This document shows, piece after piece, positions 1 to 64,000 of a stretch of DNA of 64,000 bases. Every line of letters begins with the position of its first letter. Position 1 is the first letter of the stretch. Location of the stretch: the NCBI GenBank assembly GCA_000002445.1, contig CH464491.1, forward strand, positions 1,792,001-1,856,000. Reading direction: 5' to 3'. Both the position numbers and the translations under genes were made by a program. Below the pieces are notes generated by a model. The model had not been told where the DNA came from, did not search any database, and saw only the letters and a program-made list of their open reading frames with translations. The stretch is from Trypanosoma brucei. Lineage: Eukaryota.

Positions 1-819
1 GAGGTCCCTTTCAGTGAGCAAAAGGTATGGCGGAAGAGACACGTCGCCTTCGCCCCCCCTGCGTGCATGAAATGGAAGGTCTGAAGTAAGAATGGGGCAA
101 TGATCCCCTTTAGGTACCACCAAGCCATTTGTACACGACGAGGCCGAGTTCACTATCATCTCCAGGGTGTGAGAACCGCCATTCTCGGTGGCTTCCACCC
201 CACCCGTGTTTTCTAGTGAGGCCCGTGTCTCTTCGTCGACCTCCCGATCAACAGAGTGAATGAGGGACACATTCGTGCAACTTCCCGCTTCAAACTTTCC
301 CGCAATAAACGTTCCCTTCAGGCTCGCGTATTCTACTGCTGCCCTCTTCGAGTTACACCGCGAAGAATCGATCCCGCTTGGGTTCGCGGCACAAGTGGCC
401 TCTTGGTTGGAAGCAGACGTGGCAACGCTGCCCCTGTTGCTACTTTTCTCTTCGCTTCCACTGGAAGTGCGAGGTGAGAAGTCCCCCGGATGTGCAGAGG
501 CCGCTGTGGCTGGAACTGGGCCAACAATACCCCTGCGCCGCTTTTTACTCGGAAGGGAGCTCACCTTATTATTTTGAACGTGTTCCGTTGAGCTAACAAC
601 TGACGAGGCACCACTCTCACTCTGGCAGCCCGCAGAGTGGGTCGATACTCCCCGCAGCGAACTTCCTTTGCCCCCGCGCAGTAAGTTAAGTGCATATGCT
701 GTATTGGCATCACATGAGGTAGTGGGGCCACTAGAGCCACAATCCTCGCTGGTATCCTTATTCAGAGGTCGTCCCTTTTTATCCGTCACCGCGGGTTTCG
801 GCTGTGAGTAATTGCCCAT
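1..819 (-). CDS. Partial CDS (N-terminal 273 codons; continues beyond window start): hypothetical Ser/Gly/Thr-rich protein
   Basis: Hand translation of the minus strand from the ATG at 819-817 is open to coordinate 1 with no stop. The six-frame track omits it because it runs off the window edge. G+C is higher here than in the flanking intergenic DNA. Product is MGNYSQPKPAVTDKKGRPLNKDTSEDCGSSGPTTSCDANTAYALNLLRGG...; no recognisable domain. Confidence 0.4.
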   Translation of the reverse strand, partial: MGNYSQPKPAVTDKKGRPLNKDTSEDCGSSGPTTSCDANTAYALNLLRGGKGSSLRGVSTHSAGCQSESGASSVVSSTEHVQNNKVSSLPSKKRRRGIVGPVPATAASAHPGDFSPRTSSGSEEKSSNRGSVATSASNQEATCAANPSGIDSSRCNSKRAAVEYASLKGTFIAGKFEAGSCTNVSLIHSVDREVDEETRASLENTGGVEATENGGSHTLEMIVNSASSCTNGLVVPKGDHCPILTSDLPFHARRGGEGDVSLPPYLLLTERDL

Positions 820-926
820 GCGCGCCCCCAAGTGGGAAACGTCCCCACCGCAGGTGGTTTTCCCATTGCGCGGCACGGACTCCATAAGGGCCCCTACCGA
901 CGGGTGTGCGCTGCGATGCGAGTGGC

Positions 927-939
927 GGGGGGGGGGGGG
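927..939. repeat. Homopolymer G(13). Further G/C homopolymers lie at 35781-35791 (G11) and 39136-39146 (C11)
   Basis: Direct read: gcggggggggggggggcg. Confidence 0.9.
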
Positions 940-3900
940 CGAAGAGCACTCGTTCAATTTGAGAATTATTCTTTTTATGCACGTGTGTATATGGTGTATG
1001 ATCCCCCTCCCCTCTCTCCCTTGCTATTGTTCGGCGGGAACGGCTGTATTAACACGTTCTTGCTTCCACAGGTATTGCACTCCTCCTGCTCCTGTTCTCG
1101 TCTGCTTTCACCCCTTCCTTTTCTGCAAATACGTTGGCTCACTTGCCACTGTCCTCCTGCCACCTTCCACAGTGAAGACTCCCTCTTCCGCAGGGGTTAT
1201 TTGGATTTCTAAGATTTCTTCCCTTTTCCTTTCCCTCTCCCTTCACTCGCGCCAGCTGGTGCACTTCTCCACTTGAATTCCTTCCGCTTAGCGACACCTT
1301 TTCTTTTCACTATCCCCTCTCCTTTACTTTTTCCCCCTCCTATTTGTCACTTTCCTCTTTTCTCTTAATTAATTTCCGAATGCACCCTTCTGTGTTCTCT
1401 CTTCCTTTATTTTCTCCGTCACTCTCGTCTCTCTCTCTCTCTCGTCACACACAGTCAGATACACCGCTTGCCTACCTTAGAAATAAACGTGAAAACTCAC
1501 CTTCGCTTTGGCAGTCCTCACTTGTAATAATGGTGGTTTCGCTGGATTACTAAGTACGTGCGCGAGGAAACAGATGAATATATTCAAGTATGTTGCGCAG
1601 ACAAGAAGGGGTAAAAGAAGAGAGAAGAAAAAGTAAGATAATTGTAGCATTCTTTTTTTTTCTTTGCCCACAGTAGTGCATACTCAGTTAAACTTTTCAT
1701 CAGCGGTGAGGTAGGTCCAGGATATAAAACATCCGCATAAAATGCATAAAAGAAGGTTGGGCTGCGTAAAACAGGTAAAAGTAAAAAAAAAGGAAAGTGA
1801 AAAATGAAAACTCAATGAGAAATACGGAAAAGAAAAGAGCGATCATCTCCAAGTTGAAAGAAGAAGATGCATCCACATTTCCATTTATGAGGAAAAGGTT
1901 GTTGCACTCTTTCTTTCTTTCCCTCCTTTTTGCTCCTCCACTTCCTTCCATTCCTTTGCCATCTCTTCTTCTTCTTCACCCTCTTCCTTATTTTCCTGCA
2001 TACTGCCATTCCTTCTGCATCAGCTTTCACTCGTTTTGTGTTTTTCCTTGCTTTTTTTTTTGCTTTCTTTAATTTTTTTTATTCCCCTCCCTTTACAAGA
2101 ACTTCGCTCTGGTCACGCTCTCCGTCTCTCTCTCTCTCTCTCCCTCTTCCTCTTCCTCTCTCTCTTCCTTTTTCTCCTCCTCCTTCACCCACGTAACCAC
2201 TAAATCACACCGCTTCCCCTTTCACACTCATACAAACACGCATGAGCATATATATATATATATATATCGTGTACAAAACAATAAAAATAAAGAAGAACAC
2301 TTACACATTGCTGCCTCAAGCGCCCTCTCTCCTTTTCCTTTTGTATGTCTCATTCACTTACTTCGCCTCTCTCCTTCTTAATCCATTTCCCCTCCCCTCC
2401 CCTCCATACACATACACATACACACACACACCTTCCACCTCTCTCTCCCTCCCCCTTTCCTTTATTTCTTACTTTCCTCCACACACACACATAAGTACAA
2501 ACATAAATATATAAATATATATTATGAATAAGCACACAAATATGTATCTTATTCAGCCTCTTCGTGTGATGTTTCACTTCATCATTCGCCTTCCTCTCTC
2601 TCTCTTTTCTCTCTCTTTTTTTTTTTTAAATGCCGGTGGTAGCGGTGACGTGACGGTAAGGATGAAGGGATACGGGACGTGAAAGTGGCAGTTAAGCAAA
2701 TAATGTAAAGAACAAAAAAAATTGAAGGGACACTTGAAGATTTTAAGGAAGATGTGAAACAGAGAAAGAAAAACACAGGTAGGCAACGGTCCACTTATTT
2801 ATATAGTATTATTATGAAGATGGTGGATGATTTTTGTTTTAGTTTTTAACAGGGCGGTGAAAGGGGCTAAAACAGTGGGAGGAGGTAAAGGTAACAGGTG
2901 ATGTGAGAGAGAGAGAAAAAAAAAAGCACACACACACACAAACAAAAGAAATTATTCAAGACGACGAAAAAAAGAAAAAAAAGAAGGAGAAAACATGGTG
3001 AAAACAAAAAAAAAACGAAAAAGAAAGGGAAAGGAAGCGAACGAACGGACAAACGGAAACCAGCAGCTCTTTGAGATCCCTAAGGTCTTACTCTTGTCTC
3101 TCTCACATATTCCCTCTTTCCTCATCCCTCTTTTCTCCACACCTCCCGAGCCGCACAAAATGTAAAATAATAATAATAGTAGTAGTAATGGTGATGGTAT
3201 AAATAATAATAATAATAACAATCGGCCTCCGTGTGTATGACAAAACAAAAAAAACAAAGATAGAGGGAAGAAAGAGAAAGAGAGGTGATAGAAAATAAAT
3301 AAAATCAACAAGTGGGGGGGGGAGGGGGGAAGACGGAGCCTCACCTTTTTTGTAACTTTCCGTTGTGGTGTGGAGAAAAAAAAGGAGGGGAGATGTGGAA
3401 ACAAAGATAGACATGTGCACCATGCATTGCGCTCATTTTGCATTTGCATATATAAATATATATATATAAATGTATAAATTTTATTTTATTTTTCTTCCTT
3501 CCCAAGTAAAAATTCCTATCTTCCTTCCCTTTGCACTACCCTGCTTGTTTGCTTGCTTATTCTCCGCTGCGGCTGCTGCACACCTCCCAATACCTATCCT
3601 TCATCTCAGTTTCCTTCCCCTTCCCTTTTCCTTTCCCTTTTCTTTTTCCTTTGTATTCTTTCCTACTTCACTTCCTCACTAACTCTTCCATCTCCTCACT
3701 CTCCTTTTCGTACATACACATTACAGGAAAAAACAAAGAAGGAGGAAAGGTAGGGGTAGAGGGGGAAAAAAAAATAAAAGTATAAACACAAGAAGTAACA
3801 AATGGAAAGGGAAAAAAGAAAAAGAAAACAACGGTGAGGAAGGGAAGAAGTAAAGGAGTTGCTGAAGGGGGAAATCGCTACAGGATGAGGGTGCCACCAA

Positions 3901-4632
3901 AACATCGATCGCCAATAACACAAATAACAACAACAATAACAATAACAATAGCAACAACAGTACATATTGGTGCCAATATAATGATGATGCGGACGGAGTA
4001 AAAGCTCTACAAAGAGAAAAAAAAAGAGAAAAAAGCGAGGGCTGCAAAGAAGTATTACTCGTTGTTTTATTCTTCGGCTCGGTTCGCTCATACACGCCAC
4101 ACACACAAAAAAAAACGCGTGACCACACGCGTTCACGCAATTTTCTCTGCACACTTATCCGCCAACCTCAACCACCCACCTCCTCATCTATCTTGTACGG
4201 GTATTTCCCCCGCTCACCTATTTCTTAGCTTGTTTGGATTTCACGTTTATTATTATTATTATTATTGTTACTTACCTTGCCTCTCACGAAATTAGACGCA
4301 ACGAAGGGGAAACTTCAGCCTCCTTCTTCATTCACGTTTCGAAGTCGTTGGGGAGGAGTGTCTCTCGGATGCAGAAAAAAAAATAATAATAAATGGAAAG
4401 CATGGCAACCCGGAGGTCCCCATCACCCCAACAACTGTCCTAAGTCGTACTGCATAAAAATAAACTTAGGGCGAGAAAAAGCATGGGACATTGAAGGTCG
4501 CAGTAGCAGACCCCGTCCAGAGGAGTTCCTAAAGCGATCACACACTTGTGAACAACTGGTGCAATCGGCAGTTGACTGATACGGAGTACTTGAGACCATG
4601 CGTTTGGTATACCTTCAATTACGGGTATACAC

Positions 4633-4635
<3 letters not shown>

Positions 4636-4678
<43 letters not shown>
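4636..4678. repeat. (CA)n microsatellite, ~21 units
   Basis: Direct read: cacacacac...cacg. Confidence 0.95.
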
Positions 4679-4681
<3 letters not shown>

Positions 4682-4846
4682 TGAACACTCCCCACGTATC
4701 TTGTCATTTACTGTTTTCCTTCACCCATCCACAACAGCTCATCTTTCCCTTCATATTCCACACATCCGCAACTATTCCTTCACTCACTAGAGAACTCTTT
4801 CTTGACACACACCCAACAATCGGTGGTCGCTGCGTCATATGCTCAT

Positions 4847-6172
4847 CTACCACCTATTAGGGAGAGCGGGCCCTCCCATATATCCACCAGAGTTACGTTG
4901 CCCAAACATCTGATTGACGCCACCATCGGCGCCTCCCATCGGGCGGCCAGCCGAAAAACCTCCCATATGTGGACCACCCCTCATCGCATTCCCGCGACCC
5001 ATGTGAGGAGGGACATCCACTCCGCGGTCGCCAAAATTCTGATTGCGCTGCATTAGGTAATGACCACCACTGTAGTAATGATTGTGATCATACGGCGGCA
5101 CCATTACGCCAGCGTTGGGAGTCCAATGGTCGTTACGCCCGCGGCCGCCCCACGGCATGCCGTCTTGCGTTCCCGTTTGATACGTGTAGTTGTTGCCAAC
5201 ATGCTGCGGAGGTTGCGGTGGTGGTGGTAGTTGGGTTTGCGAGGTCACTGGAAGTGAACTGGGAGCCTGGCGGAGCGGTGCGGGTTGCTGCTGTATCATT
5301 TGTTGTTGTTGTTGCTGTTGTTGTTGCTGCTGCAATTGCTGCTGCTGCTCCACCAGCCTGCTGCGTTCCCTCTGAAGACCATCACTTTGGTCGTTCAGCT
5401 GCCGTTCTTGGGCGAGCAGGCGAGCATGCTTTTCATTCATCTCAATTTCCCGCTGTTTGCGGCACTCTTCAAACAAATGACGCTCATTGTAAAGGTTAGC
5501 GCGTCCCTTTTCCAACTCAGCCATCGCGGAGTCAATTCGCTGGTGACTAGCCGGTGCCTCAAACACTACACGGGGTCCCTTCGAGTGTGCCTCAACGACT
5601 TCAGCTGGGTATGTTACAATGTAGGTTACTGGTTTGGCCTGTGGGGGTACCACAGGGTGTTGCGGGGTTATGTCGCTGGAAAAAGTGTAGTCATCATCGT
5701 TTGCCCAACTAAAGTTACCGTTGCTCTCCGGTAGTGTGACGGTAGGCTGTGGTTTAGGAGGTTGTTGGGGCTTGGGTGTCGGAGTAGGTTGCTTTTCCAC
5801 TACAGGAGATTCTTCTACCGGTGTGGGGGGAATCTCCACCGGTGCGACTACAGCTTCTACGGTAGGTTCCTCCGCTACAGGAACTTCGGGTTCCGGCACC
5901 GCTACCTCCGGCGGCTCGGGCGTACGTGGCTTTTCCACGCGGACAGTTTGCTTCGTCACGTTGGTGCGTAGCGCCTCCAGAAAAGTTTTCCCGGATGAGG
6001 TCTTTGATGCATTTGTGATCTGTGCCTTAATTGTTGGGCCAGCGGGAACCACGACATCATCCGCTTTGTTTTCCTCGCGCTTCGGCCGGCCGGTCTCGTT
6101 GCTGGGGCGGCTGTCCAGCTTGTGGTTGCCGTTCACATTGGCGTGTTGTTTCGGATTGTTTTTTGGAGGCAT
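4847..6172 (-). CDS. Hypothetical low-complexity protein: PEVK-like P/E/V-rich segment, poly-Q tract, Gly/Met/Arg-rich C-terminus
   Basis: 441-aa ORF. The PEPPEVAVPEPEVPVAEEPTVEAVVAPVEIPP segment is PEVK-like. A Q(13) run is encoded by the CAG/CAA repeat at ~5285-5345 (seen as CTG/TTG on the plus strand). C-terminal GGxMG / RG repeats. Coding-like complexity in the central part (LFEECRKQREIEMNEKHARLLAQERQL). Confidence 0.6.
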   Translation of the reverse strand: MPPKNNPKQHANVNGNHKLDSRPSNETGRPKREENKADDVVVPAGPTIKAQITNASKTSSGKTFLEALRTNVTKQTVRVEKPRTPEPPEVAVPEPEVPVAEEPTVEAVVAPVEIPPTPVEESPVVEKQPTPTPKPQQPPKPQPTVTLPESNGNFSWANDDDYTFSSDITPQHPVVPPQAKPVTYIVTYPAEVVEAHSKGPRVVFEAPASHQRIDSAMAELEKGRANLYNERHLFEECRKQREIEMNEKHARLLAQERQLNDQSDGLQRERSRLVEQQQQLQQQQQQQQQQQMIQQQPAPLRQAPSSLPVTSQTQLPPPPQPPQHVGNNYTYQTGTQDGMPWGGRGRNDHWTPNAGVMVPPYDHNHYYSGGHYLMQRNQNFGDRGVDVPPHMGRGNAMRGGPHMGGFSAGRPMGGADGGVNQMFGQRNSGGYMGGPALPNRW

Positions 6173-7448
6173 ACTTGTATACTCTTCTTCTCTACCTCCA
6201 GTAATTTCCTTAACTTACTTTCAGTTCTTCTGATACTTATTTTATTTATCTTAGTTTCTTCCTCCCCTCTCCTGTCGTTTGTTTTATTACACTTTTCCTC
6301 TTCCTGTCCTTTGAATACCGTGAACTTTGTGTCTACTTTCGATTCGCCGCCGGTATGTTTGCTATGACTTCACCTTCTTTTCTCCCTTGTTTGGTCTTCC
6401 CTTTACGATCTGGACTTAGTTTAAATACTTTATTGGCTGATATTTTGTTGGGAGGCTTCTGAGTTATTTCTCTCTTTTTCCTTGTTAATGCTTATTTTTC
6501 TCTTCTTTTTTTTTGTATTTGTTTGTTTGTATTTTGTTTTCTCCTGTTCTCTCTCCTTTAGCTTACTCAAGTTATTATGTAAACAGTACCTTTCCTTCTT
6601 TTATTCTTTTAATTTTGTTTTTAGTGAGTGTGTGTTAAAGAGTTCTTACTATTTGTCCTCTCCTTTTTCTCTTTTTTTTCCTTTTAGTTTTTTTTCCTTT
6701 AAAAAAATTCTCCTACTGGTAAAATTTATTGGCGTTACAATTGTTTTTGCCAAGTGCAACGTTTCGGACAGAAAGATGAAAGAACGAATAAGAAAAACAA
6801 AAGTAGCGGAATGAAAACGAAAAAAAAATAGATAAAAAAATACACACAAAAAAAAATGGCTCATCCGATCATTAATAACAAATAACTTCACCGCACAAGT
6901 CACTGCACATAAGGAGAATCCCATACAAGATTCCGCACACTGTAAGAAAGAGGGGGAAGGAAGCAAACGCAAAAAAAAAACACGCTGGCAAACAGACGGT
7001 GGTGCATGAAAAGGCGATGAAGCTGTTTAGTAGGAAAAGTTATAAATTAAGCACATACGAAGCGGTCTTTAGGGGTGGGAAGGAAACACTTTTACAGCAT
7101 AACATCGCCAATAATAGTGATAATAACAACAAATGGGAATTACTGAGGGGATAAAAAGACGTTACACTAAACCTCTACAATACTAATATATATATGTATG
7201 TATGTGTGTGCAACATCAACCACTCATATCTCCGCCTCCATTATTTCTTCCCACAACATCAAACTCCCTTTACTTCGTCGCACTTGAATCACAGTCACCA
7301 ATATACGATTTCTCGTAACAAGCACGCCACCCATGTCACAAGTATTCAGTAGTCAAAGAAAAAGAAACAAAACACGCACACACACAATTGAAAAAGGAAA
7401 AGGAAGAAAGAAAGAAAGGAAACAGACCCTTCTCTACCCAATCAAGTT

Positions 7449-8660
7449 TTACCAATCGTCCACAGCAATACCGAAATCACGATCCCTGCAGCAGTAATAT
7501 GGTGCCAGCAACGACCACAAGTACAACAGTACAGCTGACCATACCGTGCCGCTTCGCACCCAGTAGGCGATGTTAATACTGCTTTTCATTTTGTCCTCAC
7601 CCATGCCACTTACATGCCAACCCGTTGAAAGCATCGCCAAGTACATGGAACCGAGCATCATTACGGTGTAGAAAAACATGTAACTGCTGAGGTGGCCGCT
7701 CTCCTCGGGATCCTCCTCAACATCATCATCCCCAACATGACCGAACCCTTTGCTGCTACCCCCTGTGGAAACAACGCTATACACAAGCGTGAAACCGCTC
7801 ACAATACTACCAATAATTATTTGCTTCAATGAACCGGCCTCATTAGGTGGTATAGCAATTGTGTTACAGTTGGCATCGTCGCCCATGCGGAGTGTAACGA
7901 ACATGACACCAGCCGTGTAGGCAAAGACAATTCCGCTTGATACTATCGAACCATGCGGTAAATAAATCGACAGCACCGTGTAAACCACAGCACTGATAAG
8001 CACGCTCAAAATCGCGAAAGCGTTGTAATTGCAGTTCACATTTGGGACAAACACCACAAAGGACATAGCAGCAATTGCAATGCCAGCTATGTAACTCAGC
8101 ACGGCAACTATCAGCAGATACCACAACCATTTGCTGTTTTGCTCCATCCTCTCCCCCCACTCCTCAGTCCACTGATAGCTAAAGTCGATGAGGAACACCA
8201 CATTTATTAGCAGGAAGAGTCCTGAAGCAAAGACGCAGGTGTACGCATAATATGCAAAGAATGTATTTGGTACCCACATTGTCGCAAGAAATAACAGGCC
8301 AAGTAATATGGTCTTGGCGAAGAAGAACCGCCTCTGAAACTCCACACGTGACTCGGTGTCGATGCAACACGTAAGGTCCGAGACAGAAAGAAGGTGCAAG
8401 AAGAAGAACAAAGAAAGAGAGAAACTGACGCGATAGGCAAGAACTTCACCCACACAAAAGTTTGCGTCCCCTTTGCCAGCGTACTCACAGCCTTTCTTAA
8501 TAAGTGGGAGATGGCTCAGCAGTGTAAGAAAGCCGCGCAACAACATGGTCGCAACGATTCCCACGAAGAGGTACAGAGAATATTGCACCCGCAACACAAC
8601 TGTTGGGGAAAGAGAAGTACCATCACTCGAACCCATCACAACTAAAAAAAAAAGAATCAC
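7449..8660 (-). CDS. Serine incorporator (Serinc/TMS1) family multi-pass membrane protein
   Basis: 403 aa with ~10 hydrophobic helices. LIDFSYQWTEEWGERMEQNSKWLWYLL matches the Serinc core LVDFAHSWNESWVxRMEEGNPRLWYAALL. C-terminal WVRSGTVWSAVLLYLWSLLAPYYCCRDRDF matches Serinc [21 protein letters not shown]...SRDFS. True start may be the second Met (MGSSDG..., ATG at 8636). Confidence 0.8.
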   Translation of the reverse strand: MILFFLVVMGSSDGTSLSPTVVLRVQYSLYLFVGIVATMLLRGFLTLLSHLPLIKKGCEYAGKGDANFCVGEVLAYRVSFSLSLFFFLHLLSVSDLTCCIDTESRVEFQRRFFFAKTILLGLLFLATMWVPNTFFAYYAYTCVFASGLFLLINVVFLIDFSYQWTEEWGERMEQNSKWLWYLLIVAVLSYIAGIAIAAMSFVVFVPNVNCNYNAFAILSVLISAVVYTVLSIYLPHGSIVSSGIVFAYTAGVMFVTLRMGDDANCNTIAIPPNEAGSLKQIIIGSIVSGFTLVYSVVSTGGSSKGFGHVGDDDVEEDPEESGHLSSYMFFYTVMMLGSMYLAMLSTGWHVSGMGEDKMKSSINIAYWVRSGTVWSAVLLYLWSLLAPYYCCRDRDFGIAVDDW

Positions 8661-9649
8661 CTATGGGAGAAACGACTTTCCTTCGCTCTCCCTCTATAAA
8701 TATCCTTGTATATAGTCGAACCCTTCGCGCAGGCTCACCTTTTTTGTCCCTGAGTTTAATCCCTTTCGGATTATCTGAAAGATTACATTAGTAATGAAGC
8801 GAAGGGTAATGTAAGAGCATGAGGCAATATGCGTGGTTTCATACTTACAGGGAACCGTCTCGGGTTTCAAAAAAAAAGAAAAAAAGGACGACCTAGCGGA
8901 GGGGCTGAGAACGAAAAAACACGAATTACGTAAGGTGAGGAGGTTAAAAACGGGGTGAAGAGAGAATATCACAACAAAGCGAGAAGGGAAGATGCCAGAG
9001 CCACCACTACAACTTCACATTTATTTTATATATGCGTCTTCTTTTCTTCCTTCCCTCACCGTTCCGCATCTCTCGCCGCATCCACCCCCCCCCCTCCCTT
9101 CCTCCTCACCTCTTTTCCACGCTCTTCTCTCTAGTTTAGCTGTTCCTTTTTTTTGTTTTTCTTTTTGGTAGGCGCCATGGGCTTACCTCTAGTAGGCCTT
9201 TCCGCTGCTTAAGCATATACATTCAAATTCAGTGTACATCCTGCTGCACCTCTAGTTGCGCTGCACGCATTGTAACATAGACAGTGTTTCTCAGTAATGG
9301 TAGTTCCGCAGTTCGGCATGGTGAACAAAACCAAGTGTTAACAACAATAACAATAATGGCAGAATACATTTGAGGTTACATTCGAAAAAGCCGTACGCTA
9401 ACTACACGGTACCACCAGCGCACCTGTGATCAAGGGAGGAGTTATTTTGGTTGAAAATAAAAAAAAGAAAAGGAAAACACAACGCAACAGTAAAAAGAAC
9501 AACCAGATCCCTCAAGGTGCTACGACTACACCAAATTTATTCCCCACTCCTCCGCCTCCTTTCCATTCCTGCCTTCCAAAAGGCAAAACCTCCTCCTCCC
9601 TCCCTCCTTCAGGGGCGCCCCCATAACGAAAGGCGGTGACGTTAAACAA

Positions 9650-12532
9650 TTATTCAAAACGCGGATCATCAACCGCAGCTGAAAAATGAACGTAACCCAT
9701 CTCCCCACCTCCTATGCTGTAGGTTTTGCGAAGCACATCTGCCTGTGCAGGACTCAGCTGTACACCGAGAGACATAAGCGTTGCAAAAAATTGTCCCTCC
9801 TTTACAAACCCCTTACGAGCCCTGTCGTATTGCCTGAACGCAGGAAGCGAGACGGATCGCCGAGAGGCGAGGGTACGGCGCACCCTATCCATCACAGATG
9901 CATGGAAAGATTTATCACCTTCTTCTGTCGCCTTTTCCGCCGGTGGGGCGGCTGCAATGTGGGGAAGATTTTCGGAATTCCCAGCGGCCGCGTAAGCAGC
10001 AAAGGTTGTGGCGCTTCCACTGTCGTTCCGTTGCTGTGGCCCCATCCGCCGTGTAATGTTTTGCAACATATGTGTCACCACTGCCAGGAAGGTGGGGTAG
10101 TCCACATGATTTTCCATCTCCGGATGAGCAAAAGAGATTTCGAGCACCCTCAGTTCCTCCTCCGTAAGCTCGATACCGAGAATAGACAAGCAGTGCCTAA
10201 ATCGTGAGTTTGTTACATGCCGGTGCCGCAATTCATCACCGTCTGGGAAAAACTCCGCGAGTCTCGGTTTGCGCTCTTGAAGAAAGTAACAGATCTTCAG
10301 CAGCACCTCATCCAGAAACTTTTCCTCATCCCCAACGTTTCGTTGTGTGCTGCCGGCGCATGTGGATGCTGGAAGTGACGCTGTGAAGGTTGCACCGTTG
10401 CCGTTGATAGTCTTTTGAAATTCACCTACAGCCAACTCGCCTAGGCCAATGTCCCCAACAAAACGCCTGTATTCGATGGACTCCTTGTCATCCGCCGCCG
10501 CGTAGTAACGAGACAGTAGATCAATCTCCGCTGCCGTCAGGGCAAAGCGATGGCGGGCAAGTCCCTGCTGGAAGTTTGTTCGGGTAATCTTCGCCCGGTG
10601 GAACCGGTCAAAGTCTGCAAAGAAGGGTAGCAGGAGAGCCTGGTGTGAGCTCACGTCGTGGGAAAGTCGAGCACGCAGTCGTCCAAGCTCCTCAAGTTCA
10701 GCAGCAGTAAGCTTATCATCGGGGTTCTGGATCGTTTCCTTTAGCGTAATAGCCGCCTCGCCCTTTGCACTACGGGATGCAGTAAAATCATATCTGGTGG
10801 AAACGGAAGGCACAGCCGACGGCGCTACCTGCCCGATATCAGCGATGAAGCGGTTCGTGTCAACGTGATCCCGCACCTTTGTGGAGGCGTATTCCTTCTT
10901 CAGCAGGTCCGCCTCACTGGGATGCAACTTCACACCGGCGATACCGAGAGCAACTATGAACTTGTCCGTTTGCACAGTCCCGCCGCGAAGCGGATCAAAG
11001 TCAAAGAAGAACTCACTCACACGCAGGTGACGTTCCTCCGCCTGCATTGCAATCTTCACCAACACATTCACTACCGTGTCGGCAGGAAGTGGCCGCGACA
11101 GCTCAACACTCTTTTGCAGCTCTGCCATAGCAGAAGAGTTTAAAATCCGCGACGCCCCCGTGTCCCATTTCACTTCATCTACGTCCATGACGAACTGGAA
11201 GTAATTTACCTCATCGGCGGGGCCGCCGTCGGGAGCGCGAATGGAATACCGCCTCACGAGAAGCTCGATCTCTTCCGGCTTCAGAAAAATTTTGTGAGTT
11301 GCCAGCGAGCGAATAAAGCGGGAAGCAGTGCATGTGCGGTGCTCGTAGATACCCTTCCGTGCGCGGTCGAAATCATGCATAGTTGGAACCAGATGAATAC
11401 GGTTAGAACGAATAATCTGCCGCACCTTCCGCAACACCGCCTCCGTCTGTTGCTGCTCTTGTTGATTCGTTGCATCGATGAACTGCCCGGGCGCCCTTGT
11501 TTGTGCCAAATAGTTCGCTGAACCGCCGTCAGCCTCCGTGTGCCGCGGGTTGGTGTCAGCAAGGAACTGAACATAATTCACACGCACGAAAGGATTCTCA
11601 TCCATTCCTGGCTTTTCAACCAAGGTTGATTCATCGGCATACGCTCGCGTGAGCATCGCTATGTTCTCCGCAGTAAGTTTTGCGTCAACAAGGCGGAGCT
11701 GGCCGAGGGCAGACTCAAACTGGGGTGCAGTGACAAAGCCCGTCTTGAAGTGATCATAGTCACGCAGGTAATCGTCACAGCGCAAGTGATACATAGAGAA
11801 TTGTTCTCGCAACATGCGCAGCAAACCATCAACGGTGTGAAAGCCGCTTCGGCTCCGCAAAAAGTTCTTCAGTGGAGCAGCGGTGGGCGAATGTTGACTC
11901 ATTTCTTGGGGCTTATCCTCGATGTCATTGCACCATGCAGAGTACAAAACATCCCCGTCCTCATTCTTATACTTCTTAATGAATAGCTTAATTACCTCCT
12001 CACGCAGTCCTTCAAACGGAATGCAGCGACGAAACACCGAGGCCGATACCTTACCGCTTCGGAAATGGTCAAAATCTTCAAAGCATTTACGCAACTGGAG
12101 CCCGCGCACCCGAGAGATATCACGGATCGATTGCATGGCGGCGCGCAACTGCGCCTCCTCTGCATCCGACAGCGAATTTGGCTTGCGCTTCAACGTGGTG
12201 AGCAACTCCGGAGGCGGTTCCTCTGCCTGCAGCGCCTGAAGGAAGTTCGTATAACTCACAAGAGACCCGGCACCACGTGGTGTCACTTCGCCTGAGCCCC
12301 CATGAGTGTATGGAGCTGCAAAGGCATCGGTAATTGCATCAAACTCTTCATCGCTGACCGGTATGTTATTAACGGCAAGTGCCCGACGCAACTGCCCTGC
12401 TGTGATACGGCCAGAGTTCAACTTGTCGAAATCGGTGAAGAAGTCATTGAGACGCAGGCGACGCTGGGCAGCATGCACTCGCACTCGTTGAAGTACGTCT
12501 CCTACTAGAGACATCGGTAAAGATGTCTGCAA
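9650..12532 (-). CDS. Large (960 aa) protein composed of ~8 degenerate EF-hand-like repeat units; possible Ca2+-binding/flagellar protein
   Basis: Eight ~90-120-aa repeats. Each opens with an acidic loop of the form (F)FxDFDxxxxGxIxxxxF followed by a ...LG(I/V)xLxxxExxxLxxxY helix. Examples are FFTDFDKLNSGRITAGQLRRAL, FEDFDHFRSGKVSASVFRRC, FFFDFDPLRGGTVQTDKFIVALG, FFADFDRFHRAKITRTNFQQGLA and FRQYDRARKGFVKEGQFFATLMSLG. The loop is 2 residues longer than a canonical EF-hand, so Ca2+ binding is uncertain. Confidence 0.7.
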   Translation of the reverse strand: MQTSLPMSLVGDVLQRVRVHAAQRRLRLNDFFTDFDKLNSGRITAGQLRRALAVNNIPVSDEEFDAITDAFAAPYTHGGSGEVTPRGAGSLVSYTNFLQALQAEEPPPELLTTLKRKPNSLSDAEEAQLRAAMQSIRDISRVRGLQLRKCFEDFDHFRSGKVSASVFRRCIPFEGLREEVIKLFIKKYKNEDGDVLYSAWCNDIEDKPQEMSQHSPTAAPLKNFLRSRSGFHTVDGLLRMLREQFSMYHLRCDDYLRDYDHFKTGFVTAPQFESALGQLRLVDAKLTAENIAMLTRAYADESTLVEKPGMDENPFVRVNYVQFLADTNPRHTEADGGSANYLAQTRAPGQFIDATNQQEQQQTEAVLRKVRQIIRSNRIHLVPTMHDFDRARKGIYEHRTCTASRFIRSLATHKIFLKPEEIELLVRRYSIRAPDGGPADEVNYFQFVMDVDEVKWDTGASRILNSSAMAELQKSVELSRPLPADTVVNVLVKIAMQAEERHLRVSEFFFDFDPLRGGTVQTDKFIVALGIAGVKLHPSEADLLKKEYASTKVRDHVDTNRFIADIGQVAPSAVPSVSTRYDFTASRSAKGEAAITLKETIQNPDDKLTAAELEELGRLRARLSHDVSSHQALLLPFFADFDRFHRAKITRTNFQQGLARHRFALTAAEIDLLSRYYAAADDKESIEYRRFVGDIGLGELAVGEFQKTINGNGATFTASLPASTCAGSTQRNVGDEEKFLDEVLLKICYFLQERKPRLAEFFPDGDELRHRHVTNSRFRHCLSILGIELTEEELRVLEISFAHPEMENHVDYPTFLAVVTHMLQNITRRMGPQQRNDSGSATTFAAYAAAGNSENLPHIAAAPPAEKATEEGDKSFHASVMDRVRRTLASRRSVSLPAFRQYDRARKGFVKEGQFFATLMSLGVQLSPAQADVLRKTYSIGGGEMGYVHFSAAVDDPRFE

Positions 12533-12939
12533 TCTAATCTACACACTCACTTAGAAGTTAGTGATGACGAAGCGGTACAATTCCTCTGGACCGACACACG
12601 CCTCGTTACGAATGAACTCTCCTACTACTTGGAGTTTCCTGGCGGTCACCGAAAGAGGGGAAAAAGAGAAAAACAAGATAACGCAAGAACGGGAGGTAAA
12701 GGACAAAACGGCTAGTATCTAAGGTACGCACGAGAAAAAAAAAAGTCGACGTGGGCTAATTCAGTGCACGGGAGAACAAATGGGAAAAGGAGGAGCATGG
12801 CTTGTTTTCATCCAATTTATCTTCTCTACTAGAGCCCTCACCACCGGTGCACCTCTCCCCTTTATACATCCCCCTACACAGTAGTAAGTTTGGAGTAAAA
12901 AGGGGGAAAAAATATACGGCACTAAGCGAGGCGTAACTC

Positions 12940-13377
12940 TCAATCATCCTCGATGTCTGCCTTCGGATGTTGCACCCTAAAAGGTAGTGAGGCATCTGCC
13001 CAAGAAATTATTTCACGAGGAAACAGCAACACCGTCAGTGCAACAGCAGTAACGCCGCCGTTACGCATCGCGCGGTAAGTCCCCCACGACGCGCTCTTCG
13101 CTGTAATGAATGCGCTTGCCGCACCGATGCCTAAAGAGGGAATAACCCACTGCTTCGTACGCACCGTTTCACCCACCGCCGATACGGGCACGGCGACGAA
13201 GCGGTCGGCTTGCTCGGCGTAGAGCTTAGCGGTTGCTACGTGACCTGAGACATTCAGTGCCGGACCGAGATAAGCAGCAGCCGCCCACACGTACTTTCTC
13301 ACCGATGATACGCTGTGCCTGAGCCACGGCCACTCCCCTTCCCACTGCGACATCACACCACAGTCCTTGAGGCTCAT
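12940..13377 (-). CDS. Small (145 aa) predicted membrane protein; weak resemblance to mitochondrial fission process protein MTP18/MTFP1
   Basis: Two to three hydrophobic segments (QWVIPSLGIGAASAFITAKSASWG; GGVTAVALTVLLFPREIISWAD). The segment order resembles MTP18 (...AIPGF...; TALGLLTIPIIIHPID). The assignment is weak. Confidence 0.45.
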   Translation of the reverse strand: MSLKDCGVMSQWEGEWPWLRHSVSSVRKYVWAAAAYLGPALNVSGHVATAKLYAEQADRFVAVPVSAVGETVRTKQWVIPSLGIGAASAFITAKSASWGTYRAMRNGGVTAVALTVLLFPREIISWADASLPFRVQHPKADIEDD

Positions 13378-14654
13378 GGAACTAAAAACTTGTAACTCTC
13401 CTACGAACTATGTGTTTACAAGCAAACTTAGATATGCCCGCACACGTGACACACACACACACACGAGTACCCCAGCGGTGGATCACCACTTCAGGTATGA
13501 AACTCCAACCGTTCTACTCTGAACACAACAAAAATGCGATAACTCACCCACTGGGTGCTTAATAGGTTGTCACGTCACACTTCGCGTGGTGGAGTTTATA
13601 ATAGCAAGAGTTGAATGAAGGAGGGGTAGAATTCGATAGAGACGGGTGGCAATAAGGAAAGAACAGGGTGTTGAGCACTGGCAGACAACATTGAGAAGAT
13701 TTGGAACTATCCAATGAAACACTCTCCTCCACGAGTGTTTTGTCGTATCAGTGTCGAAGTGGTACACACAGCAATCCGCATGAGAGAATAGTCAAGGAAC
13801 CCTTCACTAAAAAGGTAGCAAACACTGAGATGCAAGTACGCTTTGCACGGGAAAACTTTAAAAAAGAAATGAAAAAGAGTGAACGGGCCTCCAGTTCCAC
13901 GTGCACACGTAGTGCACTGCTGTTGTTGTAGCAACACGACTTACCCCCGACGGAAATATTGAACAAACTCAAATCCAACACATTTAGAATTTACACCTCG
14001 CCCCACACGTTCGCTTCCGCATGTCCGGGCAATCACCAAGAGGCGGGGGATTGGAGAGGTAACTCCCAACGACGCACATCTACGAGACAACCCCGCACCA
14101 CACGTACACACAACTTTCTCCCTGCACGCGTACCAAAACGCACGAACGTTTGCTGCATACATTGCCACACCTGGTTCACGACTCTCGCCGCCGTTGGAAA
14201 ACCATCCAAGCATGCAAGAGCTATGAAAGGGAACCCCACTCAGGCATTCGGTACCCATGTGAAATACCTTCAAGGTTTAAAAAAAACTATTTAACACACT
14301 ACAACCGGTACCAATGCATTGTGTACCGCACTCCCAATACTTTTAAACTTGGACGTACCGACAGACTCACCAGTGGTACCACCACCCAATGGGCAAAACC
14401 TTTTGCAGGCACAACTCCAACACTCCAGTCCTTCTTCCTCCCATCCACAACCTCCCCCTCAGAACATTCAGCGTGGGAGCGCGCAAAAATAAAAGCGAAT
14501 ATGAGGAACGGATGACATGGAGCCACTATACCCTCGCCATCATCATATTCCTGACACAGAAGAGGTTGATGAAACCAGAGGCATTATTGTTAGTCCCTTT
14601 AAAAGAGGGTTTCGTCACCTACCATGCTCAACGCTCAAACTCCTCAAGGGAGCC

Positions 14655-16052
14655 TCACCTGCCAGCCGCACGTTTCCGTTTTATGCCTTTCTTCACTGCC
14701 GTCAGTCCCGGCAGTTCGAAGGGGAAAAAGAAGTCAGCTATCCCACAGCTTCCGTTATCCGGTACCAGTTGGCCAGACCTTGCTGTGCCACTCCTAGGCA
14801 ACACAACGTCCTGCTCGTTCACATCAGCGGAAAGGAAAATGTCGTCCCAACCCTCCAATGAGGTCCGAGTGGGTTCCCTTTTGACAGAATCCCGCTTTAA
14901 AGCATCGGGTGCCTCTCCATGGGATGGAGTACGTGATGGCAAAGCGCGTTCACCGCCCCCTTTCATGCCTCGACTCCGTCCACCCTCACCACTGCAAGCC
15001 GCTGAATTCCCATCAAATCTCGCCCTTTGGCTTGACGCAAGGCTGCCACCTCCGACTCTCCTCCTCTTTATAACTATCGGTGACTGTGATCGGGTGACCT
15101 TTCCAGATGTACCACTTGGGGAACAATGAATGTTGACCACAGGTTTATCGGTATTCGAAGCACGTTCCGCGGATCCTACAGCACGCGTATTGACATCACC
15201 GTTGTCTTTCAATGGGGCGACAGCGGGAGAGCCCATACTCGAGGCCTCACCCTCACCCTTCGCCTCCGTGTTGGCACTTTCCGCCAAACTGCAAGGGGAA
15301 GAAACGAACGGCGGTGTCGGCAGGTAATCCATTGCAGTTGGGAGACAACACAAAAACTGCTGGATGCGTTGAATGTGTTCCCCTTCACATAGGCAGCGTG
15401 CGAATACGTGGAAACGTAAAAGTAGTTGATCACTCGAAAGCGACTCTTCCGCACCCAGTTTAGAGCCAGGGCCAAACTCTATCGTAAGAAGCGGCTGCTT
15501 CCACGATGTTCCAGAGGAGGGATCGAAGAGTACTGAAGGTGATGTATCCCCAGTTGCCAAGCGCTTGCCGTTCACAAATGTTCCATTTTTACTTCCACAA
15601 TCACGGACGCTAAGAGCACACCACAACCCCGCGTCCGGTGAACCACGCAGCGGTTCTCGACCAGCGAGTTGCACGACACAGTGCCGACGCGAGAGAAATG
15701 AACCCAGCAGCTCCCCTTCAAACTGTATTACTCCACTGTTCTCCCTGGGATCCCTACCAAGTGGAAGGAGGCAAACGAGAGGAAGATTTGCCATCCCACA
15801 TCGATTCCCTCCACCTGTAGAGTTGAAGTTCTGAGAGGGAAGTGAGCAACCGTTCTCCGTGCTTCTAGATAGGAAGCGAGCCACAAGACGGCACCGTTTG
15901 TAACCACTCACTGAGGAACTTCGGACACGCATCGGTAACAAACCCGAAGGAGTCTCCTCCAGGCACTTTGTTGGCTGGGATACTGTTGCACTCAAACCGC
16001 CCAGGTCCGCAAGTGCCTTCAGGTTATGTGCAGCAACTATAGCAATCTCCAT
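14655..16052 (-). CDS. FHA (forkhead-associated) domain protein with Ser-rich low-complexity C-terminal half and basic C-terminal NLS-like tail
   Basis: 465 aa. HCVVQLAGREPLRGS...CALSVRDCGSKNGTFVNGKRL matches the FHA core signature (Gx(S/T)xNGTFVNG). The C-terminus KKGIKRKRAAGR is NLS-like. Confidence 0.7.
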   Translation of the reverse strand: MEIAIVAAHNLKALADLGGLSATVSQPTKCLEETPSGLLPMRVRSSSVSGYKRCRLVARFLSRSTENGCSLPSQNFNSTGGGNRCGMANLPLVCLLPLGRDPRENSGVIQFEGELLGSFLSRRHCVVQLAGREPLRGSPDAGLWCALSVRDCGSKNGTFVNGKRLATGDTSPSVLFDPSSGTSWKQPLLTIEFGPGSKLGAEESLSSDQLLLRFHVFARCLCEGEHIQRIQQFLCCLPTAMDYLPTPPFVSSPCSLAESANTEAKGEGEASSMGSPAVAPLKDNGDVNTRAVGSAERASNTDKPVVNIHCSPSGTSGKVTRSQSPIVIKRRRVGGGSLASSQRARFDGNSAACSGEGGRSRGMKGGGERALPSRTPSHGEAPDALKRDSVKREPTRTSLEGWDDIFLSADVNEQDVVLPRSGTARSGQLVPDNGSCGIADFFFPFELPGLTAVKKGIKRKRAAGR

Positions 16053-16263
16053 TGCCTTCCACGAGGAACTTCCCCTTTAATGAAGAATTGCTTCAACGAA
16101 CATAAAGAAGGTTGACAAAAGACAGTACATAACACGAATAAATCAAAGGTCACACACACACAATATAAGCACAGTAAATGAGAATCGCATTAACCCCACA
16201 AAAGTAAATGTGCACTTGCACACATCGCTCACAATGGACGAAACTGTGCAACAACGCGCACCA

Positions 16264-16995
16264 CTAACCCTTCGTGTCGCCCTTAACTTGATCACTTGGA
16301 TTTGAAAGAAAATAACCCTTCTCCTGTTCCCGCCGGGTGCGAAGGTAATTCCGCTGTTCCTCCACAGAAGAAGTAATGGCACGTAAAAACTCCTGCTTCT
16401 TGTTCTCATCCCTAGAAAGCTCGTACAAGTGATAGTCCTCCGCCTCTCCGAAGTTCGTCAGTGCACGCCAATAGTCATTCCATAGGTGATTCAGACCACA
16501 CCGTATCAAGCGGCGATAAAATGGCACACATTGGGGCACTTCCGTACTTGTCTCAACCTCCCGGTTTGTATTGTAGCATTCCATGAGGGACACGTGGTGC
16601 GAAGCACAACTGGAGTGGAGTGCAGCATTTTGTAGCAAAGTTTCATGGTTAAGCCGCGACCCCATGCACCCTACGTAGGCATTGTGCGTAGCGCGGCATT
16701 TCTTTTCGTTTATGCTGTTCCTCGTGTTAATTTCACGGCGATCATCACCATGTTCTATCAGATTATGCTTCTCGAGGCACGCTGTGTATTCATCGAGTTG
16801 CTTGTAACAAATATATGCGTTAAGGTTCTGTCTCAGCATGAAGTTATTGTGCGCCTCCTCAACAGCGGGATCGGGGTCACTCCCCCGATCTGCAATCGCC
16901 TCCCTCTGCTCCGCTCGCCATTGGTCAAAGAGATCCATGGAAAACTGGGAATGCTTCGACGCTGCATTCAGAGGCCGCCAAGCATTAGCAGACAT
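16264..16995 (-). CDS. Double twin-Cx9C (CHCH-type) protein, predicted mitochondrial intermembrane-space protein
   Basis: 243 aa with four exact C-x9-C spacings: CYKQLDEYTAC, CRATHNAYVGC, CASHHVSLMEC and CVPFYRRLIRC. These are arranged as two pairs, typical of Mia40-pathway substrates. Confidence 0.7.
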   Translation of the reverse strand: MSANAWRPLNAASKHSQFSMDLFDQWRAEQREAIADRGSDPDPAVEEAHNNFMLRQNLNAYICYKQLDEYTACLEKHNLIEHGDDRREINTRNSINEKKCRATHNAYVGCMGSRLNHETLLQNAALHSSCASHHVSLMECYNTNREVETSTEVPQCVPFYRRLIRCGLNHLWNDYWRALTNFGEAEDYHLYELSRDENKKQEFLRAITSSVEEQRNYLRTRREQEKGYFLSNPSDQVKGDTKG

Positions 16996-17472
16996 TGCAC
17001 GGGGGAATCAGAGGCCCTCCTAAAGAAAAAAGCAATAGCCCGTTGGCCGCAAGAACAAAAGAACAGAGAAGGAAAGGGAAAAGGAAGAAAAAAAGAAGTT
17101 GAACAGTGATAATGAGTGTTTTGCAGCCCGTGCAGGCGAATGCAGCGTTCGTCTCTCGTACTGATGTCCGGGTCCACCTTACCGTCTAAGTGAAGTGAGA
17201 TGGACTGCGGAGTACGACGCCTTGGCAGGTAGATATAAAGTGAAAATAAAATGCTGTTGCCAGAAGAAATTAAGCCGAGAGAAAAAATTTTATCTGTTTG
17301 GTGGGCATCGCTCTCCTTATTGGTCTCCCCCCGGCGTTTCGCATCCCGCTGTTTTGCCCTTGCCAAATAGACATGGCGAGAGCGCCACAGAAAAGATGTG
17401 AAGATATGCACAAAGGGGTGATCCTTTGGGAAACCTCAAATAAATGATGGTTCAGGTCCAACCTAAAAAGCA

Positions 17473-18063
17473 TCACTTCCGTTGAGGTGCAGCTTTCCCG
17501 CTACGACCCTGAGGTGCCCTCCTGTCACCGCCGCGCTGCTGCTGCTGCTGCTGCCGTTGTTGTTGTTGCTGCTGCGGTTTCTGCCTCTGTTGACCCTGGC
17601 GTTGACGGTTGCCCTCCTCAGTTCTGGCGGGCCTCCCTCCCTGTCGTTGTGCCTGCTGTGGACGGCCAGTGGGCTTCTGTGCAGCTCCACGCTGGGCAGC
17701 ACCCTTAGTTTGACCAGCCGCGTTACGGCCACCCTTCTGCTGAGTGCGGGCACCTGAGGCAACCTTCAGGTTCTTGGTTTTCTTGGCGCGAGGTTTCTTG
17801 CCAGTCTTGATGCGGACAATACCCTTAGCGATTGCTAGGTGATTGATGGCATGATCCGACTCACCCTGGCAGCGAAGGTAACCAGCGATGCAAAGCGTAG
17901 TCGTCGTACCATCAATCACACCGTTCGGATCGACATTTGCAATGGCAATCTGCACAGCAGAGTGATCGAACGAGGTAATGAGGCTGTTCGTCGCGTGGCA
18001 TTTGCGCGGAATGTACAGGTCCACGTTCACGCCTTCCTCATTGTAGGTCCCGATGGTCGCCAT
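17473..18063 (-). CDS. RPS21: 40S ribosomal protein S21e, copy 1 (with long basic Gln-rich C-terminal extension)
   Basis: The N-terminal ~85 aa align with eukaryotic S21e (VDLYIPRKC...AS/N...IA..NV...G; GESDHAINHLAIAKGIV vs GESDDSILRLAKADGIV). It is followed by a K/R/Q-rich tail. Confidence 0.85.
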   Translation of the reverse strand: MATIGTYNEEGVNVDLYIPRKCHATNSLITSFDHSAVQIAIANVDPNGVIDGTTTTLCIAGYLRCQGESDHAINHLAIAKGIVRIKTGKKPRAKKTKNLKVASGARTQQKGGRNAAGQTKGAAQRGAAQKPTGRPQQAQRQGGRPARTEEGNRQRQGQQRQKPQQQQQQRQQQQQQRGGDRRAPQGRSGKAAPQRK

Positions 18064-18099
18064 AGTGGTCGTGCTTGAGCGGAGGAGAGTATGTCACCT

Positions 18100-18200
18100 T
18101 TTGAAAAGAAACGCACGCGAAAAGCAGAAGGAGAGAAGAGAAAAAGGGGGCCGTTGAAGAGGAAGCTTGAAGGGGAGACACCACAAAAACTTCACCGGAT
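18100..18200 (-). promoter_or_regulatory. Pyrimidine-rich (minus-strand) spacer between the two S21e copies; candidate polyY/splice-acceptor region for copy 1 and polyadenylation region for copy 2
   Basis: The plus strand is purine-rich (gaaaagaaacgcacgcgaaaagcagaaggagagaagagaaaaaggggg), so the minus strand is a CT-rich tract immediately 5' of copy 1. Confidence 0.35.
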
Positions 18201-18334
18201 CTTTCAACTGCTAATGAAACACGCGGCACTGCTAACTAAAATATGCATTAAGAAAAAAAAGAGAAAAACCTCCTTCCACACGACTTCGACAAAGTTCCGA
18301 TAAGTCAAACGCGCTCCAGCCTCAAATCAACAGT

Positions 18335-18919
18335 CTAAGAGCGAGGGCCGCGCCTACCGCTCTGCTGAGGTGCCCTCCTGTCACCGCCGCGCTGCTGCTG
18401 CTGCTGCTGCCGTTGTTGTTGTTGCTGCTGCGGTTTCTGCCTCTGTTGACCCTGGCGTTGACGGTTGCCCTCCTCAGTTCTGGCGGGCCTCCCTCCCTGT
18501 CGTTGTGCCTGCTGTGGACGGCCAGTGGGCTTCTGTGCAGCTCCACGCTGGGCAGCACCCTTAGTTTGACCAGCCGCGTTACGGCCACCCTTCTGCTGAG
18601 TGCGGGCACCTGAGGCAACCTTCAGGTTCTTGGTTTTCTTGGCGCGAGGTTTCTTGCCAGTCTTGATGCGGACAATACCCTTAGCGATTGCTAGGTGATT
18701 GATGGCATGATCCGACTCACCCTGGCAGCGAAGGTAACCAGCGATGCAAAGCGTAGTCGTCGTACCATCAATCACACCGTTCGGATCGACATTTGCAATG
18801 GCAATCTGCACAGCAGAGTGATCGAACGAGGTAATGAGGCTGTTCGTCGCGTGGCATTTGCGCGGAATGTACAGGTCCACGTTCACGCCTTCCTCATTGT
18901 AGGTCCCGATGGTCGCCAT
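18335..18919 (-). CDS. RPS21: 40S ribosomal protein S21e, copy 2 (tandem duplicate)
   Basis: The protein is identical to copy 1 except for the last few C-terminal residues. The nucleotide sequence is identical at an offset of 856 bp. Confidence 0.85.
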   Translation of the reverse strand: MATIGTYNEEGVNVDLYIPRKCHATNSLITSFDHSAVQIAIANVDPNGVIDGTTTTLCIAGYLRCQGESDHAINHLAIAKGIVRIKTGKKPRAKKTKNLKVASGARTQQKGGRNAAGQTKGAAQRGAAQKPTGRPQQAQRQGGRPARTEEGNRQRQGQQRQKPQQQQQQRQQQQQQRGGDRRAPQQSGRRGPRS

Positions 18920-19310
18920 GGCGAAGTGTGAAAAAAGCGTCTTAAAAGGATGAAAAATACGGGACAGTGTTACAGTATATTGACCAAGTGCACTAACTCT
19001 GGCAAAGAGTCTCGCGGTAAGTGAAGCAACTATGAGTAAATTTCAGTTGTGGGTAATAATGAAACACTCGCAACAACTTGTTCCCAAAACCAGAATACGT
19101 AGGAGAGGAGGTGTCGCGAGTTGTGCAAATGGACATAGTTCCTCGATGGAACTCAGTTGTGGGAAGTCGGGAACCGACGCCTGCACGGGGAAAACGATGA
19201 CGAACATAGCGATATCATAAGTTCCCGCTAACGTTGTTTCACGAAAGCAACGAGGTGAAGGAAACACGTATCCCTTTCACCCCTGTGGTTTTTGCCTTGT
19301 GGAATAAAGC

Positions 19311-19871
19311 TCACTCTTTCTTGACCTCATCGAATGAGAACTGCCCGAGAAGGGCTTCAACCGATTCCGTTTCCTCTGGGTGTGGTCTGGTGGGCGCCTG
19401 CGGTTGTTGAGAAAAAAAATACTCCAAGGGGGGAACATTTTCCCCGAAACCGTCGGCGCACGCGGGGGGTGGGACTGACGTCGGTGCTGTTGAAGGGACT
19501 GCCGGGTTCTCGAAATCAGCAGCACCAGTTCTGTCACCAGCGTGTGGTGGCGAGTCAAGAACCGTATTGCCGACGTGCTCCGGTATGTCGTCTAAGCCCA
19601 TCTCCGCAGCTACAGACAGTAGTAGTTGTACTCGCTTTTGGTACACCTCCATTCGTTGTCTTACTTGAAAAAGAAAAAAGCGATCTTTATCATTGTCACT
19701 TTCTGGGCTAACATCTTTGCATATATTCGTGATGATCTCCATTGCGGCAATGTAATTCCTTGCGGCCACAAGTGGGTTTCCATCAGGAGTTTCCTCTGCG
19801 CGGGCACGGTAGATAAGGCCACTCGCTTCTTCGATCCGCTTTTCTAAAGTCGTCATTGTGACGAGGCACAA
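19311..19871 (-). CDS. Hypothetical protein with N-terminal MIT-like (microtubule interacting and trafficking) three-helix domain
   Basis: 186 aa. LEKRIEEASGLIYRARAEE...GNPLVAARNYIAAMEIITNI...DRFFLFQVRQRMEVYQKRVQLL follows the MIT helix pattern seen in Vps4/spastin N-termini. The C-terminal half is P/A-rich and disordered. Confidence 0.5.
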   Translation of the reverse strand: MCLVTMTTLEKRIEEASGLIYRARAEETPDGNPLVAARNYIAAMEIITNICKDVSPESDNDKDRFFLFQVRQRMEVYQKRVQLLLSVAAEMGLDDIPEHVGNTVLDSPPHAGDRTGAADFENPAVPSTAPTSVPPPACADGFGENVPPLEYFFSQQPQAPTRPHPEETESVEALLGQFSFDEVKKE

Positions 19872-20686
19872 CTATTTACTTGACAACCAGTGGCGAGAAT
19901 AAGGAAACAACGGGCAAGGCGTAAAGATTTTTATACATGAAGCTGCAAGCATAAATATTTTTTCTGTTGATTTGGCCGCATGTGCCCCTTCCCACCCTCT
20001 CTCCTCGAAGACACAGAACGCTTTGACAGGTACACAGTGAGAGACCGCAACGCAGAACACGAAGAACTAACGTGAGGGAATAAGAAAGGAAAACAAAGAC
20101 GGAATGCCCCGCCGATGATAACATTTGACAGGAAAATAGGCCACATGTGCAAGGGTGAATATGAAAAAACGCAAAGGCGGATGAAGTCACATTCATTCTT
20201 CCCCCCAACACAATTTCTCCTCTTCTCGACCGCATTATTGCATTCCTTGCAGTATGCCGCTGCCATCGCAGCGAAGATATCGCGTCCAACACAAAAATAT
20301 ATATATTTCATTATATATGTAATACATCTGGTACAAGCGGCTGCAGCACAACGGGAATACGGAAAACCGGAAGGTATCACGAAAGGCGTCAGTGGCAGGA
20401 AATAAATCACAAAAACAAACTATTTACATGACAAAAATAAAGCAAAATAAGAAAACAAGATAAAACGATGCCCTCACCACACACAAACACACAAACTTTG
20501 CCACCATACCCAAGACCACGTATCGATACACCGCTCAGGCAGTTGCACAACGGTGATGCGATACAAAAACTTTGCCGGACTCGTCTACAACAGATCGGTG
20601 AAAGCCTCAAGGCACACACACGTCCACACAAGCGGATAGTGTTAACTAATGTTTGTTTCTCCCCTCCGCGGGAGCGGGATCAGCGT

Positions 20687-21946
20687 TCATTGATGTGCGC
20701 GGTGATTCAATTTGTGGCGGTGAGGATCGGCTTTATCAACATCAATACGCTTTTCGATTATCCTCATCCGCCTCCAGGTTTGCAGATCAATATCCGAGTC
20801 CAGTGCCCTCTGTTTGTGCACATATCCGTGTGAATTACGAAGTGTACCCAACCTGTGCATGCGCTTTGTCAGCGTTCCCGCGTTTGTCGTTGCGGCACGG
20901 CGGTTGGTGGTGTCACTCTCGTCGTTCGGATCGTGGTTTCCGGCCTGTACCGCGGCGTCTGGAAGCTCGGGAAGCACCGCTTGATCGATGTAGTTGCTCT
21001 TATACATGCTCATCTTCACATGACCTTCATTCTCGAGTCGCCGGGTTACTCCACAATAGGGCTGAGCCGCTTTATCGATCGCAATGGGATTCGTTGTATC
21101 GGGCATAGGATTAGTAGCCTTGGCCGCCGCCTTCTTCCTACCGGCAAGAAGGGCTAACAGTTCAGCCTTATTCTGTATTGTCCCTATTAGATGGCCGTTC
21201 TGGGAGTTTGTAAGTCCACATGGAAGTTGAGACGGGTAAACAAGACTTTTATCCCCATACACCCATGAAGTGCAGTAGTAATCAGTCGGATGCCCCCCTG
21301 TTGTTAATTGCGGGCGGCGCGAAGCCAACAAATCTTCCTTATTTGCTGGTAGTCCCTCCAAACTTGGCTTTGGTTTCGGTGCGAGCGACTCGATGGATGT
21401 TATTTTGGGGGCCACTTCCGCCATCTTGCGCAATTCCTCCTCTGTCGGAGGGATTGCCAGTAAGTTAGGGCTGAAAGCAGTTGCCTTGGCGCCCGCGTAC
21501 AGTTGTGGTTCTCCACCGATCGACCGACCATTATAAACATAATCTGTTTTGTATGTTGTGTTCGGGGGAACTCCGTCGCCAGTTGAGCACCCCATTACAT
21601 GAGTTGAGCGCCCGTGCACAAAAGCGGTTTCCGGCTCACCTGCCCGGCAGCACGACTGCAGGATGTCACGGAAGTCTTTCCCTTCTACATCGTGTTTTAC
21701 GTAGTGGGAGCGGTAAGTTGTTCCCTCGCCACCGGTTTGAGCTCCTGCTCGAAATATGGGTCGGTTCCGAACTTCGCCGCTCACGGTGAAATTTGATTTT
21801 TTCTCTCCTTGGCCGCTCGGATCGATGTCTCGATTGTAGTCATAATCGTAACGTGTCATGTAAAGGTCTAGCATGTTCGCCTTGGGGTGAGGCGGAGGTG
21901 ACATTATCAAGTCCGATTTAGACCCACCGAACATTTTGACTCCCAA
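20687..21946 (-). CDS. Hypothetical protein with recurring (T/S)xY(K/R)xxY-type short motifs; possibly cytoskeleton/axoneme-associated
   Basis: 419-aa ORF. The likely start is an internal Met (MSPPPHPK...). Repeated motifs are TTYRSHYVKHD, TTYKTDYVYNG, TDYYCTSWVYG and SMYKSNYIDQ. No confident family assignment. Confidence 0.55.
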   Translation of the reverse strand: MGVKMFGGSKSDLIMSPPPHPKANMLDLYMTRYDYDYNRDIDPSGQGEKKSNFTVSGEVRNRPIFRAGAQTGGEGTTYRSHYVKHDVEGKDFRDILQSCCRAGEPETAFVHGRSTHVMGCSTGDGVPPNTTYKTDYVYNGRSIGGEPQLYAGAKATAFSPNLLAIPPTEEELRKMAEVAPKITSIESLAPKPKPSLEGLPANKEDLLASRRPQLTTGGHPTDYYCTSWVYGDKSLVYPSQLPCGLTNSQNGHLIGTIQNKAELLALLAGRKKAAAKATNPMPDTTNPIAIDKAAQPYCGVTRRLENEGHVKMSMYKSNYIDQAVLPELPDAAVQAGNHDPNDESDTTNRRAATTNAGTLTKRMHRLGTLRNSHGYVHKQRALDSDIDLQTWRRMRIIEKRIDVDKADPHRHKLNHRAHQ

Positions 21947-22406
21947 AATCTACAGTTTATAGTGGATATGCACCTTGAAACGGATGTACCTGCGTCACCG
22001 CTGCGTACTTACCAGCAAAAAAGAGAGCGATGGACCTAAAAGAAAATGAGGATACAACACATGAGAATAAAGGGGAAGGGGGTAACAACATGTAGACCTG
22101 GTCACGGTATGTTGGTTACCATTCTTCACAATTAACTGAAGACCAAAAAGAATAGGAACAGGTAAGGATCCACGTCTAACGCAACGGATATCAGTTTATC
22201 GTGAAGTGCTGCCCACACGCACCTGTACGACCGTCCCCGGTGGGAAAAGAATAAGCAAACGCCGTCGCTTCATATTCCCGGGCGCTCCCCTCTGGTGCAT
22301 CGAAGGTGGAGAAACCTCTCTTCCTTTTCCCGAAAAGGGGGGCTTGTGTTTTCCTCCTCGTTTCGGCGGCAGGCGCCGCCATCGTCATGCCAGTGGTACT
22401 TCATTG

Positions 22407-24077
22407 TCAGTTAGTCACTGCAGGCTCAGCAAGCATCCGAACAATCCGTTGCACAGTCCACGGTCCTACACACTGGTCACAGTAATTTCCAGAAGAGCGC
22501 GCGTTCGGTCGTGTCTCCGAAAGAAACTTACTTTGATGAACCCGCAGCAAGTCAATTGCTTCAACGAACCGCTCATGGGGGTTTGTGCCGTAATAATCGA
22601 TGAAAGCAAGCGGCTGACTGCTCTGTTGCTCCTCCGTTAGTAAATTCGACTTCCAGTACGCCACAGCCTTCAAAAACAAAGTGAAAAGAAACGGGGAGGG
22701 AAGGCCCGTATCTTTAGAAATGTTTCTGCCGATATCCTGCTGTACTTCCGTGCCAAAGCTCCTCAGCATACTTTCCACAGCTGGTACAACTCCCACTGAG
22801 GCTTCACTCAGCAACCCCCCATCACCAGACCTCTTTCCCACAACATAAGAGCTCGTCAATTGACCATCGTCTTCCCGCAGTCGCTCAGCAGCCGTCACGG
22901 CGGCTGAAGTCGGTGGGGTCGTCTCCTTCGAGTCGCAGTGTTCTGCTGCTGCCGGAAGTTGCGACCAATCAGCGACCGCATCGCCCACCACTTCCTGAAG
23001 TTCCCGTAAGAACTCCCTCCAGCCACTACTATCCGCATTTGCGACGGGCCCTGGTGGAACCGGCACCGTTCCCACGTCTGTTGAGCCTTGTTGCTCTCGC
23101 CGCCTCAACTCCCGCAGTCCATATACTTCACGAAGTGATCGCCCGCAATTACAGCCGACAAGCGGTGCTACGAAGCTGACGATTGGGTCACCCTCGGGAA
23201 TATTAACGGGAAACTTTCTTACCCACGGTAGCCCCCACGCTACGCCCACGAATTGGACAAAAGCAGACCACGCAGACAAATAATATAACCGATCAGATGC
23301 CACGGCAAACACGGTGGCAAGCCACATGTGCTCGAACGCTGGTCGCACCATAAATCCGCCGAGGTGCGGTAACTCCCAAGACTGCACATCATCACAAGTA
23401 GGTTCCAATAGTTGATTGTCTCCCCACGAATAGTACTCTCTGAGTTCAGAAAGCGAGAGTTGCAGAAGCGGCGTACTTTGGTAGTAAGAAGGTTTTTTTG
23501 TCATACACGGGCTCGGAACAGGAAGGAGGAAAACCTCACCCTGTTCGCTGTAACCAAGTACCACAGCAGTGCGGCAAGCCTCAGCGTAGGGGGTATGTTC
23601 CTTATCCGCTAAATGAAGTTGAAAGAGGAGCCCACCAGTGAGCGCCGGATCTCGTATTGAAAGCAAAGTACCGTGAACAGGAAAGGAGACAGACGTCATG
23701 TCTTGGCCGTCGTGCGTACCGACGCCCGCCACCGCATCATCTTCCCGGCACCCTTGCAAGTTGCTTCGGCCAATACGTGGAGAAGACGTGCAGCCGCTGA
23801 AATTACTTTCGTAAGGACTTCCGCCACGGTAGCTACAGGAGCTGGCGCTGCTCACATAACTTTCACTGCACTCAGATTCCACAAAATCACTCTCCGCACT
23901 GCTACCATCGTTGCCGTTTACACCATCAACACATATCTTAACCTTCTCGCCCTTCCATATTGGCTGCAGGCAGTGGGTAACACTTGTATTATCGCCTAAC
24001 AAAACAGTAGATTTGTCCGCGCCGTATCCGGCAAACTTCAATTCATGTCGAAGTTGCATAAACTCCACCTTTGTCAC
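22407..24077 (-). CDS. Hypothetical protein (556 aa), no recognisable domain
   Basis: Long ORF in the same orientation as its neighbours, with non-repetitive coding-like composition. The central region is hydrophobic and Trp-rich (WLATVFAVASDRLYYLSAWSAFVQFVGVAWGLPWVRKF). Confidence 0.6.
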   Translation of the reverse strand: MTKVEFMQLRHELKFAGYGADKSTVLLGDNTSVTHCLQPIWKGEKVKICVDGVNGNDGSSAESDFVESECSESYVSSASSCSYRGGSPYESNFSGCTSSPRIGRSNLQGCREDDAVAGVGTHDGQDMTSVSFPVHGTLLSIRDPALTGGLLFQLHLADKEHTPYAEACRTAVVLGYSEQGEVFLLPVPSPCMTKKPSYYQSTPLLQLSLSELREYYSWGDNQLLEPTCDDVQSWELPHLGGFMVRPAFEHMWLATVFAVASDRLYYLSAWSAFVQFVGVAWGLPWVRKFPVNIPEGDPIVSFVAPLVGCNCGRSLREVYGLRELRRREQQGSTDVGTVPVPPGPVANADSSGWREFLRELQEVVGDAVADWSQLPAAAEHCDSKETTPPTSAAVTAAERLREDDGQLTSSYVVGKRSGDGGLLSEASVGVVPAVESMLRSFGTEVQQDIGRNISKDTGLPSPFLFTLFLKAVAYWKSNLLTEEQQSSQPLAFIDYYGTNPHERFVEAIDLLRVHQSKFLSETRPNARSSGNYCDQCVGPWTVQRIVRMLAEPAVTN

Positions 24078-25354
24078 TATCCTGTGAAATCAGGTGCACA
24101 GACCGAAAAAAGAGAGGATACGAAAAAAAAAAAAAAGTAAAAGTAAGAGCGGTAAACGAAACTGCTACACCTCAGCAACACGGAGGGAGTGTCAGTAGGA
24201 ACGTACGCCTCTGCCATTCCCAGTTGCGTAAAAGCGCTCAGAGGGTTAATAACCACACCTCACTCGGAGCCCGTTGAAGACATGGACGGCAGCACATCGG
24301 TACCGTGCGCATGCCGTTTAATTAATCAAGCACCATTTCACCTCCGAATGCCCCCAACGCGCATTACGGTGCGTCTCAGCTACACACACAGACACACACA
24401 CACTCATTCCGCAAATACATGTCTACAGACGTGAATGTATTCATATGCGCACTAAACATCAAGCAGGTCAGACACAAATGTGAGCGCATTTATACATTTC
24501 TCGAAAAAGCGGGAGGCACACCCTCCAACCCCTACATCATGTAAATGCTCAATGCCACATGCGTTTCTAGTAAGCTAAACACAAGTCAGGTAAGGTAAAA
24601 GGGAGCAGCAAAAGACAAAGGGGGCTAATCAACAACAAGGAATACGGCATAATAGCGTGAACCAAGAGCAATTGTTTGAGATAGCAGATGTAGTAAAGAC
24701 AACGCTGGCAGTTCCTTTCAGAAAAAGGTCACGCCCTTCCCTGTTAATATTAGTCACTCCCCGCAAATTTCTTCCCCTCCCATCCCCTCATAACGGGCAA
24801 TTTTCGCAACAGAAACCACGAGGAGAGTGACCATCGGACGCAAAAAAAAACAGAGAGAAAGGAGCGCAACAAAGAATACAGGAAAACTAAACAACAACAC
24901 AAATGGTACAATGTTACATTACAACACCCGCTGCAGAATTTTTGTGAACGGAAACTCATAGCAGGGTAAGGCCAGCGGAAAGACACACCCACGACTGCAC
25001 TACCCGGTATTAGCGTGTGGAAAACAGTCGACCAGCAACCATATACAAGAAATCAGTGCGACGTCGGGAAAAGTAGAAGAGTAATAATGAGAGTAAAAGG
25101 AGGAAAGGAAAAAACCGACAGTCGAAAAATAGAAATCAATAAAATAAAAGTGAGGCGCAAGGAATCTCAGCTGTTTCAAACTGGAAAGGACATAAACTAC
25201 GGTCAAACTCTGTTGCTCTCCCTAACCTCATCGAAAGAAGAAAAATGTGATTAAAAAAACAAACATTTCTGTGTATCCCCCCTCTGTTTGCATCTGGGAC
25301 GAGATGCCAACACCAGAAGATAGTCCTCTTCGTATAACTCTCTCCATCTATGCA

Positions 25355-26947
25355 TTAGCCGTTCTCACTGCTCACGGTTTGTCCTGGAGCTCCCGACGAT
25401 GGTGTCGTCAATGATGCGCGCATTAATGCTGACGGTGCAATTCCCAACTTCACATTCTGTGGAGAAACCATGGATGACGCCACGCTATCACTATTTTCGG
25501 TGATGCTGCTACTGCCACCCCTAACACCACATTCGCTGGCTCCACTCTCACTCATCTGAACACCCTCCACAACACCCTTTCGTAGGAACTCCCTTGCTTT
25601 TCGCAACAACTCCTTCTTGTCCATACCCTCCCAATCCCGCAGCGGCTTCGACAATGGGCTGTATTCCAACACGGGGAAAGAGAGCCCACCCAAGTGCGAA
25701 GCGTATATGCTCTTTCTACGGGGTTGTCTATGACTAATAACGACACGGTGGAATAGGTCGAGGCCTTTATGGCGGCTGTCTCGCCCGTATCGTGCGCTAT
25801 TATGTGTTTCCCGCGGTGGAAGGCTACCATGAACCTCCACAACACCGGTACGTGGTGGCGGTCCCTTAAGGGCACCACAGGCACCTGATGTTGATATTAA
25901 CTCACTCCCTTTTGGCAGAACAAGGGCTCCCTCCTCCTCCTCACGCGCCATGTCAATAAGATAGGATTTTAGGTCGAGTATGTGCTTGTCATCCACCTCC
26001 GAAGGGTATAAAGCATGTTCAAAATGCGCAGCCCGCAAAAGAGCTAAGCGAGCCGGCTCCCTCTTCTTCTTCTTTGGAATTAGGTCCCCCGAATCTCTCC
26101 GCAGCGCCGTGCATAAGGGCGCCTGTGCTGTTAACGGCGCGGCAGCTAGCATCTTGGCTCCACATTTGATATCCTCATAGGCGTTTTGCAATTCTTTCTG
26201 TGCGATACTACTCAACCTCTGCTGCTGCTCACTGTTGTAAAACGTTGCTCGATCGTATACTCGCTGCATCACATGTTCTTCAACATACTTCTTGAGCGAC
26301 TCCACATGAGTGGTATCCAACACAGCGAAGTCGGCGAGAGGAGACTTGTTGCAGTAGTCTCTCTGGATGGCAAGTAGGATGTTTTTTGGATGTTTAAAGC
26401 GACTCATAGCAGAGGCAGAGTACTGGTTAAAGACGTGTTGGTCAAGGTTGGGGTCAGGTGCCCACACATAACCCTCACAGGCCCCAATGTAACGTGTGTT
26501 ATGGCGTAGTTGATAAGCGCATTCGAGACTGGCCATAAAACACGAATCAAAGACCATCGCCTCAAATTTTCGCTTGCCGAGAATGGAGGCGAGCTCATGG
26601 CATTGCAACGCCAGTTTGTTCTCCTCTAATTCCAGGTAATCTCCCATCCCATGACCACCGTACACAAAATAACTCCGACCGGGGTCGTGGCAACGCTGTA
26701 GAAAGTCTTCAAGCATGTCCTGACGATAGCCAACAACATTTTCGTAGTTCTTCAATGTGTAGTCGCTCCCAGTGATACTTGCTTCAAAGCTCCCACCACT
26801 GGAGTTAAAGGCAAGCATGCAAAGATCGGTAACGCCCTTTACCTTCCTCATTTGCTGAAACTTCCAGAATGGCCACCCCGACACATTTTTAATGCAACTG
26901 CAGACCACGATGAGGCGGTTATTTGGTCGTGGGGCTCGGGACAACAT
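25355..26947 (-). CDS. PNT1: Clostripain-like C11 cysteine peptidase; matches T. brucei PNT1 (kinetoplast-maintenance peptidase)
   Basis: 530 aa. The caspase-fold catalytic dyad lies in FVYGGH(99)GMGDY and MVFDSC(136)FMAS. His99 and Cys136 are the residue numbers reported as the PNT1 active site. The C-terminal half is a low-complexity extension. Confidence 0.8.
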   Translation of the reverse strand: MLSRAPRPNNRLIVVCSCIKNVSGWPFWKFQQMRKVKGVTDLCMLAFNSSGGSFEASITGSDYTLKNYENVVGYRQDMLEDFLQRCHDPGRSYFVYGGHGMGDYLELEENKLALQCHELASILGKRKFEAMVFDSCFMASLECAYQLRHNTRYIGACEGYVWAPDPNLDQHVFNQYSASAMSRFKHPKNILLAIQRDYCNKSPLADFAVLDTTHVESLKKYVEEHVMQRVYDRATFYNSEQQQRLSSIAQKELQNAYEDIKCGAKMLAAAPLTAQAPLCTALRRDSGDLIPKKKKREPARLALLRAAHFEHALYPSEVDDKHILDLKSYLIDMAREEEEGALVLPKGSELISTSGACGALKGPPPRTGVVEVHGSLPPRETHNSARYGRDSRHKGLDLFHRVVISHRQPRRKSIYASHLGGLSFPVLEYSPLSKPLRDWEGMDKKELLRKAREFLRKGVVEGVQMSESGASECGVRGGSSSITENSDSVASSMVSPQNVKLGIAPSALMRASLTTPSSGAPGQTVSSENG

Positions 26948-27258
26948 TACGTTACTGCTGGCCGTAACTGTGTTTACTTATTGCACTCTCTATTATTAAC
27001 TTTCTCTCCCTTACGCCTACTTGACTACTCCACTTCGCCTCCTTTTCCCTCCCTCTCCGGTTCTCGCACAGTAGCAACAGTAGAATCTCTCTATACGCAA
27101 CACGCTAAGTTATTAATCTCCTTTACCTCCCGCTTACCTTTTCCTTTTATTTCTTTTCTTTCGCTATCACACTCGTCTCCCTCACTTAACCCCCCCCCCT
27201 TTTCTTAAAAAGGAAATAAATTTAGCCTCCCTGCCAGCTATATGTATACGTATGTCTG

Positions 27259-27298
27259 TATATATATATATATACGTGTGTGTGTGTGTGTGTGTGTG
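27259..27298. repeat. Compound microsatellite (TA)8 followed by (GT)11
   Basis: Direct read: tatatatatatatatac gtgtgtgtgtgtgtgtgtgtgtg. Confidence 0.95.
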
Positions 27299-28177
27299 GA
27301 CGGTCGGTCAAAGGTAAGTCGGCCTTCGTAAAAGGGTAAAAGCAGGTTGCTGCTGCTATTAACCACACTGGGCGAGCTTGCGCCTGCACGACCTCAACGA
27401 GGGATACGCTTTCTCACAGAGATATGTTTCTTCCTTTGTCCCTGTTTCGTTTTGATCGTCGCTAGTGCGAAGGATAGTGCACGCCGTGCTGATATTTCCG
27501 TAAAGTGTGTCTTTCGCCGCTCCGCTCTAAAAAAAGCGATCGCGTTCGCGTGTGGCAAAGTTTCGGGATAAGATATTAGTGGCCGCTCCGAGTCTGCGAC
27601 AATGCTGTAATTTGGCCACCCCTCCTTCTTCAGTCCCCGTCTTCTTCAACCTAAGGAACAAACATAGAAGTGGGAAGACAGCAAAAAAAGGATGGATTAG
27701 CGAAACACAAAAACAAGGAAAAACAGTGCAAAGTAAAGGAGAGCGAAAGAGGAATCTCTTTCATTCCAACTAGCGTTGAGTTAAGCACGGCACCAGAGGA
27801 ATGTACAGTAGTCACGCTTTGATTTTATCCTTCTCCACAACGCTTATACAAATAATTCAGTGGGGCACAAAGCATCATCCCAAAGAAGTGAATACCTGTA
27901 GAATGAACGCTACAAAGGGCGTATTACAGGAAAATGGGGGAAAAAATGAAAGGTGAAGCAACAAAAATCGCTTTGAACAGAACGGAACCCTCTCGCCCCG
28001 CCCTCCTCCTAGTCTTTAGGGCGCCCAGTCCATTCATCTAAGTGACATCTAATGTGACAGTTCATGCCATTCTAGTACATGACCCAAACAACTTACATGC
28101 ATAAGCTGCTAATAACCGTTAATGGTGCGAACGCTCCCACCCCTTTTCTTTGATGTTCCGCACACGAGATGATAGAA

Positions 28178-29392
28178 CTAACTGGAGAACCACATTCGTC
28201 TCTGCATTGCCCTAAGCTCCTGTCGCATAAGGTTCACTTCGCTATTGACACCCTCCACCTCCAGTCGTCGCCACTTCTCTAACTCTCTCAACCGCTTTTT
28301 GTCCTTTGTTCGTTCCTCCCGCAGCCGCGTCAACTCCGCCCCGCGTTGAACGAGAAGAGCACCATACCGCTCGCGTTCAGTAATTAGTAATGCCCTCCGC
28401 TCCTGAAGCTGCCGACGCAGGCGCTCGGTGACCACCTTAGCATTTTCATCTGCAATCTGTCGTTGTCTCTGCAGGTCGACGGTGTGTTTCTGCCTCTCTT
28501 CCTTGAGAGTTGCTAGTGCATCGCTAAGGGCTACCTGGAGCCGTTCAACGGTGCCGCGCAACTCCCGGTTCTCAATACGCATGTCGTGCCGTGTCTGGAT
28601 GAGATCCGCCAGGCTCGCCTGATGTAAACCGTGCAGCCGTTCAATTGAGGCGAGGTGAGTACCCGTCATCTCCGTCCGCCGACGTTCCAGTTCTCGCTCC
28701 TCCTGCAGTCGGCTCGCTCGCTCGGTCTCGTGCATGGCTCGCTGCGCGTCCAGCAATGACTTCAGCATCTCAACCTCCTCTCTGAGAGCAGCCACGAGGG
28801 CAGATGACGGGGAAGAAAGTTCGTTTGCTGAGTTGCTGGTGTACGGGTCCTCATCGCCTGTGGTATCATGCTGCTGGGTGGCACACGCTTGCCGCAAGCT
28901 AATGGTTTGCTGTCCGCTGCGACGTTTTGACGTAGTTCGCCTGGTCGGTGAGGTGGAGGCAGTGGGATTTGGAAGCTTCTGAGCTCCCGATCTCGCTGCA
29001 GCGGTTTGCTTCATGAGTGCAGCAATCGTCGCACGATCGTCCCCCGCCTGCGCGTGAAGCGCGACGTTTTCATACATTAGGCGATTCGCCCGTTCCCTCT
29101 CTTCCTGTAGCATTGAGCGCGTTTCCGAAAGTTCTCTCTGAACCTTCCCTAATTCCTCAACTCTCTGAGCAGCCTCACATCGTAAGCGCTGCGCCTCGGC
29201 CTGCTCGGGCTTCAGGCAACTGTCGATTCGCTCAATCAACGCCAACTTCTCCGCATCATGCTGCTTAATTGTGTGCCTTAGCATTCGGACATAATCTTCA
29301 GTAATCGCAACCGCCTCAGTGAGTGTCTGTGAAGTTGCCGCTGTGACAGGGCCACCGCTGCTGCCACTGTCCTGCCTAACTGCAGTGGGCAT
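28178..29392 (-). CDS. Coiled-coil protein (hypothetical)
   Basis: 404 aa. E/R/L/Q-rich heptad-like sequence runs throughout (LQEERERANRLMYENVALHAQ...; RLQEERELERRRTEM...). No catalytic motif. Confidence 0.65.
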   Translation of the reverse strand: MPTAVRQDSGSSGGPVTAATSQTLTEAVAITEDYVRMLRHTIKQHDAEKLALIERIDSCLKPEQAEAQRLRCEAAQRVEELGKVQRELSETRSMLQEERERANRLMYENVALHAQAGDDRATIAALMKQTAAARSGAQKLPNPTASTSPTRRTTSKRRSGQQTISLRQACATQQHDTTGDEDPYTSNSANELSSPSSALVAALREEVEMLKSLLDAQRAMHETERASRLQEERELERRRTEMTGTHLASIERLHGLHQASLADLIQTRHDMRIENRELRGTVERLQVALSDALATLKEERQKHTVDLQRQRQIADENAKVVTERLRRQLQERRALLITERERYGALLVQRGAELTRLREERTKDKKRLRELEKWRRLEVEGVNSEVNLMRQELRAMQRRMWFSS

Positions 29393-31354
29393 CAGAAGGG
29401 ACTACAGCCGGAATGGACGGAGTGGAGCAGAAAGTTGGAAGCCTAAAGACGCACTCAGTGCTGTCAACGATTAAAATAGACACCCACCATTGCAGAGGGG
29501 AAATAACGAAAAAAAATACGAAAAGAAAAAAGCAACTAAAATAACTCCAAGCGACAAATCAGCCGTTTATACCTAATGGCTGACGGTCGCGCACCGCATC
29601 TCAACCAACATACCACCTCCAGTATAAAAATAACCCAAGGTAACGGAAAAGCAACAGAAACTGCCATGCCGCTGTTCGATTCTCAATGTATACCAAAGAA
29701 GGGGGAAAAAACGTCACACGCGAAATGTCGTTATGTAAGATGGCATGGAAACGAGATTAAGAAATAAACTGCCGCACATCACGGATCAAATATGTCACCT
29801 TAATCGTTACGTGCAAATGCGGTCCTTCCTAACCCTCACCGCCCACCAGCGATCGGCGCGCCCGCCCCACAGTTAATGCAACTCTTTAGGGAACAAACCG
29901 CTTTCACGTGGGGAGGCGGCGTCATGTGACCCCCGTATTTCACACTCTCGACATTAGAGTGCGATATAATTCAACATTTTTACTGCTCATAGAAAACAGC
30001 TCCCCCGCAATCGGTACGAGTTATCCGATATTTAAATCTCTGACATTTTCGTAGATACGGCAGACTACATGGTATGCTCAACTGAAGCATCTGACCTCCA
30101 ATACTGTTTCCTAAAGAGTAAAACTAAAAATGCGGGAGAGTAGAGAATAAGACTGGGAAAAGTTGAGCGCGATATGGCACACCAAGGAAAACGCAGACCC
30201 ATACAGGTACTCTCACACATATCTCCACAACGGAAATAACAAAATGGAGTAAGCGTAACAACACGGCAGTCGAGAATCGAACAACGGTGCTGACAGATTA
30301 ACAATGAGGACGGAAATGAAGGTAGTTGTGAAGACACATGGTCGCGCATCGAACAAATGAGTGAATAGAGTAAACGGCTGACCGGCGCTCGTCACAGATA
30401 TACAAAACTACCTGTGGTTCCCCTACTATAGGAGGGAATTTTAAAAAGAAAAAGAATGGGAGACTAGGGACAAATGTACAACAACGGAAAATCTCGTCTC
30501 ACTTTGGGGTGGTGAGTGTTAGACTCGCATCATAATGTCTCGATGAGGTGGAGCTAGTAACAGGAAAAAAGACAGAAGAGGTTATACGAAGAAATCATGC
30601 ACATACATATATTTATTTACTTGAACAGATAAGTAAAGGGGAAATGGAGAAGTTATGCCTCTTTGCGTCAAATTACAACACCAGGAGCGTCGGCCAATCT
30701 CGTTATTTCCCACAACCAAACGACTCAGGAGCACCAAACAAAGTAGTAAGGGGAGAGTTCAGAAAAATAAAAAGGAAAGGAAAAATATTAATAACAAGCC
30801 TCCACCGTTATGGATTTATTTCATAATATATCCCCAAGGGGCGAAGGAAAAAAAACGCTACCACACAAACCCTTCGGCACATTCATCAATAATATTCGCG
30901 ATAATAAAACTAGAAAGAAATAAAGATATGAACTTACAATAGTGAAGGGAAAACAAAGTACGATAGAAAGTATTGAATAAGCTTGGCTTTTGAAAGACAT
31001 CCCCATTTCACCACCCTCAAGAAGGAGGGATAATGAGACTATGAGCTCAACATTATCGATACCCTTTCTTCCTCGACTGTAATATGCAGAGCAGTCCTGG
31101 TGGCCCCTAGCCGAATAAAGCAATATGGCGATTCTAAAGCACCGTCAGAGTAATTCCTCTTCATATTGTTGTTGTCACTTCCACATCATAGTGCTGCGCA
31201 CGCCCTCACATCCGTTACAAAACACACACACACATTTTGTCGCGGCACAGGGTCCACTCACTCCATCCATAAACATTCTTTGCGTTGCAAGTTGATTTTA
31301 TGCTCATCCCTGCTAACAGTGTTAATATTCCTTCGAGAGATAGCCAAAACATCA

Positions 31355-33205
31355 TCACTCAGTCCCCCTGCGGTCCCTTGAGCCATAAGGTGCAGCACTC
31401 GTCTCCGCTGGCAACTCAAGCCGTATGGAATTGATATCATTTGCACCCTCCGGCTTTTTAGGGAGGGACTCGGCTGCAACCCGGCGGCCTTCCAGTGCCG
31501 ATCGAACCAACTTGAGGTATTCGCAGTGCACGTATGTATTTGTTCCAAATGCAGTCAAGTTGAGACCGAGCATAACGAGAAGTGGCATTTGAACACACAC
31601 ACGCTCCAAGCAAACCTCCACCCCGAGTTTGTTAGCTTCATACGTATACCACTCCCCGTACAAGAGACGGTTGTACAGTATGGTGGAGCAGGCCGTGGCG
31701 ACGAAACAGTAGTTGTAGTGTAACCCCAAATCCTTGGCGTAAATTGTGTTCACAACAAGGATAGTCACCGAGGCAATGATGCCATTTCCAATGGCACCCA
31801 CAACAAACGCAAACGGTAATACGTATTCATTGGACACGGTGAGAAAGAGAACAAGCATGATGGTGATAGCGGCTGTTGGTATGAAGAGTGTGACTGTGAT
31901 GGGAATACGATCCTCCGCCTTGCGCTTCTGTGACCATATCTCAAGGTAGCTCATAATGAGACGGCCCGCGGCGCTTCCCGTACCGTTCAGCACAGTTAGT
32001 AAAGTATTGAGGGAGTCATCAATCTCTTTGCCGGCAAGGGCAGCGAAAAGGAAGCGGGTGTTTATCAAGACAACAAACTCAGCCCCAAGGGTACAAAATA
32101 GTGACCAAAAGAGCGCCCACAGCCTCAATGTCTTGACGCTATCAATGAAACGCGTCTGGTACTGTGGTGGGATGTAGTCCAGCTCATCTATCTCACCCTC
32201 GGACGATCCGTCGTCCCTTCTTTGGTCTTCGATGCTCCCCGCGGAAACCTGGCTCTCCTTACGCCAGAACCTCCAGCTTTTATCCAGGCATTTGGCCGGT
32301 AGGCAAACAATTGGATACAGAAGCCATATAACCACAAACACTATTGTAGAGGCCTTTCGGTTGAACGGCGACACATCCGTATACGCAATCAGGGCACTTT
32401 GTAGGGGCAGAACAATGATGAGCACAGTGATAATGAGCAGCCCAATAGCAAAGCGCAAGGTAGGAGGCTCCTGTCTTAAATACACAGCCTTTGTTGCCTC
32501 ACGTCTCGTTATCTCCTCTTCCGTTAGGTGCTTGAGCATATAGTCCGTTATTATGTAAGGAGCCGAACGCATCACGAGCATCACAACAATACCAACGACA
32601 GCCCCAAACGCCAGAAGGAAATAAAAGTAATTCGTGGGGTCGTCCTCGAAGAACGCTAACTGTATTGCCCCCAGCAAGGCGGAGCCCAAACCAATAAACG
32701 TCTTCATCACCGCCACGATCCAACCCTTTGCAGTAGGAAACTGAGTTAGGGTCGTCACCACGCAAGCAAGGTCATAAAGGCCACTTGCAAAGTTGAAGAT
32801 GCCATTAAAAACGCACAACAGAACAACGGAAGCGGTAATGGTACCCCCAAACGTCAGTGCCATGAAAAGCAAACCGGTGGCCATCATGACAAAACCCATC
32901 ACCAATACGGGGAAAACACCGAAGTAGTCGTACACAAAGGCGTAGGGCAGACCAAAGTAAGATAAGACAAGACCAACGGTACTGATCGTCGTCATTTCGG
33001 CCTGTGTGAAGTGGTACCGCTCTTGCAAATCTCCGCTGAATATGTTGAAGCCGAAGGTGAGGGACACACAAACACAGCCGAAAACACCGACTACGAGAAT
33101 CGCGAAGCGCTTCGGTTCACTTATCACAAGCTTGGGTTCCGGTCCAACCTCAGTAGCACGTTCATCTCCTTCAGTGACACTCATTTCGAGCAAGCGCAAA
33201 GGCAA
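31355..33205 (-). CDS. Major-facilitator-type polytopic transporter (nodulin-like family candidate)
   Basis: 616 aa with ~12 hydrophobic helices in 6+6 arrangement and a charged central loop (SAGSIEDQRRDDGSSEGEIDELD). The N-terminus is cytosolic. The probable real start is MSVTEG (second Met). Confidence 0.7.
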   Translation of the reverse strand: MPLRLLEMSVTEGDERATEVGPEPKLVISEPKRFAILVVGVFGCVCVSLTFGFNIFSGDLQERYHFTQAEMTTISTVGLVLSYFGLPYAFVYDYFGVFPVLVMGFVMMATGLLFMALTFGGTITASVVLLCVFNGIFNFASGLYDLACVVTTLTQFPTAKGWIVAVMKTFIGLGSALLGAIQLAFFEDDPTNYFYFLLAFGAVVGIVVMLVMRSAPYIITDYMLKHLTEEEITRREATKAVYLRQEPPTLRFAIGLLIITVLIIVLPLQSALIAYTDVSPFNRKASTIVFVVIWLLYPIVCLPAKCLDKSWRFWRKESQVSAGSIEDQRRDDGSSEGEIDELDYIPPQYQTRFIDSVKTLRLWALFWSLFCTLGAEFVVLINTRFLFAALAGKEIDDSLNTLLTVLNGTGSAAGRLIMSYLEIWSQKRKAEDRIPITVTLFIPTAAITIMLVLFLTVSNEYVLPFAFVVGAIGNGIIASVTILVVNTIYAKDLGLHYNYCFVATACSTILYNRLLYGEWYTYEANKLGVEVCLERVCVQMPLLVMLGLNLTAFGTNTYVHCEYLKLVRSALEGRRVAAESLPKKPEGANDINSIRLELPAETSAAPYGSRDRRGTE

Positions 33206-33616
33206 GTAGATCCGACGTATGGAAGCAATGTATTAATGCGCCTGAGGGCTTCTTTCCTCTGGTGGTAGTAATACGTGAAGATGAAAAGAAGTCGCCTATC
33301 AGGGTCAGGAGCAACAACTTTTACTCCGGAATACACACTCCTCTTTGTTTCTTCGCCACTTTACCCTTTGCGAAGGGGGCGTATTACCGTTGAGAAGCCT
33401 TGGGTCAACTGACTGTTAGACGACCTAGAAGAGAGTAGAAGGAAAGGCAAGGGGCACGTTAGTGAAGTTCACACGGGTATACATGTGGTAGCAACAGGAA
33501 AAATTTGTGTGGAAGCAACACCCGACAAGGTAAACATAACGGTCCACCAAAACATGACACCATGATGAAAACCCACCGAACAACCATATCAAATACCCCC
33601 AGCGCAGCCAGCATTG

Positions 33617-35758
33617 TCAGCGGGTATGCTGAACAATACAAACCCTGACGGCACCGCAGAACTCAACAACAGCAGCATCTGTTGCTGGCATCAGGTCAGT
33701 CGCCATTGACGTACTTTTCCCTTCCATCGCCTGGAGGCATTGGGGCAGCAGCACATCCGCCACCGGAACGTAGCGAAACAGGCCCAACGGCGCGAGAAAA
33801 CGGCCCCACTGCCGTGTACGCCGTGTTAAACGAGTCGCCACAGTTGCCCTCACCTCAGCTCGCTTCTCATTGAGCAGCCATTGGTGCAAGGTCGCGCACC
33901 TCCGATACAGTAACACCGACATCAGCACGCAACTCACGTCACAGACCGGCGTCAAACAGAACGAAGGTAACTGGGAGGACGTAGGTGAAAGCAGATTAAG
34001 GACACCCTTAATGTGAGGTGGGGTTAAAAGCACTAAGCGTGTGCCACCCAGCGATTCTTCGTTACCAGAGGCCCTAACAGCCGCTGCTGAGGAATGGTGT
34101 TGAGCGGGAATCACAGGTTGAGAAAGTTCACTAAGAGCAAACTCAATTAGTGTTTCGCACAGGAGCGGTACGGCAGAGGCGATATCTTGACCTCCTGGTA
34201 CCGCATGGGATGCGTTCAAACCGCCACCACCATCACCACCTGTTGTGGTGCCAGGTTGAGATGACGGCTCAGTGACCCGCAGGCGCTTTAGCCGCAATGT
34301 CGCGCGCGGTGTCTCATCTGCCCTTAAACCAGCCGCTGAAGAAGGAGATTGTGTGACCGGGGTTGCACCCCCCACAGACAATTCGCTGCTACGAGTCGTC
34401 CCCAATTTCAAGTTACTGTAGACAAAGCTGCTCAACATAGCCTGGAGTCTTGAACGAAGCACCGCTACATGTTCGTCATTCTCCTTGCCCCTGGCCTTAT
34501 TGGAGACAATCGTCTCAAGCAACTGCCACACGCGTCCAGCAATATAAAGCTGTGACACCGGTAGCCGCAGAGCCAGCGCAGCGAAAAAGGCGGACCCGCT
34601 CTTAACACCCAACTCCCCAAGCAACGGCCCCCCGTCGCTCTCTAAATCGGCGAAGGACGGCCCCAAAAGGGCTACATTGGGGTGGTCTAGCGCGTGGCGA
34701 ACCACCTGCGAAGCTAAGCAGTATCCATCATACAACACAAGAAGGAGGGCGTGTGGTGCACAAAGAGCGACGGTCTCACAGCCCTCCAGGCCCCCGTCCT
34801 GCTCCAGCAACAATAGCCCACCTGCCAAAGTGTCGCAAAACGAGGGATTTTGTGCCGAGTGACCCCCACTCTCGCTAACCACAACACCTCCCCCCAACGC
34901 ACTCCACATTTGCCGTAATTCACCTAACCACAGGCGAAAAACTGCGTGTAGAGCCAACACGGTGGTGCCTTCAAGCACATCGAATTGATCACCATCACCC
35001 TCTTTCTCCTTCAAACCCTTCTCCCCACCGAGGAGAGGGTTCACTAACACACGCCGAAGCGCAGGCCAAAAGCCCTCGCACATCCCACCCACCAATAGAT
35101 TGTGCAGAGAGTCCACCGAGCCGCGTCCGCTTCCTTCGAAACAAAGCTGATGCCACGTATTTCGCCACGATGCCGGAACAAACGGTTCAACCACATCCTT
35201 TTGGAGCATCACCAAGATGCGCAAGGGGTACTGGAAGGCCAAAAAGGTGGCGAGACCAGGTGGAAGTTCCCCTAATGACAATGAAGTGGGATGTGCAGGA
35301 TTCCACGAGTCAAGGAGTGCAGAGAGTAGCTCACTGACATCAGTGCTGCGAAAGTCCACAGGTGGTTGGGACCGGGAGGCATCCTTGGCTCCACGCACGA
35401 GGGAAAAAAGTGGTAAGGAGTGTTTAAGACGTGTCGGCGACTCAGAGGAGTTTGGCCTGGAGAACGCTGTCATGCGCTCGGTGGGTCTTAAATAAAGCTC
35501 GTGACTTAGCCGCAGTAACAGTGCAGCGTTGTACGGTGGACAGAGTTTCTCAAATACGAAATGTCGACATGTTTCATTTTGGAGCCCCCCAGCACTGATA
35601 AGGCGCAATGTCAGGCTCCCACGTTCCAATGCAGACATTCGAGGGAGAGCCACTTGCGCTGTCCTCTGCAACATAAAGGTAAGCACCGATCCCAACACAA
35701 AATCCATGTGCCCCTCTTCAGAAGTACATAAGGCACACAACTCGATGATTTCTTCCAT
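33617..35758 (-). CDS. Hypothetical protein (713 aa)
   Basis: Long ORF in PTU orientation with complex, non-repetitive sequence. No motif recognised. Confidence 0.6.
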   Translation of the reverse strand: MEEIIELCALCTSEEGHMDFVLGSVLTFMLQRTAQVALPRMSALERGSLTLRLISAGGLQNETCRHFVFEKLCPPYNAALLLRLSHELYLRPTERMTAFSRPNSSESPTRLKHSLPLFSLVRGAKDASRSQPPVDFRSTDVSELLSALLDSWNPAHPTSLSLGELPPGLATFLAFQYPLRILVMLQKDVVEPFVPASWRNTWHQLCFEGSGRGSVDSLHNLLVGGMCEGFWPALRRVLVNPLLGGEKGLKEKEGDGDQFDVLEGTTVLALHAVFRLWLGELRQMWSALGGGVVVSESGGHSAQNPSFCDTLAGGLLLLEQDGGLEGCETVALCAPHALLLVLYDGYCLASQVVRHALDHPNVALLGPSFADLESDGGPLLGELGVKSGSAFFAALALRLPVSQLYIAGRVWQLLETIVSNKARGKENDEHVAVLRSRLQAMLSSFVYSNLKLGTTRSSELSVGGATPVTQSPSSAAGLRADETPRATLRLKRLRVTEPSSQPGTTTGGDGGGGLNASHAVPGGQDIASAVPLLCETLIEFALSELSQPVIPAQHHSSAAAVRASGNEESLGGTRLVLLTPPHIKGVLNLLSPTSSQLPSFCLTPVCDVSCVLMSVLLYRRCATLHQWLLNEKRAEVRATVATRLTRRTRQWGRFLAPLGLFRYVPVADVLLPQCLQAMEGKSTSMATDLMPATDAAVVEFCGAVRVCIVQHTR

Positions 35759-36974
35759 CCGCTAGTGCTGCCGGGTGGGAGGGGGGGGGGGTGCAGATTG
35801 CCCTATGGAAAGGGGGAAGTTGTCTCTTAGAAGAAACACGCAACTAAGCACAACTCTCACCTCACCAAAACCACCGCGGTTCTCTCCTTTCCACGAGCGA
35901 GAGCCTCTACACGTGCATGTATACACGTGGACATGAAGGGAAGAACAGTATTTGTTCAAATGAGGAAACAAATATTCAAGAGTGAGGAGAAGAAACAAAA
36001 GGATATACCGTATATTTGTCACAGAGAACCGATTAAGATTTAAAAGAAAGAGCGTAACAACAAGAGCCGCATGGCGGGGCGATGAAGTCCCAGCAGTCCC
36101 GTGACCAACACGATAATAAAACAGAAAGAACAGAGTAAAAAAAAACAACGGAGTGATGCACCACACATCAAACAGCTCTACCTAACCCTCATACTGGTCC
36201 AAAGTTAAAAACGCTTGGTGTGTGGCAGGAGATAACCAACAATTCCAAGAACGCTTGTGTGGTGTAAATCGAAAAAAAAAAAGTAAAGTAAAACAGACAA
36301 CAATTTTAAAGAACAGTGGCGCCAACTAGCAGTAACAGCAGTAATAACGACAATACCGCGAGCCTCAGTCTTACACCCCATTTTTCTTATCTGTGTTTCC
36401 CTCCTCAACTTACCCCGCCTCGTCCAACTTCATACGGGAGCGAACTCAGATGATATGCATAGCAGTAAAGTAGTAAAAATAATAATGATAATAATAACGC
36501 TGTAGCGAGTAAACGAGTAAACTCACAAAACACCGCACACTGGGCATAGCGATGACCGTTAGGGTTACCTAGAGAGGCATAAATGAACCCCGCAACCACA
36601 ACGGCTGCAGTAGCAAGTGACAGCAGTAACGATGACGAAGACTGCAGGAAGTACATAAATAAATAAAAGGAAGCCGAATGATTTTTGGATTTTTTTTTCA
36701 AAAACAAAGAAGAATTCACCATGTATTTATTTTCCTTCCCTTCCCCTTTCCCGCAGTTCCCCTTGTGAGTGGGTGGTTGAGTGTGTGTGTATGTGTTCTC
36801 CCTTTTTCCTCCACGACCTCATCCCAATCCGCGCCTACACAAACCCCAAGAGAGCAGGTTAAGGAAATCATGTAGAAGAAATCTCCAACATGGGCAGTCA
36901 AGACCCTTCATTCACATTCGTTTCCCCTACAACGATTTTCCAAATTCGGGAACCGATACTTGCACGCCATGTGG

Positions 36975-38540
36975 CTACAATTTTCGGAAGTACTCGGTAA
37001 GTAAGGCAGGGCCGAAGCCTGTTGCCCCATTGCTGTTAAACACTGGGTACGCCAAATCCACGTGGATGTGCGCGCCAGTGAATTTCGGGCTCAAATGGGT
37101 AGTAATGAAGTAACCAGCACATGAAACACCAGCATTGTCACGTCTCTCCATCAAGTTGGTCATGTCGGCATGATTGCTCTTGAACTCGGGCTCGTGATAT
37201 TCCGGGCAGTAAAGCACCGGGAAGCATGTCTCCCCTGACTCCCGTCCCGCCCGCAACATTGCAGCTTCAGCCCCCTCCTCGTTGACGTACAATCCCGCAT
37301 GGTGGCGACCAGTGGCAATACCTTGTGCTCCCGTAAGAGTTGCCATATCGATGACAACATCTGGGGTAAAGGACAACTCATTCGTCGCGTGGAAAACACC
37401 ATCGCCGAGCACAATGCGGCCCTCTGCGTCAGTGTTGATTACCTCCACCGTCTTGCCAGACTTCATAACGATGATGTCGTCGTTTCTGTAGCTCTTAGGA
37501 CCAATGGCGTTCTCCGCGAGGCACAATGTGCAACTGAGCTGCACTGGCTGCTGAAGCCGCACAGCTGTCAGAAAACCGCAAAACACGGCTGCCGCTCCAC
37601 CCATATCATGCTTCATCAATTTCATGTAGTCGGCCGGCTTGAGCGCGAGACCGCCACAATCATACACGATGCCCTTGCCGACGAGGGACACCTTTTTGAC
37701 GGGAGTGCCCTTCGGTGTGTACAACAGCGTTACGAGACGAGGAGCCTCAAAAGCAGCCTTTCCCACACTGTATATGCCTCCGTAGCCGCGCTCACACAAA
37801 TCGTCACCACAAATGACGTCCACATCGAAGCCAAGCGCCTTTGCGTAGCCTTGCGCAATTTCTGTGAAGGTTGCAGTGGTTAGCAGGTTGGGAGGCGCGT
37901 CAACAAGACGCTGGCAGAGTTGCGTCGAAGTGGCAACCGCCTCCAAGTCCTTTGGCGGGATCGCGGGCGGCTCCGGGAACACCACCTGCAACCGGCTGAC
38001 CTTACCACTGTTGTAAGCCGCCGCTGCCGCACCATCCTTTGCGGAGAAGTTGTGCTTTCCACAGCGTGCTACAGCAGCAGCGATGGGAAGGACAGCATTG
38101 GAAAGCACAAAGACATCCACCGTTGCATTAGGCTCTTTAACTTCGTCCAATGCAGCAGTTACAAGTGCAGTCACAACATCCGGTCGGGCAGGGCAGTTGT
38201 TGCGAGATGCCTTCGTGGGCACCTCACCAACGACAACGCGCACGAACTTTGAGCCTGCCGCATTCGCAAGTCCCTCCACCAAAACGCCGTACGTCCCACC
38301 TTCCTTCACCCGCTCAATAGCTTCAGCAACAGCGGGATTGTAAAATGGTAAACGCTGGACGGCGGGGTCACGGAGTTGCTTGTGAGTTCCAACAAGAACA
38401 GCGAGTCCTGAGGACAGTACACCCTTCTGGTTGCTTTCGTAGGCGGTGACATCGGTGAAGCAAACATTGGTTTTGTATTCGACGCACGACTGGACGAACG
38501 CAGAAAGCTCTTTTGCTTCGGCCTTGGGTAAAGTAGGCAT
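36975..38540 (-). CDS. M17 family leucyl aminopeptidase
   Basis: 521 aa. Carries the M17 signature NTDAEGRIVL, the VGKGIVYDCGGLALKPADYMKLMKHDMGGAAAV Zn-site region, and the HIHVDLAYP C-terminal motif. Confidence 0.9.
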   Translation of the reverse strand: MPTLPKAEAKELSAFVQSCVEYKTNVCFTDVTAYESNQKGVLSSGLAVLVGTHKQLRDPAVQRLPFYNPAVAEAIERVKEGGTYGVLVEGLANAAGSKFVRVVVGEVPTKASRNNCPARPDVVTALVTAALDEVKEPNATVDVFVLSNAVLPIAAAVARCGKHNFSAKDGAAAAAYNSGKVSRLQVVFPEPPAIPPKDLEAVATSTQLCQRLVDAPPNLLTTATFTEIAQGYAKALGFDVDVICGDDLCERGYGGIYSVGKAAFEAPRLVTLLYTPKGTPVKKVSLVGKGIVYDCGGLALKPADYMKLMKHDMGGAAAVFCGFLTAVRLQQPVQLSCTLCLAENAIGPKSYRNDDIIVMKSGKTVEVINTDAEGRIVLGDGVFHATNELSFTPDVVIDMATLTGAQGIATGRHHAGLYVNEEGAEAAMLRAGRESGETCFPVLYCPEYHEPEFKSNHADMTNLMERRDNAGVSCAGYFITTHLSPKFTGAHIHVDLAYPVFNSNGATGFGPALLTEYFRKL

Positions 38541-38916
38541 GGGACTTTCCTTCTTATTTATTGACTTGTTTTGCGTGCGTTTCTTTCCTCCCTCCCTTTG
38601 TGCTTCAGGTCCCCTTATGCACCTTATCTCTTATTGTTGTTGCTACACTCCCTTTTTAACAAATTCCTGCTAACGTAAGTCCCAAGCAAGAAATATTGCA
38701 CTTCTGTCAACTGATATGTACTTCGGTTGTTAGCAACTCAATGGCGATATACCGGTGAAGTTCGAACGTACTCCTTTCAAAAAAAAAAGTCGAGATTTGC
38801 TTTTCCATGGCAAGAAGAAAAAAAAGGAGAAAATAGAGGCGCAGGAGTGACCGCATATTGGTATCAAGGGTGTGAGAGCCTTGGTATCTGTCAAGTTTAA
38901 GAATTTTTTTGCCTTT

Positions 38917-38945
38917 CAAAAAAAAAAAAAGACAAAGACAAAGTT
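38917..38945 (-). promoter_or_regulatory. Polypyrimidine tract on the coding (minus) strand upstream of the leucyl-aminopeptidase gene; candidate trans-splicing signal
   Basis: The plus strand reads caaaaaaaaaaaaagacaaagacaaag, which is ctttgtctttgtcttttttttttttg on the minus strand. AG dinucleotides follow on the minus strand before the ATG at 38540. The tract is ~400 nt upstream, so closer tracts may be used instead. Confidence 0.3.
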
Positions 38946-41900
38946 ACCCCATTTCTTCCGTCAACGCAACAGTGGAAGCGTAGAAACAGAGAAAGGGACA
39001 AAGAAACATTAAAAACAGCAGTAAGGGTGATAATGATAATAATAATAATAATAAAAGTACGACCTGTCTCCTGATTTAGCACTTGTTTGGCCCGTAAATT
39101 TTATCCATCCTGCGGGCGACTTGTCATTACCGCCTCCCCCCCCCCCGCCCCTCCTCAGGTAATAATCCGCTGATTCGCTTCTTCAACTTACCTTTCCTTT
39201 ACCCTTACTTTCCACATCTTCTTTTTCCCCCTTTTTAAAAAAATCTCTCTTACTTTTCCTTTTTCCCTTTTCTGTTCCTTTTGATTCAATTTTCCCCAAT
39301 AGTTCTCTTCTTCTCTCTCCTTACATTATTTTTCTTCCTTAGGTTTCATTTTTGACATATTTCCCCCATTCCCAGCACCCATACATCTACAACCCCCTCC
39401 AAATGTTGCAACAGCAAAACGGAATAGGGAAGAAGGTGGAGACAGGACAGGAGAAAAGAAAAAAAGAAAGAAAGAACCAACGTCTAATTCGGATATTCAA
39501 TTAGAGAAGAGGGAATAAACTTACGCATATATATATATATATATATATATATTTCCCCTCCACCCTTTCAACTGTAGGATATATATAAAAAAAAGTAATT
39601 GATTGCTAATGCTACTATCATTATTATTAGAAAAAATGACAATAATAGTGATAATAGCAATAACAATTATTATAATAACAGGAATAGCAGTTACATATAT
39701 ATAGTTTTAATATAGATATAAACAGCACGAAACGCCGTGAGTAGTAGTAGTAGTAGTATTCCACCGGCAACTTGTGTAAGTCCAAGTGCACGTGCAGAAA
39801 AGTGAGTGCATATTTTTTTTTTAATTAGAAGTGCTTGGTTGTTTGTTTGTTATTAATGATAATTGAATGGAAAGGGGGAGAAATGAATTTAAATTAGCGT
39901 AGATATTTTTATGTTCGTAAAATAAAGGAAGAAAAAAAACAGTAATTGTGGTCACAAAGACAGCAACTGTGGCAGAATAATATGGAAGGTCTAAATGAAC
40001 GAGAAAAAAAAAACACCGCTGGAGTATCAGAAGAATGTCCCGACACCTTCAGAAACAAAAAACAAAAGTGGGTGAAAAATGATTTCTCATCATTATCAAT
40101 ATATATATATAATACATACATGTTTATATGCATGTATGTATATCATACCCCTACGGGGTCAAAAAATGATTGTAAACATAGCTTAAAACGTTTCAACTGG
40201 ATAAAGAAAGTAAATAACATAAGCGGCGACAACAACTAAAAAGAGAAAAAAAAGGTTATGAAACATGCAAAGAAAAAATAGTAGTAACAATAACAATAAT
40301 AAGAGTAATAGTAATGGCAGTAGTAACAATAATAATAAAAATAAGATAGCGAAATTGGCAGAAGCAACACTTCCTTCCACCCACCACAGACGCCACGCAA
40401 AGAAACAAACAAACAAACTAACACGTAAACGCAAACATGCACGCATATACATATATACATATGTGCATACATTCATTCCTTTTTGTAGCCAATCCCTCAT
40501 TCAATATCTCTGAAAGCTGCAATAATCATTGTAGTAATTCTTATCACAACAGTTCCTGCTTATGTTCCTGTTGTTGTTTTAACAGAAGGGGACAAGAAAA
40601 GGAAAAGGAGAAGCGAATGGGAAACCCTTTTGCCCTTAACCCCTTTTCGTTTCTTCCCCTTTTTTGTTTTGTTTTGTCTTGTTGTTTTTCATTTTTTATT
40701 TTTTTTTCTTTTTGTGATTCTCCCTTAGCTTTTCACTTCTGGACACCCACAGCGCCACGCCTCGATGAGCCAAATCGCTCAGTTGGAGCGGGTAAACGAA
40801 ACAAAACAAGCAAACAAATACAGAGTAAGCAGTAATTTAAAAAAGGGGCTCCAAACAGGCACAAGTATGAACTGTACGCTCACACGCGCAGCAGTTCATC
40901 TCTCACACATGTTAACAAACAAGACATGCTATCACCGAAAATAAGCAGAAATAAGCAGAGTGAAAACAAAAAAAACGAAATAAACGAAATAAAAACAAAA
41001 CGCAACCGGACGCATGCATATACAAACAAAAATGTATACACGTACATACGCACGTGCATACATAAATATATATGTAATTTTTGTGATATATTTATAACAT
41101 ATATATATATAGATAGATAGATAAATTTATCAAGAGGTGTGAAAGGGACAAAAAGAGAGAATTGGAAGCATATGTCATCAACTACATATCATCTGTCACC
41201 GGCCGACACAACAAGCCGCAGTAAACACAACAGCGGGGAAAGGAAAATACACAAATGCGTATACAAGTAAAATAATCAAATTATATACCTGCATTTGTAC
41301 GTGTTTGTGTTTACATCTTTCATTTCCCTCTTCTTGTATTTTCTTTTCTTTTCTTCTCTTCTTTCATTACTTTCTTATTTCATTTTTCAGCCCATTCAAA
41401 ACCAATTTTGGAAATTTTAAGTGAATGGGCTTTCCTCTTTTTCTTTTTCGTTTTTTTTTGTTTTCAGCACAAAATTTCCTTCTTTCCCCCCTCCGTCCTG
41501 CTGCCGCTGTCGCCCCTTTCAGCTTCAAACTCATTGTTACAAAAAGCAACATCCCGCTTCTTTTCGCCATGATATGTGTTGTAGGCATTCAAATACGGTA
41601 CATTTTTCTTTCATACACTCATCTCCTCACCTGCAAACTTTTCCCTATTATTTTTGTTTTGTTTTTGTTTTATTCTTCTTCCTTCCTTCCTTTCTTCCTT
41701 TTCCCCCTTCATCTCTCTCTCTCTCCTTATCCACCCCATTTTTTTTCTGTTTCCATCATCACTACTTTTCATTATATTTTATTAAAATAAAATATAACGC
41801 AGATCTTACTCATTTCCTCTTTTGTTTCTTTCCCCTTCCTTTTGTATTCTTTTTTTTTTCATGAACTTCTCCACAGCTCTTTTGTCATCTCCCTTCTTTG

Positions 41901-42047
41901 TTCTTTTTGTTTTATTTTTGAGACATGACCGAATAATCTCCGCTGAATGAAAGGAGGAGAGGGGGAAAAAAAAAACTCACACGCTCCATCATGCATTCAA
42001 CGTTTTCCTTTTCTTTTTTTTCGTTTCTTCTTTTTTTTTTTAATTTA

Positions 42048-42049
<2 letters not shown>

Positions 42050-42078
<29 letters not shown>
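42050..42078. repeat. (AT)n microsatellite; a similar one sits at ~39527-39552
   Basis: Direct read: atatatatatatatatatatatatatatt. Confidence 0.9.
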
Positions 42079-42080
<2 letters not shown>

Positions 42081-45000
42081 CTTTTTTATTACCAATTAGA
42101 ACTATTATTAATATCATTATTTTGCTCCCTTTCTCTTCATCTTTTTTTCTTTTTTCTTCTTCCTTCTTTTTCTTAATGTCCTCCGAGAGGGGGGGGGGTA
42201 AAAAAAAAATGACAAAAAAAAACACACGCCAAATGAAAGAAGAAGAAGAAGGGAAAAAAAAAAAACAGACGCATGCGCATGTTTTTGTTAAGATTCAAAA
42301 ACAATTCTACACCTTCTATTGCGCCGCCACGACACCCTCACCACAACCACCACCATATTTTGAAAAATAAAAGACAAAAACCAAAAAAGAAAAAGGGAGA
42401 AAAAACAAAAGCTCTGAGAAAATCATTAAAGTCACACGTGGAAAGTTAACAAAAATAATAATATAAGTAAGAAAAAGAAGGAAGGAAAGGAGAAAAAGAA
42501 AGGCGGCATATGATACGAAACATCGATTACATTTATTTTATAAAATACCCACTTTGGTAGGAGGGGAGAAAAAATATATATATACACACACACCTCCGCT
42601 AAATTCTCTCTATTTCTTCTTTTCTTTTTTCTTTTCCGTGGGTGTGTTGTTGTTTTTGCTTTTTCTCTTTTTTTTGAAAAAAAATTACGTTTTTTTTTTT
42701 CCACGGGGATCAAATTCTTTCCTTCCGTCAAATCTCCCACACCCGCCCTTGTCAAATTTTTATTTATTTATTTATTTTTCTTTCATTTTGTAATTCCTTC
42801 CTTCCTTCTTTCGTTTCTTTTTCTTTTTCTCTTTTCTTTTGAAAACTTTACTTTTTATTTCCTTTCACCCCGAGTTGGTTGTAAAATTGTTGTTGGTGGT
42901 GGGTGGGAGCAGAAAAGCAGCAAAATGAGGGGGAAAAACAAAAAAAAAGGTGGTGAGCGCATGAGCAAAATAAGACGTGAAATAAAAAAACAAAAGTATT
43001 TATTTAGTATTTATTTTATTTTATCTTTTTTCACTCACCCTCCCAAATTGTATTTGCTACGCTCTCATCAGATACCCGTTACAACAACCACAAAAAGAAG
43101 AAAAAAGGAAAAAAAGAAAAGGAAAAAAAAAGAATGACGAAGCAAGCAGAACGACAACAACAACAATAACGGTGGTATAAATTTAGAAGGCAAAAGTCAA
43201 AAGAGTACAATAATAATATTATTAGTAACAGTAAAGAAAGCGAGTTCGTTTATTAGCTTTTTTAAAACAAAAAAAACAAAAAAAAAGCGTTTTGAACTTA
43301 TTTACATCACGTTCTGGAATAATCTCTTTTTCCTCCTTCCTCTTTCCTTTCTCACGATCCTCGAACCGAACAATAGCCGAACGACGCCACTTTTTTATAT
43401 TTTCTTTCTCTTTTCGCGGATAGAAGTTTGAACGCATAATAACCGTAAAAAAAAAAAAAAATCATGCATGTATTCATATTCTTACCGTCTATTTATATCT
43501 CTTTATACCTCTCCCTTTTTTATTCTCTCTTTCTTTCTCTTTCTCTCTCTTACACACACACACACACATATACATACACATACACATATAGACAGTTTCT
43601 AGATTTAATTGAGAGCACCAGTGACGGAAATGTAAACTTAATATTGTAGGGAAAAAGAAAAAAGGAAACAAAAAAGGACACAAAACACATTCTCCAGTGC
43701 TCTGCAAAAAAGAAAAAAGAAATTAACGGATACAAGAGGGTGTGCAAAGGGGATGGGGAAAAAAAAAGGAAATATATAATAAAACATATAAGAAAACATG
43801 TTCATATATAAAACATACACGTATATCTCTGTGTATATTTTATTTTCATGCATTATATTCCCCATTCATTCATTATTTGTTTTAGTTTCCTCCCCCTCCC
43901 CTTTTTTTATTTTATTTTATTCCGTGTGTGTGCATGCGTGTGTGTGTGCATGCGTGTGTGTGTGCATGCGTGTGCGTATATCTGAATTTGTGGTTTTATA
44001 CTCTCTTCCTTTCCATTATTTCATTTGTACGCAATCAAAAATGTTTCAACAATCGCACATGTTTCATCTTATACGTATTCCTTTTCTTTTCCAGTTTCTT
44101 TACTCATTTAGTTATCCATCCACTTATTCATTCATTATTGATGTGTACATTTTATATGGAGCTTCCTTTAGGGTAATGGAGGGAAACACGTCATTTCCCC
44201 TTTTTTTCTTTTTTTTTAAAAAAAACAAAACAAAACAAAAAGACATAAACATGAAAGCATTAAAACATGTAAAAAAGGGGGAAAAAAAAGCAAAATGAGT
44301 GCTTGGAAGGATGTAAGGAAAATGTGTAAGTTTGTGGGGTGGGGGGTGGGGTGGGGGGGAAAAAAAGACGCGCAAGTGGGTGCACAATAATAAATACTGG
44401 TAAGAAGAAAAAAGAAAAAGAAATAAAAGTCAACAAATATATATATATATATAATTACATATAATTATATATATAATGCAGAGAGTAAACTTAATGCACC
44501 TCACTTGCTTCCCCCTTTCCAGTTAATGCTGCACGCACTTCCTTCACAGCACCGCCACCCCACCTCCTCCTCCTCCCCCCCTCCCCCTTTTCTTTAAAAA
44601 AAGATAAAAACTTTAGATTTTTTTTTTTATTCGTCTCTTTTCTTTATTCCAAAACGGGATATTTTTGATTTGTCAGGCACATCATCCGCAAAATATTTTC
44701 ATCACATGTCTTCTCTTCTCTCTTTTGTTTTTATTTTTTATTTTTTATTTTCTTCTTTTCTTTTCATTTCGTTCATTCACATTAACTTCCCGCCACTGTT
44801 TCTGGAGACGCGTTATGAAAAAAAGAGTTTGAAACCACCGACACAAACAAACACAGCGCACACACACGCAGAAAAGAAAAGAAAACATCCACCAGGTAAA
44901 TAAATAAACAAAATGAATGAATGAAAGCAATAAATGAAAGCAATAAATAAAAAGGGAAGTGAGAGAAATGATGGAGAGAAAGCAAAAAAAAAAAAAGAAG

Positions 45001-48000
45001 AGAAAGATATAAATGTGTAAGAACGAATGCATTTGAGTTTCATAAGCATGCCAAAAGGAACTCAAGACGCCGGCTTTTACCTCTTTTTTTTAATTATTAT
45101 TATTATTACACATGCACACACACACACACACACCACACACGAGCACACGAATTATATATATATATATATATAATTCATGAACAAGAAAGAAAAAAAAGAA
45201 AGAATTGGAAGAGGAAGAGGAAGAAGAAGAAGAAGCATAAAAGGAATAAAAGATAAAACGAAAAAAAAAGAGATGTAAATAACTACTATAACCATAATGG
45301 AAAAGCAGTATAATGAAATTATATCACCAGTAAAATTATAATAATATTATCATTATTATTAATAACAATCAACAACAAAAATAATGTAAAGACCTTTTTA
45401 AAAAAAGGAAAAGGAAAGGAAAAGGGGGAAAAAACGAGAAACGGCGCGTGTCAAAGCATAATAGAAACAAACGAAACCGATTGCCAAAGGATAGATGTAT
45501 AAGCACACAATAACAAAAAGTACCAATCACACATATGAAAAAAGTAAAAAAAACAAAGGCTCTGTAAAAACCCGATCAAAACGCCCAAAAGAAAAAAAGA
45601 AAACAACTGAAATATAGCCCATTAATCAAGATGAAGAGTATAAGGTGAAGGGGGGACAAAAAAAAAACAACGATCAACCAACAAGAAAGGGAGAGTAAAA
45701 AAAAAAAAAAGGCAAAAAAAGGAATAAGCAAAAACGGACTTGCGCTTGTGGATGATTCCCTTTCTTTTATGAGTATAACGTGAAAAGTATATATGAAAGC
45801 ATCCTTTGGATAATACGCATCCGTTAAACAACAAAACAGAAAAAGAAAAAGAAAAAAAATGCACTCTTTCAACGTGGTACAACACAGAGACCAAAAAAAG
45901 AAAACGTAATCACTCAACCCCGCAAGCACCTCTGAAAGCAAAACAAAAATGAGTTTTAATTCGCTTCCACCAACGTTTTCCTCTTTTTTTCTGTCTCTTT
46001 TCTTTTCTCCTTTTTTTTTTCTTTATGTCTCCTCTTGTTGTTTTGATCAAACCCCTTCAGAGTAGCGCTCATTCAATCATTTTTTTCTTTCCTTTTTTTT
46101 TCGGTTCTTGTTTAACCTCCTCCTGCACAATTTTTTTCTTTTTTGCGGTGCCCCTTTAGTGTCACCCAAGCCATCGAGAAAACATAAAAAGAAAAGCATA
46201 AATAAACGTAAAACACAAAAAAAAAAACAAAAAAGAAAAGAAAAGACAATACAACAAGAAAAACAAGACAATCAATTGGATGAAAAAAGAAAAAGAAAAA
46301 GGGAGGGGGGAAAACACAGAAGCAACACGACACCAAGAAAAAAAAAAGACCAAAAAAAAACTAAGCAGCAGGAATGCGGCTCAGTAACGAAAATATATAA
46401 ATGAAAAAGGAAACCAAGAAAAAAAAAAAGAAGGAAGAGGAGGAGGGATGTGGGGAAGGAGTATTAATATACAGCGGTGCAAAATATTTTAGCCTCCTCC
46501 GTAATCGCCACCACCGCCACCGCCATCATAATTTTCACATCCTCCTCCGAGTCACAAGTGTGCGCGGGATGAACCTCGCAAAAAGAAGAAAAAACATAAA
46601 CGACAAAAAAAAAAAAAATAGAGAATTGTAAAATGCCGCTTTCATCGCCTCCATTTTTGGTGCCATCATTTCGAACCTGCACCTTACCAACGTCTCTTCC
46701 CTGGAAAATAAACTTTTTTTATTTTGAGTTTTTAATCATGTCACGTTTCCTCTCATTTCTTTCCGTCACATCATACATTCGAGATAATATCTCAAAATGT
46801 CTCTCCTTTTTTTTTTACTTCTACAGGTCAGCAGCGGCAAGTTGAAAGGAAACGGGAAAAGCATCACATAAAAAAAAAACACAACGACCTCTACCTCCCG
46901 CTAAATATCAATAGCTTCCGTTCCCTTTTTCATTCTTTATTTTCTCTTTTACATTTTTGTTTCTTCGTGTTCCTTCTTCTACCGTCCCCCTCCCTCACTA
47001 ACTCATTTATTCATTCATTATGCCTCATTTCAGCTGCACTCGTATGGAATGCACGTTAAAAAAAAAAGGATCAGAGAAAGGAAATATTGAACGCTGTCAC
47101 AGAGTCTTCATGTCCATCCACAGTGATACGAACGAAGGTGTTCAAAAAACAAAAAACAAAAACAAAAACAAGGGCAGTTGGGGCAACGCTGCGGTCGCAA
47201 ACGTAAAGAGTAAACAAACACGTCAGACAGTGACAGTAAGCACAACAAACAATCAAACAAAGGCTCGACAGCTAAGAAGACAACGCGAGAGGAGGAAAAT
47301 CAGCAAACAAAGGGGGGAAACATATAGAAAAGTGGGTAAAGTACGAAATTGAGTGGGGCTACAAACAACAAAAGACGTATCGGATGGCGTAGGAATAATA
47401 GTGATACAAAAAAGAAAAAGAAGAAAAGAGGGAGTAACATCGGAATGCAGAAATAAAGAAGGAGTAACACGTACTCCCCCCAACTTTCTCACTGGAGTCA
47501 CTCTTCCACGTGGTTATTTTCATTTCCCTCTAAATCCACCTCTTCTCCTCCTCCACTCCGCAAGGGAAGACAAGTTCCATATATTTTACAGATATTTTCC
47601 TACGAAACGCAAAAAAAAAACCTTCCGCTCCTTTCCCTGACCCCCCCCCAAAAGGTGCAACGCGTTATACTTCGCTTCCCTTCCATTCATATACGTACAC
47701 ATATAAATATTCGATTAAATAAACATATACAAATGTGGATATATGAGCATATATATGTATATGAATGTTCGTATTCAATTGTATGCGTGTATTTTGCCGC
47801 GGTCTGCGCCAAATGGGAAGGAGGAAAAAAATAAAAGCAAAAAACAAAAACAAACAGCACAAAATGAAATAAGATAATACGAACAGAAAAAAGAACGCGG
47901 GAAGACACCGTTCCGCTGGTCAAGGCAGGGTTAGGCCCCCTTATTTACCTCAACATCTTTCGACGGACATTATTTACGTTCATTTCCAACTATTACCTTC

Positions 48001-48376
48001 ACGTCAAAAGGAAACTGGTGTCCACTACATTTGTTGCATCCCCATCCTTTTCACCTTTTTTTCTGCCATTGATTCGTTTAACCTCGTTCCCCATCCGGGG
48101 AGGTCGCACAACTCGAGGCATACGTCAGATGTTCTGTTTATTTCCCCCTCACTTCTCTTCTTTCCCCTTCTCTGCACAAAAACAAGGGAACGGGAGAAGC
48201 ACTTCACCCATTTATTATCCCTCTTATTGGTTTAAAGTCGAAACAAAACAACGTCCCGCTGGCTCCTCCACTCCACGACATGATGCCCCACACGGGGAAT
48301 CCGATGAAAACAAAACGGAACACAACACCAAAGCAAAAGGAGCAAAATAGCGTTCACTCCGGTCAGGGGTTCGGTC

Positions 48377-49969
48377 TCAAGCACTTATGCCACACCTCCC
48401 AAACTCAGCGGCGGTGGGCACTGCAGTACGGCTACGTCGATCTACCGTCATCATGGGTTCACTGCAATCGAAAGAATCGGGAACAGTTGGCGGTCTGGGA
48501 GGAGGGTTCAATTCACCGCGGCTTAGCTCGACGATGAGCGGCATGCACGGCAGCCCATCAGTCTCTGAGTGGCGTGTTTGCTGCGGCAGATTGCGGACGC
48601 GCTCGCAGTACTTTCTTAAGTGAGAATATTGCTCCCTGTCGGCAGCGTACCAGAAACCGTGTCTGTCCATGAGTACGCGGCAGCGCACTTGGTAGATAAG
48701 TGTCCATATGTCTTTCGTCCTCACACGTGCAATAAACGATGTCTCGGAGCGCCACTCAACGCTTTCAGCGACCGCCATGCCATCACCACACACCACCTCT
48801 AGAACGCGATTGAGAACAACAACGGCGCGCTGACGTAGCTCGCACGGAAACATCTGAAAAAAGACAAGCAGGGTCCGCCCCGCATCCTCCTTCGAGACGG
48901 TGTCGGTTTGCCCGTAGCGGGAAATTGTATTCGAGATGTTGTAAGAGTGGTACAAGCAAAATCCCTGAAGTGTTCCATGAACGTTGACGCTGGAGCGTTG
49001 GTGGCCGGCTGCTGCTTTGCGCCCACTCTGCTGCACCTGGTGTGAGTCGTAACTGGGTGGACTCCCCACACCTGCAGCAGCGCAGGCAGCGGCGAGGGGC
49101 GAGCTATTCATTGGTGTGCTGGGTTGCAGGAGCCCATTCCCCAACGGGCTTGAAGAAGATACAGACACGGGGAAGCACGTGACGGTGGGGGAAAAGGGTG
49201 CAGCAGAGTTGGGGCCCGGAGTCACCGCAGTGAGCTGATCGCCCATCACGGTGCCAAACGTTTGCTGCGCTGGCGTCATTGGCACATATGTCATGCCCCC
49301 ACAAACATCCATGGAAAGCTGCGGCTGCGCGACAACGTAGTGTGGAACGCCACCGGGAGCGGGGCAAGAACCCTGAACATACAGCGTATGAGGAGTGTTA
49401 GGCTGGGTAACCATTACAAAGTTGCTATTCCCCTGTGATGCCACGAAGGTGGAAAGTCCCACTGGCAGCGAAGGTGGGGTTGATCGCTGAAACGACACGC
49501 CATTACCCTCACTCACGCCCGGTGAAATGACGGGTGTGCTTATAGACAGGAACGGCGAAGCGGTCATCGCACCGGCGTACGGGGAATACGTCATGGAACT
49601 TTTAGTGGGGGAACTTGCAGAAGAACCCCCAAACGAAGGCGGTACTGAGTGAACATTTGACTCCATCAGCGGCGAATATCCACGGGTCTTCATGGAGAGA
49701 GGATCGCTTCCATCCTGCAGCATGTTGTGGCAAACTTCATCGCACCCAGGTTGTCGAGCTGTGCTTATGAAAAGATGCGGCGGAGCCCTTCGCATGCCAG
49801 GGGCGGCGTTGTCGTTTCTCATATCAGAGGGACCGGTCAGCATTCGATCGGTGATTGATTCGGAGGGTGGCCCTGAAAGCCATACGCCATGAGAGATCCA
49901 CCCATCACAGGGCTGGCCAGCAGCGTTGTCGAGCGAATGCTCGGTTAAGGCTGGGTTTCTGGGATCCAT
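48377..49969 (-). CDS. Hypothetical protein: Ser/Pro/Thr-rich disordered N-terminal two-thirds plus conserved-looking ~150-aa C-terminal globular domain (weakly RRM-like)
   Basis: 530-aa ORF. The C-terminal GRTLLVFFQMFPCELRQRAVVVLNRVLEVVCGDGMAVAESVEW...IWTLIYQVRCRVLMDRHGFWYA has alternating beta/alpha-like complexity. The N-terminus is disordered (SSASSPTKSSMTYSPYAGAMTASP...). Confidence 0.6.
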   Translation of the reverse strand: MDPRNPALTEHSLDNAAGQPCDGWISHGVWLSGPPSESITDRMLTGPSDMRNDNAAPGMRRAPPHLFISTARQPGCDEVCHNMLQDGSDPLSMKTRGYSPLMESNVHSVPPSFGGSSASSPTKSSMTYSPYAGAMTASPFLSISTPVISPGVSEGNGVSFQRSTPPSLPVGLSTFVASQGNSNFVMVTQPNTPHTLYVQGSCPAPGGVPHYVVAQPQLSMDVCGGMTYVPMTPAQQTFGTVMGDQLTAVTPGPNSAAPFSPTVTCFPVSVSSSSPLGNGLLQPSTPMNSSPLAAACAAAGVGSPPSYDSHQVQQSGRKAAAGHQRSSVNVHGTLQGFCLYHSYNISNTISRYGQTDTVSKEDAGRTLLVFFQMFPCELRQRAVVVLNRVLEVVCGDGMAVAESVEWRSETSFIARVRTKDIWTLIYQVRCRVLMDRHGFWYAADREQYSHLRKYCERVRNLPQQTRHSETDGLPCMPLIVELSRGELNPPPRPPTVPDSFDCSEPMMTVDRRSRTAVPTAAEFGRCGISA

Positions 49970-50496
49970 ACCTGTTGAAGGAAAGGTAGCAACTCTCTCT
50001 CGCTTTATCAGAAGAATGGCAAGTAAAGCACGCTGCGAACCGGAGCAAACGTCAGCTCAAATTAGCTTGTTACGCGTGCACTCTTCCAATGAAGCGCTCC
50101 TAGTTTTTGCCCTTACTATTACTACAGGACTTGCCCAGAAGTACTTCGGGCAGATTCGTACTGTGTCGCAACAAACTCACCCGCAGCTAACTAAAAAGGT
50201 GCACCACTAGATCAAACCCCCTAAACAGTGATACGCGCTCAAGCTGAATTTCGCACCCGTCCAAAGAAGTTGTTGTAACCTTACTATCTTTTTATTTCGC
50301 ACGCTCACAAAGTAAGCGCACGGTCACCTACAGTCTTTTTAAATGCATAAAGGAAAAGGCAGTTAAACGGTGGTAGAAAGTTAGTGTTTACGAGATGACA
50401 CGGAAGATGCTCCTCGTAATTGGATGTAGAGTGCACTGCACATTTGGCTTAAGAGGAGGAGCGAACGAACATGGAAGGCTGATGACGCCTAGCTTG

Positions 50497-51705
50497 TTAA
50501 TCCGCCGAGCGGTGTCGCTTATTATTATGAACTTGCTTAGCCTCCACACGGCGCTTACACCACTCCGGAAAATTTCGTCGTGCATACTCCTCCTCCTCGG
50601 AGGTAAGGGGCAGCAATGTGGGACACACCGATCTTAGCTCCCTTCCGAACTCACCATCAGCTAAGTTGTACGAGGCGAGCAGTTCGTTCGCCGTCGCGGC
50701 GTTTCGACACACGACAAATGCGCGATGTGGAGCTGCTGGCGACGCCGGGTCGCTGTCCTCCACCTTCACGAGAGTGATCCCCTTTTTCAGCGCATGGTTG
50801 GTAAGAGAGAGGTTACCAAGCTTCATCTTTATTGTTGCCCACGAAGTTCCGTGCGGAACGCCCTCGACCTTCAGGGTTGCACCCTTTCCAAGAGAACGTC
50901 TCACAGCCGGATCCTGTAACTCTGCTAGAGCTTTCTGAGCTTGAACCACATTGTGCAGTAGCTGTGCATCGCTCTCCGCTCGACTCTTTTCCACCATCTT
51001 ATTGTGGTGGTCCTCCAGCATAACAACACGCAGACGGGTCGGCAGAAAGTGCTGAGCCAGTGCTGTGGGGGCTTTGCCGAGGGTTATAACAGCCTTGGTG
51101 CACCTGACAGCCTCTTCCGCAGTGGCAAAGCGGACCACAAAAGATGAATTCATCTGTGTGTCGCCTGGGGAGCGGGGGAGAGCTGCGGCACTCTGCACCG
51201 TTCCGTAGTCCTTAAAAAAGTTCGTTACTTCTTCTACAGTCGACGCACGGTGGAGAGGCCACACAACAACACTTCGTAGGGCTGGGTCAGCCTTTGGATC
51301 GAGGAACTTCCGGCGACGCAGAGACCGCACACCGCCCTCACCTTCGACAGCTTCAACAACGCTGCTTGTAGCCGCGGCGGCGAAGACAGCGGCAACGTTT
51401 TTCTCATCAACAGGGCAGTTTGCATAGCGAAGAAAAGCGGCGCAGGTGATAGTCGGGGGTTCCTTCAGGTCGCCGGTATTACGAGGAGATACCTTCTCGC
51501 GAAAGAAAGAGTTTGTCTGCTCGAATAGATAATTGTCATCAAAATACTTTTCCAGTAGCTCAGCTGCCGCATCCCTATTCTGTTCACTCATCCTGATTAC
51601 TTCCTGGTTTGGCCCTATGAATGGTGCGGTGGTGAAAAATAACGGTAAGCACGGAAGAACAGAAAAAAAAAGGGAAGACATTCTTCGCGAGCGACAGTAG
51701 ACCAC
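50497..51705 (-). CDS. RRM-domain RNA-binding protein (possible La-motif-like N-terminus)
   Basis: The RRM-like block is SVVVWPLHRASTVEEVTNFFKDYGTVQ...SSFVVRFATAEEAVRC. A second RRM-like block is ATLKVEGVPHGTSWATIKMKLG...AFVVCRNAATANELL. N-terminal LLEKYFDDNYLFEQ loosely resembles a La motif. The probable start is the internal Met at MSEQNRD. Confidence 0.6.
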   Translation of the reverse strand: MVYCRSRRMSSLFFSVLPCLPLFFTTAPFIGPNQEVIRMSEQNRDAAAELLEKYFDDNYLFEQTNSFFREKVSPRNTGDLKEPPTITCAAFLRYANCPVDEKNVAAVFAAAATSSVVEAVEGEGGVRSLRRRKFLDPKADPALRSVVVWPLHRASTVEEVTNFFKDYGTVQSAAALPRSPGDTQMNSSFVVRFATAEEAVRCTKAVITLGKAPTALAQHFLPTRLRVVMLEDHHNKMVEKSRAESDAQLLHNVVQAQKALAELQDPAVRRSLGKGATLKVEGVPHGTSWATIKMKLGNLSLTNHALKKGITLVKVEDSDPASPAAPHRAFVVCRNAATANELLASYNLADGEFGRELRSVCPTLLPLTSEEEEYARRNFPEWCKRRVEAKQVHNNKRHRSAD

Positions 51706-51851
51706 CTTGATACTCCCCCATTAGTGACGGCCAAAAAAAAAAAAAACGAATAAGTAAACAAATCAACCAAACGAAAATACTACTCTTACTCGGCTTGCCT
51801 TGGTACGCCTCTAAACCCCATACTTTTTCGGTTTGGAGGCAAAGAATACCA

Positions 51852-53120
51852 CTAGAAGAACTTGTCGTAGTATTCATCATCGTCGGTATAATTCTTTGTT
51901 CGATTTGAATTTCCACTTCTCGGTTGATAGCGGCAATCTAGTACGGGGACCCGCTGCCTGCTCCCCCTACTATCCATATACTCCCTTTGCGGCATATGCT
52001 CAGTGGCATAGTTTGTGTTGTGGTGCCGATGGGAATGGGAATGGTTCCTGTCGTCACTCTCATGCATTCGATCACCACGGTAATCGTATGAAGCATTAGC
52101 ACTTCCACCGTCGTTTTGATTCTCTCTTCGCCTCCAAGAGCCATCTCTAGAAGCATATCGAGGAGGATTGTGGTAGCTTCCGCTGTGACCTGCATGATAT
52201 TCTCTTTCATGATGACGATACGGATTCACAATCTCGTTATAGACGCCATCTCGGGGGTAACTCCGACCGTCTCCTCTACCGCGGTAGTCGTGCCGACCCC
52301 AAGAACGCGAAGGTGATGCATAAGATCCTGTACTGTCCGCGCCCCGATCGCGCCTTCTTGAAGGGACACCGGACCTCTCAAGTGCAAGCGCTGCATTTAC
52401 CCAGGGATCTGCCACAGTTCTTGCCCTACTTTCACAGTTGAAAACGTTATGACCCTCCTCCCCACAGAAGCAGCAGGAAGGAAAAGACGGCTCCAACCGT
52501 GGCGAGCAATCAAAATGGCCAAAGCCTGAGCACGAAGTGCACTGAACAGCTAACATCTCCTTTGACCGAGTATCTCCGGAACAAATAGTCACAAATGGCG
52601 ATGTCTGCACTTCCTGACAAATGTGGTGGTGCCTACGCACAGAATGGCAAGTTTTGCACAACGAGTTATGACAATCAGGTTTTTCGTGTCCCTCCATCCC
52701 GCACACCCAACAAACCTTTTTTATGGGGCCCACAGCCCTCTGGGTGGCAAGGTCATAGTACCTGCTCGGCCCGCGCTGTGTTTCAGATTTGCAGGCCTGT
52801 TGTCGAGAACCTGCGCCATCCGCATCAGACACCATTGCGGGCTTTGTATCTGACGGTTCCCCGTCGATCACCAGCTTTTTGGGAGCTGCTTCACTACGGC
52901 TCTCGGCACGTTCCCTGGGGGTCTGTCGTCGGGCCGAAGCATCCGCAGAAGTGTCTTCGACCATGCACCTCCCGCCGTCTTTGCACTGATATATATAACC
53001 AGTAACAACTTGGTCAGCGTCGAAAACTGGCAAAGCATTGCAGTGTGTCGAAAAACGGAGGAGCCCATGAAGTGAGCACCTCACTAATCCATTGGGTTTT
53101 ATCGATTTCCCTTCCTGCAT
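51852..53120 (-). CDS. CCHC zinc-knuckle protein with Arg/Gly/Tyr/His-rich low-complexity C-terminus
   Basis: Several CX2CX4HX4C knuckles: CWVCGMEGHEKPDC, CTSCSGFGHFDC and CCFCGEEGHNVFNC. The C-terminal RG/RD/Y repeats (RSWGRHDYRGRGDGRSYPRDG...) are typical of nucleic-acid-binding proteins. Confidence 0.75.
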   Translation of the reverse strand: MQEGKSIKPNGLVRCSLHGLLRFSTHCNALPVFDADQVVTGYIYQCKDGGRCMVEDTSADASARRQTPRERAESRSEAAPKKLVIDGEPSDTKPAMVSDADGAGSRQQACKSETQRGPSRYYDLATQRAVGPIKKVCWVCGMEGHEKPDCHNSLCKTCHSVRRHHHICQEVQTSPFVTICSGDTRSKEMLAVQCTSCSGFGHFDCSPRLEPSFPSCCFCGEEGHNVFNCESRARTVADPWVNAALALERSGVPSRRRDRGADSTGSYASPSRSWGRHDYRGRGDGRSYPRDGVYNEIVNPYRHHEREYHAGHSGSYHNPPRYASRDGSWRRRENQNDGGSANASYDYRGDRMHESDDRNHSHSHRHHNTNYATEHMPQREYMDSRGSRQRVPVLDCRYQPRSGNSNRTKNYTDDDEYYDKFF

Positions 53121-54182
53121 CCCTCTTCCTATTCACTGTTTACTTTACTTTGTACTGGTAGCTTCACGTTGTAGTCTCCGGCTACCCTAGTTCCGTCTAG
53201 TCCACCACACGCACACGTCACGATCAAATTTATTATGATGAATAATGTAAGAAGGAAGAAGCTCACACTTTGACCAACGATAGCAACATCAGAGACTCAC
53301 GCAAATAGCAGTACATTACGAAACAAGGCGTGACCGCCGAGTACTAACATATTTTACCATCAACAGCCCACAAGCGGGACGCTACTACGCCACACGTTCC
53401 AAAGCGGGTACGTAAAAAATTAGGGAGACCGATAGTTTCGAAAAAAAAAAAACTTTAACACACACCGCTCCATCAGTTCGTGACTGCAAGCATGTGCGCC
53501 GAGCTGCAACCCGCTAAAGTTTCCCGCTTGGTCTTCTCCATCCACTTCCACACAACAGGAAACAAAATAAAGAACCCCACACAAACGAAATAATAATAAC
53601 ACGAAACATTCATATTCACAGAGAACTCCATTGGATTGCAATCAGCGCCCACAAACACACACCGGTCCAAACCCCACCAAAGGGTTCTGCGCTGCTCGTA
53701 AGCCCCGTGGTCGGACTGTTAGTGGCAAGTGCCCACTTCGGTTTGGACAGTGCACGTTGGCGGCTTGAACAGAGCAATCCTTCCCTAATTACGCTGTGAT
53801 TCCACAACAGACCGTGTTCAGTGAAACCTCCACGAGCGAAACCCAATTAAGAGCAGCAAACAACGAAAAGGGTAGGTATTAGCAAATTCACAACACCTTG
53901 AGTATACGTTCACAAAAAAAAAAAATACAAATTGTACAGTGTTGGCCAATTCCTCTGATTGCTGAATGCTGCTCTGGGCTGCATAGGTGCTGCGCCAATG
54001 CAAAAAATAAATAAATAAATAATCATAAACCAACGAGACCCATACACAATTCTCCCTCCATCAACCACGCTCACTCATCCCACACTCCTGCTCCACCCGA
54101 GTTTGAGCCGCACGTGCGCAATATTTCACCTACCGCAAACCTGCCGATTCCCAACCTATGTGTGCTGTGCGGGTATCAATCC

Positions 54183-56021
54183 TCACATACGAAAAACCCC
54201 AAACTTTGTTTCTCCACAAGGAGCTGAAAGCGTTGACAGTAGCGCCTGTACTACGACCGCACGAGTGTCCTCGGGTGCGATAACACCATCATCCCACAGA
54301 CGGGCGGTGCTGTAGTAACACGAACCCTCATACTCGTACTTCGATCTCACTTTAGCCTTGAAGTCTTGTACTTCGTTTTCCCTTAACTTAGAATTCGTTA
54401 GAGCAAGTACTGTCGCCGCTTGGTTTCCCCCCATGACACTGATTCGTGCATTGGGCCACATGAAGAGAAATCGTGGACCAAAGGCGCGCCCGCACATACC
54501 GTAGTTCCCAGCCCCGTAGCTTCCGCCAATGATTATCGTAATCTTCGGAACGTGAGTCGTTGAAACTGCTGTGACAAGCTTTGCGCCATTCTTGGCTATG
54601 CCTCCCTCTTCATACGTTTTGCCAACCATGAATCCCGTGATGTTCTGCAGAAATAGTAGTGGAATATTCCTGTGTGAGCAAAGTTCAACGAAATGGGCAC
54701 CTTTAAGCGCTGATTCAGAATACAGAATACCATTATTAGCAACAATACCCACAAGCATCCCCTCAAAGCGCGCAAATCCACACACCAACGTATCACCATA
54801 TAGCTTTTTGAACTCGTCAAACTCACTTCCATCCACGAGACGAGCTATCACTGCGCGCACATCGAACCCCTTTACTACATCAGCCCCCATATCAGGTATA
54901 AACCCACCTATTTCACTAGGATCATATAATGGTGGAGTGAATTCTCTCCCGCGGCACGGCCTCTCACAGTCGTTCCGGTTAAGGTTCGCCACAATGCGCC
55001 TCGTCAAGTATAGCGCGTGGAGGTCGTCCGTCGCGAAGTAATCAGTCACGCCACTTGCCCGACAGTGAACGTCTGCACCACCCAATTCTTCCGGTGTAAC
55101 CTCCTCACCGGTTGCTGCGAAGACAAGTGGTGGACCGCCAAGAAAAATAGTACCGTTACCTTTAACTATGATACTTTCATCGGACATGGCAGGCACATAT
55201 GCTCCGCCGGCCGTACAGCTTCCCATAACAGTCGCTATTTGGGCGATACCCTTGGCAGACATATTTGCTTGGTTAAAGAATATGCGGCCAAAATGTTGTT
55301 CATCCGGAAACACATCACCTTGCATACCCAAATTGGCGCCACCACTGTCAACGAGATATATGCAGGGAAGGCGATTTTCTTCCGCAATTCTCTGCGCTCG
55401 CAAATGTTTCTTGACAGTGATCGGGTAATACGTCCCACCTTTCACAGTAGCATCATTGGCAACGATCATAACCCGCATGCCGTGCACAACGCCAATACCT
55501 GTTAGGATACCGCCGCGGTGACAAGCTTCTCCGGGATAGAGATCCCCACCAGCGAGTTGAGACAGTTCCAAAAACGGCGACATTGGATCGACAAGCTTCT
55601 CAATGCGCTGATGGACCAAAAGTTTTCCGCGACTGATGTGACGATCCCTCGCTCGCTTATCTGCCTCAGAGTCTCCATCGACAATAACCTGAACACGTCT
55701 ACGAAGTTCAGCGGTAAGTGCCTTCATTCGCTCGGTGTTCGCCTTGAATTCTGGATTTGTGGACTCGGCGGGGTAGTGAAGAACATTTGGCCTCGTAGTT
55801 GCTGGTGCAGACTCGTACTGTGCAGGGTGAAATAGATATACTTCGGACATATTTCCCCCTTTTTGCTCCTTACGAGGGTCCCCCTTGGGAACCTGGCTGC
55901 TCCCCAACGGGACTTCGGACGTTGAGTAATCCCGTCGAGGCCCGAGTGCAAAAACGCGGTGCGAAAAAACAACTGAAACGCTACATCCACAAACCTTGCC
56001 CAACCGGCAAAACGACTTCAT
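54183..56021 (-). CDS. 3-methylcrotonoyl-CoA carboxylase beta subunit (carboxyltransferase), with N-terminal mitochondrial presequence
   Basis: Strong match to MCCC2 over its length ([24 protein letters not shown]...; [47 protein letters not shown]). The first ~57 codons are an Arg-rich presequence. The alternative start is ATG at 55850. Confidence 0.9.
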
Positions 56022-56758
56022 AAGAACCTAGGCAAATAATAAATCGGGGTAAACAGAGGAATACTACATATATTTGCAACCATTCCTTCAATAGTTTTAA
56101 CTCTATCGCTACAAAAGCTGGCACATTAGTCTCATTCACCACCAGCACTACGAAACATTCTCCACATCACGTACACACAGGGGTATGCGGGGATATATTA
56201 ATCACACTGAGTAAATTTTTTTTTAAAGAAAAGGTGCATGCAGCAGCGATTAGGCATACTGCCTATTTTTTCCACTTAAAAAATGGCACTCGCTCTGACG
56301 TAGTTTATGATGAAATATAACGTAAAAGAAGACAAAGAGCAGTATCCCAAAACTGACGCCGACCGCACTGTGTCGGGTGGTACAGTTTGACAGCTCATGA
56401 CCCACAACAGGAGGGAACCCCCCTGTAAACGGCACAAGACAGATCCTGTTTCGTTGAAGAGAGAAAACAGTGACAACGTCAAGCATAAAAACACAAAAAA
56501 AATATAGACGAGTTTGAGGGAGGGAAAGGACACGATGCCCATAAACACTTTGATAATTGTATTCCCCCATCTTAGGACAACGACGACAATAACCGCCTTG
56601 ATAATAATAAGTATGATAAGCTTTAAAAAAAATGAGACTCTCAGCTGGGAGGTTCCTTTGTTTTTCACTTTTGACTTCCACCGCCTCAACTCCCAAGTAT
56701 CAAAAAAGTGAAGGCAAGCACAGTGCCTTATTCAGTGCCGTTCGACCTCTCCTACCCA

Positions 56759-57160
56759 CTAGGTAGCAAAAATGTAGCACAATAAAAGGAGAATTAAAAG
56801 AAATAACCCCACAATATGATATACTGAAAGAACACCTCCGCCACCTTTTACCTTTGTTAACGGCACATCGTCTCCCAACTTCCTTACTCGAACCGGTGGG
56901 GGAGCGGAAGATGGGTCGAGTTCACCGATTATGAACTCTTTTGATAGGGCAAGTGCTGAAGAGGAGTGCCCGATACTTTCAAAAGAGTTTGTGATATCGT
57001 ATCCTCCGAGGTCATTAATTGTATCAAGGCCTCCGGGGTGCTCGTTCAAAAACTTCGTAACGTCCAACACTCGTCTGTAAAGAACGACCCAGCAGTCCTT
57101 ATCATGATTGTGTTTCCTTATCTCCTCCCAAGTATATTTTGGGAGTTGTGACGTTGTCAT
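56759..57160 (-). CDS. Cytochrome b5 (tail-anchored)
   Basis: 133 aa. The heme-binding core is WVVLYRRVLDVTKFLNEHPGGLD...FESIGHS. The C-terminal hydrophobic anchor is VYHIVGLFLLILLLLCYIF. Confidence 0.85.
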   Translation of the reverse strand: MTTSQLPKYTWEEIRKHNHDKDCWVVLYRRVLDVTKFLNEHPGGLDTINDLGGYDITNSFESIGHSSSALALSKEFIIGELDPSSAPPPVRVRKLGDDVPLTKVKGGGGVLSVYHIVGLFLLILLLLCYIFAT

Positions 57161-58727
57161 TACGCAAACACAGCTTGCGTTGCAGACTACTTTCCCCTAA
57201 ACTGTAACAGCGAGAACTGAGCTATTCACAAGTCAGTGCAAAGGGAGAAAATAGAAGTTGATACACGGTTTTTCAAGTGCTTTTTTTTGTGGTAAAACAA
57301 AGGAAGATGGCAGCATCCTAAGAGTGAGAAACAAAGCAAAATTGACCCACCATAGAAGTATCAAAAGAAAGACACGTGTGTGTTTGCACAACCCACTTCA
57401 AAAGAATATAATAATTTTTCATTTCCTTCCGTGTACGAAAAGGACTTACAATTAGAAAGGGTAAAATCGTATGGAAAAAAACAAAAAAACACAACTTTCT
57501 GCGTCTTCCAGCCCCCGGACACGCCTGATCACAAACTATCCCCACACACTCCTCTTCGTTAACCTTAGTACCGTATAGCGGCAATTGAAATTTGTTATTT
57601 GCCCTCATGTGCGCGTGCATATCTATGTAACAAAAAAGAATATGAAAGTTAGCAACGTCACACAGACAAGTAACTCCTTGCTCCCGCTTCAAAGCATTGC
57701 GCCTCTTTTTGGGGAAAAAAGGGAAAAGGTGTACGAACTTTCGACTGGAAAACGGCGTCAGCACGTAAAACGTGACTATACACAAGAATGGCGAAAAAAA
57801 AAAAGTCGATATGCGGGGACGCACTCATGTACACCAACAAGAAAACGTTTAAAACAAAAAAACTGAAGGAGAAAGAACAACTGTGAGGAAATTCAATAAG
57901 AGGCCCACTACTACCCAATGGTGGGGTTGGTAATTGTCATCGGCAACCCTACAGCCGTGGTTCAGACTGAAAAACGAAGGCAACAAACGTGAAACGAATC
58001 TTACAACGAACATGTTTGGACAGAACAGCTTAGACAATTAAGAGAGGGCAGAAACTCTCGATAACATCGCTCTTACACTTTAATTCTTCCTCGCATTACG
58101 AATGATATTTTTTATAGCACGTACCAAAATATGAGTATAGCTGTGTCGTAAACAGGCAATCCCAACAGATCCACATGCAACAAACCACAGACGATAAGTT
58201 TATGTTCTGCGCCACAAACAAGGACCAAATACAACCGAGGACCTACCATCTTGCGGATCAAACCAAACAGTTAGCGTCCCTAAATCATGGTGAATCCACA
58301 CAATAAACAGATCACAAATCTCATTCAGCTTCATACAAGCAGACACAATGCTGGTAAGGTTGAAACCACGCAACGCACATTACCATCTGCTATAACACTT
58401 TCGTTAAGGAAAAAAAACCATCATGTCGTGTCAGCACATCGTTCACTTCAACCCGAACTGTTTGATACAGTACTTGTACTGTTTCGAAACGCCGGTAGAC
58501 CAATGAGGCATCCCACAGCTTGCAAGTGGCCCTACAAATAAAAAGAAGGGGCTGCCTAGTTAGTTCAACGAGGTTTGAAGATGTACTCCCCTTGTTTCTT
58601 CTGTTCGCGAACAAGCAGAGTTTTGGGAACATATAGCGACTCACCAATATGATCGCCGGTGGAAGAGCCGTGCCAGGCCCAGGCCAAAATAAAATTGTGC
58701 AACATATTCCAGGGAAGGTAGGCTTTC

Positions 58728-58754
58728 CACACACACACACACACACACACACAT
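58728..58754. repeat. (CA)n microsatellite (= (GT)n on the coding/minus strand), ~13 units
   Basis: Direct read: ccacacacacacacacacacacacacat. Confidence 0.95.
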
Positions 58755-59351
58755 AAATAAATAAAGTTCGTATTTCCTATCGTCAAAACCACAATCTAAA
58801 CGATGATCCTCGAACTGACGCATTCAACTCACTCACCGTCATGGCTATTTTATTAAAGAGTAAAGTCCTAATCAGTAGTCCTCTTTTTTTCGTAATGGCA
58901 GTTTGCCGATAGAATAATTAAGTCTTGACGTTTAAACTGAAAAGACGTCTAACAAAGTTTCAAAAGGACAATATATATTTATATTCGCTTTTGGTTGATT
59001 TCGATAATAATCACTTTAATACCAACACGGACCATTGTGCCCGGTAATGGCTGTATCCTTTACATCACCACGATTTTTATCATATGTAAGAATTTTGCAA
59101 CAAAAAGTACAGGGAGTATTACCCGTACAAAGTTATGGGGTCATACACAAAATTTTCCACTGACGAACTTGTCCCAGTTAAGTTTCAGTAAGCCGCATGA
59201 GTGCCTAAACCCTCCCTGTTGCCACTATCACACAGACTTAATCATACGAAGCAGAAGTGAGGTAAGTTTTCTGTGATGTTGTGTTTACCTTTTCCCCATT
59301 CCCTCTTATCTCCTTCCTGTGATATGCCAGTCAGAGAACAAAAGAGGGGCT

Positions 59352-62300
59352 TCAAAGACAACCAGGCGGTTTTGTTACCACAGATTTCTTCCACAATGAC
59401 AAAACACGTTTAAAGTCTTTGAGAGTAGCGACGCACGCCCGCTCACGACCAAATACAAAAAACTTTCGATAATGGCCACGGTTCTTACCCTGTATTGCAT
59501 CGGAAGCTGGCAATAAAAGTACCTTCCTTAACTTTCTGACGGTTACGTAGGCCACCATCAACACTGGGGAGAAAGAGGAACCACATACACAGACACACAC
59601 ACACACATACACACAAGTCACATGTATGTTTTTTCTCCTCATAGAGAATTGCGGCCAGTTTGTTAGGAAGATCGCATCAGCAAACAACATAAGCGTATCG
59701 CCTTCCATGAACGCTGAAGAGAACACGCGCGGTCCACAGATAATGAGTACAGCGCTACCGCCCGCGTACAAAATATACCCCACACCTCCTGTAGTCGCAC
59801 ACGTAGACGCGAACAAGTCCCGAACATCATCACCTGTGCTTTGCCGGTTCCCAGCGCGAGACCGCAACACCCACCAAGGCGCGGCAACCGCCAACGCAAC
59901 GAACCAGAAGCCGAATTGCCGCTGAAAGCGACGCTCCCGAACGCGCCCGGCGCCGGCCGTCAGCAGTGGCATGACAGTTTCCGGTCCACGGAAGCCGGCC
60001 CCAACCCCATCCACGGGTTCCGGATTTCCGCCTCCCACCGGAGGAAACACGGCAGGCTTAACCATCACCTGCTCTTTTTTTAATCACGTGGTGACGTGCG
60101 CGCCAAAGAACATGGGGTCGACCAGGGAAAACAGTAAACTGTGGAAGGGTGGGGAAGCTTGTAGTCATCCGCGCCCCTGGAAAGCATAACTGCCCACTGG
60201 CCGCTAAACCCAGAGCGAGACCACCGTGTTCGGGGGCCAACAAGAGGGGCGCTACTCGGGAAAGGGGGAATGCACCGCCGCCCCCACGTCGATGCTGGTA
60301 CAGAAAGAGGTGAAGAACCGGGTGACGCCATGCAGCGCCGCAATGCAGGAAGGGACCGTCCCGCATGCGCGCACCCGCTTGACAACGACCGCGTCGGCAT
60401 TGGCCAGAGCGTTGGGGAAACGCTGCGGTAACAACCCCCGCCAACCAGGCGCGAGGTCAAAGAATAAACAAATAGCGGAAGCCCGAAACCACCGAAAGAC
60501 AAAGCCTCAGCCGGTGCTACCCCGCGGTGACAGACTGCATGCTGTCTAAGTGAGCTCCGGGCCGAGGGAAAACTGAGCGAACTGCGACATGGAGCGGGAG
60601 CACCTACCATCAAATGGCCCCGAGAAATAAACGGTCTACACATTCGAAAGGGTTAGGGCTCCCGAGCGTGCATTTCAAAACCAAGCAGCCATTAACACCA
60701 CAAGGCCGATCACCCCAAAGGAGGTTGGCAAATGTTTCGTCCCACCACGGTGAGATTGTCAGGAAACAGCCCCATTTACAGGAAGGGCGCCCCCACACCC
60801 AGTGCGGCCACGGGTGGCGCGGTCTTGTGGGACCTAACCTTCGATGGGGAGTCGCCAGCCCAAGACATTTCAAATTAAATAGAACACTCCACCGCAGATT
60901 CCGGGGTGTGCAGCCGCATTCCGCTGCAATATTTAAACTGCGGCGGTGGTTGCTCGCCGTCGCGCTTCAGTGAGGTGCTAAGAACGAAAACGAGAAAGGA
61001 TACCTTTTCCCACCAATTCTATCCGGCCCCCATGATATCGGCCGCTCGTCCGATATTTCTTCACCTTAGACACATTTTTCGAGGGGCTGTGTTCTCAGGC
61101 CTCGATTGGCGGCGCCCTTCGTGGAAACACCAGACCAACGGAGCGACTACCGCGGTACCGCTACGGGCGCGGATGGCAATTTGTTTGTCTCCTTGCGCCC
61201 CATCCCCCACCCCATCCTTTAAGAGGCTGAAAGAAATCGGGTTCAACGCCGGAGTTCACCGACAAGTTGCGGCCCCTTCGTTGTAGGAGCGCTGGTGTTG
61301 TAATGCTCTGAGATTTCCAAGCATTTGCTTAGGTTTTTGGGTTAGTCCCGCCCCGCTGGACGTGCACTCCGAGAGGGGGTGCCTTCCCGAAAGCGTGTTG
61401 CGGAAAGCAACCCTTTTCGCACGCCACGGGCCTTGCCCCTCGCGCTTGAGCACTGCGTCTTAACTGGAAAGGTTCCTTCAACCTTGCATGCGGCCCCACT
61501 CACCGTGGAGACATCGATTGACATTTTTGGGGGTGGGTTGGTGACGTTACGGGGGAGAGAGTCTGACCACGAAAAAAAAACTCACGGAGCCCGGTGCGAA
61601 TTACGAGCGGGTCTGGAGGCGTTGTTTCCGGGCTGTCACCCATCCACGAGTGGACGCGGCAACATAAGCGCACGACTGGGATCTACAGAGGTGTGATTTG
61701 GGAATGTGGGCAGTACCGCCGACGCCCCTTGCTCGATGGAACCCAGCTGGACGAGGAGCAACCGCAACCCGAGAATGCTGCAACAAAAACCTTGGTCCAA
61801 ACATTTCCTATGCGAACGATTCCCTACGACCTTTGCTGCAGTTGCCGTAGCGACGGGAACCAACAGGGAGAAGCTGGGTCCTGGCAGCCGAGTGCCCCCA
61901 CCGAAACATTGAAAACGGAAGGTCCCACCGAGGCGGACGTCCCAACTTTAAGCACACAATTCGTTGTGTCTTAAGGGACCTGTCGGTGGCGCCGCACAGC
62001 GGGTGCCGACAAAGGGCTTTGAAAGACGACCCGTGATTCACACGGGGGTACGGCAGCACAGGCGGAACGGCTTTTGATGCGCGTGAAAGCGAGTACGAAG
62101 CAATGGTACAGAAGGTTTTCATCACGCGGATGGCACTTCGAGCGACCGGCCGCTGGCAAACCACCGGAAACGCTTTGCGGAAACTGGGGTTGATAAACGG
62201 AACAAAGTGCAATGAGGATAACCATCTAAGGAATTCAACCTGCACTGTAGTCGAAAGGGTGGTGTGGAAGAGGGAAGCAGCAATGGCGCCCCGTGCAGGT

Positions 62301-64000
62301 TGCCTGCTGTTGTTGGTTAAAGTTGCTGTTTCACGCTTTTGGAGGAGCGAGCCAGCTGCGAGAGCAGCGCTAGGCAGGCATCAGCGCACTGACGGAATCG
62401 CGGGAAAGGACCTTCACACAAAAACCAGTGGAATAGAGGGGTTGTAGTACGTTGACTCGGTTAACGGCACGGGCTCGGGAGGAGGAAGTTCCTTGCACAA
62501 CCGTCATGGAGAATGAGTAAATCATTTTTACCCAGGGGCGACGGAAGCGTCGCCCAGCTGGCGTGGAACACTTAGGTTACACCACATTGTGGGTGAAGGG
62601 TTCGTTGGGAATAGGCACACATGTGCGAAACTGACGATGTCAAAATTCACACAGTTTGGATGAAGTTGTTTGATAGCATTCTTCTGCGACAGCGGACAAA
62701 ACCCGGTCAAATGCCCTATGGAATGCGGCGGAGTGCGGCGTCGATTGCGCCCGTTGGGATTAAAGACTTCCACTTGGCCCCTCCACGTGGATATCACTGA
62801 GCACCAACCGCGCCGGACGCAGAGACCCGGTAAACCTAAAAACGTTTCCTCTTACTGCGCCGCAAGGCGCCTTCGTTCTCTCCACAAAATTCCCCAGGGT
62901 CTGCAGTGGTTCCGGAGAACGCGGGGAAGCGCCCTATCCTGTTTATCCGAAAAACAACGAAACCCTGTACCTTTCTTTCAGCGTTGTTCCCACGTCTTCC
63001 CCGTGGTTAACGGTCCAGCCGGGGAACATACGTAAAAAGTTGTGCCCAACTTGCTTAACTTGGCTACAAATGTGAAGCACTTGCACCCCTTACGGAAAGA
63101 GTGTGCCACTTGATCCGCCTTCACTACTACGCGTCTTTCAACCGGGAAGCAAAAGTAGAGAAGAAAGCAAGCATTTAAGCGTCAGTGACAAGCAACACTC
63201 ATCTTACAACCCTCGCCCTGTGCGGGGGTGGCATTTATAACAATGATCCGCGTTCCGTGCGACGCCTTCCAAGAGACAACTTCAATGTTTCAGTCTTCCT
63301 GACCTCACGGCGTAGTGTGAAGCAGGAGGCAAGAGGGTAAAACAAACCCCCCGCTTCACGTTCCACCGTCCCTATCGAAACATTTATGAAACAATACGAA
63401 GAAAGGGATTGCTGTTACTTAGACGAACTTTGGTCCATAGGTTTTGCTCCCACAAACTTATGGATCCAAAAAAAAAATTGCTTCGTTTAAGGGAGATGGA
63501 CGCGAAAAACAGACGGAGCCGACAGTCACAACAACACAAACATGACCAAAGCACCGTGATGAGAGCGTTCGCCGCAGCGGGCTCACACGTCCCTCGCTAC
63601 ACCACTGAGGCTATTATGTTGTCAAATATGACGTGCAGGGAACAACCGCAGGCGAACTGGGGCCTCCATTGCCCACGTAGTTCCAAAGGTGCTTCAAGTT
63701 GCCCACAAAGAGGGGAGGATGTGACGGAAAACGCGGGGTTCACACCTATTTTATGCTCAGAACACAAATACACTTTGAGCATCGCCAGTTTGATCACTGG
63801 GTTGTGACGCTGGTTTCATCTCGACTTTCCTTTTCCTCCGTTCAGTTGGCGTTTGGAAAGAGGTGACAGGGGTTGCGCCGCCCACGGAAGCGGCCGCAAC
63901 TCTACGTACCTCTTCTTCGGCCCCTGGCGGCTGTCGGGACCCGACAGCCGCTTTCTTCGCCGCTCGTGGCGTCTTCCCCTTTTCCTTGCTCTTGCTGCGC
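59352..64000. other. G+C-rich block lacking any clean ORF (overlapping 60-190-codon ORFs on both strands); candidate degenerate retroelement (DIRE-like) and/or transcription-unit boundary
   Basis: There is an abrupt composition change relative to the AT/low-complexity intergenic DNA at 57.2-59.3 kb. No frame stays open beyond ~190 codons. The longest ORF (59352-60068) reads through a (GT)n microsatellite. Confidence 0.35.

Follow-up and report, generated by a model that had tools for sequence, protein, structure and literature searches.

An eight-lobed EF-hand protein of Trypanosoma brucei is the orthologue of the doublet microtubule inner protein CFAP115

Introduction

CFAP115, or FAP115, is a microtubule inner protein (MIP) of the axonemal doublet microtubule (DMT) that has been described in Chlamydomonas, Tetrahymena, Trichomonas and trypanosomatids. 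FAP115 is bilobed, with two EF-hands in each lobe; its N-terminal domain (NTD) sits on protofilament A02, its C-terminal domain (CTD) lies between A02 and A03, at the corner where four dimers meet, and its knockout leads to propagating DMT defects (PMC8742875). The Tetrahymena protein, TtCFAP115, has a 32-nm period with three copies per 96 nm, touches two RIB72A and two RIB72B, and is absent in the RIB72A/B double knockout (PMC10105768). Evidence for RIB72-dependent recruitment comes from Tetrahymena only (PMC10105768; PMC8693976), where CFAP115 knockout cells also swim more slowly and show a longer power stroke (PMC8693976). In Leishmania tarentolae, the period of LtCFAP115 is likewise 32 nm, and its model comprises eight main ordered blocks together with short linker fragments (Doran et al. 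2025, PMC7617938). Nine MIP knockouts significantly slowed L. mexicana, and because CFAP115 was not among them (PMC7617938), its contribution to trypanosomatid motility may be small or redundant. FAP115 has been described as a putatively calcium-binding MIP (PMC8595878) and is listed among the MIPs with putative calcium-binding domains (PMC8595878; PMC7617938).

Here we analyze a Trypanosoma brucei gene whose product is the T. brucei-group orthologue of CFAP115. The protein is already known from publications, which also cover its fold, flagellar location and periodicity, and the PDB contains a chain of exactly this sequence. Our additions to that work, both modest, are an analysis of loop register and calcium ligands and the recognition of lobe-specific invariant loop features. 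Since trypanosome motility is needed for infection, the MIPs are of some applied interest.

The gene encodes a chain modelled in the T. brucei doublet microtubule

The DNA analyzed, referred to as the window, is a 64,000-nucleotide stretch of the T. brucei genome. An open reading frame (ORF) spans positions 9650–12532 on its minus strand, as reported in a first-pass annotation made from the sequence alone, but the 960-residue length given there has to be reduced to 954. The first codon of the listed ORF is TTG, which can begin translation only in the bacterial code that the ORF lister used; an in-frame TAG lies just upstream of it, and no ATG occurs before codon 7, at window position 12514. 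We therefore rejected the TTG start and the 960-residue protein in favor of the ATG. The resulting 954 residues are also the length of the deposited PDB chain and of the GenBank proteins. The gene and its upstream region comprise the following features:

9650..12514, (-) strand: CFAP115/FAP115 coding sequence, 954 codons plus stop, beginning at the first ATG and matching the deposited PDB chain
12515..12532, (-) strand: six codons TTG CAG ACA TCT TTA CCG, 5′ UTR, non-coding; the deposited protein starts MSLVGD
12639..12700, (-) strand: candidate polypyrimidine tract tttacctcccgttcttgcgttatcttgtttttctctttttcccctctttcggtgaccgccAG followed by AG (12640-12639), read from the sequence

The last of these is a possible spliced-leader acceptor. 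The neighboring genes lie on the same strand and have unrelated housekeeping roles, as expected of trypanosomatid polycistrons, so the genomic context is uninformative about function. Two 530-residue ORFs considered as possible paralogues proved unrelated, and an Rfam scan of the window returned no family at the gathering score.

In all of its 954 residues the deduced protein is identical with chain 3J of PDB entry 9e5c, the [quoted passage not shown], in which it bears the title “EF-hand domain-containing protein”. At first pass the protein had been proposed to be a flagellar or cytoskeletal Ca2+ sensor or scaffold, or else a structural EF-like fold that binds no ion. The identity bears out the idea of a flagellar scaffold: T. 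brucei CFAP115 is a component of the doublet microtubule, and the checks suggested at first pass (HMMER, structure and localisation) are in effect already in print. The entry includes three CFAP115 chains (3J, 3K and 3L), a number per 96 nm that fits a 32-nm period. The same protein is recorded for strain TREU927 (GenBank XP_828720.1; UniProt Q385C3). T. equiperdum SCU70748.1 is identical as well, and the T. b. gambiense protein differs by a single substitution, K677R.

Eight EF-hand-pair lobes make up CFAP115

The protein consists of eight homologous units of ~90 residues, placed 105–137 residues apart, each of which is an EF-hand pair. The units are listed below in protein order (954-residue numbering), with the first loop of each:

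12218..12505, (-) strand: unit 1, EF-hand-pair lobe, residues 4–99; first loop DKLNSGRITAGQ from D30
11879..12148, (-) strand: unit 2, EF-hand-pair lobe, residues 123–212; first loop DHFRSGKVSASV from D149
11540..11833, (-) strand: unit 3, EF-hand-pair lobe, residues 228–325; first loop DHFKTGFVTAPQ from D254
11162..11446, (-) strand: unit 4, EF-hand-pair lobe, residues 357–451; first loop from D383, with a 5-residue insertion
10820..11074, (-) strand: unit 5, EF-hand-pair lobe, residues 481–565; first loop DPLRGGTVQTDK from D507
10430..10687, (-) strand: unit 6, EF-hand-pair lobe, residues 610–695; first loop DRFHRAKITRTN from D636
10043..10315, (-) strand: unit 7, EF-hand-pair lobe, residues 734–824; first loop DELRHRHVTNSR from D760
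9653..9904, (-) strand: unit 8, EF-hand-pair lobe, residues 871–954; first loop DRARKGFVKEGQ from D897

Several analyses bear out the eight repeats that had been read from the sequence. With DxD motifs at residues 28, 147, 252, 381, 505, 634, 758 and 895, the spacings are 119, 105, 129, 124, 129, 124 and 137. A self dot-plot (25-residue window, BLOSUM62), which had been named as the check on internal periodicity, showed nine off-diagonals scoring 48–63, and the maxima of thirty shuffled sequences averaged 31.8 (SD 4.1) and reached 47 at most; periodicity is thus present. A Hidden Markov Model built from any seven units recovered the eighth every time (E 5e-12 to 3e-21), and profile–profile comparison related every pair of units, mostly at >93% probability. 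The conserved downstream helix noted at first pass, L(G/A)xx(I/V/L).L..E..L...Y, was found in seven of the eight units.

The proposed EF-hand-like fold also held. Pfam EF-hand_7 (E 1.7e-14) and EF-hand_6 (E 4e-11) match the protein, with unit 1 as the best stretch for both; calmodulin matches were obtained, and the AlphaFold2 (AF2) model contains helix–loop(beta)–helix twice per unit. In this model, the structure prediction that had been recommended, each unit forms an EF-hand pair with paired short strands. pLDDT is 70–90 within the lobes and <50 in the linkers, and the low pTM of 0.25 is what would be expected of beads on a string. Superposition of the predicted fold on the 94-residue chain 9e5c_3L gave a TM score of 0.92 and an rmsd of 1.6 Å at 100% identity. 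CFAP115 is accordingly a string of eight EF-hand-pair lobes with poorly ordered linkers between them. Among the 35 possible 4+4 splits of the units, the odd/even split ranked top by profile similarity, narrowly (11.8 vs 11.1 for the next-best), which lends weak support to an alternation of N-type and C-type lobes.

The eight-unit layout is shared with CFAP115 of other lineages

An array of eight paired units had seemed unusual at first pass. It is not, as the same layout occurs in CFAP115 of Tetrahymena, Trichomonas and Leishmania. Matches were strongest to L. tarentolae CFAP115 (9e78_0l, E 1.9e-175), followed by Tetrahymena CFAP115 (8g2z/8g3d, ~1e-57; 8g3d_1L, E 2.7e-57), the T. vaginalis chain 9d5n_CG (E 1.3e-48) and Chlamydomonas FAP115 (6u42_5X, E 2.9e-05; Foldseek TM 0.53 over 232 columns). 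The first two-lobe module (residues 1–204) can be aligned over its whole length with two-lobe modules of the Tetrahymena and Trichomonas proteins, and a Phytophthora homologue of similar length aligns at all eight loop regions.

The lobes probably brace the lumen of the A-tubule

The best explanation of these observations, and one that we hold with high confidence, is that the protein is the CFAP115/FAP115 luminal brace, a Ca2+-independent array of bilobed modules on the A-tubule. By analogy with the structures in other organisms, the eight lobes would group two by two into four bilobed modules resembling calmodulin, and each of these would correspond to a complete Chlamydomonas FAP115 (230 residues). 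On the luminal side of protofilaments A02/A03, every 8-nm tubulin dimer would be covered by one module. Within a module, the N-type lobe would lie at the A02 intradimer interface and the C-type lobe would be wedged between A02 and A03, where four tubulin dimers meet; the modules may also touch the DM10 domains of RIB72, which would be needed for recruitment. Four such modules, or eight lobes, would produce the 32-nm period, and combination of 32-nm CFAP115 with the 48-nm MIPs would yield a 96-nm lumen repeat containing three CFAP115 copies. For T. brucei, we take the protofilament position and the contacts from Tetrahymena, Chlamydomonas and Leishmania. By bracing the A-tubule both laterally and lengthwise, CFAP115 would make it stiffer and more stable during beating.

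The loops have canonical length and lack the canonical calcium ligands

The acidic loop had been described as two residues longer than the canonical EF loop. This was an error of register. In ungapped alignment with the calmodulin loops, the second D of the DxD motif falls at position 1, the G at position 6 and the I/V at position 8, and the AF2 model has a short beta-strand at positions 7–9 counted from the second D (e.g. E36-38 for D30). Because the calmodulin register and the AF2 strand both place the second Asp at position 1, the loop has the canonical 12 residues; the first D of the motif sits at position −2, inside the entering helix. Only unit 4 has a longer loop, by virtue of its 5-residue insertion.

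The first-pass warning that Ca2+ coordination need not follow from the loop chemistry was well founded, as all 16 loops fall short of the canonical ligand set. Position 1 of the first loop is Asp in all eight units, and G6 and I/V8 are mostly retained. Position 3, by contrast, is hydrophobic (L/F/A) in every first loop (unit 4 counted from D383), Glu or Asp stands at position 12 in 0 of 16 loops, and the second loops are degenerate or contain insertions. The best loops fill two of the four canonical side-chain ligand positions, compared with four of four in all calmodulin loops. The same pattern of non-canonical first-loop residues is kept across 18 kinetoplastid orthologues. Separately, EF loops that are non-canonical, or that have Gln at position 12, in some cases retain a weak affinity for Ca2+ or Mg2+.

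Given the absence of an acidic residue at position 12 in all 16 loops and the hydrophobic position 3 of the first loops, we infer from the sequence that the CFAP115 lobes act as a structural, Ca2+-independent lattice brace. The incomplete ligand sets and the conservation of the first-loop substitutions among kinetoplastids argue for caution over the label “putative calcium-binding” for CFAP115.

Two lobes carry features of their own. The first-loop insertion of unit 4 (DRARKG-IYEHR-TCT) is invariant among the kinetoplastid orthologues, and so is the motif EFFPDGDELRH around the first loop of unit 7; both are candidate points of contact with the lattice or with other MIPs. The conserved first-loop pattern D-x-(L/F)-(R/H/K)-x-G-x-(I/V)-T-x-x-Q, together with lobe-4 IYEHRTCT and lobe-7 EFFPDGDELRH, could instead be something other than dead Ca2+ sites, namely a non-canonical ion or ligand switch or a set of lobe-specific address codes. 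As address codes, the lobe-specific loops would fix the register of 32-nm CFAP115 against the 48-nm MIPs; if so, CFAP115 would help to set the 96-nm luminal repeat and might also link that repeat to the external 96-nm ruler. We consider this reading unlikely, and regard the conserved loops as more probably surfaces of contact with tubulin or other MIPs than as ion sites.

Doubtful to a slightly greater degree is a luminal Ca2+ sensor at the CFAP115 site, in which some loops would bind Ca2+ non-canonically and alter the contacts between lobe and tubulin, tuning doublet stiffness or waveform, for example in the beat reversal of trypanosomes. The fold is indeed that of a true EF-hand pair, the first-loop Asp at position 1 and most of G6 and I/V8 persist, and the published grouping of FAP115 with putatively calcium-binding MIPs points the same way. 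The ligand losses at positions 3 and 12 and the decay of the second loops speak against it, and the conservation of non-ligand residues points to selection other than for ion coordination. The packed lumen of the A-tubule would, moreover, leave little space for the open/closed transitions of EF-hands.

Other EF-hand relatives do not account for the protein

Mammalian EFCAB6 is also a multi-EF-hand MIP, located near the inner junction, and the trypanosome protein might be its trypanosomatid counterpart and not that of FAP115. EFCAB6 matches were weak (E 0.0016-0.0064 with the first module; 0.08-1.5 at full length). Pfam EF-hand_11, which we take to be a family built on DJBP/EFCAB6, scored just under its cut-off (21.4 vs 21.7 bits) over residues 621–693 (960-residue numbering), within unit 6. 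No stretch within the EFCAB6 matches reaches threshold alone, however, and the CFAP115 matches are stronger by tens to >100 orders of magnitude and extend over the full length. Faced with marginal matches on one side and far stronger ones on the other, we rejected orthology to EFCAB6 and hold it to be very improbable; EFCAB6 itself, at the inner junction, is reported to be a mammalian addition (PMC8595878).

A soluble or cortical calmodulin-like multi-EF-hand scaffold with no link to the axoneme would suit the names of some orthologues (“Calmodulin”, “hypothetical protein” or “hypothetical protein, conserved”) and the match of unit 8, the closest of the units, to calmodulin (E 4.7e-07), but it merits next to no credence and is in practice refuted, given that 9e5c, the structure of the T. 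brucei doublet microtubule, includes a chain of exactly this sequence, that the best homologues are all CFAP115 chains in DMT structures from four other organisms, and that the likeness to calmodulin is limited to the generic EF-pair fold.

Comparison with known CFAP115 systems

With CFAP115 as the preferred identity, the closest described system after the T. brucei chains of 9e5c themselves is that of L. tarentolae (9e78/9y6s), whose CFAP115 is a full-length orthologue of 979 residues, compared with 954 in T. brucei. Its eight ordered blocks correspond to the eight T. brucei lobes, whereas its linkers differ in length and sequence; related leishmaniine orthologues are ~35% identical to the T. 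brucei protein. CFAP115 of Tetrahymena thermophila resembles the trypanosome protein in having eight EF-pair lobes in about 940 residues, at ~21% identity over the Foldseek alignment. In Tetrahymena the protein is a MIP of the A-tubule lumen on A02/A03, and its knockout makes the DMT less stable; the functional data belong to this ciliate protein only. FAP115 of Chlamydomonas reinhardtii (6u42_5X, 230 residues) shares the bilobed EF-hand module and, by homology, the luminal site, but supplies one module per 8 nm in place of four fused modules per 32 nm (PMC10105768). With calmodulin, T. brucei CFAP115 has in common the helix–loop–helix pair and a 12-residue loop with D1, G6, I/V8 and a beta-strand at positions 7–9; unlike calmodulin, it has no ligand residue at position 3 in its first loops, or at position 12 in any of the 16. 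Proteins of the calmodulin type are free sensors, whereas CFAP115 is built into the microtubule lattice.

Gene model and identity

On the minus strand at 9650–12532, an ORF is present that was annotated in the first pass as a 960-aa protein. Its opening codon, TTG, counted as a start because the ORF listing used the bacterial code, and was dropped. An in-frame TAG lies directly upstream and the first ATG read from the sequence is codon 7, so the eukaryotic protein is 954 aa. Some 125 nt 5′ of the ATG there is a long polypyrimidine tract and then an AG, which together look like a spliced-leader acceptor.

9650–12514, minus strand: CDS of the 954-aa protein, ATG at 12514
12639–12700, minus strand: polypyrimidine tract and AG, candidate trans-splicing acceptor

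The gene product is CFAP115 (FAP115), already identified and structurally solved in T. brucei. The 954-aa protein showed 100% identity over its full length to PDB chain 9e5c_3J. [quoted passage not shown] The runners-up were all CFAP115/FAP115 chains from DMT structures, and the protein agrees with the CFAP115 family in its full-length homology, its presence in the DMT and its EF-hand-pair lobes. T. equiperdum SCU70748.1 is the same sequence, T. b. brucei TREU927 XP_828720.1/Q385C3 falls in the same cluster, and K677R is the difference from the T. b. gambiense protein. Orthology to EFCAB6, a mammalian multi-EF-hand microtubule inner protein (MIP), was rejected, as its matches were only marginal.

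Structural matches after 9e5c_3J
L. tarentolae CFAP115: PDB 9e78 / 9y6s, E 1.9e-175
Tetrahymena CFAP115: PDB 8g2z / 8g3d, E about 1e-57
Trichomonas vaginalis CFAP115: PDB 9d5n, E 1.3e-48
Chlamydomonas FAP115: PDB 6u42, E 2.9e-05; Foldseek TMt 0.53

Genomic surroundings

The window (1–64000) contains 15 ORFs of 250 aa or more, every one of them on the minus strand, a pattern that fits a single trypanosomatid polycistronic unit. No functional link to CFAP115 was found among the following neighbours.

7449–8660, minus strand: Serinc
14655–16052, minus strand: FHA-domain protein
25355–26947, minus strand: C11/clostripain-like peptidase
31355–33205, minus strand: nodulin-like protein
36975–38540, minus strand: M17 aminopeptidase

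The ORFs at 25355–26947 and 48377–49969 (minus strand), both exactly 530 aa, were rejected as duplicates, as BLASTP gave no similarity (best E 5.5). Judged from its sequence, 38541–48376 is an unusually long gene-free gap within the same-strand array: ~9.8 kb of AT-rich DNA (GC 0.32–0.41 vs about 0.5 elsewhere) in which neither strand has an ORF >166 aa. A single short tandem repeat, (GTGTGTGTGCATGCGT)x3.2, lies within it at 43924–43974. An Rfam scan of the window returned no family at gathering score.

Eight repeats, each predicted to fold as an EF-hand pair

DxD motifs recur at residues 28, 147, 252, 381, 505, 634, 758 and 895 (spacing 105–137 residues), and a self dot-plot (25-residue window, BLOSUM62) gave nine diagonals scoring 48–63, against maxima averaging 31.8 (SD 4.1, top 47) in 30 shuffles. 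Each unit was recovered by an HMM of the remaining seven (E 5e-12 to 3e-21), and profile–profile comparison, using unit profiles drawn from 18 kinetoplastid orthologues, gave probabilities mostly >93% for all pairs. These analyses agree that the internal repeats proposed in the first-pass annotation are real, and the downstream helix motif it had described, L(G/A)..(I/V/L).L..E..L...Y, was seen in 7/8 units. Grouping odd against even lobes ranked top of 35 possible splits, by a narrow margin. With unit 8 as the probe, eight units were likewise found in both the Tetrahymena and the Trichomonas protein, and orthologues measure ~950–1000 aa across trypanosomatids (958 aa for a Phytophthora homologue); the eight-lobe array, first thought unusual, is therefore the common form of the family.

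Pfam matched EF-hand_7, a pair model, over four stretches (E 1.7e-14) and EF-hand_6 (E 4e-11), and unit 8 by itself matched calmodulin (E 4.7e-07). An AlphaFold2 model built from a 19-sequence alignment, a check suggested in the first pass, predicted in all units a leading helix, then helix–loop (short strand)–helix–helix–loop (short strand)–helix; each unit is, in the model, an EF-hand pair. Mean pLDDT was 70 (lobes 70–90, linkers <50), and the low pTM of 0.25 is in keeping with lobes that behave as independent beads along a flexible string. The predicted domain fold matched an experimental chain fragment, 9e5c_3L, with a TM of 0.92 and an rmsd of 1.6 Å.

Proposed role in the doublet microtubule

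FAP115 has two lobes, each containing two EF-hands; its N lobe lies at the α/β intradimer interface of protofilament A02, its C lobe occupies the four-tubulin-dimer corner between A02 and A03, where an EF loop touches the lateral interface, and its knockout causes DMT defects that spread along the axoneme (PMC8742875). Chlamydomonas FAP115 is one two-lobe module repeating every 8 nm and Tetrahymena CFAP115 comprises four modules with a 32-nm repeat; the latter touches two RIB72A and two RIB72B, needs RIB72A/B for docking, and brings the luminal repeat to 96 nm, with three copies in it (PMC10105768). Tetrahymena knockouts swim more slowly with a longer power stroke (PMC8693976). L. tarentolae CFAP115 is listed at a 32-nm period, and the residues built for it make up eight main ordered blocks and some short pieces of linker (PMC7617938 supplement). 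Nine MIP knockouts significantly slowed L. mexicana, CFAP115 not among them, and its share in trypanosomatid motility may be subtle.

For the T. brucei protein, the analysis itself shows its identity in sequence, its repeat architecture, its EF-pair fold and its presence in the DMT structure. Its first two-lobe module aligns end to end with Tetrahymena and Trichomonas modules; this alignment, the eight lobes, the three 9e5c chains per 96 nm and the narrow odd/even split fit the orthologue model. By analogy with those orthologues, the protein would occupy the A02/A03 site, contact RIB72 and stabilise the doublet.

Loop register and calcium ligands

The first-pass annotation described an FFxDFDxxxxGxI loop two residues longer than canonical, having wrongly taken the first D as position 1. 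In an example alignment, FTDFDKLNSGRITAGQL pairs without gaps to the calmodulin C-lobe segment FRVFDKDGNGYISAAEL, a register that makes the second D position 1, G position 6 and I/V position 8, with the first D in the entering helix at −2. AlphaFold2 strands fall exactly at positions 7–9 from the second D (for example, 36–38 for D30). The loop is therefore the canonical 12 residues, with unit 4 and its 5-residue insertion the sole exception.

11327–11353, minus strand: lobe-4 first EF loop with insertion, G-IYEHR-TCT, aa 388–396
10214–10249, minus strand: lobe-7 motif (E)FFPDGDELRH.HV, aa 756–767

The lobe-4 insertion is invariant or nearly so in 18/18 kinetoplastid orthologues, has pLDDT <50, and is probably a contact loop ordered only once on the microtubule lattice. 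The lobe-7 motif, identical in all kinetoplastid orthologues, is the protein's most conserved loop; with Arg/Gln/His at the Gly-6 position in these orthologues, it clearly does not read as a Ca2+ site. A role for the conserved odd loops as a switch of non-canonical type, or as a code for the register of the 96-nm luminal repeat, seems to us very unlikely.

Position 3 is L, F or A in 8/8 first loops, position 12 is Q, V, K, N or R (Glu/Asp in 0/16 loops), and all second loops are either degenerate or interrupted by an insertion. In the first loops, the non-canonical residues are kept across the 18 kinetoplastid orthologues. At most two of the four canonical side-chain ligand positions are filled in any of the 16 loops, against 4/4 in all four calmodulin loops, bearing out the earlier caution that loop chemistry did not guarantee Ca2+ coordination. 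From this chemistry, we infer that the protein would be Ca2+ independent; published texts describe FAP115 as putatively calcium-binding. Compared with canonical Ca2+-binding EF-hands, the T. brucei protein keeps the fold but lacks the ligand set.

Follow-up and report, generated by a model that had tools for sequence, protein, structure and literature searches.

What occupies almost 10 kb of DNA between two neighbouring genes of a trypanosome, when the other spacers around them measure only 0.3-2 kb? The question is raised by a gene-free, AT-rich, low-complexity interval of 9,836 nt on chromosome 11 of Trypanosoma brucei TREU927, at positions 38541-48376 of the window, that is, of the whole stretch of 64,000 nucleotides under analysis. 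Read on the minus strand like its surroundings, the interval runs from the coding sequence (CDS) of HYP1 (Tb927.11.6600, formerly Tb11.02.4450; 48377-49969, minus strand, 530 aa) to that of the M17 aminopeptidase Tb927.11.6590 (36975-38540, minus strand; PDB 4EFD and 5NSK). Its edges are exact, the M17 CDS ending on its 5′ side at 38540 and the HYP1 CDS beginning with its 3′ end at 48377. The published 277-nt 3′UTR of M17 maps straight after the stop codon of that gene. Every gene in the window is carried by the minus strand, in agreement with the original prediction that transcription proceeds from high to low positions.

Set against a median of about 1.2 kb, the interval is the longest of the 15 intergenic regions in the window. 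The sole other apparent long gap, at 16996-20686, contains two S21e ribosomal protein genes and a third open reading frame (ORF), so that the desert at 38541-48376 is unique within the window. Colinear gaps of 9,818 nt and 9,785 nt are present in T. b. gambiense DAL972 and T. equiperdum OVI, respectively, and the agreement of three independent assemblies of the T. brucei group rules out an assembly artefact; in other words, the mis-joined or collapsed repeat that could have undone the original prediction is not what these colinear sequences of near-equal length reveal. We propose that the interval is most likely a very long, polypyrimidine-rich 3′UTR or processing region of HYP1, a reading to which we give about an even chance and in which a single RNA would span the whole distance.

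The gene upstream of the interval

The S/P/T-rich product of the gene at 48377-49969 had been taken for a putative regulator, and its identity confirms this: it is HYP1, a member of the quorum-sensing pathway of stumpy induction. [quoted passage not shown] The S/P/T-rich character belongs to the N-terminus, followed by a conserved C-terminal domain for which an RRM-like fold is predicted. The longest trypanosome 3′UTRs belong to mRNAs of RNA-binding proteins and kinases, as in the case of RBP10 (7.3 kb) and ZC3H22 (more than 5 kb), and HYP1 is an upstream gene of the kind that characterizes this class, which comprises RNA-binding, regulatory and kinase proteins. A first set of reasons for assigning the interval to the HYP1 mRNA is, therefore, that HYP1 is a post-transcriptional regulator with a strongly stage-regulated mRNA and a predicted RRM-like domain, and that mRNAs of RNA-binding proteins and kinases bear the longest tails. 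For Tb927.11.6600, the literature consulted, including part of its supplementary tables, yielded neither a published 3′UTR length nor a Northern blot or a map of poly(A) and spliced-leader sites.

Coding and RNA content of the interval

The description of the interval as almost 10 kb of DNA devoid of a credible ORF withstood ORF, Pfam, tRNA and Rfam searches. The longest ATG-initiated ORF (166 aa, antisense strand) is matched in 6% of shuffles preserving local composition, and the longest stop-free run (197 codons) in 2%; the ORFs of the interval are of chance length. None of the 10 longest is found by exact look-up among the roughly 15 billion proteins of a sequence collection, and Pfam returned no match on the stop-free pieces of at least 55 aa, about two-thirds of which were scanned. 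As for RNA genes, ARAGORN detected no tRNA, no Rfam family reached the gathering score, and a permissive E-value scan gave only far-sub-threshold matches on microsatellites, leaving the suggested snoRNA or tRNA content without a known family to support it. A single C/D-box-like pair (40093/40030) is at chance expectation. A scan of RNA structure z-scores detected no conserved structure in the interval, and its most extreme values come from (TA)n/(CA)n hairpins; these score on either strand and are thus uninformative. The spliced-leader sequence is absent from the window, as expected of genomic DNA.

Two candidates for hidden content were rejected. The annotation of T. b. gambiense reports four small ORFs in the gap, which are spurious, as they measure 99-171 aa, lie on the antisense strand in three of four cases, have no Pfam match, are not intact in TREU927 and are missing from the annotation of T. 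equiperdum. A retroposon relic (ingi/RIME/DIRE) or a centromere-type AT-rich array is contradicted by the lack of domain remnants (no reverse transcriptase or endonuclease by Pfam, in about two-thirds of the stop-free pieces), of dispersed repeats and of long tandem arrays. That an unannotated protein gene, a degenerate retroposon or a cluster of snoRNAs is concealed in the interval, or that assembly created it, is hardly credible. The gambiense ORFs are the point in favour of such content, against which stand their own poor quality, the chance-length ORFs with neither Pfam nor protein-collection matches, the absence of Rfam families, tRNAs and dispersed repeats, the mere low-complexity noise produced by cross-species tblastx and, for an artefact, the concordant gap lengths.

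Composition and potential processing signals

The GC content of the interval ranges from 0.31 to 0.40 (0.35 overall), compared with about 0.5 in the flanks. Its homopolymer content of 9.6% is the maximum among the 15 intergenic regions (0-5.5% in the others) and its 3-mer entropy is the lowest, so the reported saturation with homopolymers, (TA)n and (CA)n/(GT)n was correct: no other intergenic region of the window has a higher low-complexity load. The repeats identified by TRF and a repeat search all belong to low-complexity families, namely (TA)n, (CA)n/(GT)n, polypyrimidine and polypurine, with no tandem array longer than 57 nt and no dispersed repeat.

Short GT/G-rich runs occur at 43924-43974 and 44334-44358, both on the antisense strand. 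This orientation bears on a further possibility put forward at the outset, that the interval is an internal boundary at which RNA polymerase II terminates and re-initiates in a head-to-tail arrangement. The unusual non-coding length is the sole point in its favour, the GT/G-rich runs being on the wrong strand. tRNA and snRNA genes often mark the boundaries of transcription units. Here there are no such RNA polymerase III genes, no strand switch and no sequence feature suggestive of a promoter, and every trypanosome examined, as well as a compact outgroup kinetoplastid, keeps HYP1 and M17 in the same order and orientation. With neither sequence nor synteny lending it support, such a boundary is very improbable.

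About 40 polypyrimidine tracts (score of at least 14) lie on the sense strand and represent potential internal processing sites. Long trypanosome 3′UTRs such as that of RBP10 are rich in polypyrimidine tracts, which are masked by DRBD18, and the abundance of tracts in the desert is for this reason consistent with a long HYP1 3′UTR. Two features count against it: the tracts are equally frequent on the antisense strand, and UA(U)6, the RBP10-type motif, shows no meaningful sense-strand enrichment in the interval. The same result was obtained for ARE-like and PUF cores.

Three groups of sense tracts deserve attention. The strongest is a block at 46190-46470 (minus strand) that consists almost purely of pyrimidines over about 280 nt; it lies 1.9 kb from the HYP1 stop codon, is followed by a first AG at about 46154 and is predicted to be a strong alternative polyadenylation/trans-splicing signal. 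A dense cluster of strong tracts follows at 41949-42574 (minus strand), 5.8-6.4 kb from the HYP1 stop. Finally, tracts at 38800-39006 (minus strand) with downstream AGs at 38955, 38913 and 38800 form the predicted trans-splice acceptor region of M17, which would fix the distal poly(A) site of whichever RNA lies upstream.

Sequence variation within the T. brucei group

Comparison between subspecies divides the interval into zones. The 1.8 kb or so proximal to HYP1 (46541-48376, minus strand) is of ordinary complexity and low variation: after masking it contains 6.8 variable sites per kb, close to the 7.0/kb of the HYP1 CDS, against 15.8/kb in the middle of the desert. The low variation of this zone, comparable to that of the coding sequence, argues for a long 3′UTR of which it would be the constrained core, as we propose. 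Weighing on the other side, the contrast between proximal and middle parts reaches just P = 0.07 after masking, and the distal 8 kb display substitution rates of intergenic or neutral type together with an approximately 3-fold excess of indels. A second zone, the polypyrimidine-poor island of higher complexity at 40041-41540 (minus strand), has the lowest variation in the desert (3.1 variable sites per kb after masking, versus 15.8/kb mid-desert) and may correspond to an independent transcript or to a conserved UTR element.

The low-variation zone ends exactly at the 46190-46470 block, a position equally expected of a short 3′UTR followed by something else. Accordingly, the main rival reading assigns to HYP1 an ordinary 3′UTR that measures about 1.7-1.9 kb and stops short of the 46470-46190 block, and attributes the remaining 7.5 kb or so to one or more spliced-leader-capped, polyadenylated lncRNAs, one of them over the island at 40.0-41.5 kb. 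T. brucei possesses about 1,428 lncRNAs, mostly intergenic, less GC-rich and provided with normal trans-splicing and poly(A) signals (Guegan et al. 2022). The desert shares their low coding potential, intergenic position and GC content below that of mRNAs. The sense-strand tracts offer the required processing sites, the boundary in variation coincides with the strongest of them, and the succession of the 42574-41949 cluster and the tract-poor, complex, little-varying body at 40041-41540 has the layout of an independent transcript. However, no conserved structure or known RNA family was detectable, no sequence conservation connects the interval with T. vivax, T. cruzi or T. melophagium, and genuine long UTRs, like that of RBP10, are also full of internal polypyrimidine tracts. 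We rank the long HYP1 3′UTR first and regard the short 3′UTR with lncRNAs as possible, at a clearly lower probability.

The gap and the HYP1 paralogue in other trypanosomes

In all trypanosomes examined, HYP1 and M17 have the same order and orientation, and a gene-free stretch follows the HYP1 orthologue, measuring 9,262 nt in T. vivax, 5,824 nt in T. cruzi and 5,991 nt in T. melophagium. The neighbouring intergenic regions in these three species are 0.3-1.3 kb long, and in every species examined the gap exceeds the adjacent spacers by 5-30 times. Its composition is that of the neighbouring spacers in T. vivax, T. cruzi and T. melophagium, whereas in T. brucei the gap exceeds the remaining spacers of the window in both AT content and repetitiveness. 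Comparison of the desert with the three gaps by blastn and tblastx returned only scattered low-complexity matches on both strands. By these alignments, the great length of the gap is kept across the genus and its sequence is not. The compact outgroup kinetoplastid has the same HYP1-M17 order with the genes close together and no gap. The occurrence of a multi-kb gap after HYP1 in four Trypanosoma lineages, and not in the outgroup, is a further argument for the long 3′UTR.

The comparison also discloses an evolutionary aspect that the original prediction did not touch, namely that part of the gap is the place of a lost gene. In T. cruzi and T. melophagium the gap is separated from M17 by a HYP1 paralogue, of which T. 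brucei and T. vivax have no copy; the outgroup has two tandem HYP1-family genes. With the paralogue, in T. melophagium, 9,698 nt separate the HYP1 stop from the M17 start; without it, the distance is 9,836 nt in T. brucei and 9,262 nt in T. vivax. The 41949-42574 tract cluster falls about where the paralogue gene starts in T. melophagium (5,991 nt). A paralogue pseudogene in the desert was considered and rejected for want of residual protein-level similarity: the best tblastn match of 18 family proteins had an E-value above 4, and two profile HMMs scored at most 0.5 bits on the six-frame translation (positive control, 231 bits). The gene has disappeared from T. brucei and T. vivax, leaving no trace.

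These data also allow the distal part to be seen as functionless filler, in which the decayed paralogue locus and its flanking UTRs, inflated by slippage of microsatellites and homopolymers, would be passively transcribed and degraded. The distribution of the paralogue, the near-equal HYP1-M17 distances with and without it, and the neutral-like substitution and surplus indels of the distal part are in line with such an origin. It is difficult to reconcile with the compactness of trypanosome core genomes, evident in the spacers of this window, with a gap that in T. vivax and T. brucei, unalignable as the two sequences are, has kept a length of about 9.3-9.8 kb, with the 6 kb or so of gap already present upstream of the paralogue in other species, and with the lack of a protein-level relic. 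Filler is, in our judgement, unlikely; being an account of origin, it would moreover be compatible with a present function.

A more speculative option, which we consider rather doubtful, is that the distal desert holds an independent functional ncRNA, best placed at 40041-41540, or that a length of about 9-10 kb is itself selected, as a "timer" for HYP1 that works by co-transcriptional delay or decay. This island comes after the tract cluster at 42574-41949 and is situated where other trypanosomes have the HYP1 paralogue; an ncRNA arising there could be a substitute for the missing paralogue or a partner of HYP1 in the differentiation to stumpy forms.

A proposed long HYP1 3′UTR and its relation to known systems

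The favoured long 3′UTR rests on a simple arrangement: the interval lies on the same strand as HYP1 and directly 3′ of it, lacks coding potential, is scattered with polypyrimidine tracts and includes no gene before the M17 acceptor, as in other very long 3′UTRs. It is non-coding and would be transcribed within one RNA polymerase II polycistronic unit. The HYP1 3′ region would then begin with a constrained core extending from 48376 to about 46540, roughly 1.8 kb, and continue as a fast-evolving, polypyrimidine-rich extension of about 7.5 kb. Where internal splice signals were masked, as DRBD18 does for RBP10, the extension would be retained in long isoforms ending at about 39.0-39.2 kb, upstream of the M17 acceptor; where they were used, the mRNA would stop short of it, at about 46.5-46.7 kb. 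Many redundant protein-binding elements may lie in the long tail, which by its sheer length may also keep the abundance of the HYP1 mRNA low and tied to life stage. Some of this length comes, in the salivarian species, from the locus of the lost paralogue. The unusually long 3′UTR originally suggested is thus upheld in so far as it fits a documented trypanosome pattern and a conserved multi-kb gap; the single continuous RNA that it implies is a proposal, on which the 40 or so internal tracts weigh.

The closest parallels are RBP10 (Tb927.8.2780) and ZC3H22, where, within a polycistronic unit, the gene for a post-transcriptional regulator of development is likewise followed directly by a multi-kb non-coding stretch. 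RBP10 shares with HYP1 a bloodstream-form-enriched mRNA and a stretch full of internal polypyrimidine tracts and low-complexity sequence. [quoted passage not shown] At about 9.3 kb, the putative tail would be longer still and, unlike that of RBP10, partly derived from a lost paralogue locus. A different parallel is offered by intergenic lncRNAs such as grumpy, upstream of RBP7, which are also AT-richer, non-coding, equipped with normal splice and poly(A) signals and adjacent to a gene of the stumpy-induction pathway. The HYP1 desert differs from them in having no detected embedded snoRNA and no cross-species conservation, and in displaying signals that are potential ones. With ordinary trypanosome intergenic and UTR regions it has in common a grammar of polypyrimidine tracts, homopolymers and dinucleotide repeats, from which it departs by its 5-30-fold greater length and, in T. 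brucei, by its AT-richness and repetitiveness.

Concluding remarks

HYP1 is a validated component of the quorum sensing that turns proliferative slender trypanosomes into transmissible stumpy ones. If the interval is its 3′UTR, this would be among the longest in T. brucei and would provide, beside RBP10, a natural second case in which to study how polypyrimidine-rich UTRs escape internal processing. It would also allow a test of why regulators bear very long UTRs and whether length itself is selected, a question made concrete by a gap whose length is kept from T. vivax to T. brucei despite unalignable sequences. In addition, the comparison dates the loss of the HYP1 paralogue to the salivarian lineage, an event that may bear on differences in this pathway between African and other trypanosomes.

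A gene-free interval downstream of HYP1

Exact protein matches assign the window to chromosome 11 of T. b. brucei TREU927. All sizeable ORFs of the window are carried by the minus strand, in line with the one-direction transcription unit of the original prediction. Between the HYP1 and M17 aminopeptidase genes lies an interval of 9,836 nt (38541-48376, here called the desert), by far the longest of the 15 intergenic regions in the window (median ~1.2 kb). The gene below it (36975-38540, minus strand) encodes an M17 aminopeptidase, as judged from Pfam and from an exact match to PDB 4EFD/5NSK, and is identified as Tb927.11.6590 because its published 277-nt 3′UTR maps exactly after the stop codon; its predicted splice-acceptor signals likely lie at 39006-38800. 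The gene above (48377-49969, minus strand) encodes a protein of 530 aa with no Pfam match, which ID mapping assigns to HYP1 (Tb11.02.4450, now Tb927.11.6600). Its proposed role as a regulator holds, as HYP1 lowers expression when tethered to mRNA. In addition, the protein is contained in starvation stress granules and moves in part to the nucleus in response to a splicing block; bloodstream forms contain more of its mRNA than procyclic forms do, and 856 times as much as salivary-gland parasites.

The desert has a GC content of 0.31-0.40, compared with ~0.5 in the surroundings, and shows the highest homopolymer load (9.6%) and the lowest local entropy of the window's intergenic regions, which bears out the reported low-complexity saturation; its repeats consist only of low-complexity families and short microsatellites. 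The longest ATG-started ORF measures 166 aa, on the antisense strand, and the longest stop-free run 197 codons, values matched by shuffles preserving local composition in 6% and 2% of trials, respectively. No Pfam match was obtained for about two thirds of the stop-free pieces of at least 55 aa, and none of the ten longest ORFs is present among ~15 billion collected proteins. The gene-free stretch is real and no chance feature. The other apparent gap of the window (16996-20686) holds two tandem ribosomal protein S21e genes (17473-18063 and 18335-18919, minus strand) and a third ORF of 181 aa with no Pfam match (19311-19856, minus strand). The S21e proteins, at 196 and 194 aa, far exceed the 79-residue Pfam domain and therefore carry C-terminal extensions.

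The suggestion that the desert hosts tRNA or snoRNA genes found no support: a tRNA scan was negative, no Rfam family reached the gathering score in the entire window, and a permissive scan returned only far-sub-threshold 'miRNA' matches, all on GT/TA microsatellites. One pair of C-box (AUGAUGA) and D-box (CUGA), ~64 nt apart, occurs at 40030-40093 on the sense (minus) strand; about 0.5 such pairs are expected by chance, and Rfam gives it no support. A mis-join or collapse can likewise be set aside, because T. b. gambiense and T. equiperdum show colinear gaps of 9,818 and 9,785 nt, respectively. In the gambiense DAL972 locus (L003), four small genes of 99-171 aa are annotated within the gap (13363-13878, 15628-15957 and 18108-18500, minus strand; 14889-15188, plus strand). 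Three of them are antisense, none has a Pfam match, the corresponding ORFs of TREU927 are split or shifted, and T. equiperdum is annotated with none of the four; most likely these genes are annotation noise. There is effectively no room left for hidden genes, a snoRNA cluster, a retroposon or an artefact as explanations of the desert.

A conserved long spacer and the probable loss of a paralogue

In protein searches, HYP1 orthologues were found only in Trypanosoma, and a paralogue family, B, resembles HYP1 only over the C-terminal ~200 aa. T. cruzi and T. melophagium share the order cytochrome b5, MCC-beta, two hypothetical genes, HYP1, gap and B (17607-19367 of the T. cruzi locus L001; 17786-19402 of the T. 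melophagium locus L002), with gene-free HYP1-to-B gaps of 5,824 and 5,991 nt, respectively. In T. melophagium M17 follows ~2.1 kb beyond B, while the T. cruzi locus stops short of M17; in T. rangeli, B and M17 lie on one contig. T. vivax lacks B: its HYP1 orthologue, 56-58% identical to those of A type, is separated from M17 by a gene-free gap of 9,262 nt. T. brucei also has no B between HYP1 and M17: tblastn and profile HMMs detected no relic in the desert (control score, 231 bits), and the protein search gave no further family member for T. brucei, T. congolense or T. vivax. At 4385-4417 (minus strand), downstream of the ORF 4847-6172, 11 residues repeatedly matched a conserved motif of the HYP1 family in tblastn (E ~4), probably by chance.

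In a compact kinetoplastid outgroup, two tandem family genes (4941-7388 of locus L006) precede a gene of 252 aa and M17, and spacers stay below 1.2 kb. Because of this tandem, the simplest history is probably an ancestral A-B pair of which the salivarian lineage lost B. From the stop codon of HYP1 to the start of M17, T. melophagium has 9,698 nt, B included, T. brucei 9,836 nt and T. vivax 9,262 nt. If the desert were what remains, without function, of the locus of the lost paralogue, the origin of part of this length would be accounted for. This improbable reading leaves unexplained both the ~6 kb already there in species retaining B and the fact that two salivarian genomes, unalignable here, have kept 9.3-9.8 kb.

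The gaps of T. brucei, T. vivax, T. cruzi and T. melophagium cannot be aligned with one another, either as DNA or as peptides, and in the non-brucei species gap composition matches that of neighbouring spacers. The conserved trait is that the spacer after HYP1 always exceeds its neighbours 5- to 30-fold in length. The T. grayi contig (L004) stops 242 nt past the HYP1 stop, and T. congolense IL3000 (P0024, P0041) has a partial HYP1 orthologue, with M17 on another, unplaced contig. Assemblies built from short or Sanger reads seem to end within the low-complexity gap, a hint that it is long in these species too. An internal transcription boundary, also proposed originally, receives no support from sequence or synteny and is very unlikely.

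Processing signals and sequence variation

Polypyrimidine tracts direct trans-splicing and upstream polyadenylation. The desert contains about 40 tracts of this kind on the sense (minus) strand and is just as rich in them on the antisense strand. When TREU927, gambiense and equiperdum are compared jointly, it has 13.8 variable sites/kb. Between brucei and gambiense, its substitutions amount to 12.8/kb, compared with 8.5-15.2/kb in other intergenic regions and 3.2-4.9/kb in CDS, that is, about three times the CDS rate, and indels exceed those of other spacers about threefold.

Variation is unevenly distributed. The HYP1-proximal zone (46541-48376), extending 1.8 kb from the stop codon, is ordinary complex sequence poor in variable sites (P ~1e-6, unmasked); once low-complexity and indel-adjacent columns are removed, it shows 6.8/kb, against 15.8/kb in the mid-desert (P = 0.07); the HYP1 CDS has 7.0/kb. 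Exactly at its end sits a near-pure polypyrimidine block of ~280 nt (46470-46190, sense), whose first downstream AG is at ~46154. A polypyrimidine-poor, more complex island (40041-41540) has the lowest variation of the desert (3.1/kb masked; P = 0.008 versus the mid-desert). Transcription reaches it after passing a dense polypyrimidine cluster (42574-41949, sense), 5.8-6.4 kb from the HYP1 stop, approximately where B begins in T. melophagium; the island may be an independent transcript. As the counts are small, both zones are leads, not proofs.

A possible long 3′UTR or independent transcripts

Transcription of trypanosome genes is polycistronic, with each poly(A) site fixed by the splice signal that comes next downstream. 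3′UTRs of at least 5 kb exist, the longest being those of mRNAs that encode RNA-binding proteins and kinases; that of RBP10 spans 7.3 kb and contains at least six dispersed regulatory elements. Very long 3′UTRs are filled with polypyrimidine tracts whose use is prevented by DRBD18, and depletion of DRBD18 generates shorter mRNAs together with spliced, polyadenylated RNAs made of distal UTR sequence only. HYP1 resembles this class: it is a regulator, its mRNA is stage-controlled, and the giant spacer that follows it is conserved. Because of this fit, we favour the desert being the HYP1 3′UTR or its processing region, to which we give about an even chance. Specifically, the UTR would comprise a constrained core of ~1.8 kb and an extension of ~7.5 kb, kept in long HYP1 isoforms. 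The main competing possibility, to which we lean less, is a HYP1 UTR ending after ~1.8 kb and followed by independent lncRNAs; the ~1,428 lncRNAs of T. brucei share the intergenic, AT-richer character and normal processing signals.

The long 3′UTR of a developmental regulator, as first proposed, is the best-supported idea, though unproven. The desert belongs to a known kind of feature; what is new, and testable, is its conserved length, the probable loss of a paralogue and the two zones of low variation.

Follow-up and report, generated by a model that had tools for sequence, protein, structure and literature searches.

Introduction

DIREs, the degenerate retroposons of the ingi/L1Tc clade, are defined by similarity to ingi/L1Tc proteins and by Pr77, a hallmark of 77–79 nt at the 5′ end. 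The subject of this study, a G+C-rich block on chromosome 11 of Trypanosoma brucei TREU927, resembles DIREs in being kilobase-scale, G+C-rich, ORF-poor and intergenic, and an intact member of the clade occupies the equivalent slot in T. vivax. Unlike DIREs, the block showed neither the protein similarity nor the hallmark.

A second class of comparable loci comprises the start regions of RNA polymerase II. These have, to our knowledge, no strict motif, and in T. brucei they were reportedly described as H2A.Z/H2B.V domains by Siegel in 2009. In the core genome of T. brucei, 6.6 kb is a long distance without a gene, and unit boundaries are over-represented in gaps of this kind. Fifty-seven start regions of T. 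brucei are non-divergent (PMC5579346). Compared by sequence, the locus shares with non-divergent start regions a long interval without genes between neighbours on one strand, with (GT)n tracts nearby on the coding strand. It differs in that G-runs and GT-rich 10-mers, which are typical of the 5′ part of such regions, are lacking in the block.

Relic DNA left by gene loss at synteny breaks offers a third comparison, in which the slot of a lost gene, here a transporter, is filled by unrelated, neutrally evolving sequence. Decay of this kind would predict a G+C content of about 40%, whereas the block keeps a coding-like 0.55–0.60 with no frame signal. The ORFs annotated in the locus, Tb11.02.4490 in TREU927 and four others in T. 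b. gambiense, show no real difference from the orphan annotations of TriTryp genomes, which are labelled 'hypothetical protein, unlikely' or species-specific.

Results

Position in the gene array

The window, that is, the whole stretch of 64,000 nt that was analysed, ended inside a gene (Table 1). Eighty of the 80 minus-strand codons at 63760–63999 were identical to residues 856–935 of the TEX-like protein of T. b. gambiense. The full ORF of this protein (positions 595–3402 of the gambiense locus) encodes 935 aa with Tex_N, Tex_YqgF and HHH domains, and its orthologues were present across kinetoplastids. In T. congolense, a TEX-like fragment was located on a 2.2 kb contig, and the MCCB protein was on record in no contig. 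The gene identifier in T. brucei was taken from a preprint (bioRxiv 10.1101/2024.03.18.585547). The possibility that the block is what decay has left of a longer TEX-like C-terminus was rejected, the 935 aa of the T. brucei protein being in the length class of the Trypanosoma orthologues (944–986 aa).

The sequence-only reading had described the region as free of genes up to position 64000 and as the upstream end of a transcription unit. Both statements had to be given up: a conserved gene overlaps the window end, and it shares its strand with cytochrome b5. Past 64 kb, where that reading had proposed to look for a divergent plus-strand array, the minus-strand TEX-like gene continues. The gene-free gap between the TEX-like and cytochrome b5 genes measured 6.6 kb, with both flanking genes on one strand. 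Because the upstream neighbour has the same orientation as cytochrome b5, the block lies in the interior of a directional array and not at its boundary.

Table 1. Features of the gap and its flanking genes (positions in the 64,000 nt window).
Feature	Position	Strand	Remarks
TEX-like gene Tb927.11.6660, 3′ end (last 80 codons; stop at 63757–63759)	63757–64000	−	Conserved; continues past the window
G+C-rich non-coding block	59500–63756		Mean G+C 0.55; 4.3 kb
First polypyrimidine tract + AG downstream of the TEX-like stop	63144–63167	−	Candidate trans-splice acceptor; pattern scan
Further polyY-AG candidates	61000–60980, 60317–60302, 59349–59333	−	Pattern scan
Orphan ORF Tb11.02.4490	59352–60068	−	237 aa from ATG at 60065; annotated as 'T. 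brucei spp.-specific protein'
Imperfect (CA)n, plus strand, equal to (GT)n on the coding strand	59582–59616		Length-polymorphic; junction of AT spacer and G+C-rich block
AT-rich low-complexity spacer	57161–59499		G+C 0.41; ~2.2 kb; upstream of cytochrome b5
Cytochrome b5 gene Tb927.11.6640	56759–57160	−	Downstream neighbour of the gap

Composition

The compositional outline that had been drawn from the sequence was reproduced. Beyond cytochrome b5 comes the AT-rich, low-complexity spacer, after which the G+C content rises from 0.37–0.45 (57.0–59.5 kb) to 0.55–0.61 (59.5–62 kb), remaining at 0.52 or above up to 63 kb. The spacer contains a (CA)13 tract at 58728–58753, and a pattern scan of its coding strand returned polyY-AG sites at 57729–57711, 57489–57473 and 57257–57240. 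It probably holds UTR sequence and processing signals. An A10 run was observed at 63466–63475, with nothing that ties it to the end of an element. In third-order Markov models, the coding-trained model outperformed the intergenic model on the block by 0.033 bit/nt.

Coding potential

Many overlapping ORFs, 60–238 codons long, were seen on both strands of the block, and the longest (59352–60068, 238 aa, minus strand) runs through the imperfect (GT)n tract; both observations had been made from the sequence beforehand, with ORF lengths given as 60–190 codons. The longest stop-to-stop interval was 194 codons, compared with 198 ± 39 expected from 500 Markov simulations. The simulations also indicated a slight excess of intervals of at least 100 codons (18 vs 11.9 ± 2.9 expected, P = 0.03). 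ORF lengths are those expected by chance for DNA of such composition.

The codon-usage log-likelihood was around zero or below in the block and gave no coding signal. Median period-3 power was 0.66, against 2.3–4.0 in the neighbouring genes and 3.7 in the T. vivax element described below, and a local period-3 signal was absent throughout the block. No Pfam domain was detected in its six X-masked frames. A search with the X-joined ORFs of the block in an index of 5.8 billion proteins returned no match, but it also missed the known gambiense ORFs of the locus, which makes this negative outcome uninformative.

The annotated orphan ORF Tb11.02.4490 (probably the same gene as Tb927.11.6650) did not keep its reading frame within the T. 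brucei group. A premature stop at 59736 interrupts the frame in gambiense and in the T. brucei-group genome L003, and in gambiense, T. equiperdum and L003 the frame is shifted by length changes of the (GT)n tract. Of the nine substitutions upstream of this tract, eight alter an amino acid or the start codon. Protein collections contained one orthologue per genome, and an exhaustive HMMER search of 1.84 billion representative proteins returned only the ORF's own orthologue and a low-complexity match. In gambiense, four ORFs of the 'unlikely' type are annotated in the same gap. From its sequence, we judge Tb11.02.4490 to be spurious, an apparent annotation artefact. The block is non-coding, as had been proposed: it has no codon-usage signal, weak period-3 power and no Pfam domain, and the frame of its annotated ORF is broken in the sister subspecies.

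Divergence within the T. brucei group

Of the genomes fetched, those that carried the block all belong to the T. brucei group: TREU927, gambiense, T. equiperdum and L003. A second copy was found neither in the 64 kb window nor in the fetched loci, and a search for a repeat within the window was likewise empty. Divergence from gambiense amounted to 0.99% in the block. The coding sequence on its flanks diverged less, by 0.41% (Fisher P = 4e-4), while the value for other intergenic DNA, 0.78%, was not significantly different from that of the block. The variants were spread evenly, with no conserved island. Between the subspecies, the block had 3 gap columns and the AT spacer 17; the spacer showed the highest divergence and the most indel columns among the regions compared. 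The block is fast-evolving and T. brucei-specific, and it diverges at the intergenic rate.

The syntenic slot in other trypanosomes

In T. cruzi and T. melophagium, the gene order was TEX, a nucleoside transporter (PF01733), cytochrome b5 and MCCB. In T. vivax, it was a retrotransposon, an AT spacer, cytochrome b5 and MCCB. The T. vivax slot contains a near-intact ingi/L1Tc-type element of 5.4 kb, antisense to the array and directly upstream of the AT spacer, with matches to RVT_1 (6e-26), RNase_H and C2H2 fingers. The transporter gene was absent from the slot in T. brucei and, within the 10 kb fetched, in T. vivax. No similarity was detected between the block and the syntenic DNA of T. cruzi, T. 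melophagium or T. vivax.

Discussion

Probable relic DNA inside a polycistronic unit

Located between same-strand genes, in a slot that holds a transporter or a retrotransposon elsewhere, the block looks like evolutionary debris and not like the start of a unit. We estimate the probability that it is lineage-specific non-coding relic DNA within a polycistronic unit at roughly 55%. In this reading, the ancestral slot between the TEX-like and cytochrome b5 genes held a nucleoside-transporter gene and has since turned over, and the 4.3 kb of G+C-rich DNA now present in T. brucei may have originated from a decayed insertion or gene. RNA polymerase II would presumably continue from the TEX-like gene through the block into cytochrome b5, giving rise to a long 3′ UTR and/or to unstable non-coding RNAs that are processed at the few polyY-AG sites. 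The first candidate acceptor downstream of the TEX-like stop would then set the polyadenylation site of that gene. The block itself is probably transcribed passively.

A G+C content of 55–60% without a coding trace is odd for neutral decay, because the intergenic DNA of the T. brucei genome has about 40% G+C. The decay of the block could be recent, or its composition could be maintained, and the latter would hint at a function. The better fit of the coding-trained Markov model, the small number of indels between the subspecies and the length of the gap also count against the relic reading.

Possible retroposon debris

We consider it unlikely that the block stems from an old DIRE-like insertion, a retroposon of the ingi/L1Tc clade that has degenerated past recognition. 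Some circumstantial support for the idea comes from the ingi-type element in the corresponding slot of T. vivax. The block and this element are similar in length (4.3 vs 5.4 kb), in G+C content (0.55 vs 0.60) and in the A>T skew of the plus strand (+0.146 vs +0.123), but the skew is common to the ordinary intergenic DNA of the array. The Pr77 hallmark was searched with blastn-short and nhmmer, using the L1Tc probe sequence from PMC1874656. It gave chance matches only in the block, although the probe worked on the T. vivax element (94.7% identity over 38 nt, E = 1.3e-12).

Searches for retroposon proteins gave the same picture. The six frames of the block had no Pfam match to RVT_1, endonuclease or RNase_H at E ≤ 10, and neither tblastn nor phmmer --max found anything in it with the endonuclease, reverse transcriptase (RT) and RNase H proteins of the T. 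vivax ingi element. Stringent frameshift-tolerant Smith–Waterman alignment scored at the mean of the shuffled sequences (P = 0.36–0.79). For RT on the minus strand, collinear hits (P = 0.02) and a permissive alignment (P = 0.04) were obtained, both P-values being uncorrected and from among 16 and 20 tests. The weak tblastn chain to the T. vivax RT, with motif-like matches such as PAGFHRAR vs QAGFRPAR, is on the strand opposite to that of the skew argument. We treated it as chance, because its spacing is stretched 2–4-fold and its P-value is lost under multiple testing. The absence of a local period-3 signal and of a second copy within the window also argues against a retroposon. The sequence-only reading had named DIRE/ingi debris as one option; the block yielded no Pr77, RT, endonuclease or RNase H signal for it, and what speaks for it is the circumstantial evidence from T. 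vivax.

A possible head-to-tail start region

That the gap is a non-divergent start region of RNA polymerase II, separating a TEX-like unit from a cytochrome b5 unit, appears improbable. The unusual length of the gap and the existence of such regions in T. brucei are in favour of this interpretation, as are the coding-strand (GT)n tracts in the spacer (58728–58753) and at the junction, which match start-region-enriched 10-mers. However, of the enriched 10-mers of Wedel 2017 (PMC5579346, Dataset EV1), only three were found on the coding strand between 60 and 63.7 kb, two of them overlapping, and their density was at most 2 per kb across 60–64 kb. Between 60 and 63.7 kb, neither G-runs of at least 7 nor G-quadruplex motifs were detected on either strand. 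The GT/T-rich matches are confined to the AT spacer and to the (GT)n tract at its junction with the block, with a density like that of other intergenic regions of the window, and a far better-looking candidate boundary is located only 11 kb downstream, at 38.5–48.4 kb. The locus was not listed in the supplements searched on start regions, chromatin and lncRNAs. The position of a polymerase II start assigned to the block beforehand is at odds with the same-strand upstream gene and with the lack of G-runs and of the GT-rich 10-mers (PMC5579346).

Possible functional RNA

We are doubtful that the block encodes a functional lncRNA or serves as an extended UTR with a regulatory role, for instance in the expression of cytochrome b5 or MCCB, and regard this as quite improbable. 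More than 1,400 lncRNAs are reportedly encoded in intergenic regions of T. brucei, which we counted in favour of this explanation. It is also consistent with the retention of a G+C-rich composition without coding, with the small number of indels between the subspecies and with candidate splice acceptors on the coding strand (63135, 60978, 60295 and 59317). Against it stand a substitution rate equal to that of other intergenic DNA without a conserved island, and the absence of anything equivalent from T. vivax, T. cruzi and T. melophagium; the literature and supplements searched do not mention the locus. Rfam and ARAGORN gave no match in the block, the only sub-threshold hit being SCARNA7 (16.8 bits vs a gathering score of 65), and a cluster of rRNA, snoRNA or tRNA genes was rejected on the same searches. 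A scan for bacterial promoters and terminators returned chance-level counts, its models being irrelevant to a trypanosome.

It is very improbable that an unrecognisable retroposon fossil was co-opted as a head-to-tail start or termination region of polymerase II, or as an lncRNA locus. If this were true, the G+C content of the block would be maintained because the DNA has a function, not because it encodes a protein, and a boundary of a polycistronic unit would have been born from the insertion of a mobile element, in the succession transporter, retroposon, regulatory DNA.

That the block derives by decay from the ancestral nucleoside-transporter gene, possibly together with other genes, is hardly credible: it occupies the exact transporter slot of T. 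cruzi and T. melophagium and has a coding-like oligonucleotide composition, but three transporter proteins found no match in it by tblastn, PF01733 was absent from its six frames, frameshift-tolerant alignment scored at or below the shuffle mean, a period-3 signal was missing, and the transporter gene is 1.35 kb long compared with 4.3 kb for the block.

Implications

For annotation, Tb11.02.4490 and the 'unlikely' gambiense ORFs in the gap are to be treated as non-coding. A switch in composition at the edge of a window is no ground for inferring a unit boundary, because here the decisive gene lay just across that edge.

As lineage-specific relic DNA, the block would be mostly of no wider consequence, an ordinary non-coding gap. 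The slot in which it lies has a history of repeated turnover: in T. cruzi and the T. theileri group it is occupied by a nucleoside transporter, in T. vivax by an ingi-type element, and in T. brucei by DNA that is no longer recognisable. It offers a natural case in which a gene was lost, and a retroposon inserted, within a polycistronic unit.

Position of the gap in the gene array

The sequence-only reading had placed an ORF-less, G+C-rich block at the upstream end of a transcription unit. On the minus strand, window positions 63760–63999 encode the final 80 residues of a 935-amino acid TEX-like protein (80/80 identical), a gene on the strand that carries cytochrome b5 and every other gene of the window. 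Since this gene lies just upstream on the same strand, the 6.6 kb gap is inside the directional array, and the positional inference was wrong. The gene was invisible to that reading because it runs off the window, and its 3' end occupies the last 244 nt of the stretch described as ORF-less to 64000. Gene-like ORFs of at least 200 amino acids were all on the minus strand, with the exception of one plus-strand ORF (14389–15129) that overlaps a longer minus-strand ORF. An identical cytochrome b5 protein is encoded in T. brucei gambiense (chromosome 11, FN554974.1, about 1.86 Mb), T. equiperdum and a third T. brucei-group assembly, and the 6.8 kb upstream of the gene was 98.7–99.65% identical to these three genomes. 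Elsewhere in the window, a tandem pair of near-identical minus-strand genes (17473–18063 and 18335–18919; 196 and 194 amino acids) looks, from its sequence, ribosomal protein S21e-like with long Q/R-rich C-terminal tails.

Features of the locus in T. brucei and of the matching loci (L001, T. b. gambiense; L006, T. melophagium; L008, T. vivax, SOPI01000059.1)
Feature	Identifier	Coordinates	Strand	Basis or remark
MCCB	Tb927.11.6630; probably Tb11.02.4480 (from numbering)			TREU927 protein EAN79625.1; cluster look-up, literature
Cytochrome b5	Tb927.11.6640 = Tb11.02.4485	56759–57160	minus	cluster look-up, literature
Gap		57161–63756
AT spacer		57161–59499
Orphan ORF	Tb11.02.4490; probably Tb927.11.6650 (from numbering)	59352–60068	minus	cluster look-up
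Block		59500–63756
TEX-like stop codon		63757–63759	minus	frame translation
TEX-like protein	Tb927.11.6660		minus	cluster look-up, literature
Gambiense-annotated gap ORFs		L001 4125–4442, 4713–5057, 8412–8828, 9146–9709		window about 62.7–63.0, 62.1–62.4, 58.3–58.7, 57.5–58.0 kb
Nucleoside-transporter copies		L006 7425–8675, 13354–14712		either side of TEX-like gene
T. vivax retrotransposon		L008 about 495–5907	antisense to array
RT ORF of element		L008 2705–4993		RVT_1, 6.4e-26
RNase H and C2H2 fingers of element		L008 1599–2990
Pr77 hallmark of element		L008 5897–5838		5' end
A-rich 3' end of element		L008 near 500

Composition and coding potential of the block

For 59.5–63.75 kb the earlier description holds. 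The G+C fraction rose from 0.37–0.45 (57–59.4 kb) to 0.55–0.61 (59.5–62 kb) and stayed at or above 0.52 up to 63 kb, overlapping ORFs of 60–238 codons were found on both strands, and the longest ORF spanned an imperfect (GT)n repeat (59582–59616). The composition observation is real but ordinary, and coding is not indicated by the ORFs. At 194 codons, the longest interval between stops was close to the 198 ± 39 of 500 first-order Markov simulations, from which the sole departure was a mild excess of intervals of at least 100 codons (P = 0.03). The codon-usage log-likelihood stayed near zero or negative throughout the block, rising weakly above zero only over the annotated ORF. Period-3 spectral power was lower in the block (median 0.66, maximum 2.2) than in genes nearby (medians of 2.3–4.0) or the T. 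vivax element (3.7).

The orphan ORF Tb11.02.4490 (237 amino acids) is not a gene. A stop codon at 59736 truncates it in gambiense and the third T. brucei-group assembly, the (GT)n repeat varies in length and so breaks the frame in each of the three other genomes, and upstream of the repeat eight of nine substitutions altered an amino acid or the start codon. When 1.84 billion representative proteins were searched exhaustively with HMMER, only the gambiense counterpart and a low-complexity CVCV match were retrieved. Four more gap ORFs carry T. b. gambiense annotations ('hypothetical protein, unlikely' or TbgDal_XI7520). At 90% clustering, three were singletons, the 138-amino acid ORF clustered with one Logan-assembly sequence, and none had a Pfam match; they are probably annotation noise.

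Synteny and the search for a decayed element

T. cruzi (two haplotypes) and T. melophagium share the gene order TEX-like, nucleoside transporter (PF01733, about 450 amino acids), cytochrome b5, MCCB. The two transporter copies flanking the TEX-like gene in T. melophagium are near-identical, which points to local duplication there of a gene absent from the T. brucei locus. The 10 kb upstream of MCCB in T. vivax contained cytochrome b5 (69% identical), a 2.7 kb AT-rich spacer (36–39% G+C) and, directly upstream of it, a G+C-rich stretch (56–63%) without a detectable transporter, which was a near full-length retrotransposon of the ingi/L1Tc clade. Another T. vivax assembly is interrupted 604 nt before MCCB on its upstream side and so carries no information on the element. 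T. vivax and T. brucei share the layout of block, spacer and cytochrome b5, but with unrelated sequences; when the T. brucei gap was compared with the T. cruzi, T. melophagium and T. vivax gaps by blastn and in six frames, only chance matches were obtained.

The T. vivax element in the equivalent slot lends circumstantial support to an origin of the T. brucei block as a decayed retroposon, an idea that is unproven and that we rate as unlikely. An L1Tc Pr77 probe (PMC1874656) found nothing in the block; as a positive control across genera, it matched the T. vivax element (E = 1.3e-12). Pfam searches of six X-masked frames gave nothing relevant at E ≤ 10, and the T. vivax endonuclease, RT and RNase H/zinc-finger ORFs had no match (tblastn, phmmer --max). 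In a custom-written frameshift-tolerant Smith–Waterman alignment (self-control score 4016; 100 dinucleotide shuffles as the null), every query scored at the shuffle mean when the settings were stringent. Permissive settings brought only RT, on the minus strand, to P = 0.04, in line with collinear chains of weak RT matches (P = 0.02). We read this RT chain as chance, because its motif-like matches were stretched 2–4-fold in spacing and both P values are uncorrected over 16–20 tests. The earlier proposal of non-coding DNA or retroelement debris thus stands in its first part, with no codon signal and ORFs at chance, and is unproven in its second.

Search for start-region signals and sequence constraint

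An internal RNA polymerase II start region is a distinctly improbable account of the block. Only three of the 10-mers enriched on the coding strand of T. brucei start regions (Wedel et al., PMC5579346, Dataset EV1) matched the coding strand at 60–63.7 kb, where no G-run of at least 7 and no G-quadruplex motif was found. The 10-mer matches of the gap lay within the AT spacer or on the two (GT)n tracts and were about as dense as in other intergenic regions of the window. Start regions have no strict motif; the scan makes a non-divergent internal start less likely. The locus did not appear in the searched supplements of papers on start regions, chromatin and lncRNAs.

The same minus-strand array contains a very AT-rich stretch of about 9.8 kb without genes (38541–48376, 31–37% G+C). 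Low-complexity repeats are dense on either strand of it, homopolymer runs of G or C occur in both orientations (C11 at 39136, G10 at 42189, C9 at 47641), the coding strand carries 50 polyY tracts, and 10-mers enriched in start regions are numerous on both strands. Judged by these features, it resembles a unit boundary (termination together with a non-divergent start) more closely than the G+C-rich block does.

Between TREU927 and gambiense the block had diverged by 0.99%, more than flanking coding sequence (0.41%; Fisher P = 4e-4) and without a significant difference from other intergenic DNA (0.78%); the AT spacer had diverged by 1.46%. Variants were evenly spread, and the longest invariant run (370 nt) was approximately that expected at a uniform rate. 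We consider a functional lncRNA or UTR very unlikely. A transporter pseudogene is scarcely credible, as tblastn with three transporter proteins gave no match in the block.

Origin and expected transcription of the block

We favour, with a probability of roughly 0.55, the reading of the block as relic non-coding DNA. Its G+C (0.55–0.60) and oligonucleotide composition are coding-like, and a Markov model trained on coding sequence outperformed an intergenic model by 0.033 bit/nt, without strand preference. Such a composition without frame, homology, period-3 signal or measurable constraint is odd and is explained by none of the tested readings. Long-term neutral decay is expected to pull G+C towards approximately 40%, the level of other intergenic DNA. 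A not-so-old insertion, derived from non-coding or scrambled sequence, may account for the composition, as may some maintenance of it.

As relic DNA, the block would occupy the slot of a lost transporter gene. RNA polymerase II arriving from the TEX-like gene would read through the gap, and the first polyY-AG after the TEX-like stop (63167–63144, coding strand; AG at about 63135) would set the polyadenylation site of that gene. Later polyY-AG sites (about 60978, 60295 and 59317) could yield non-coding RNAs of low stability, among them the 'mRNA' of the spurious ORF, while those at 57705, 57445 and 57222 would serve cytochrome b5.
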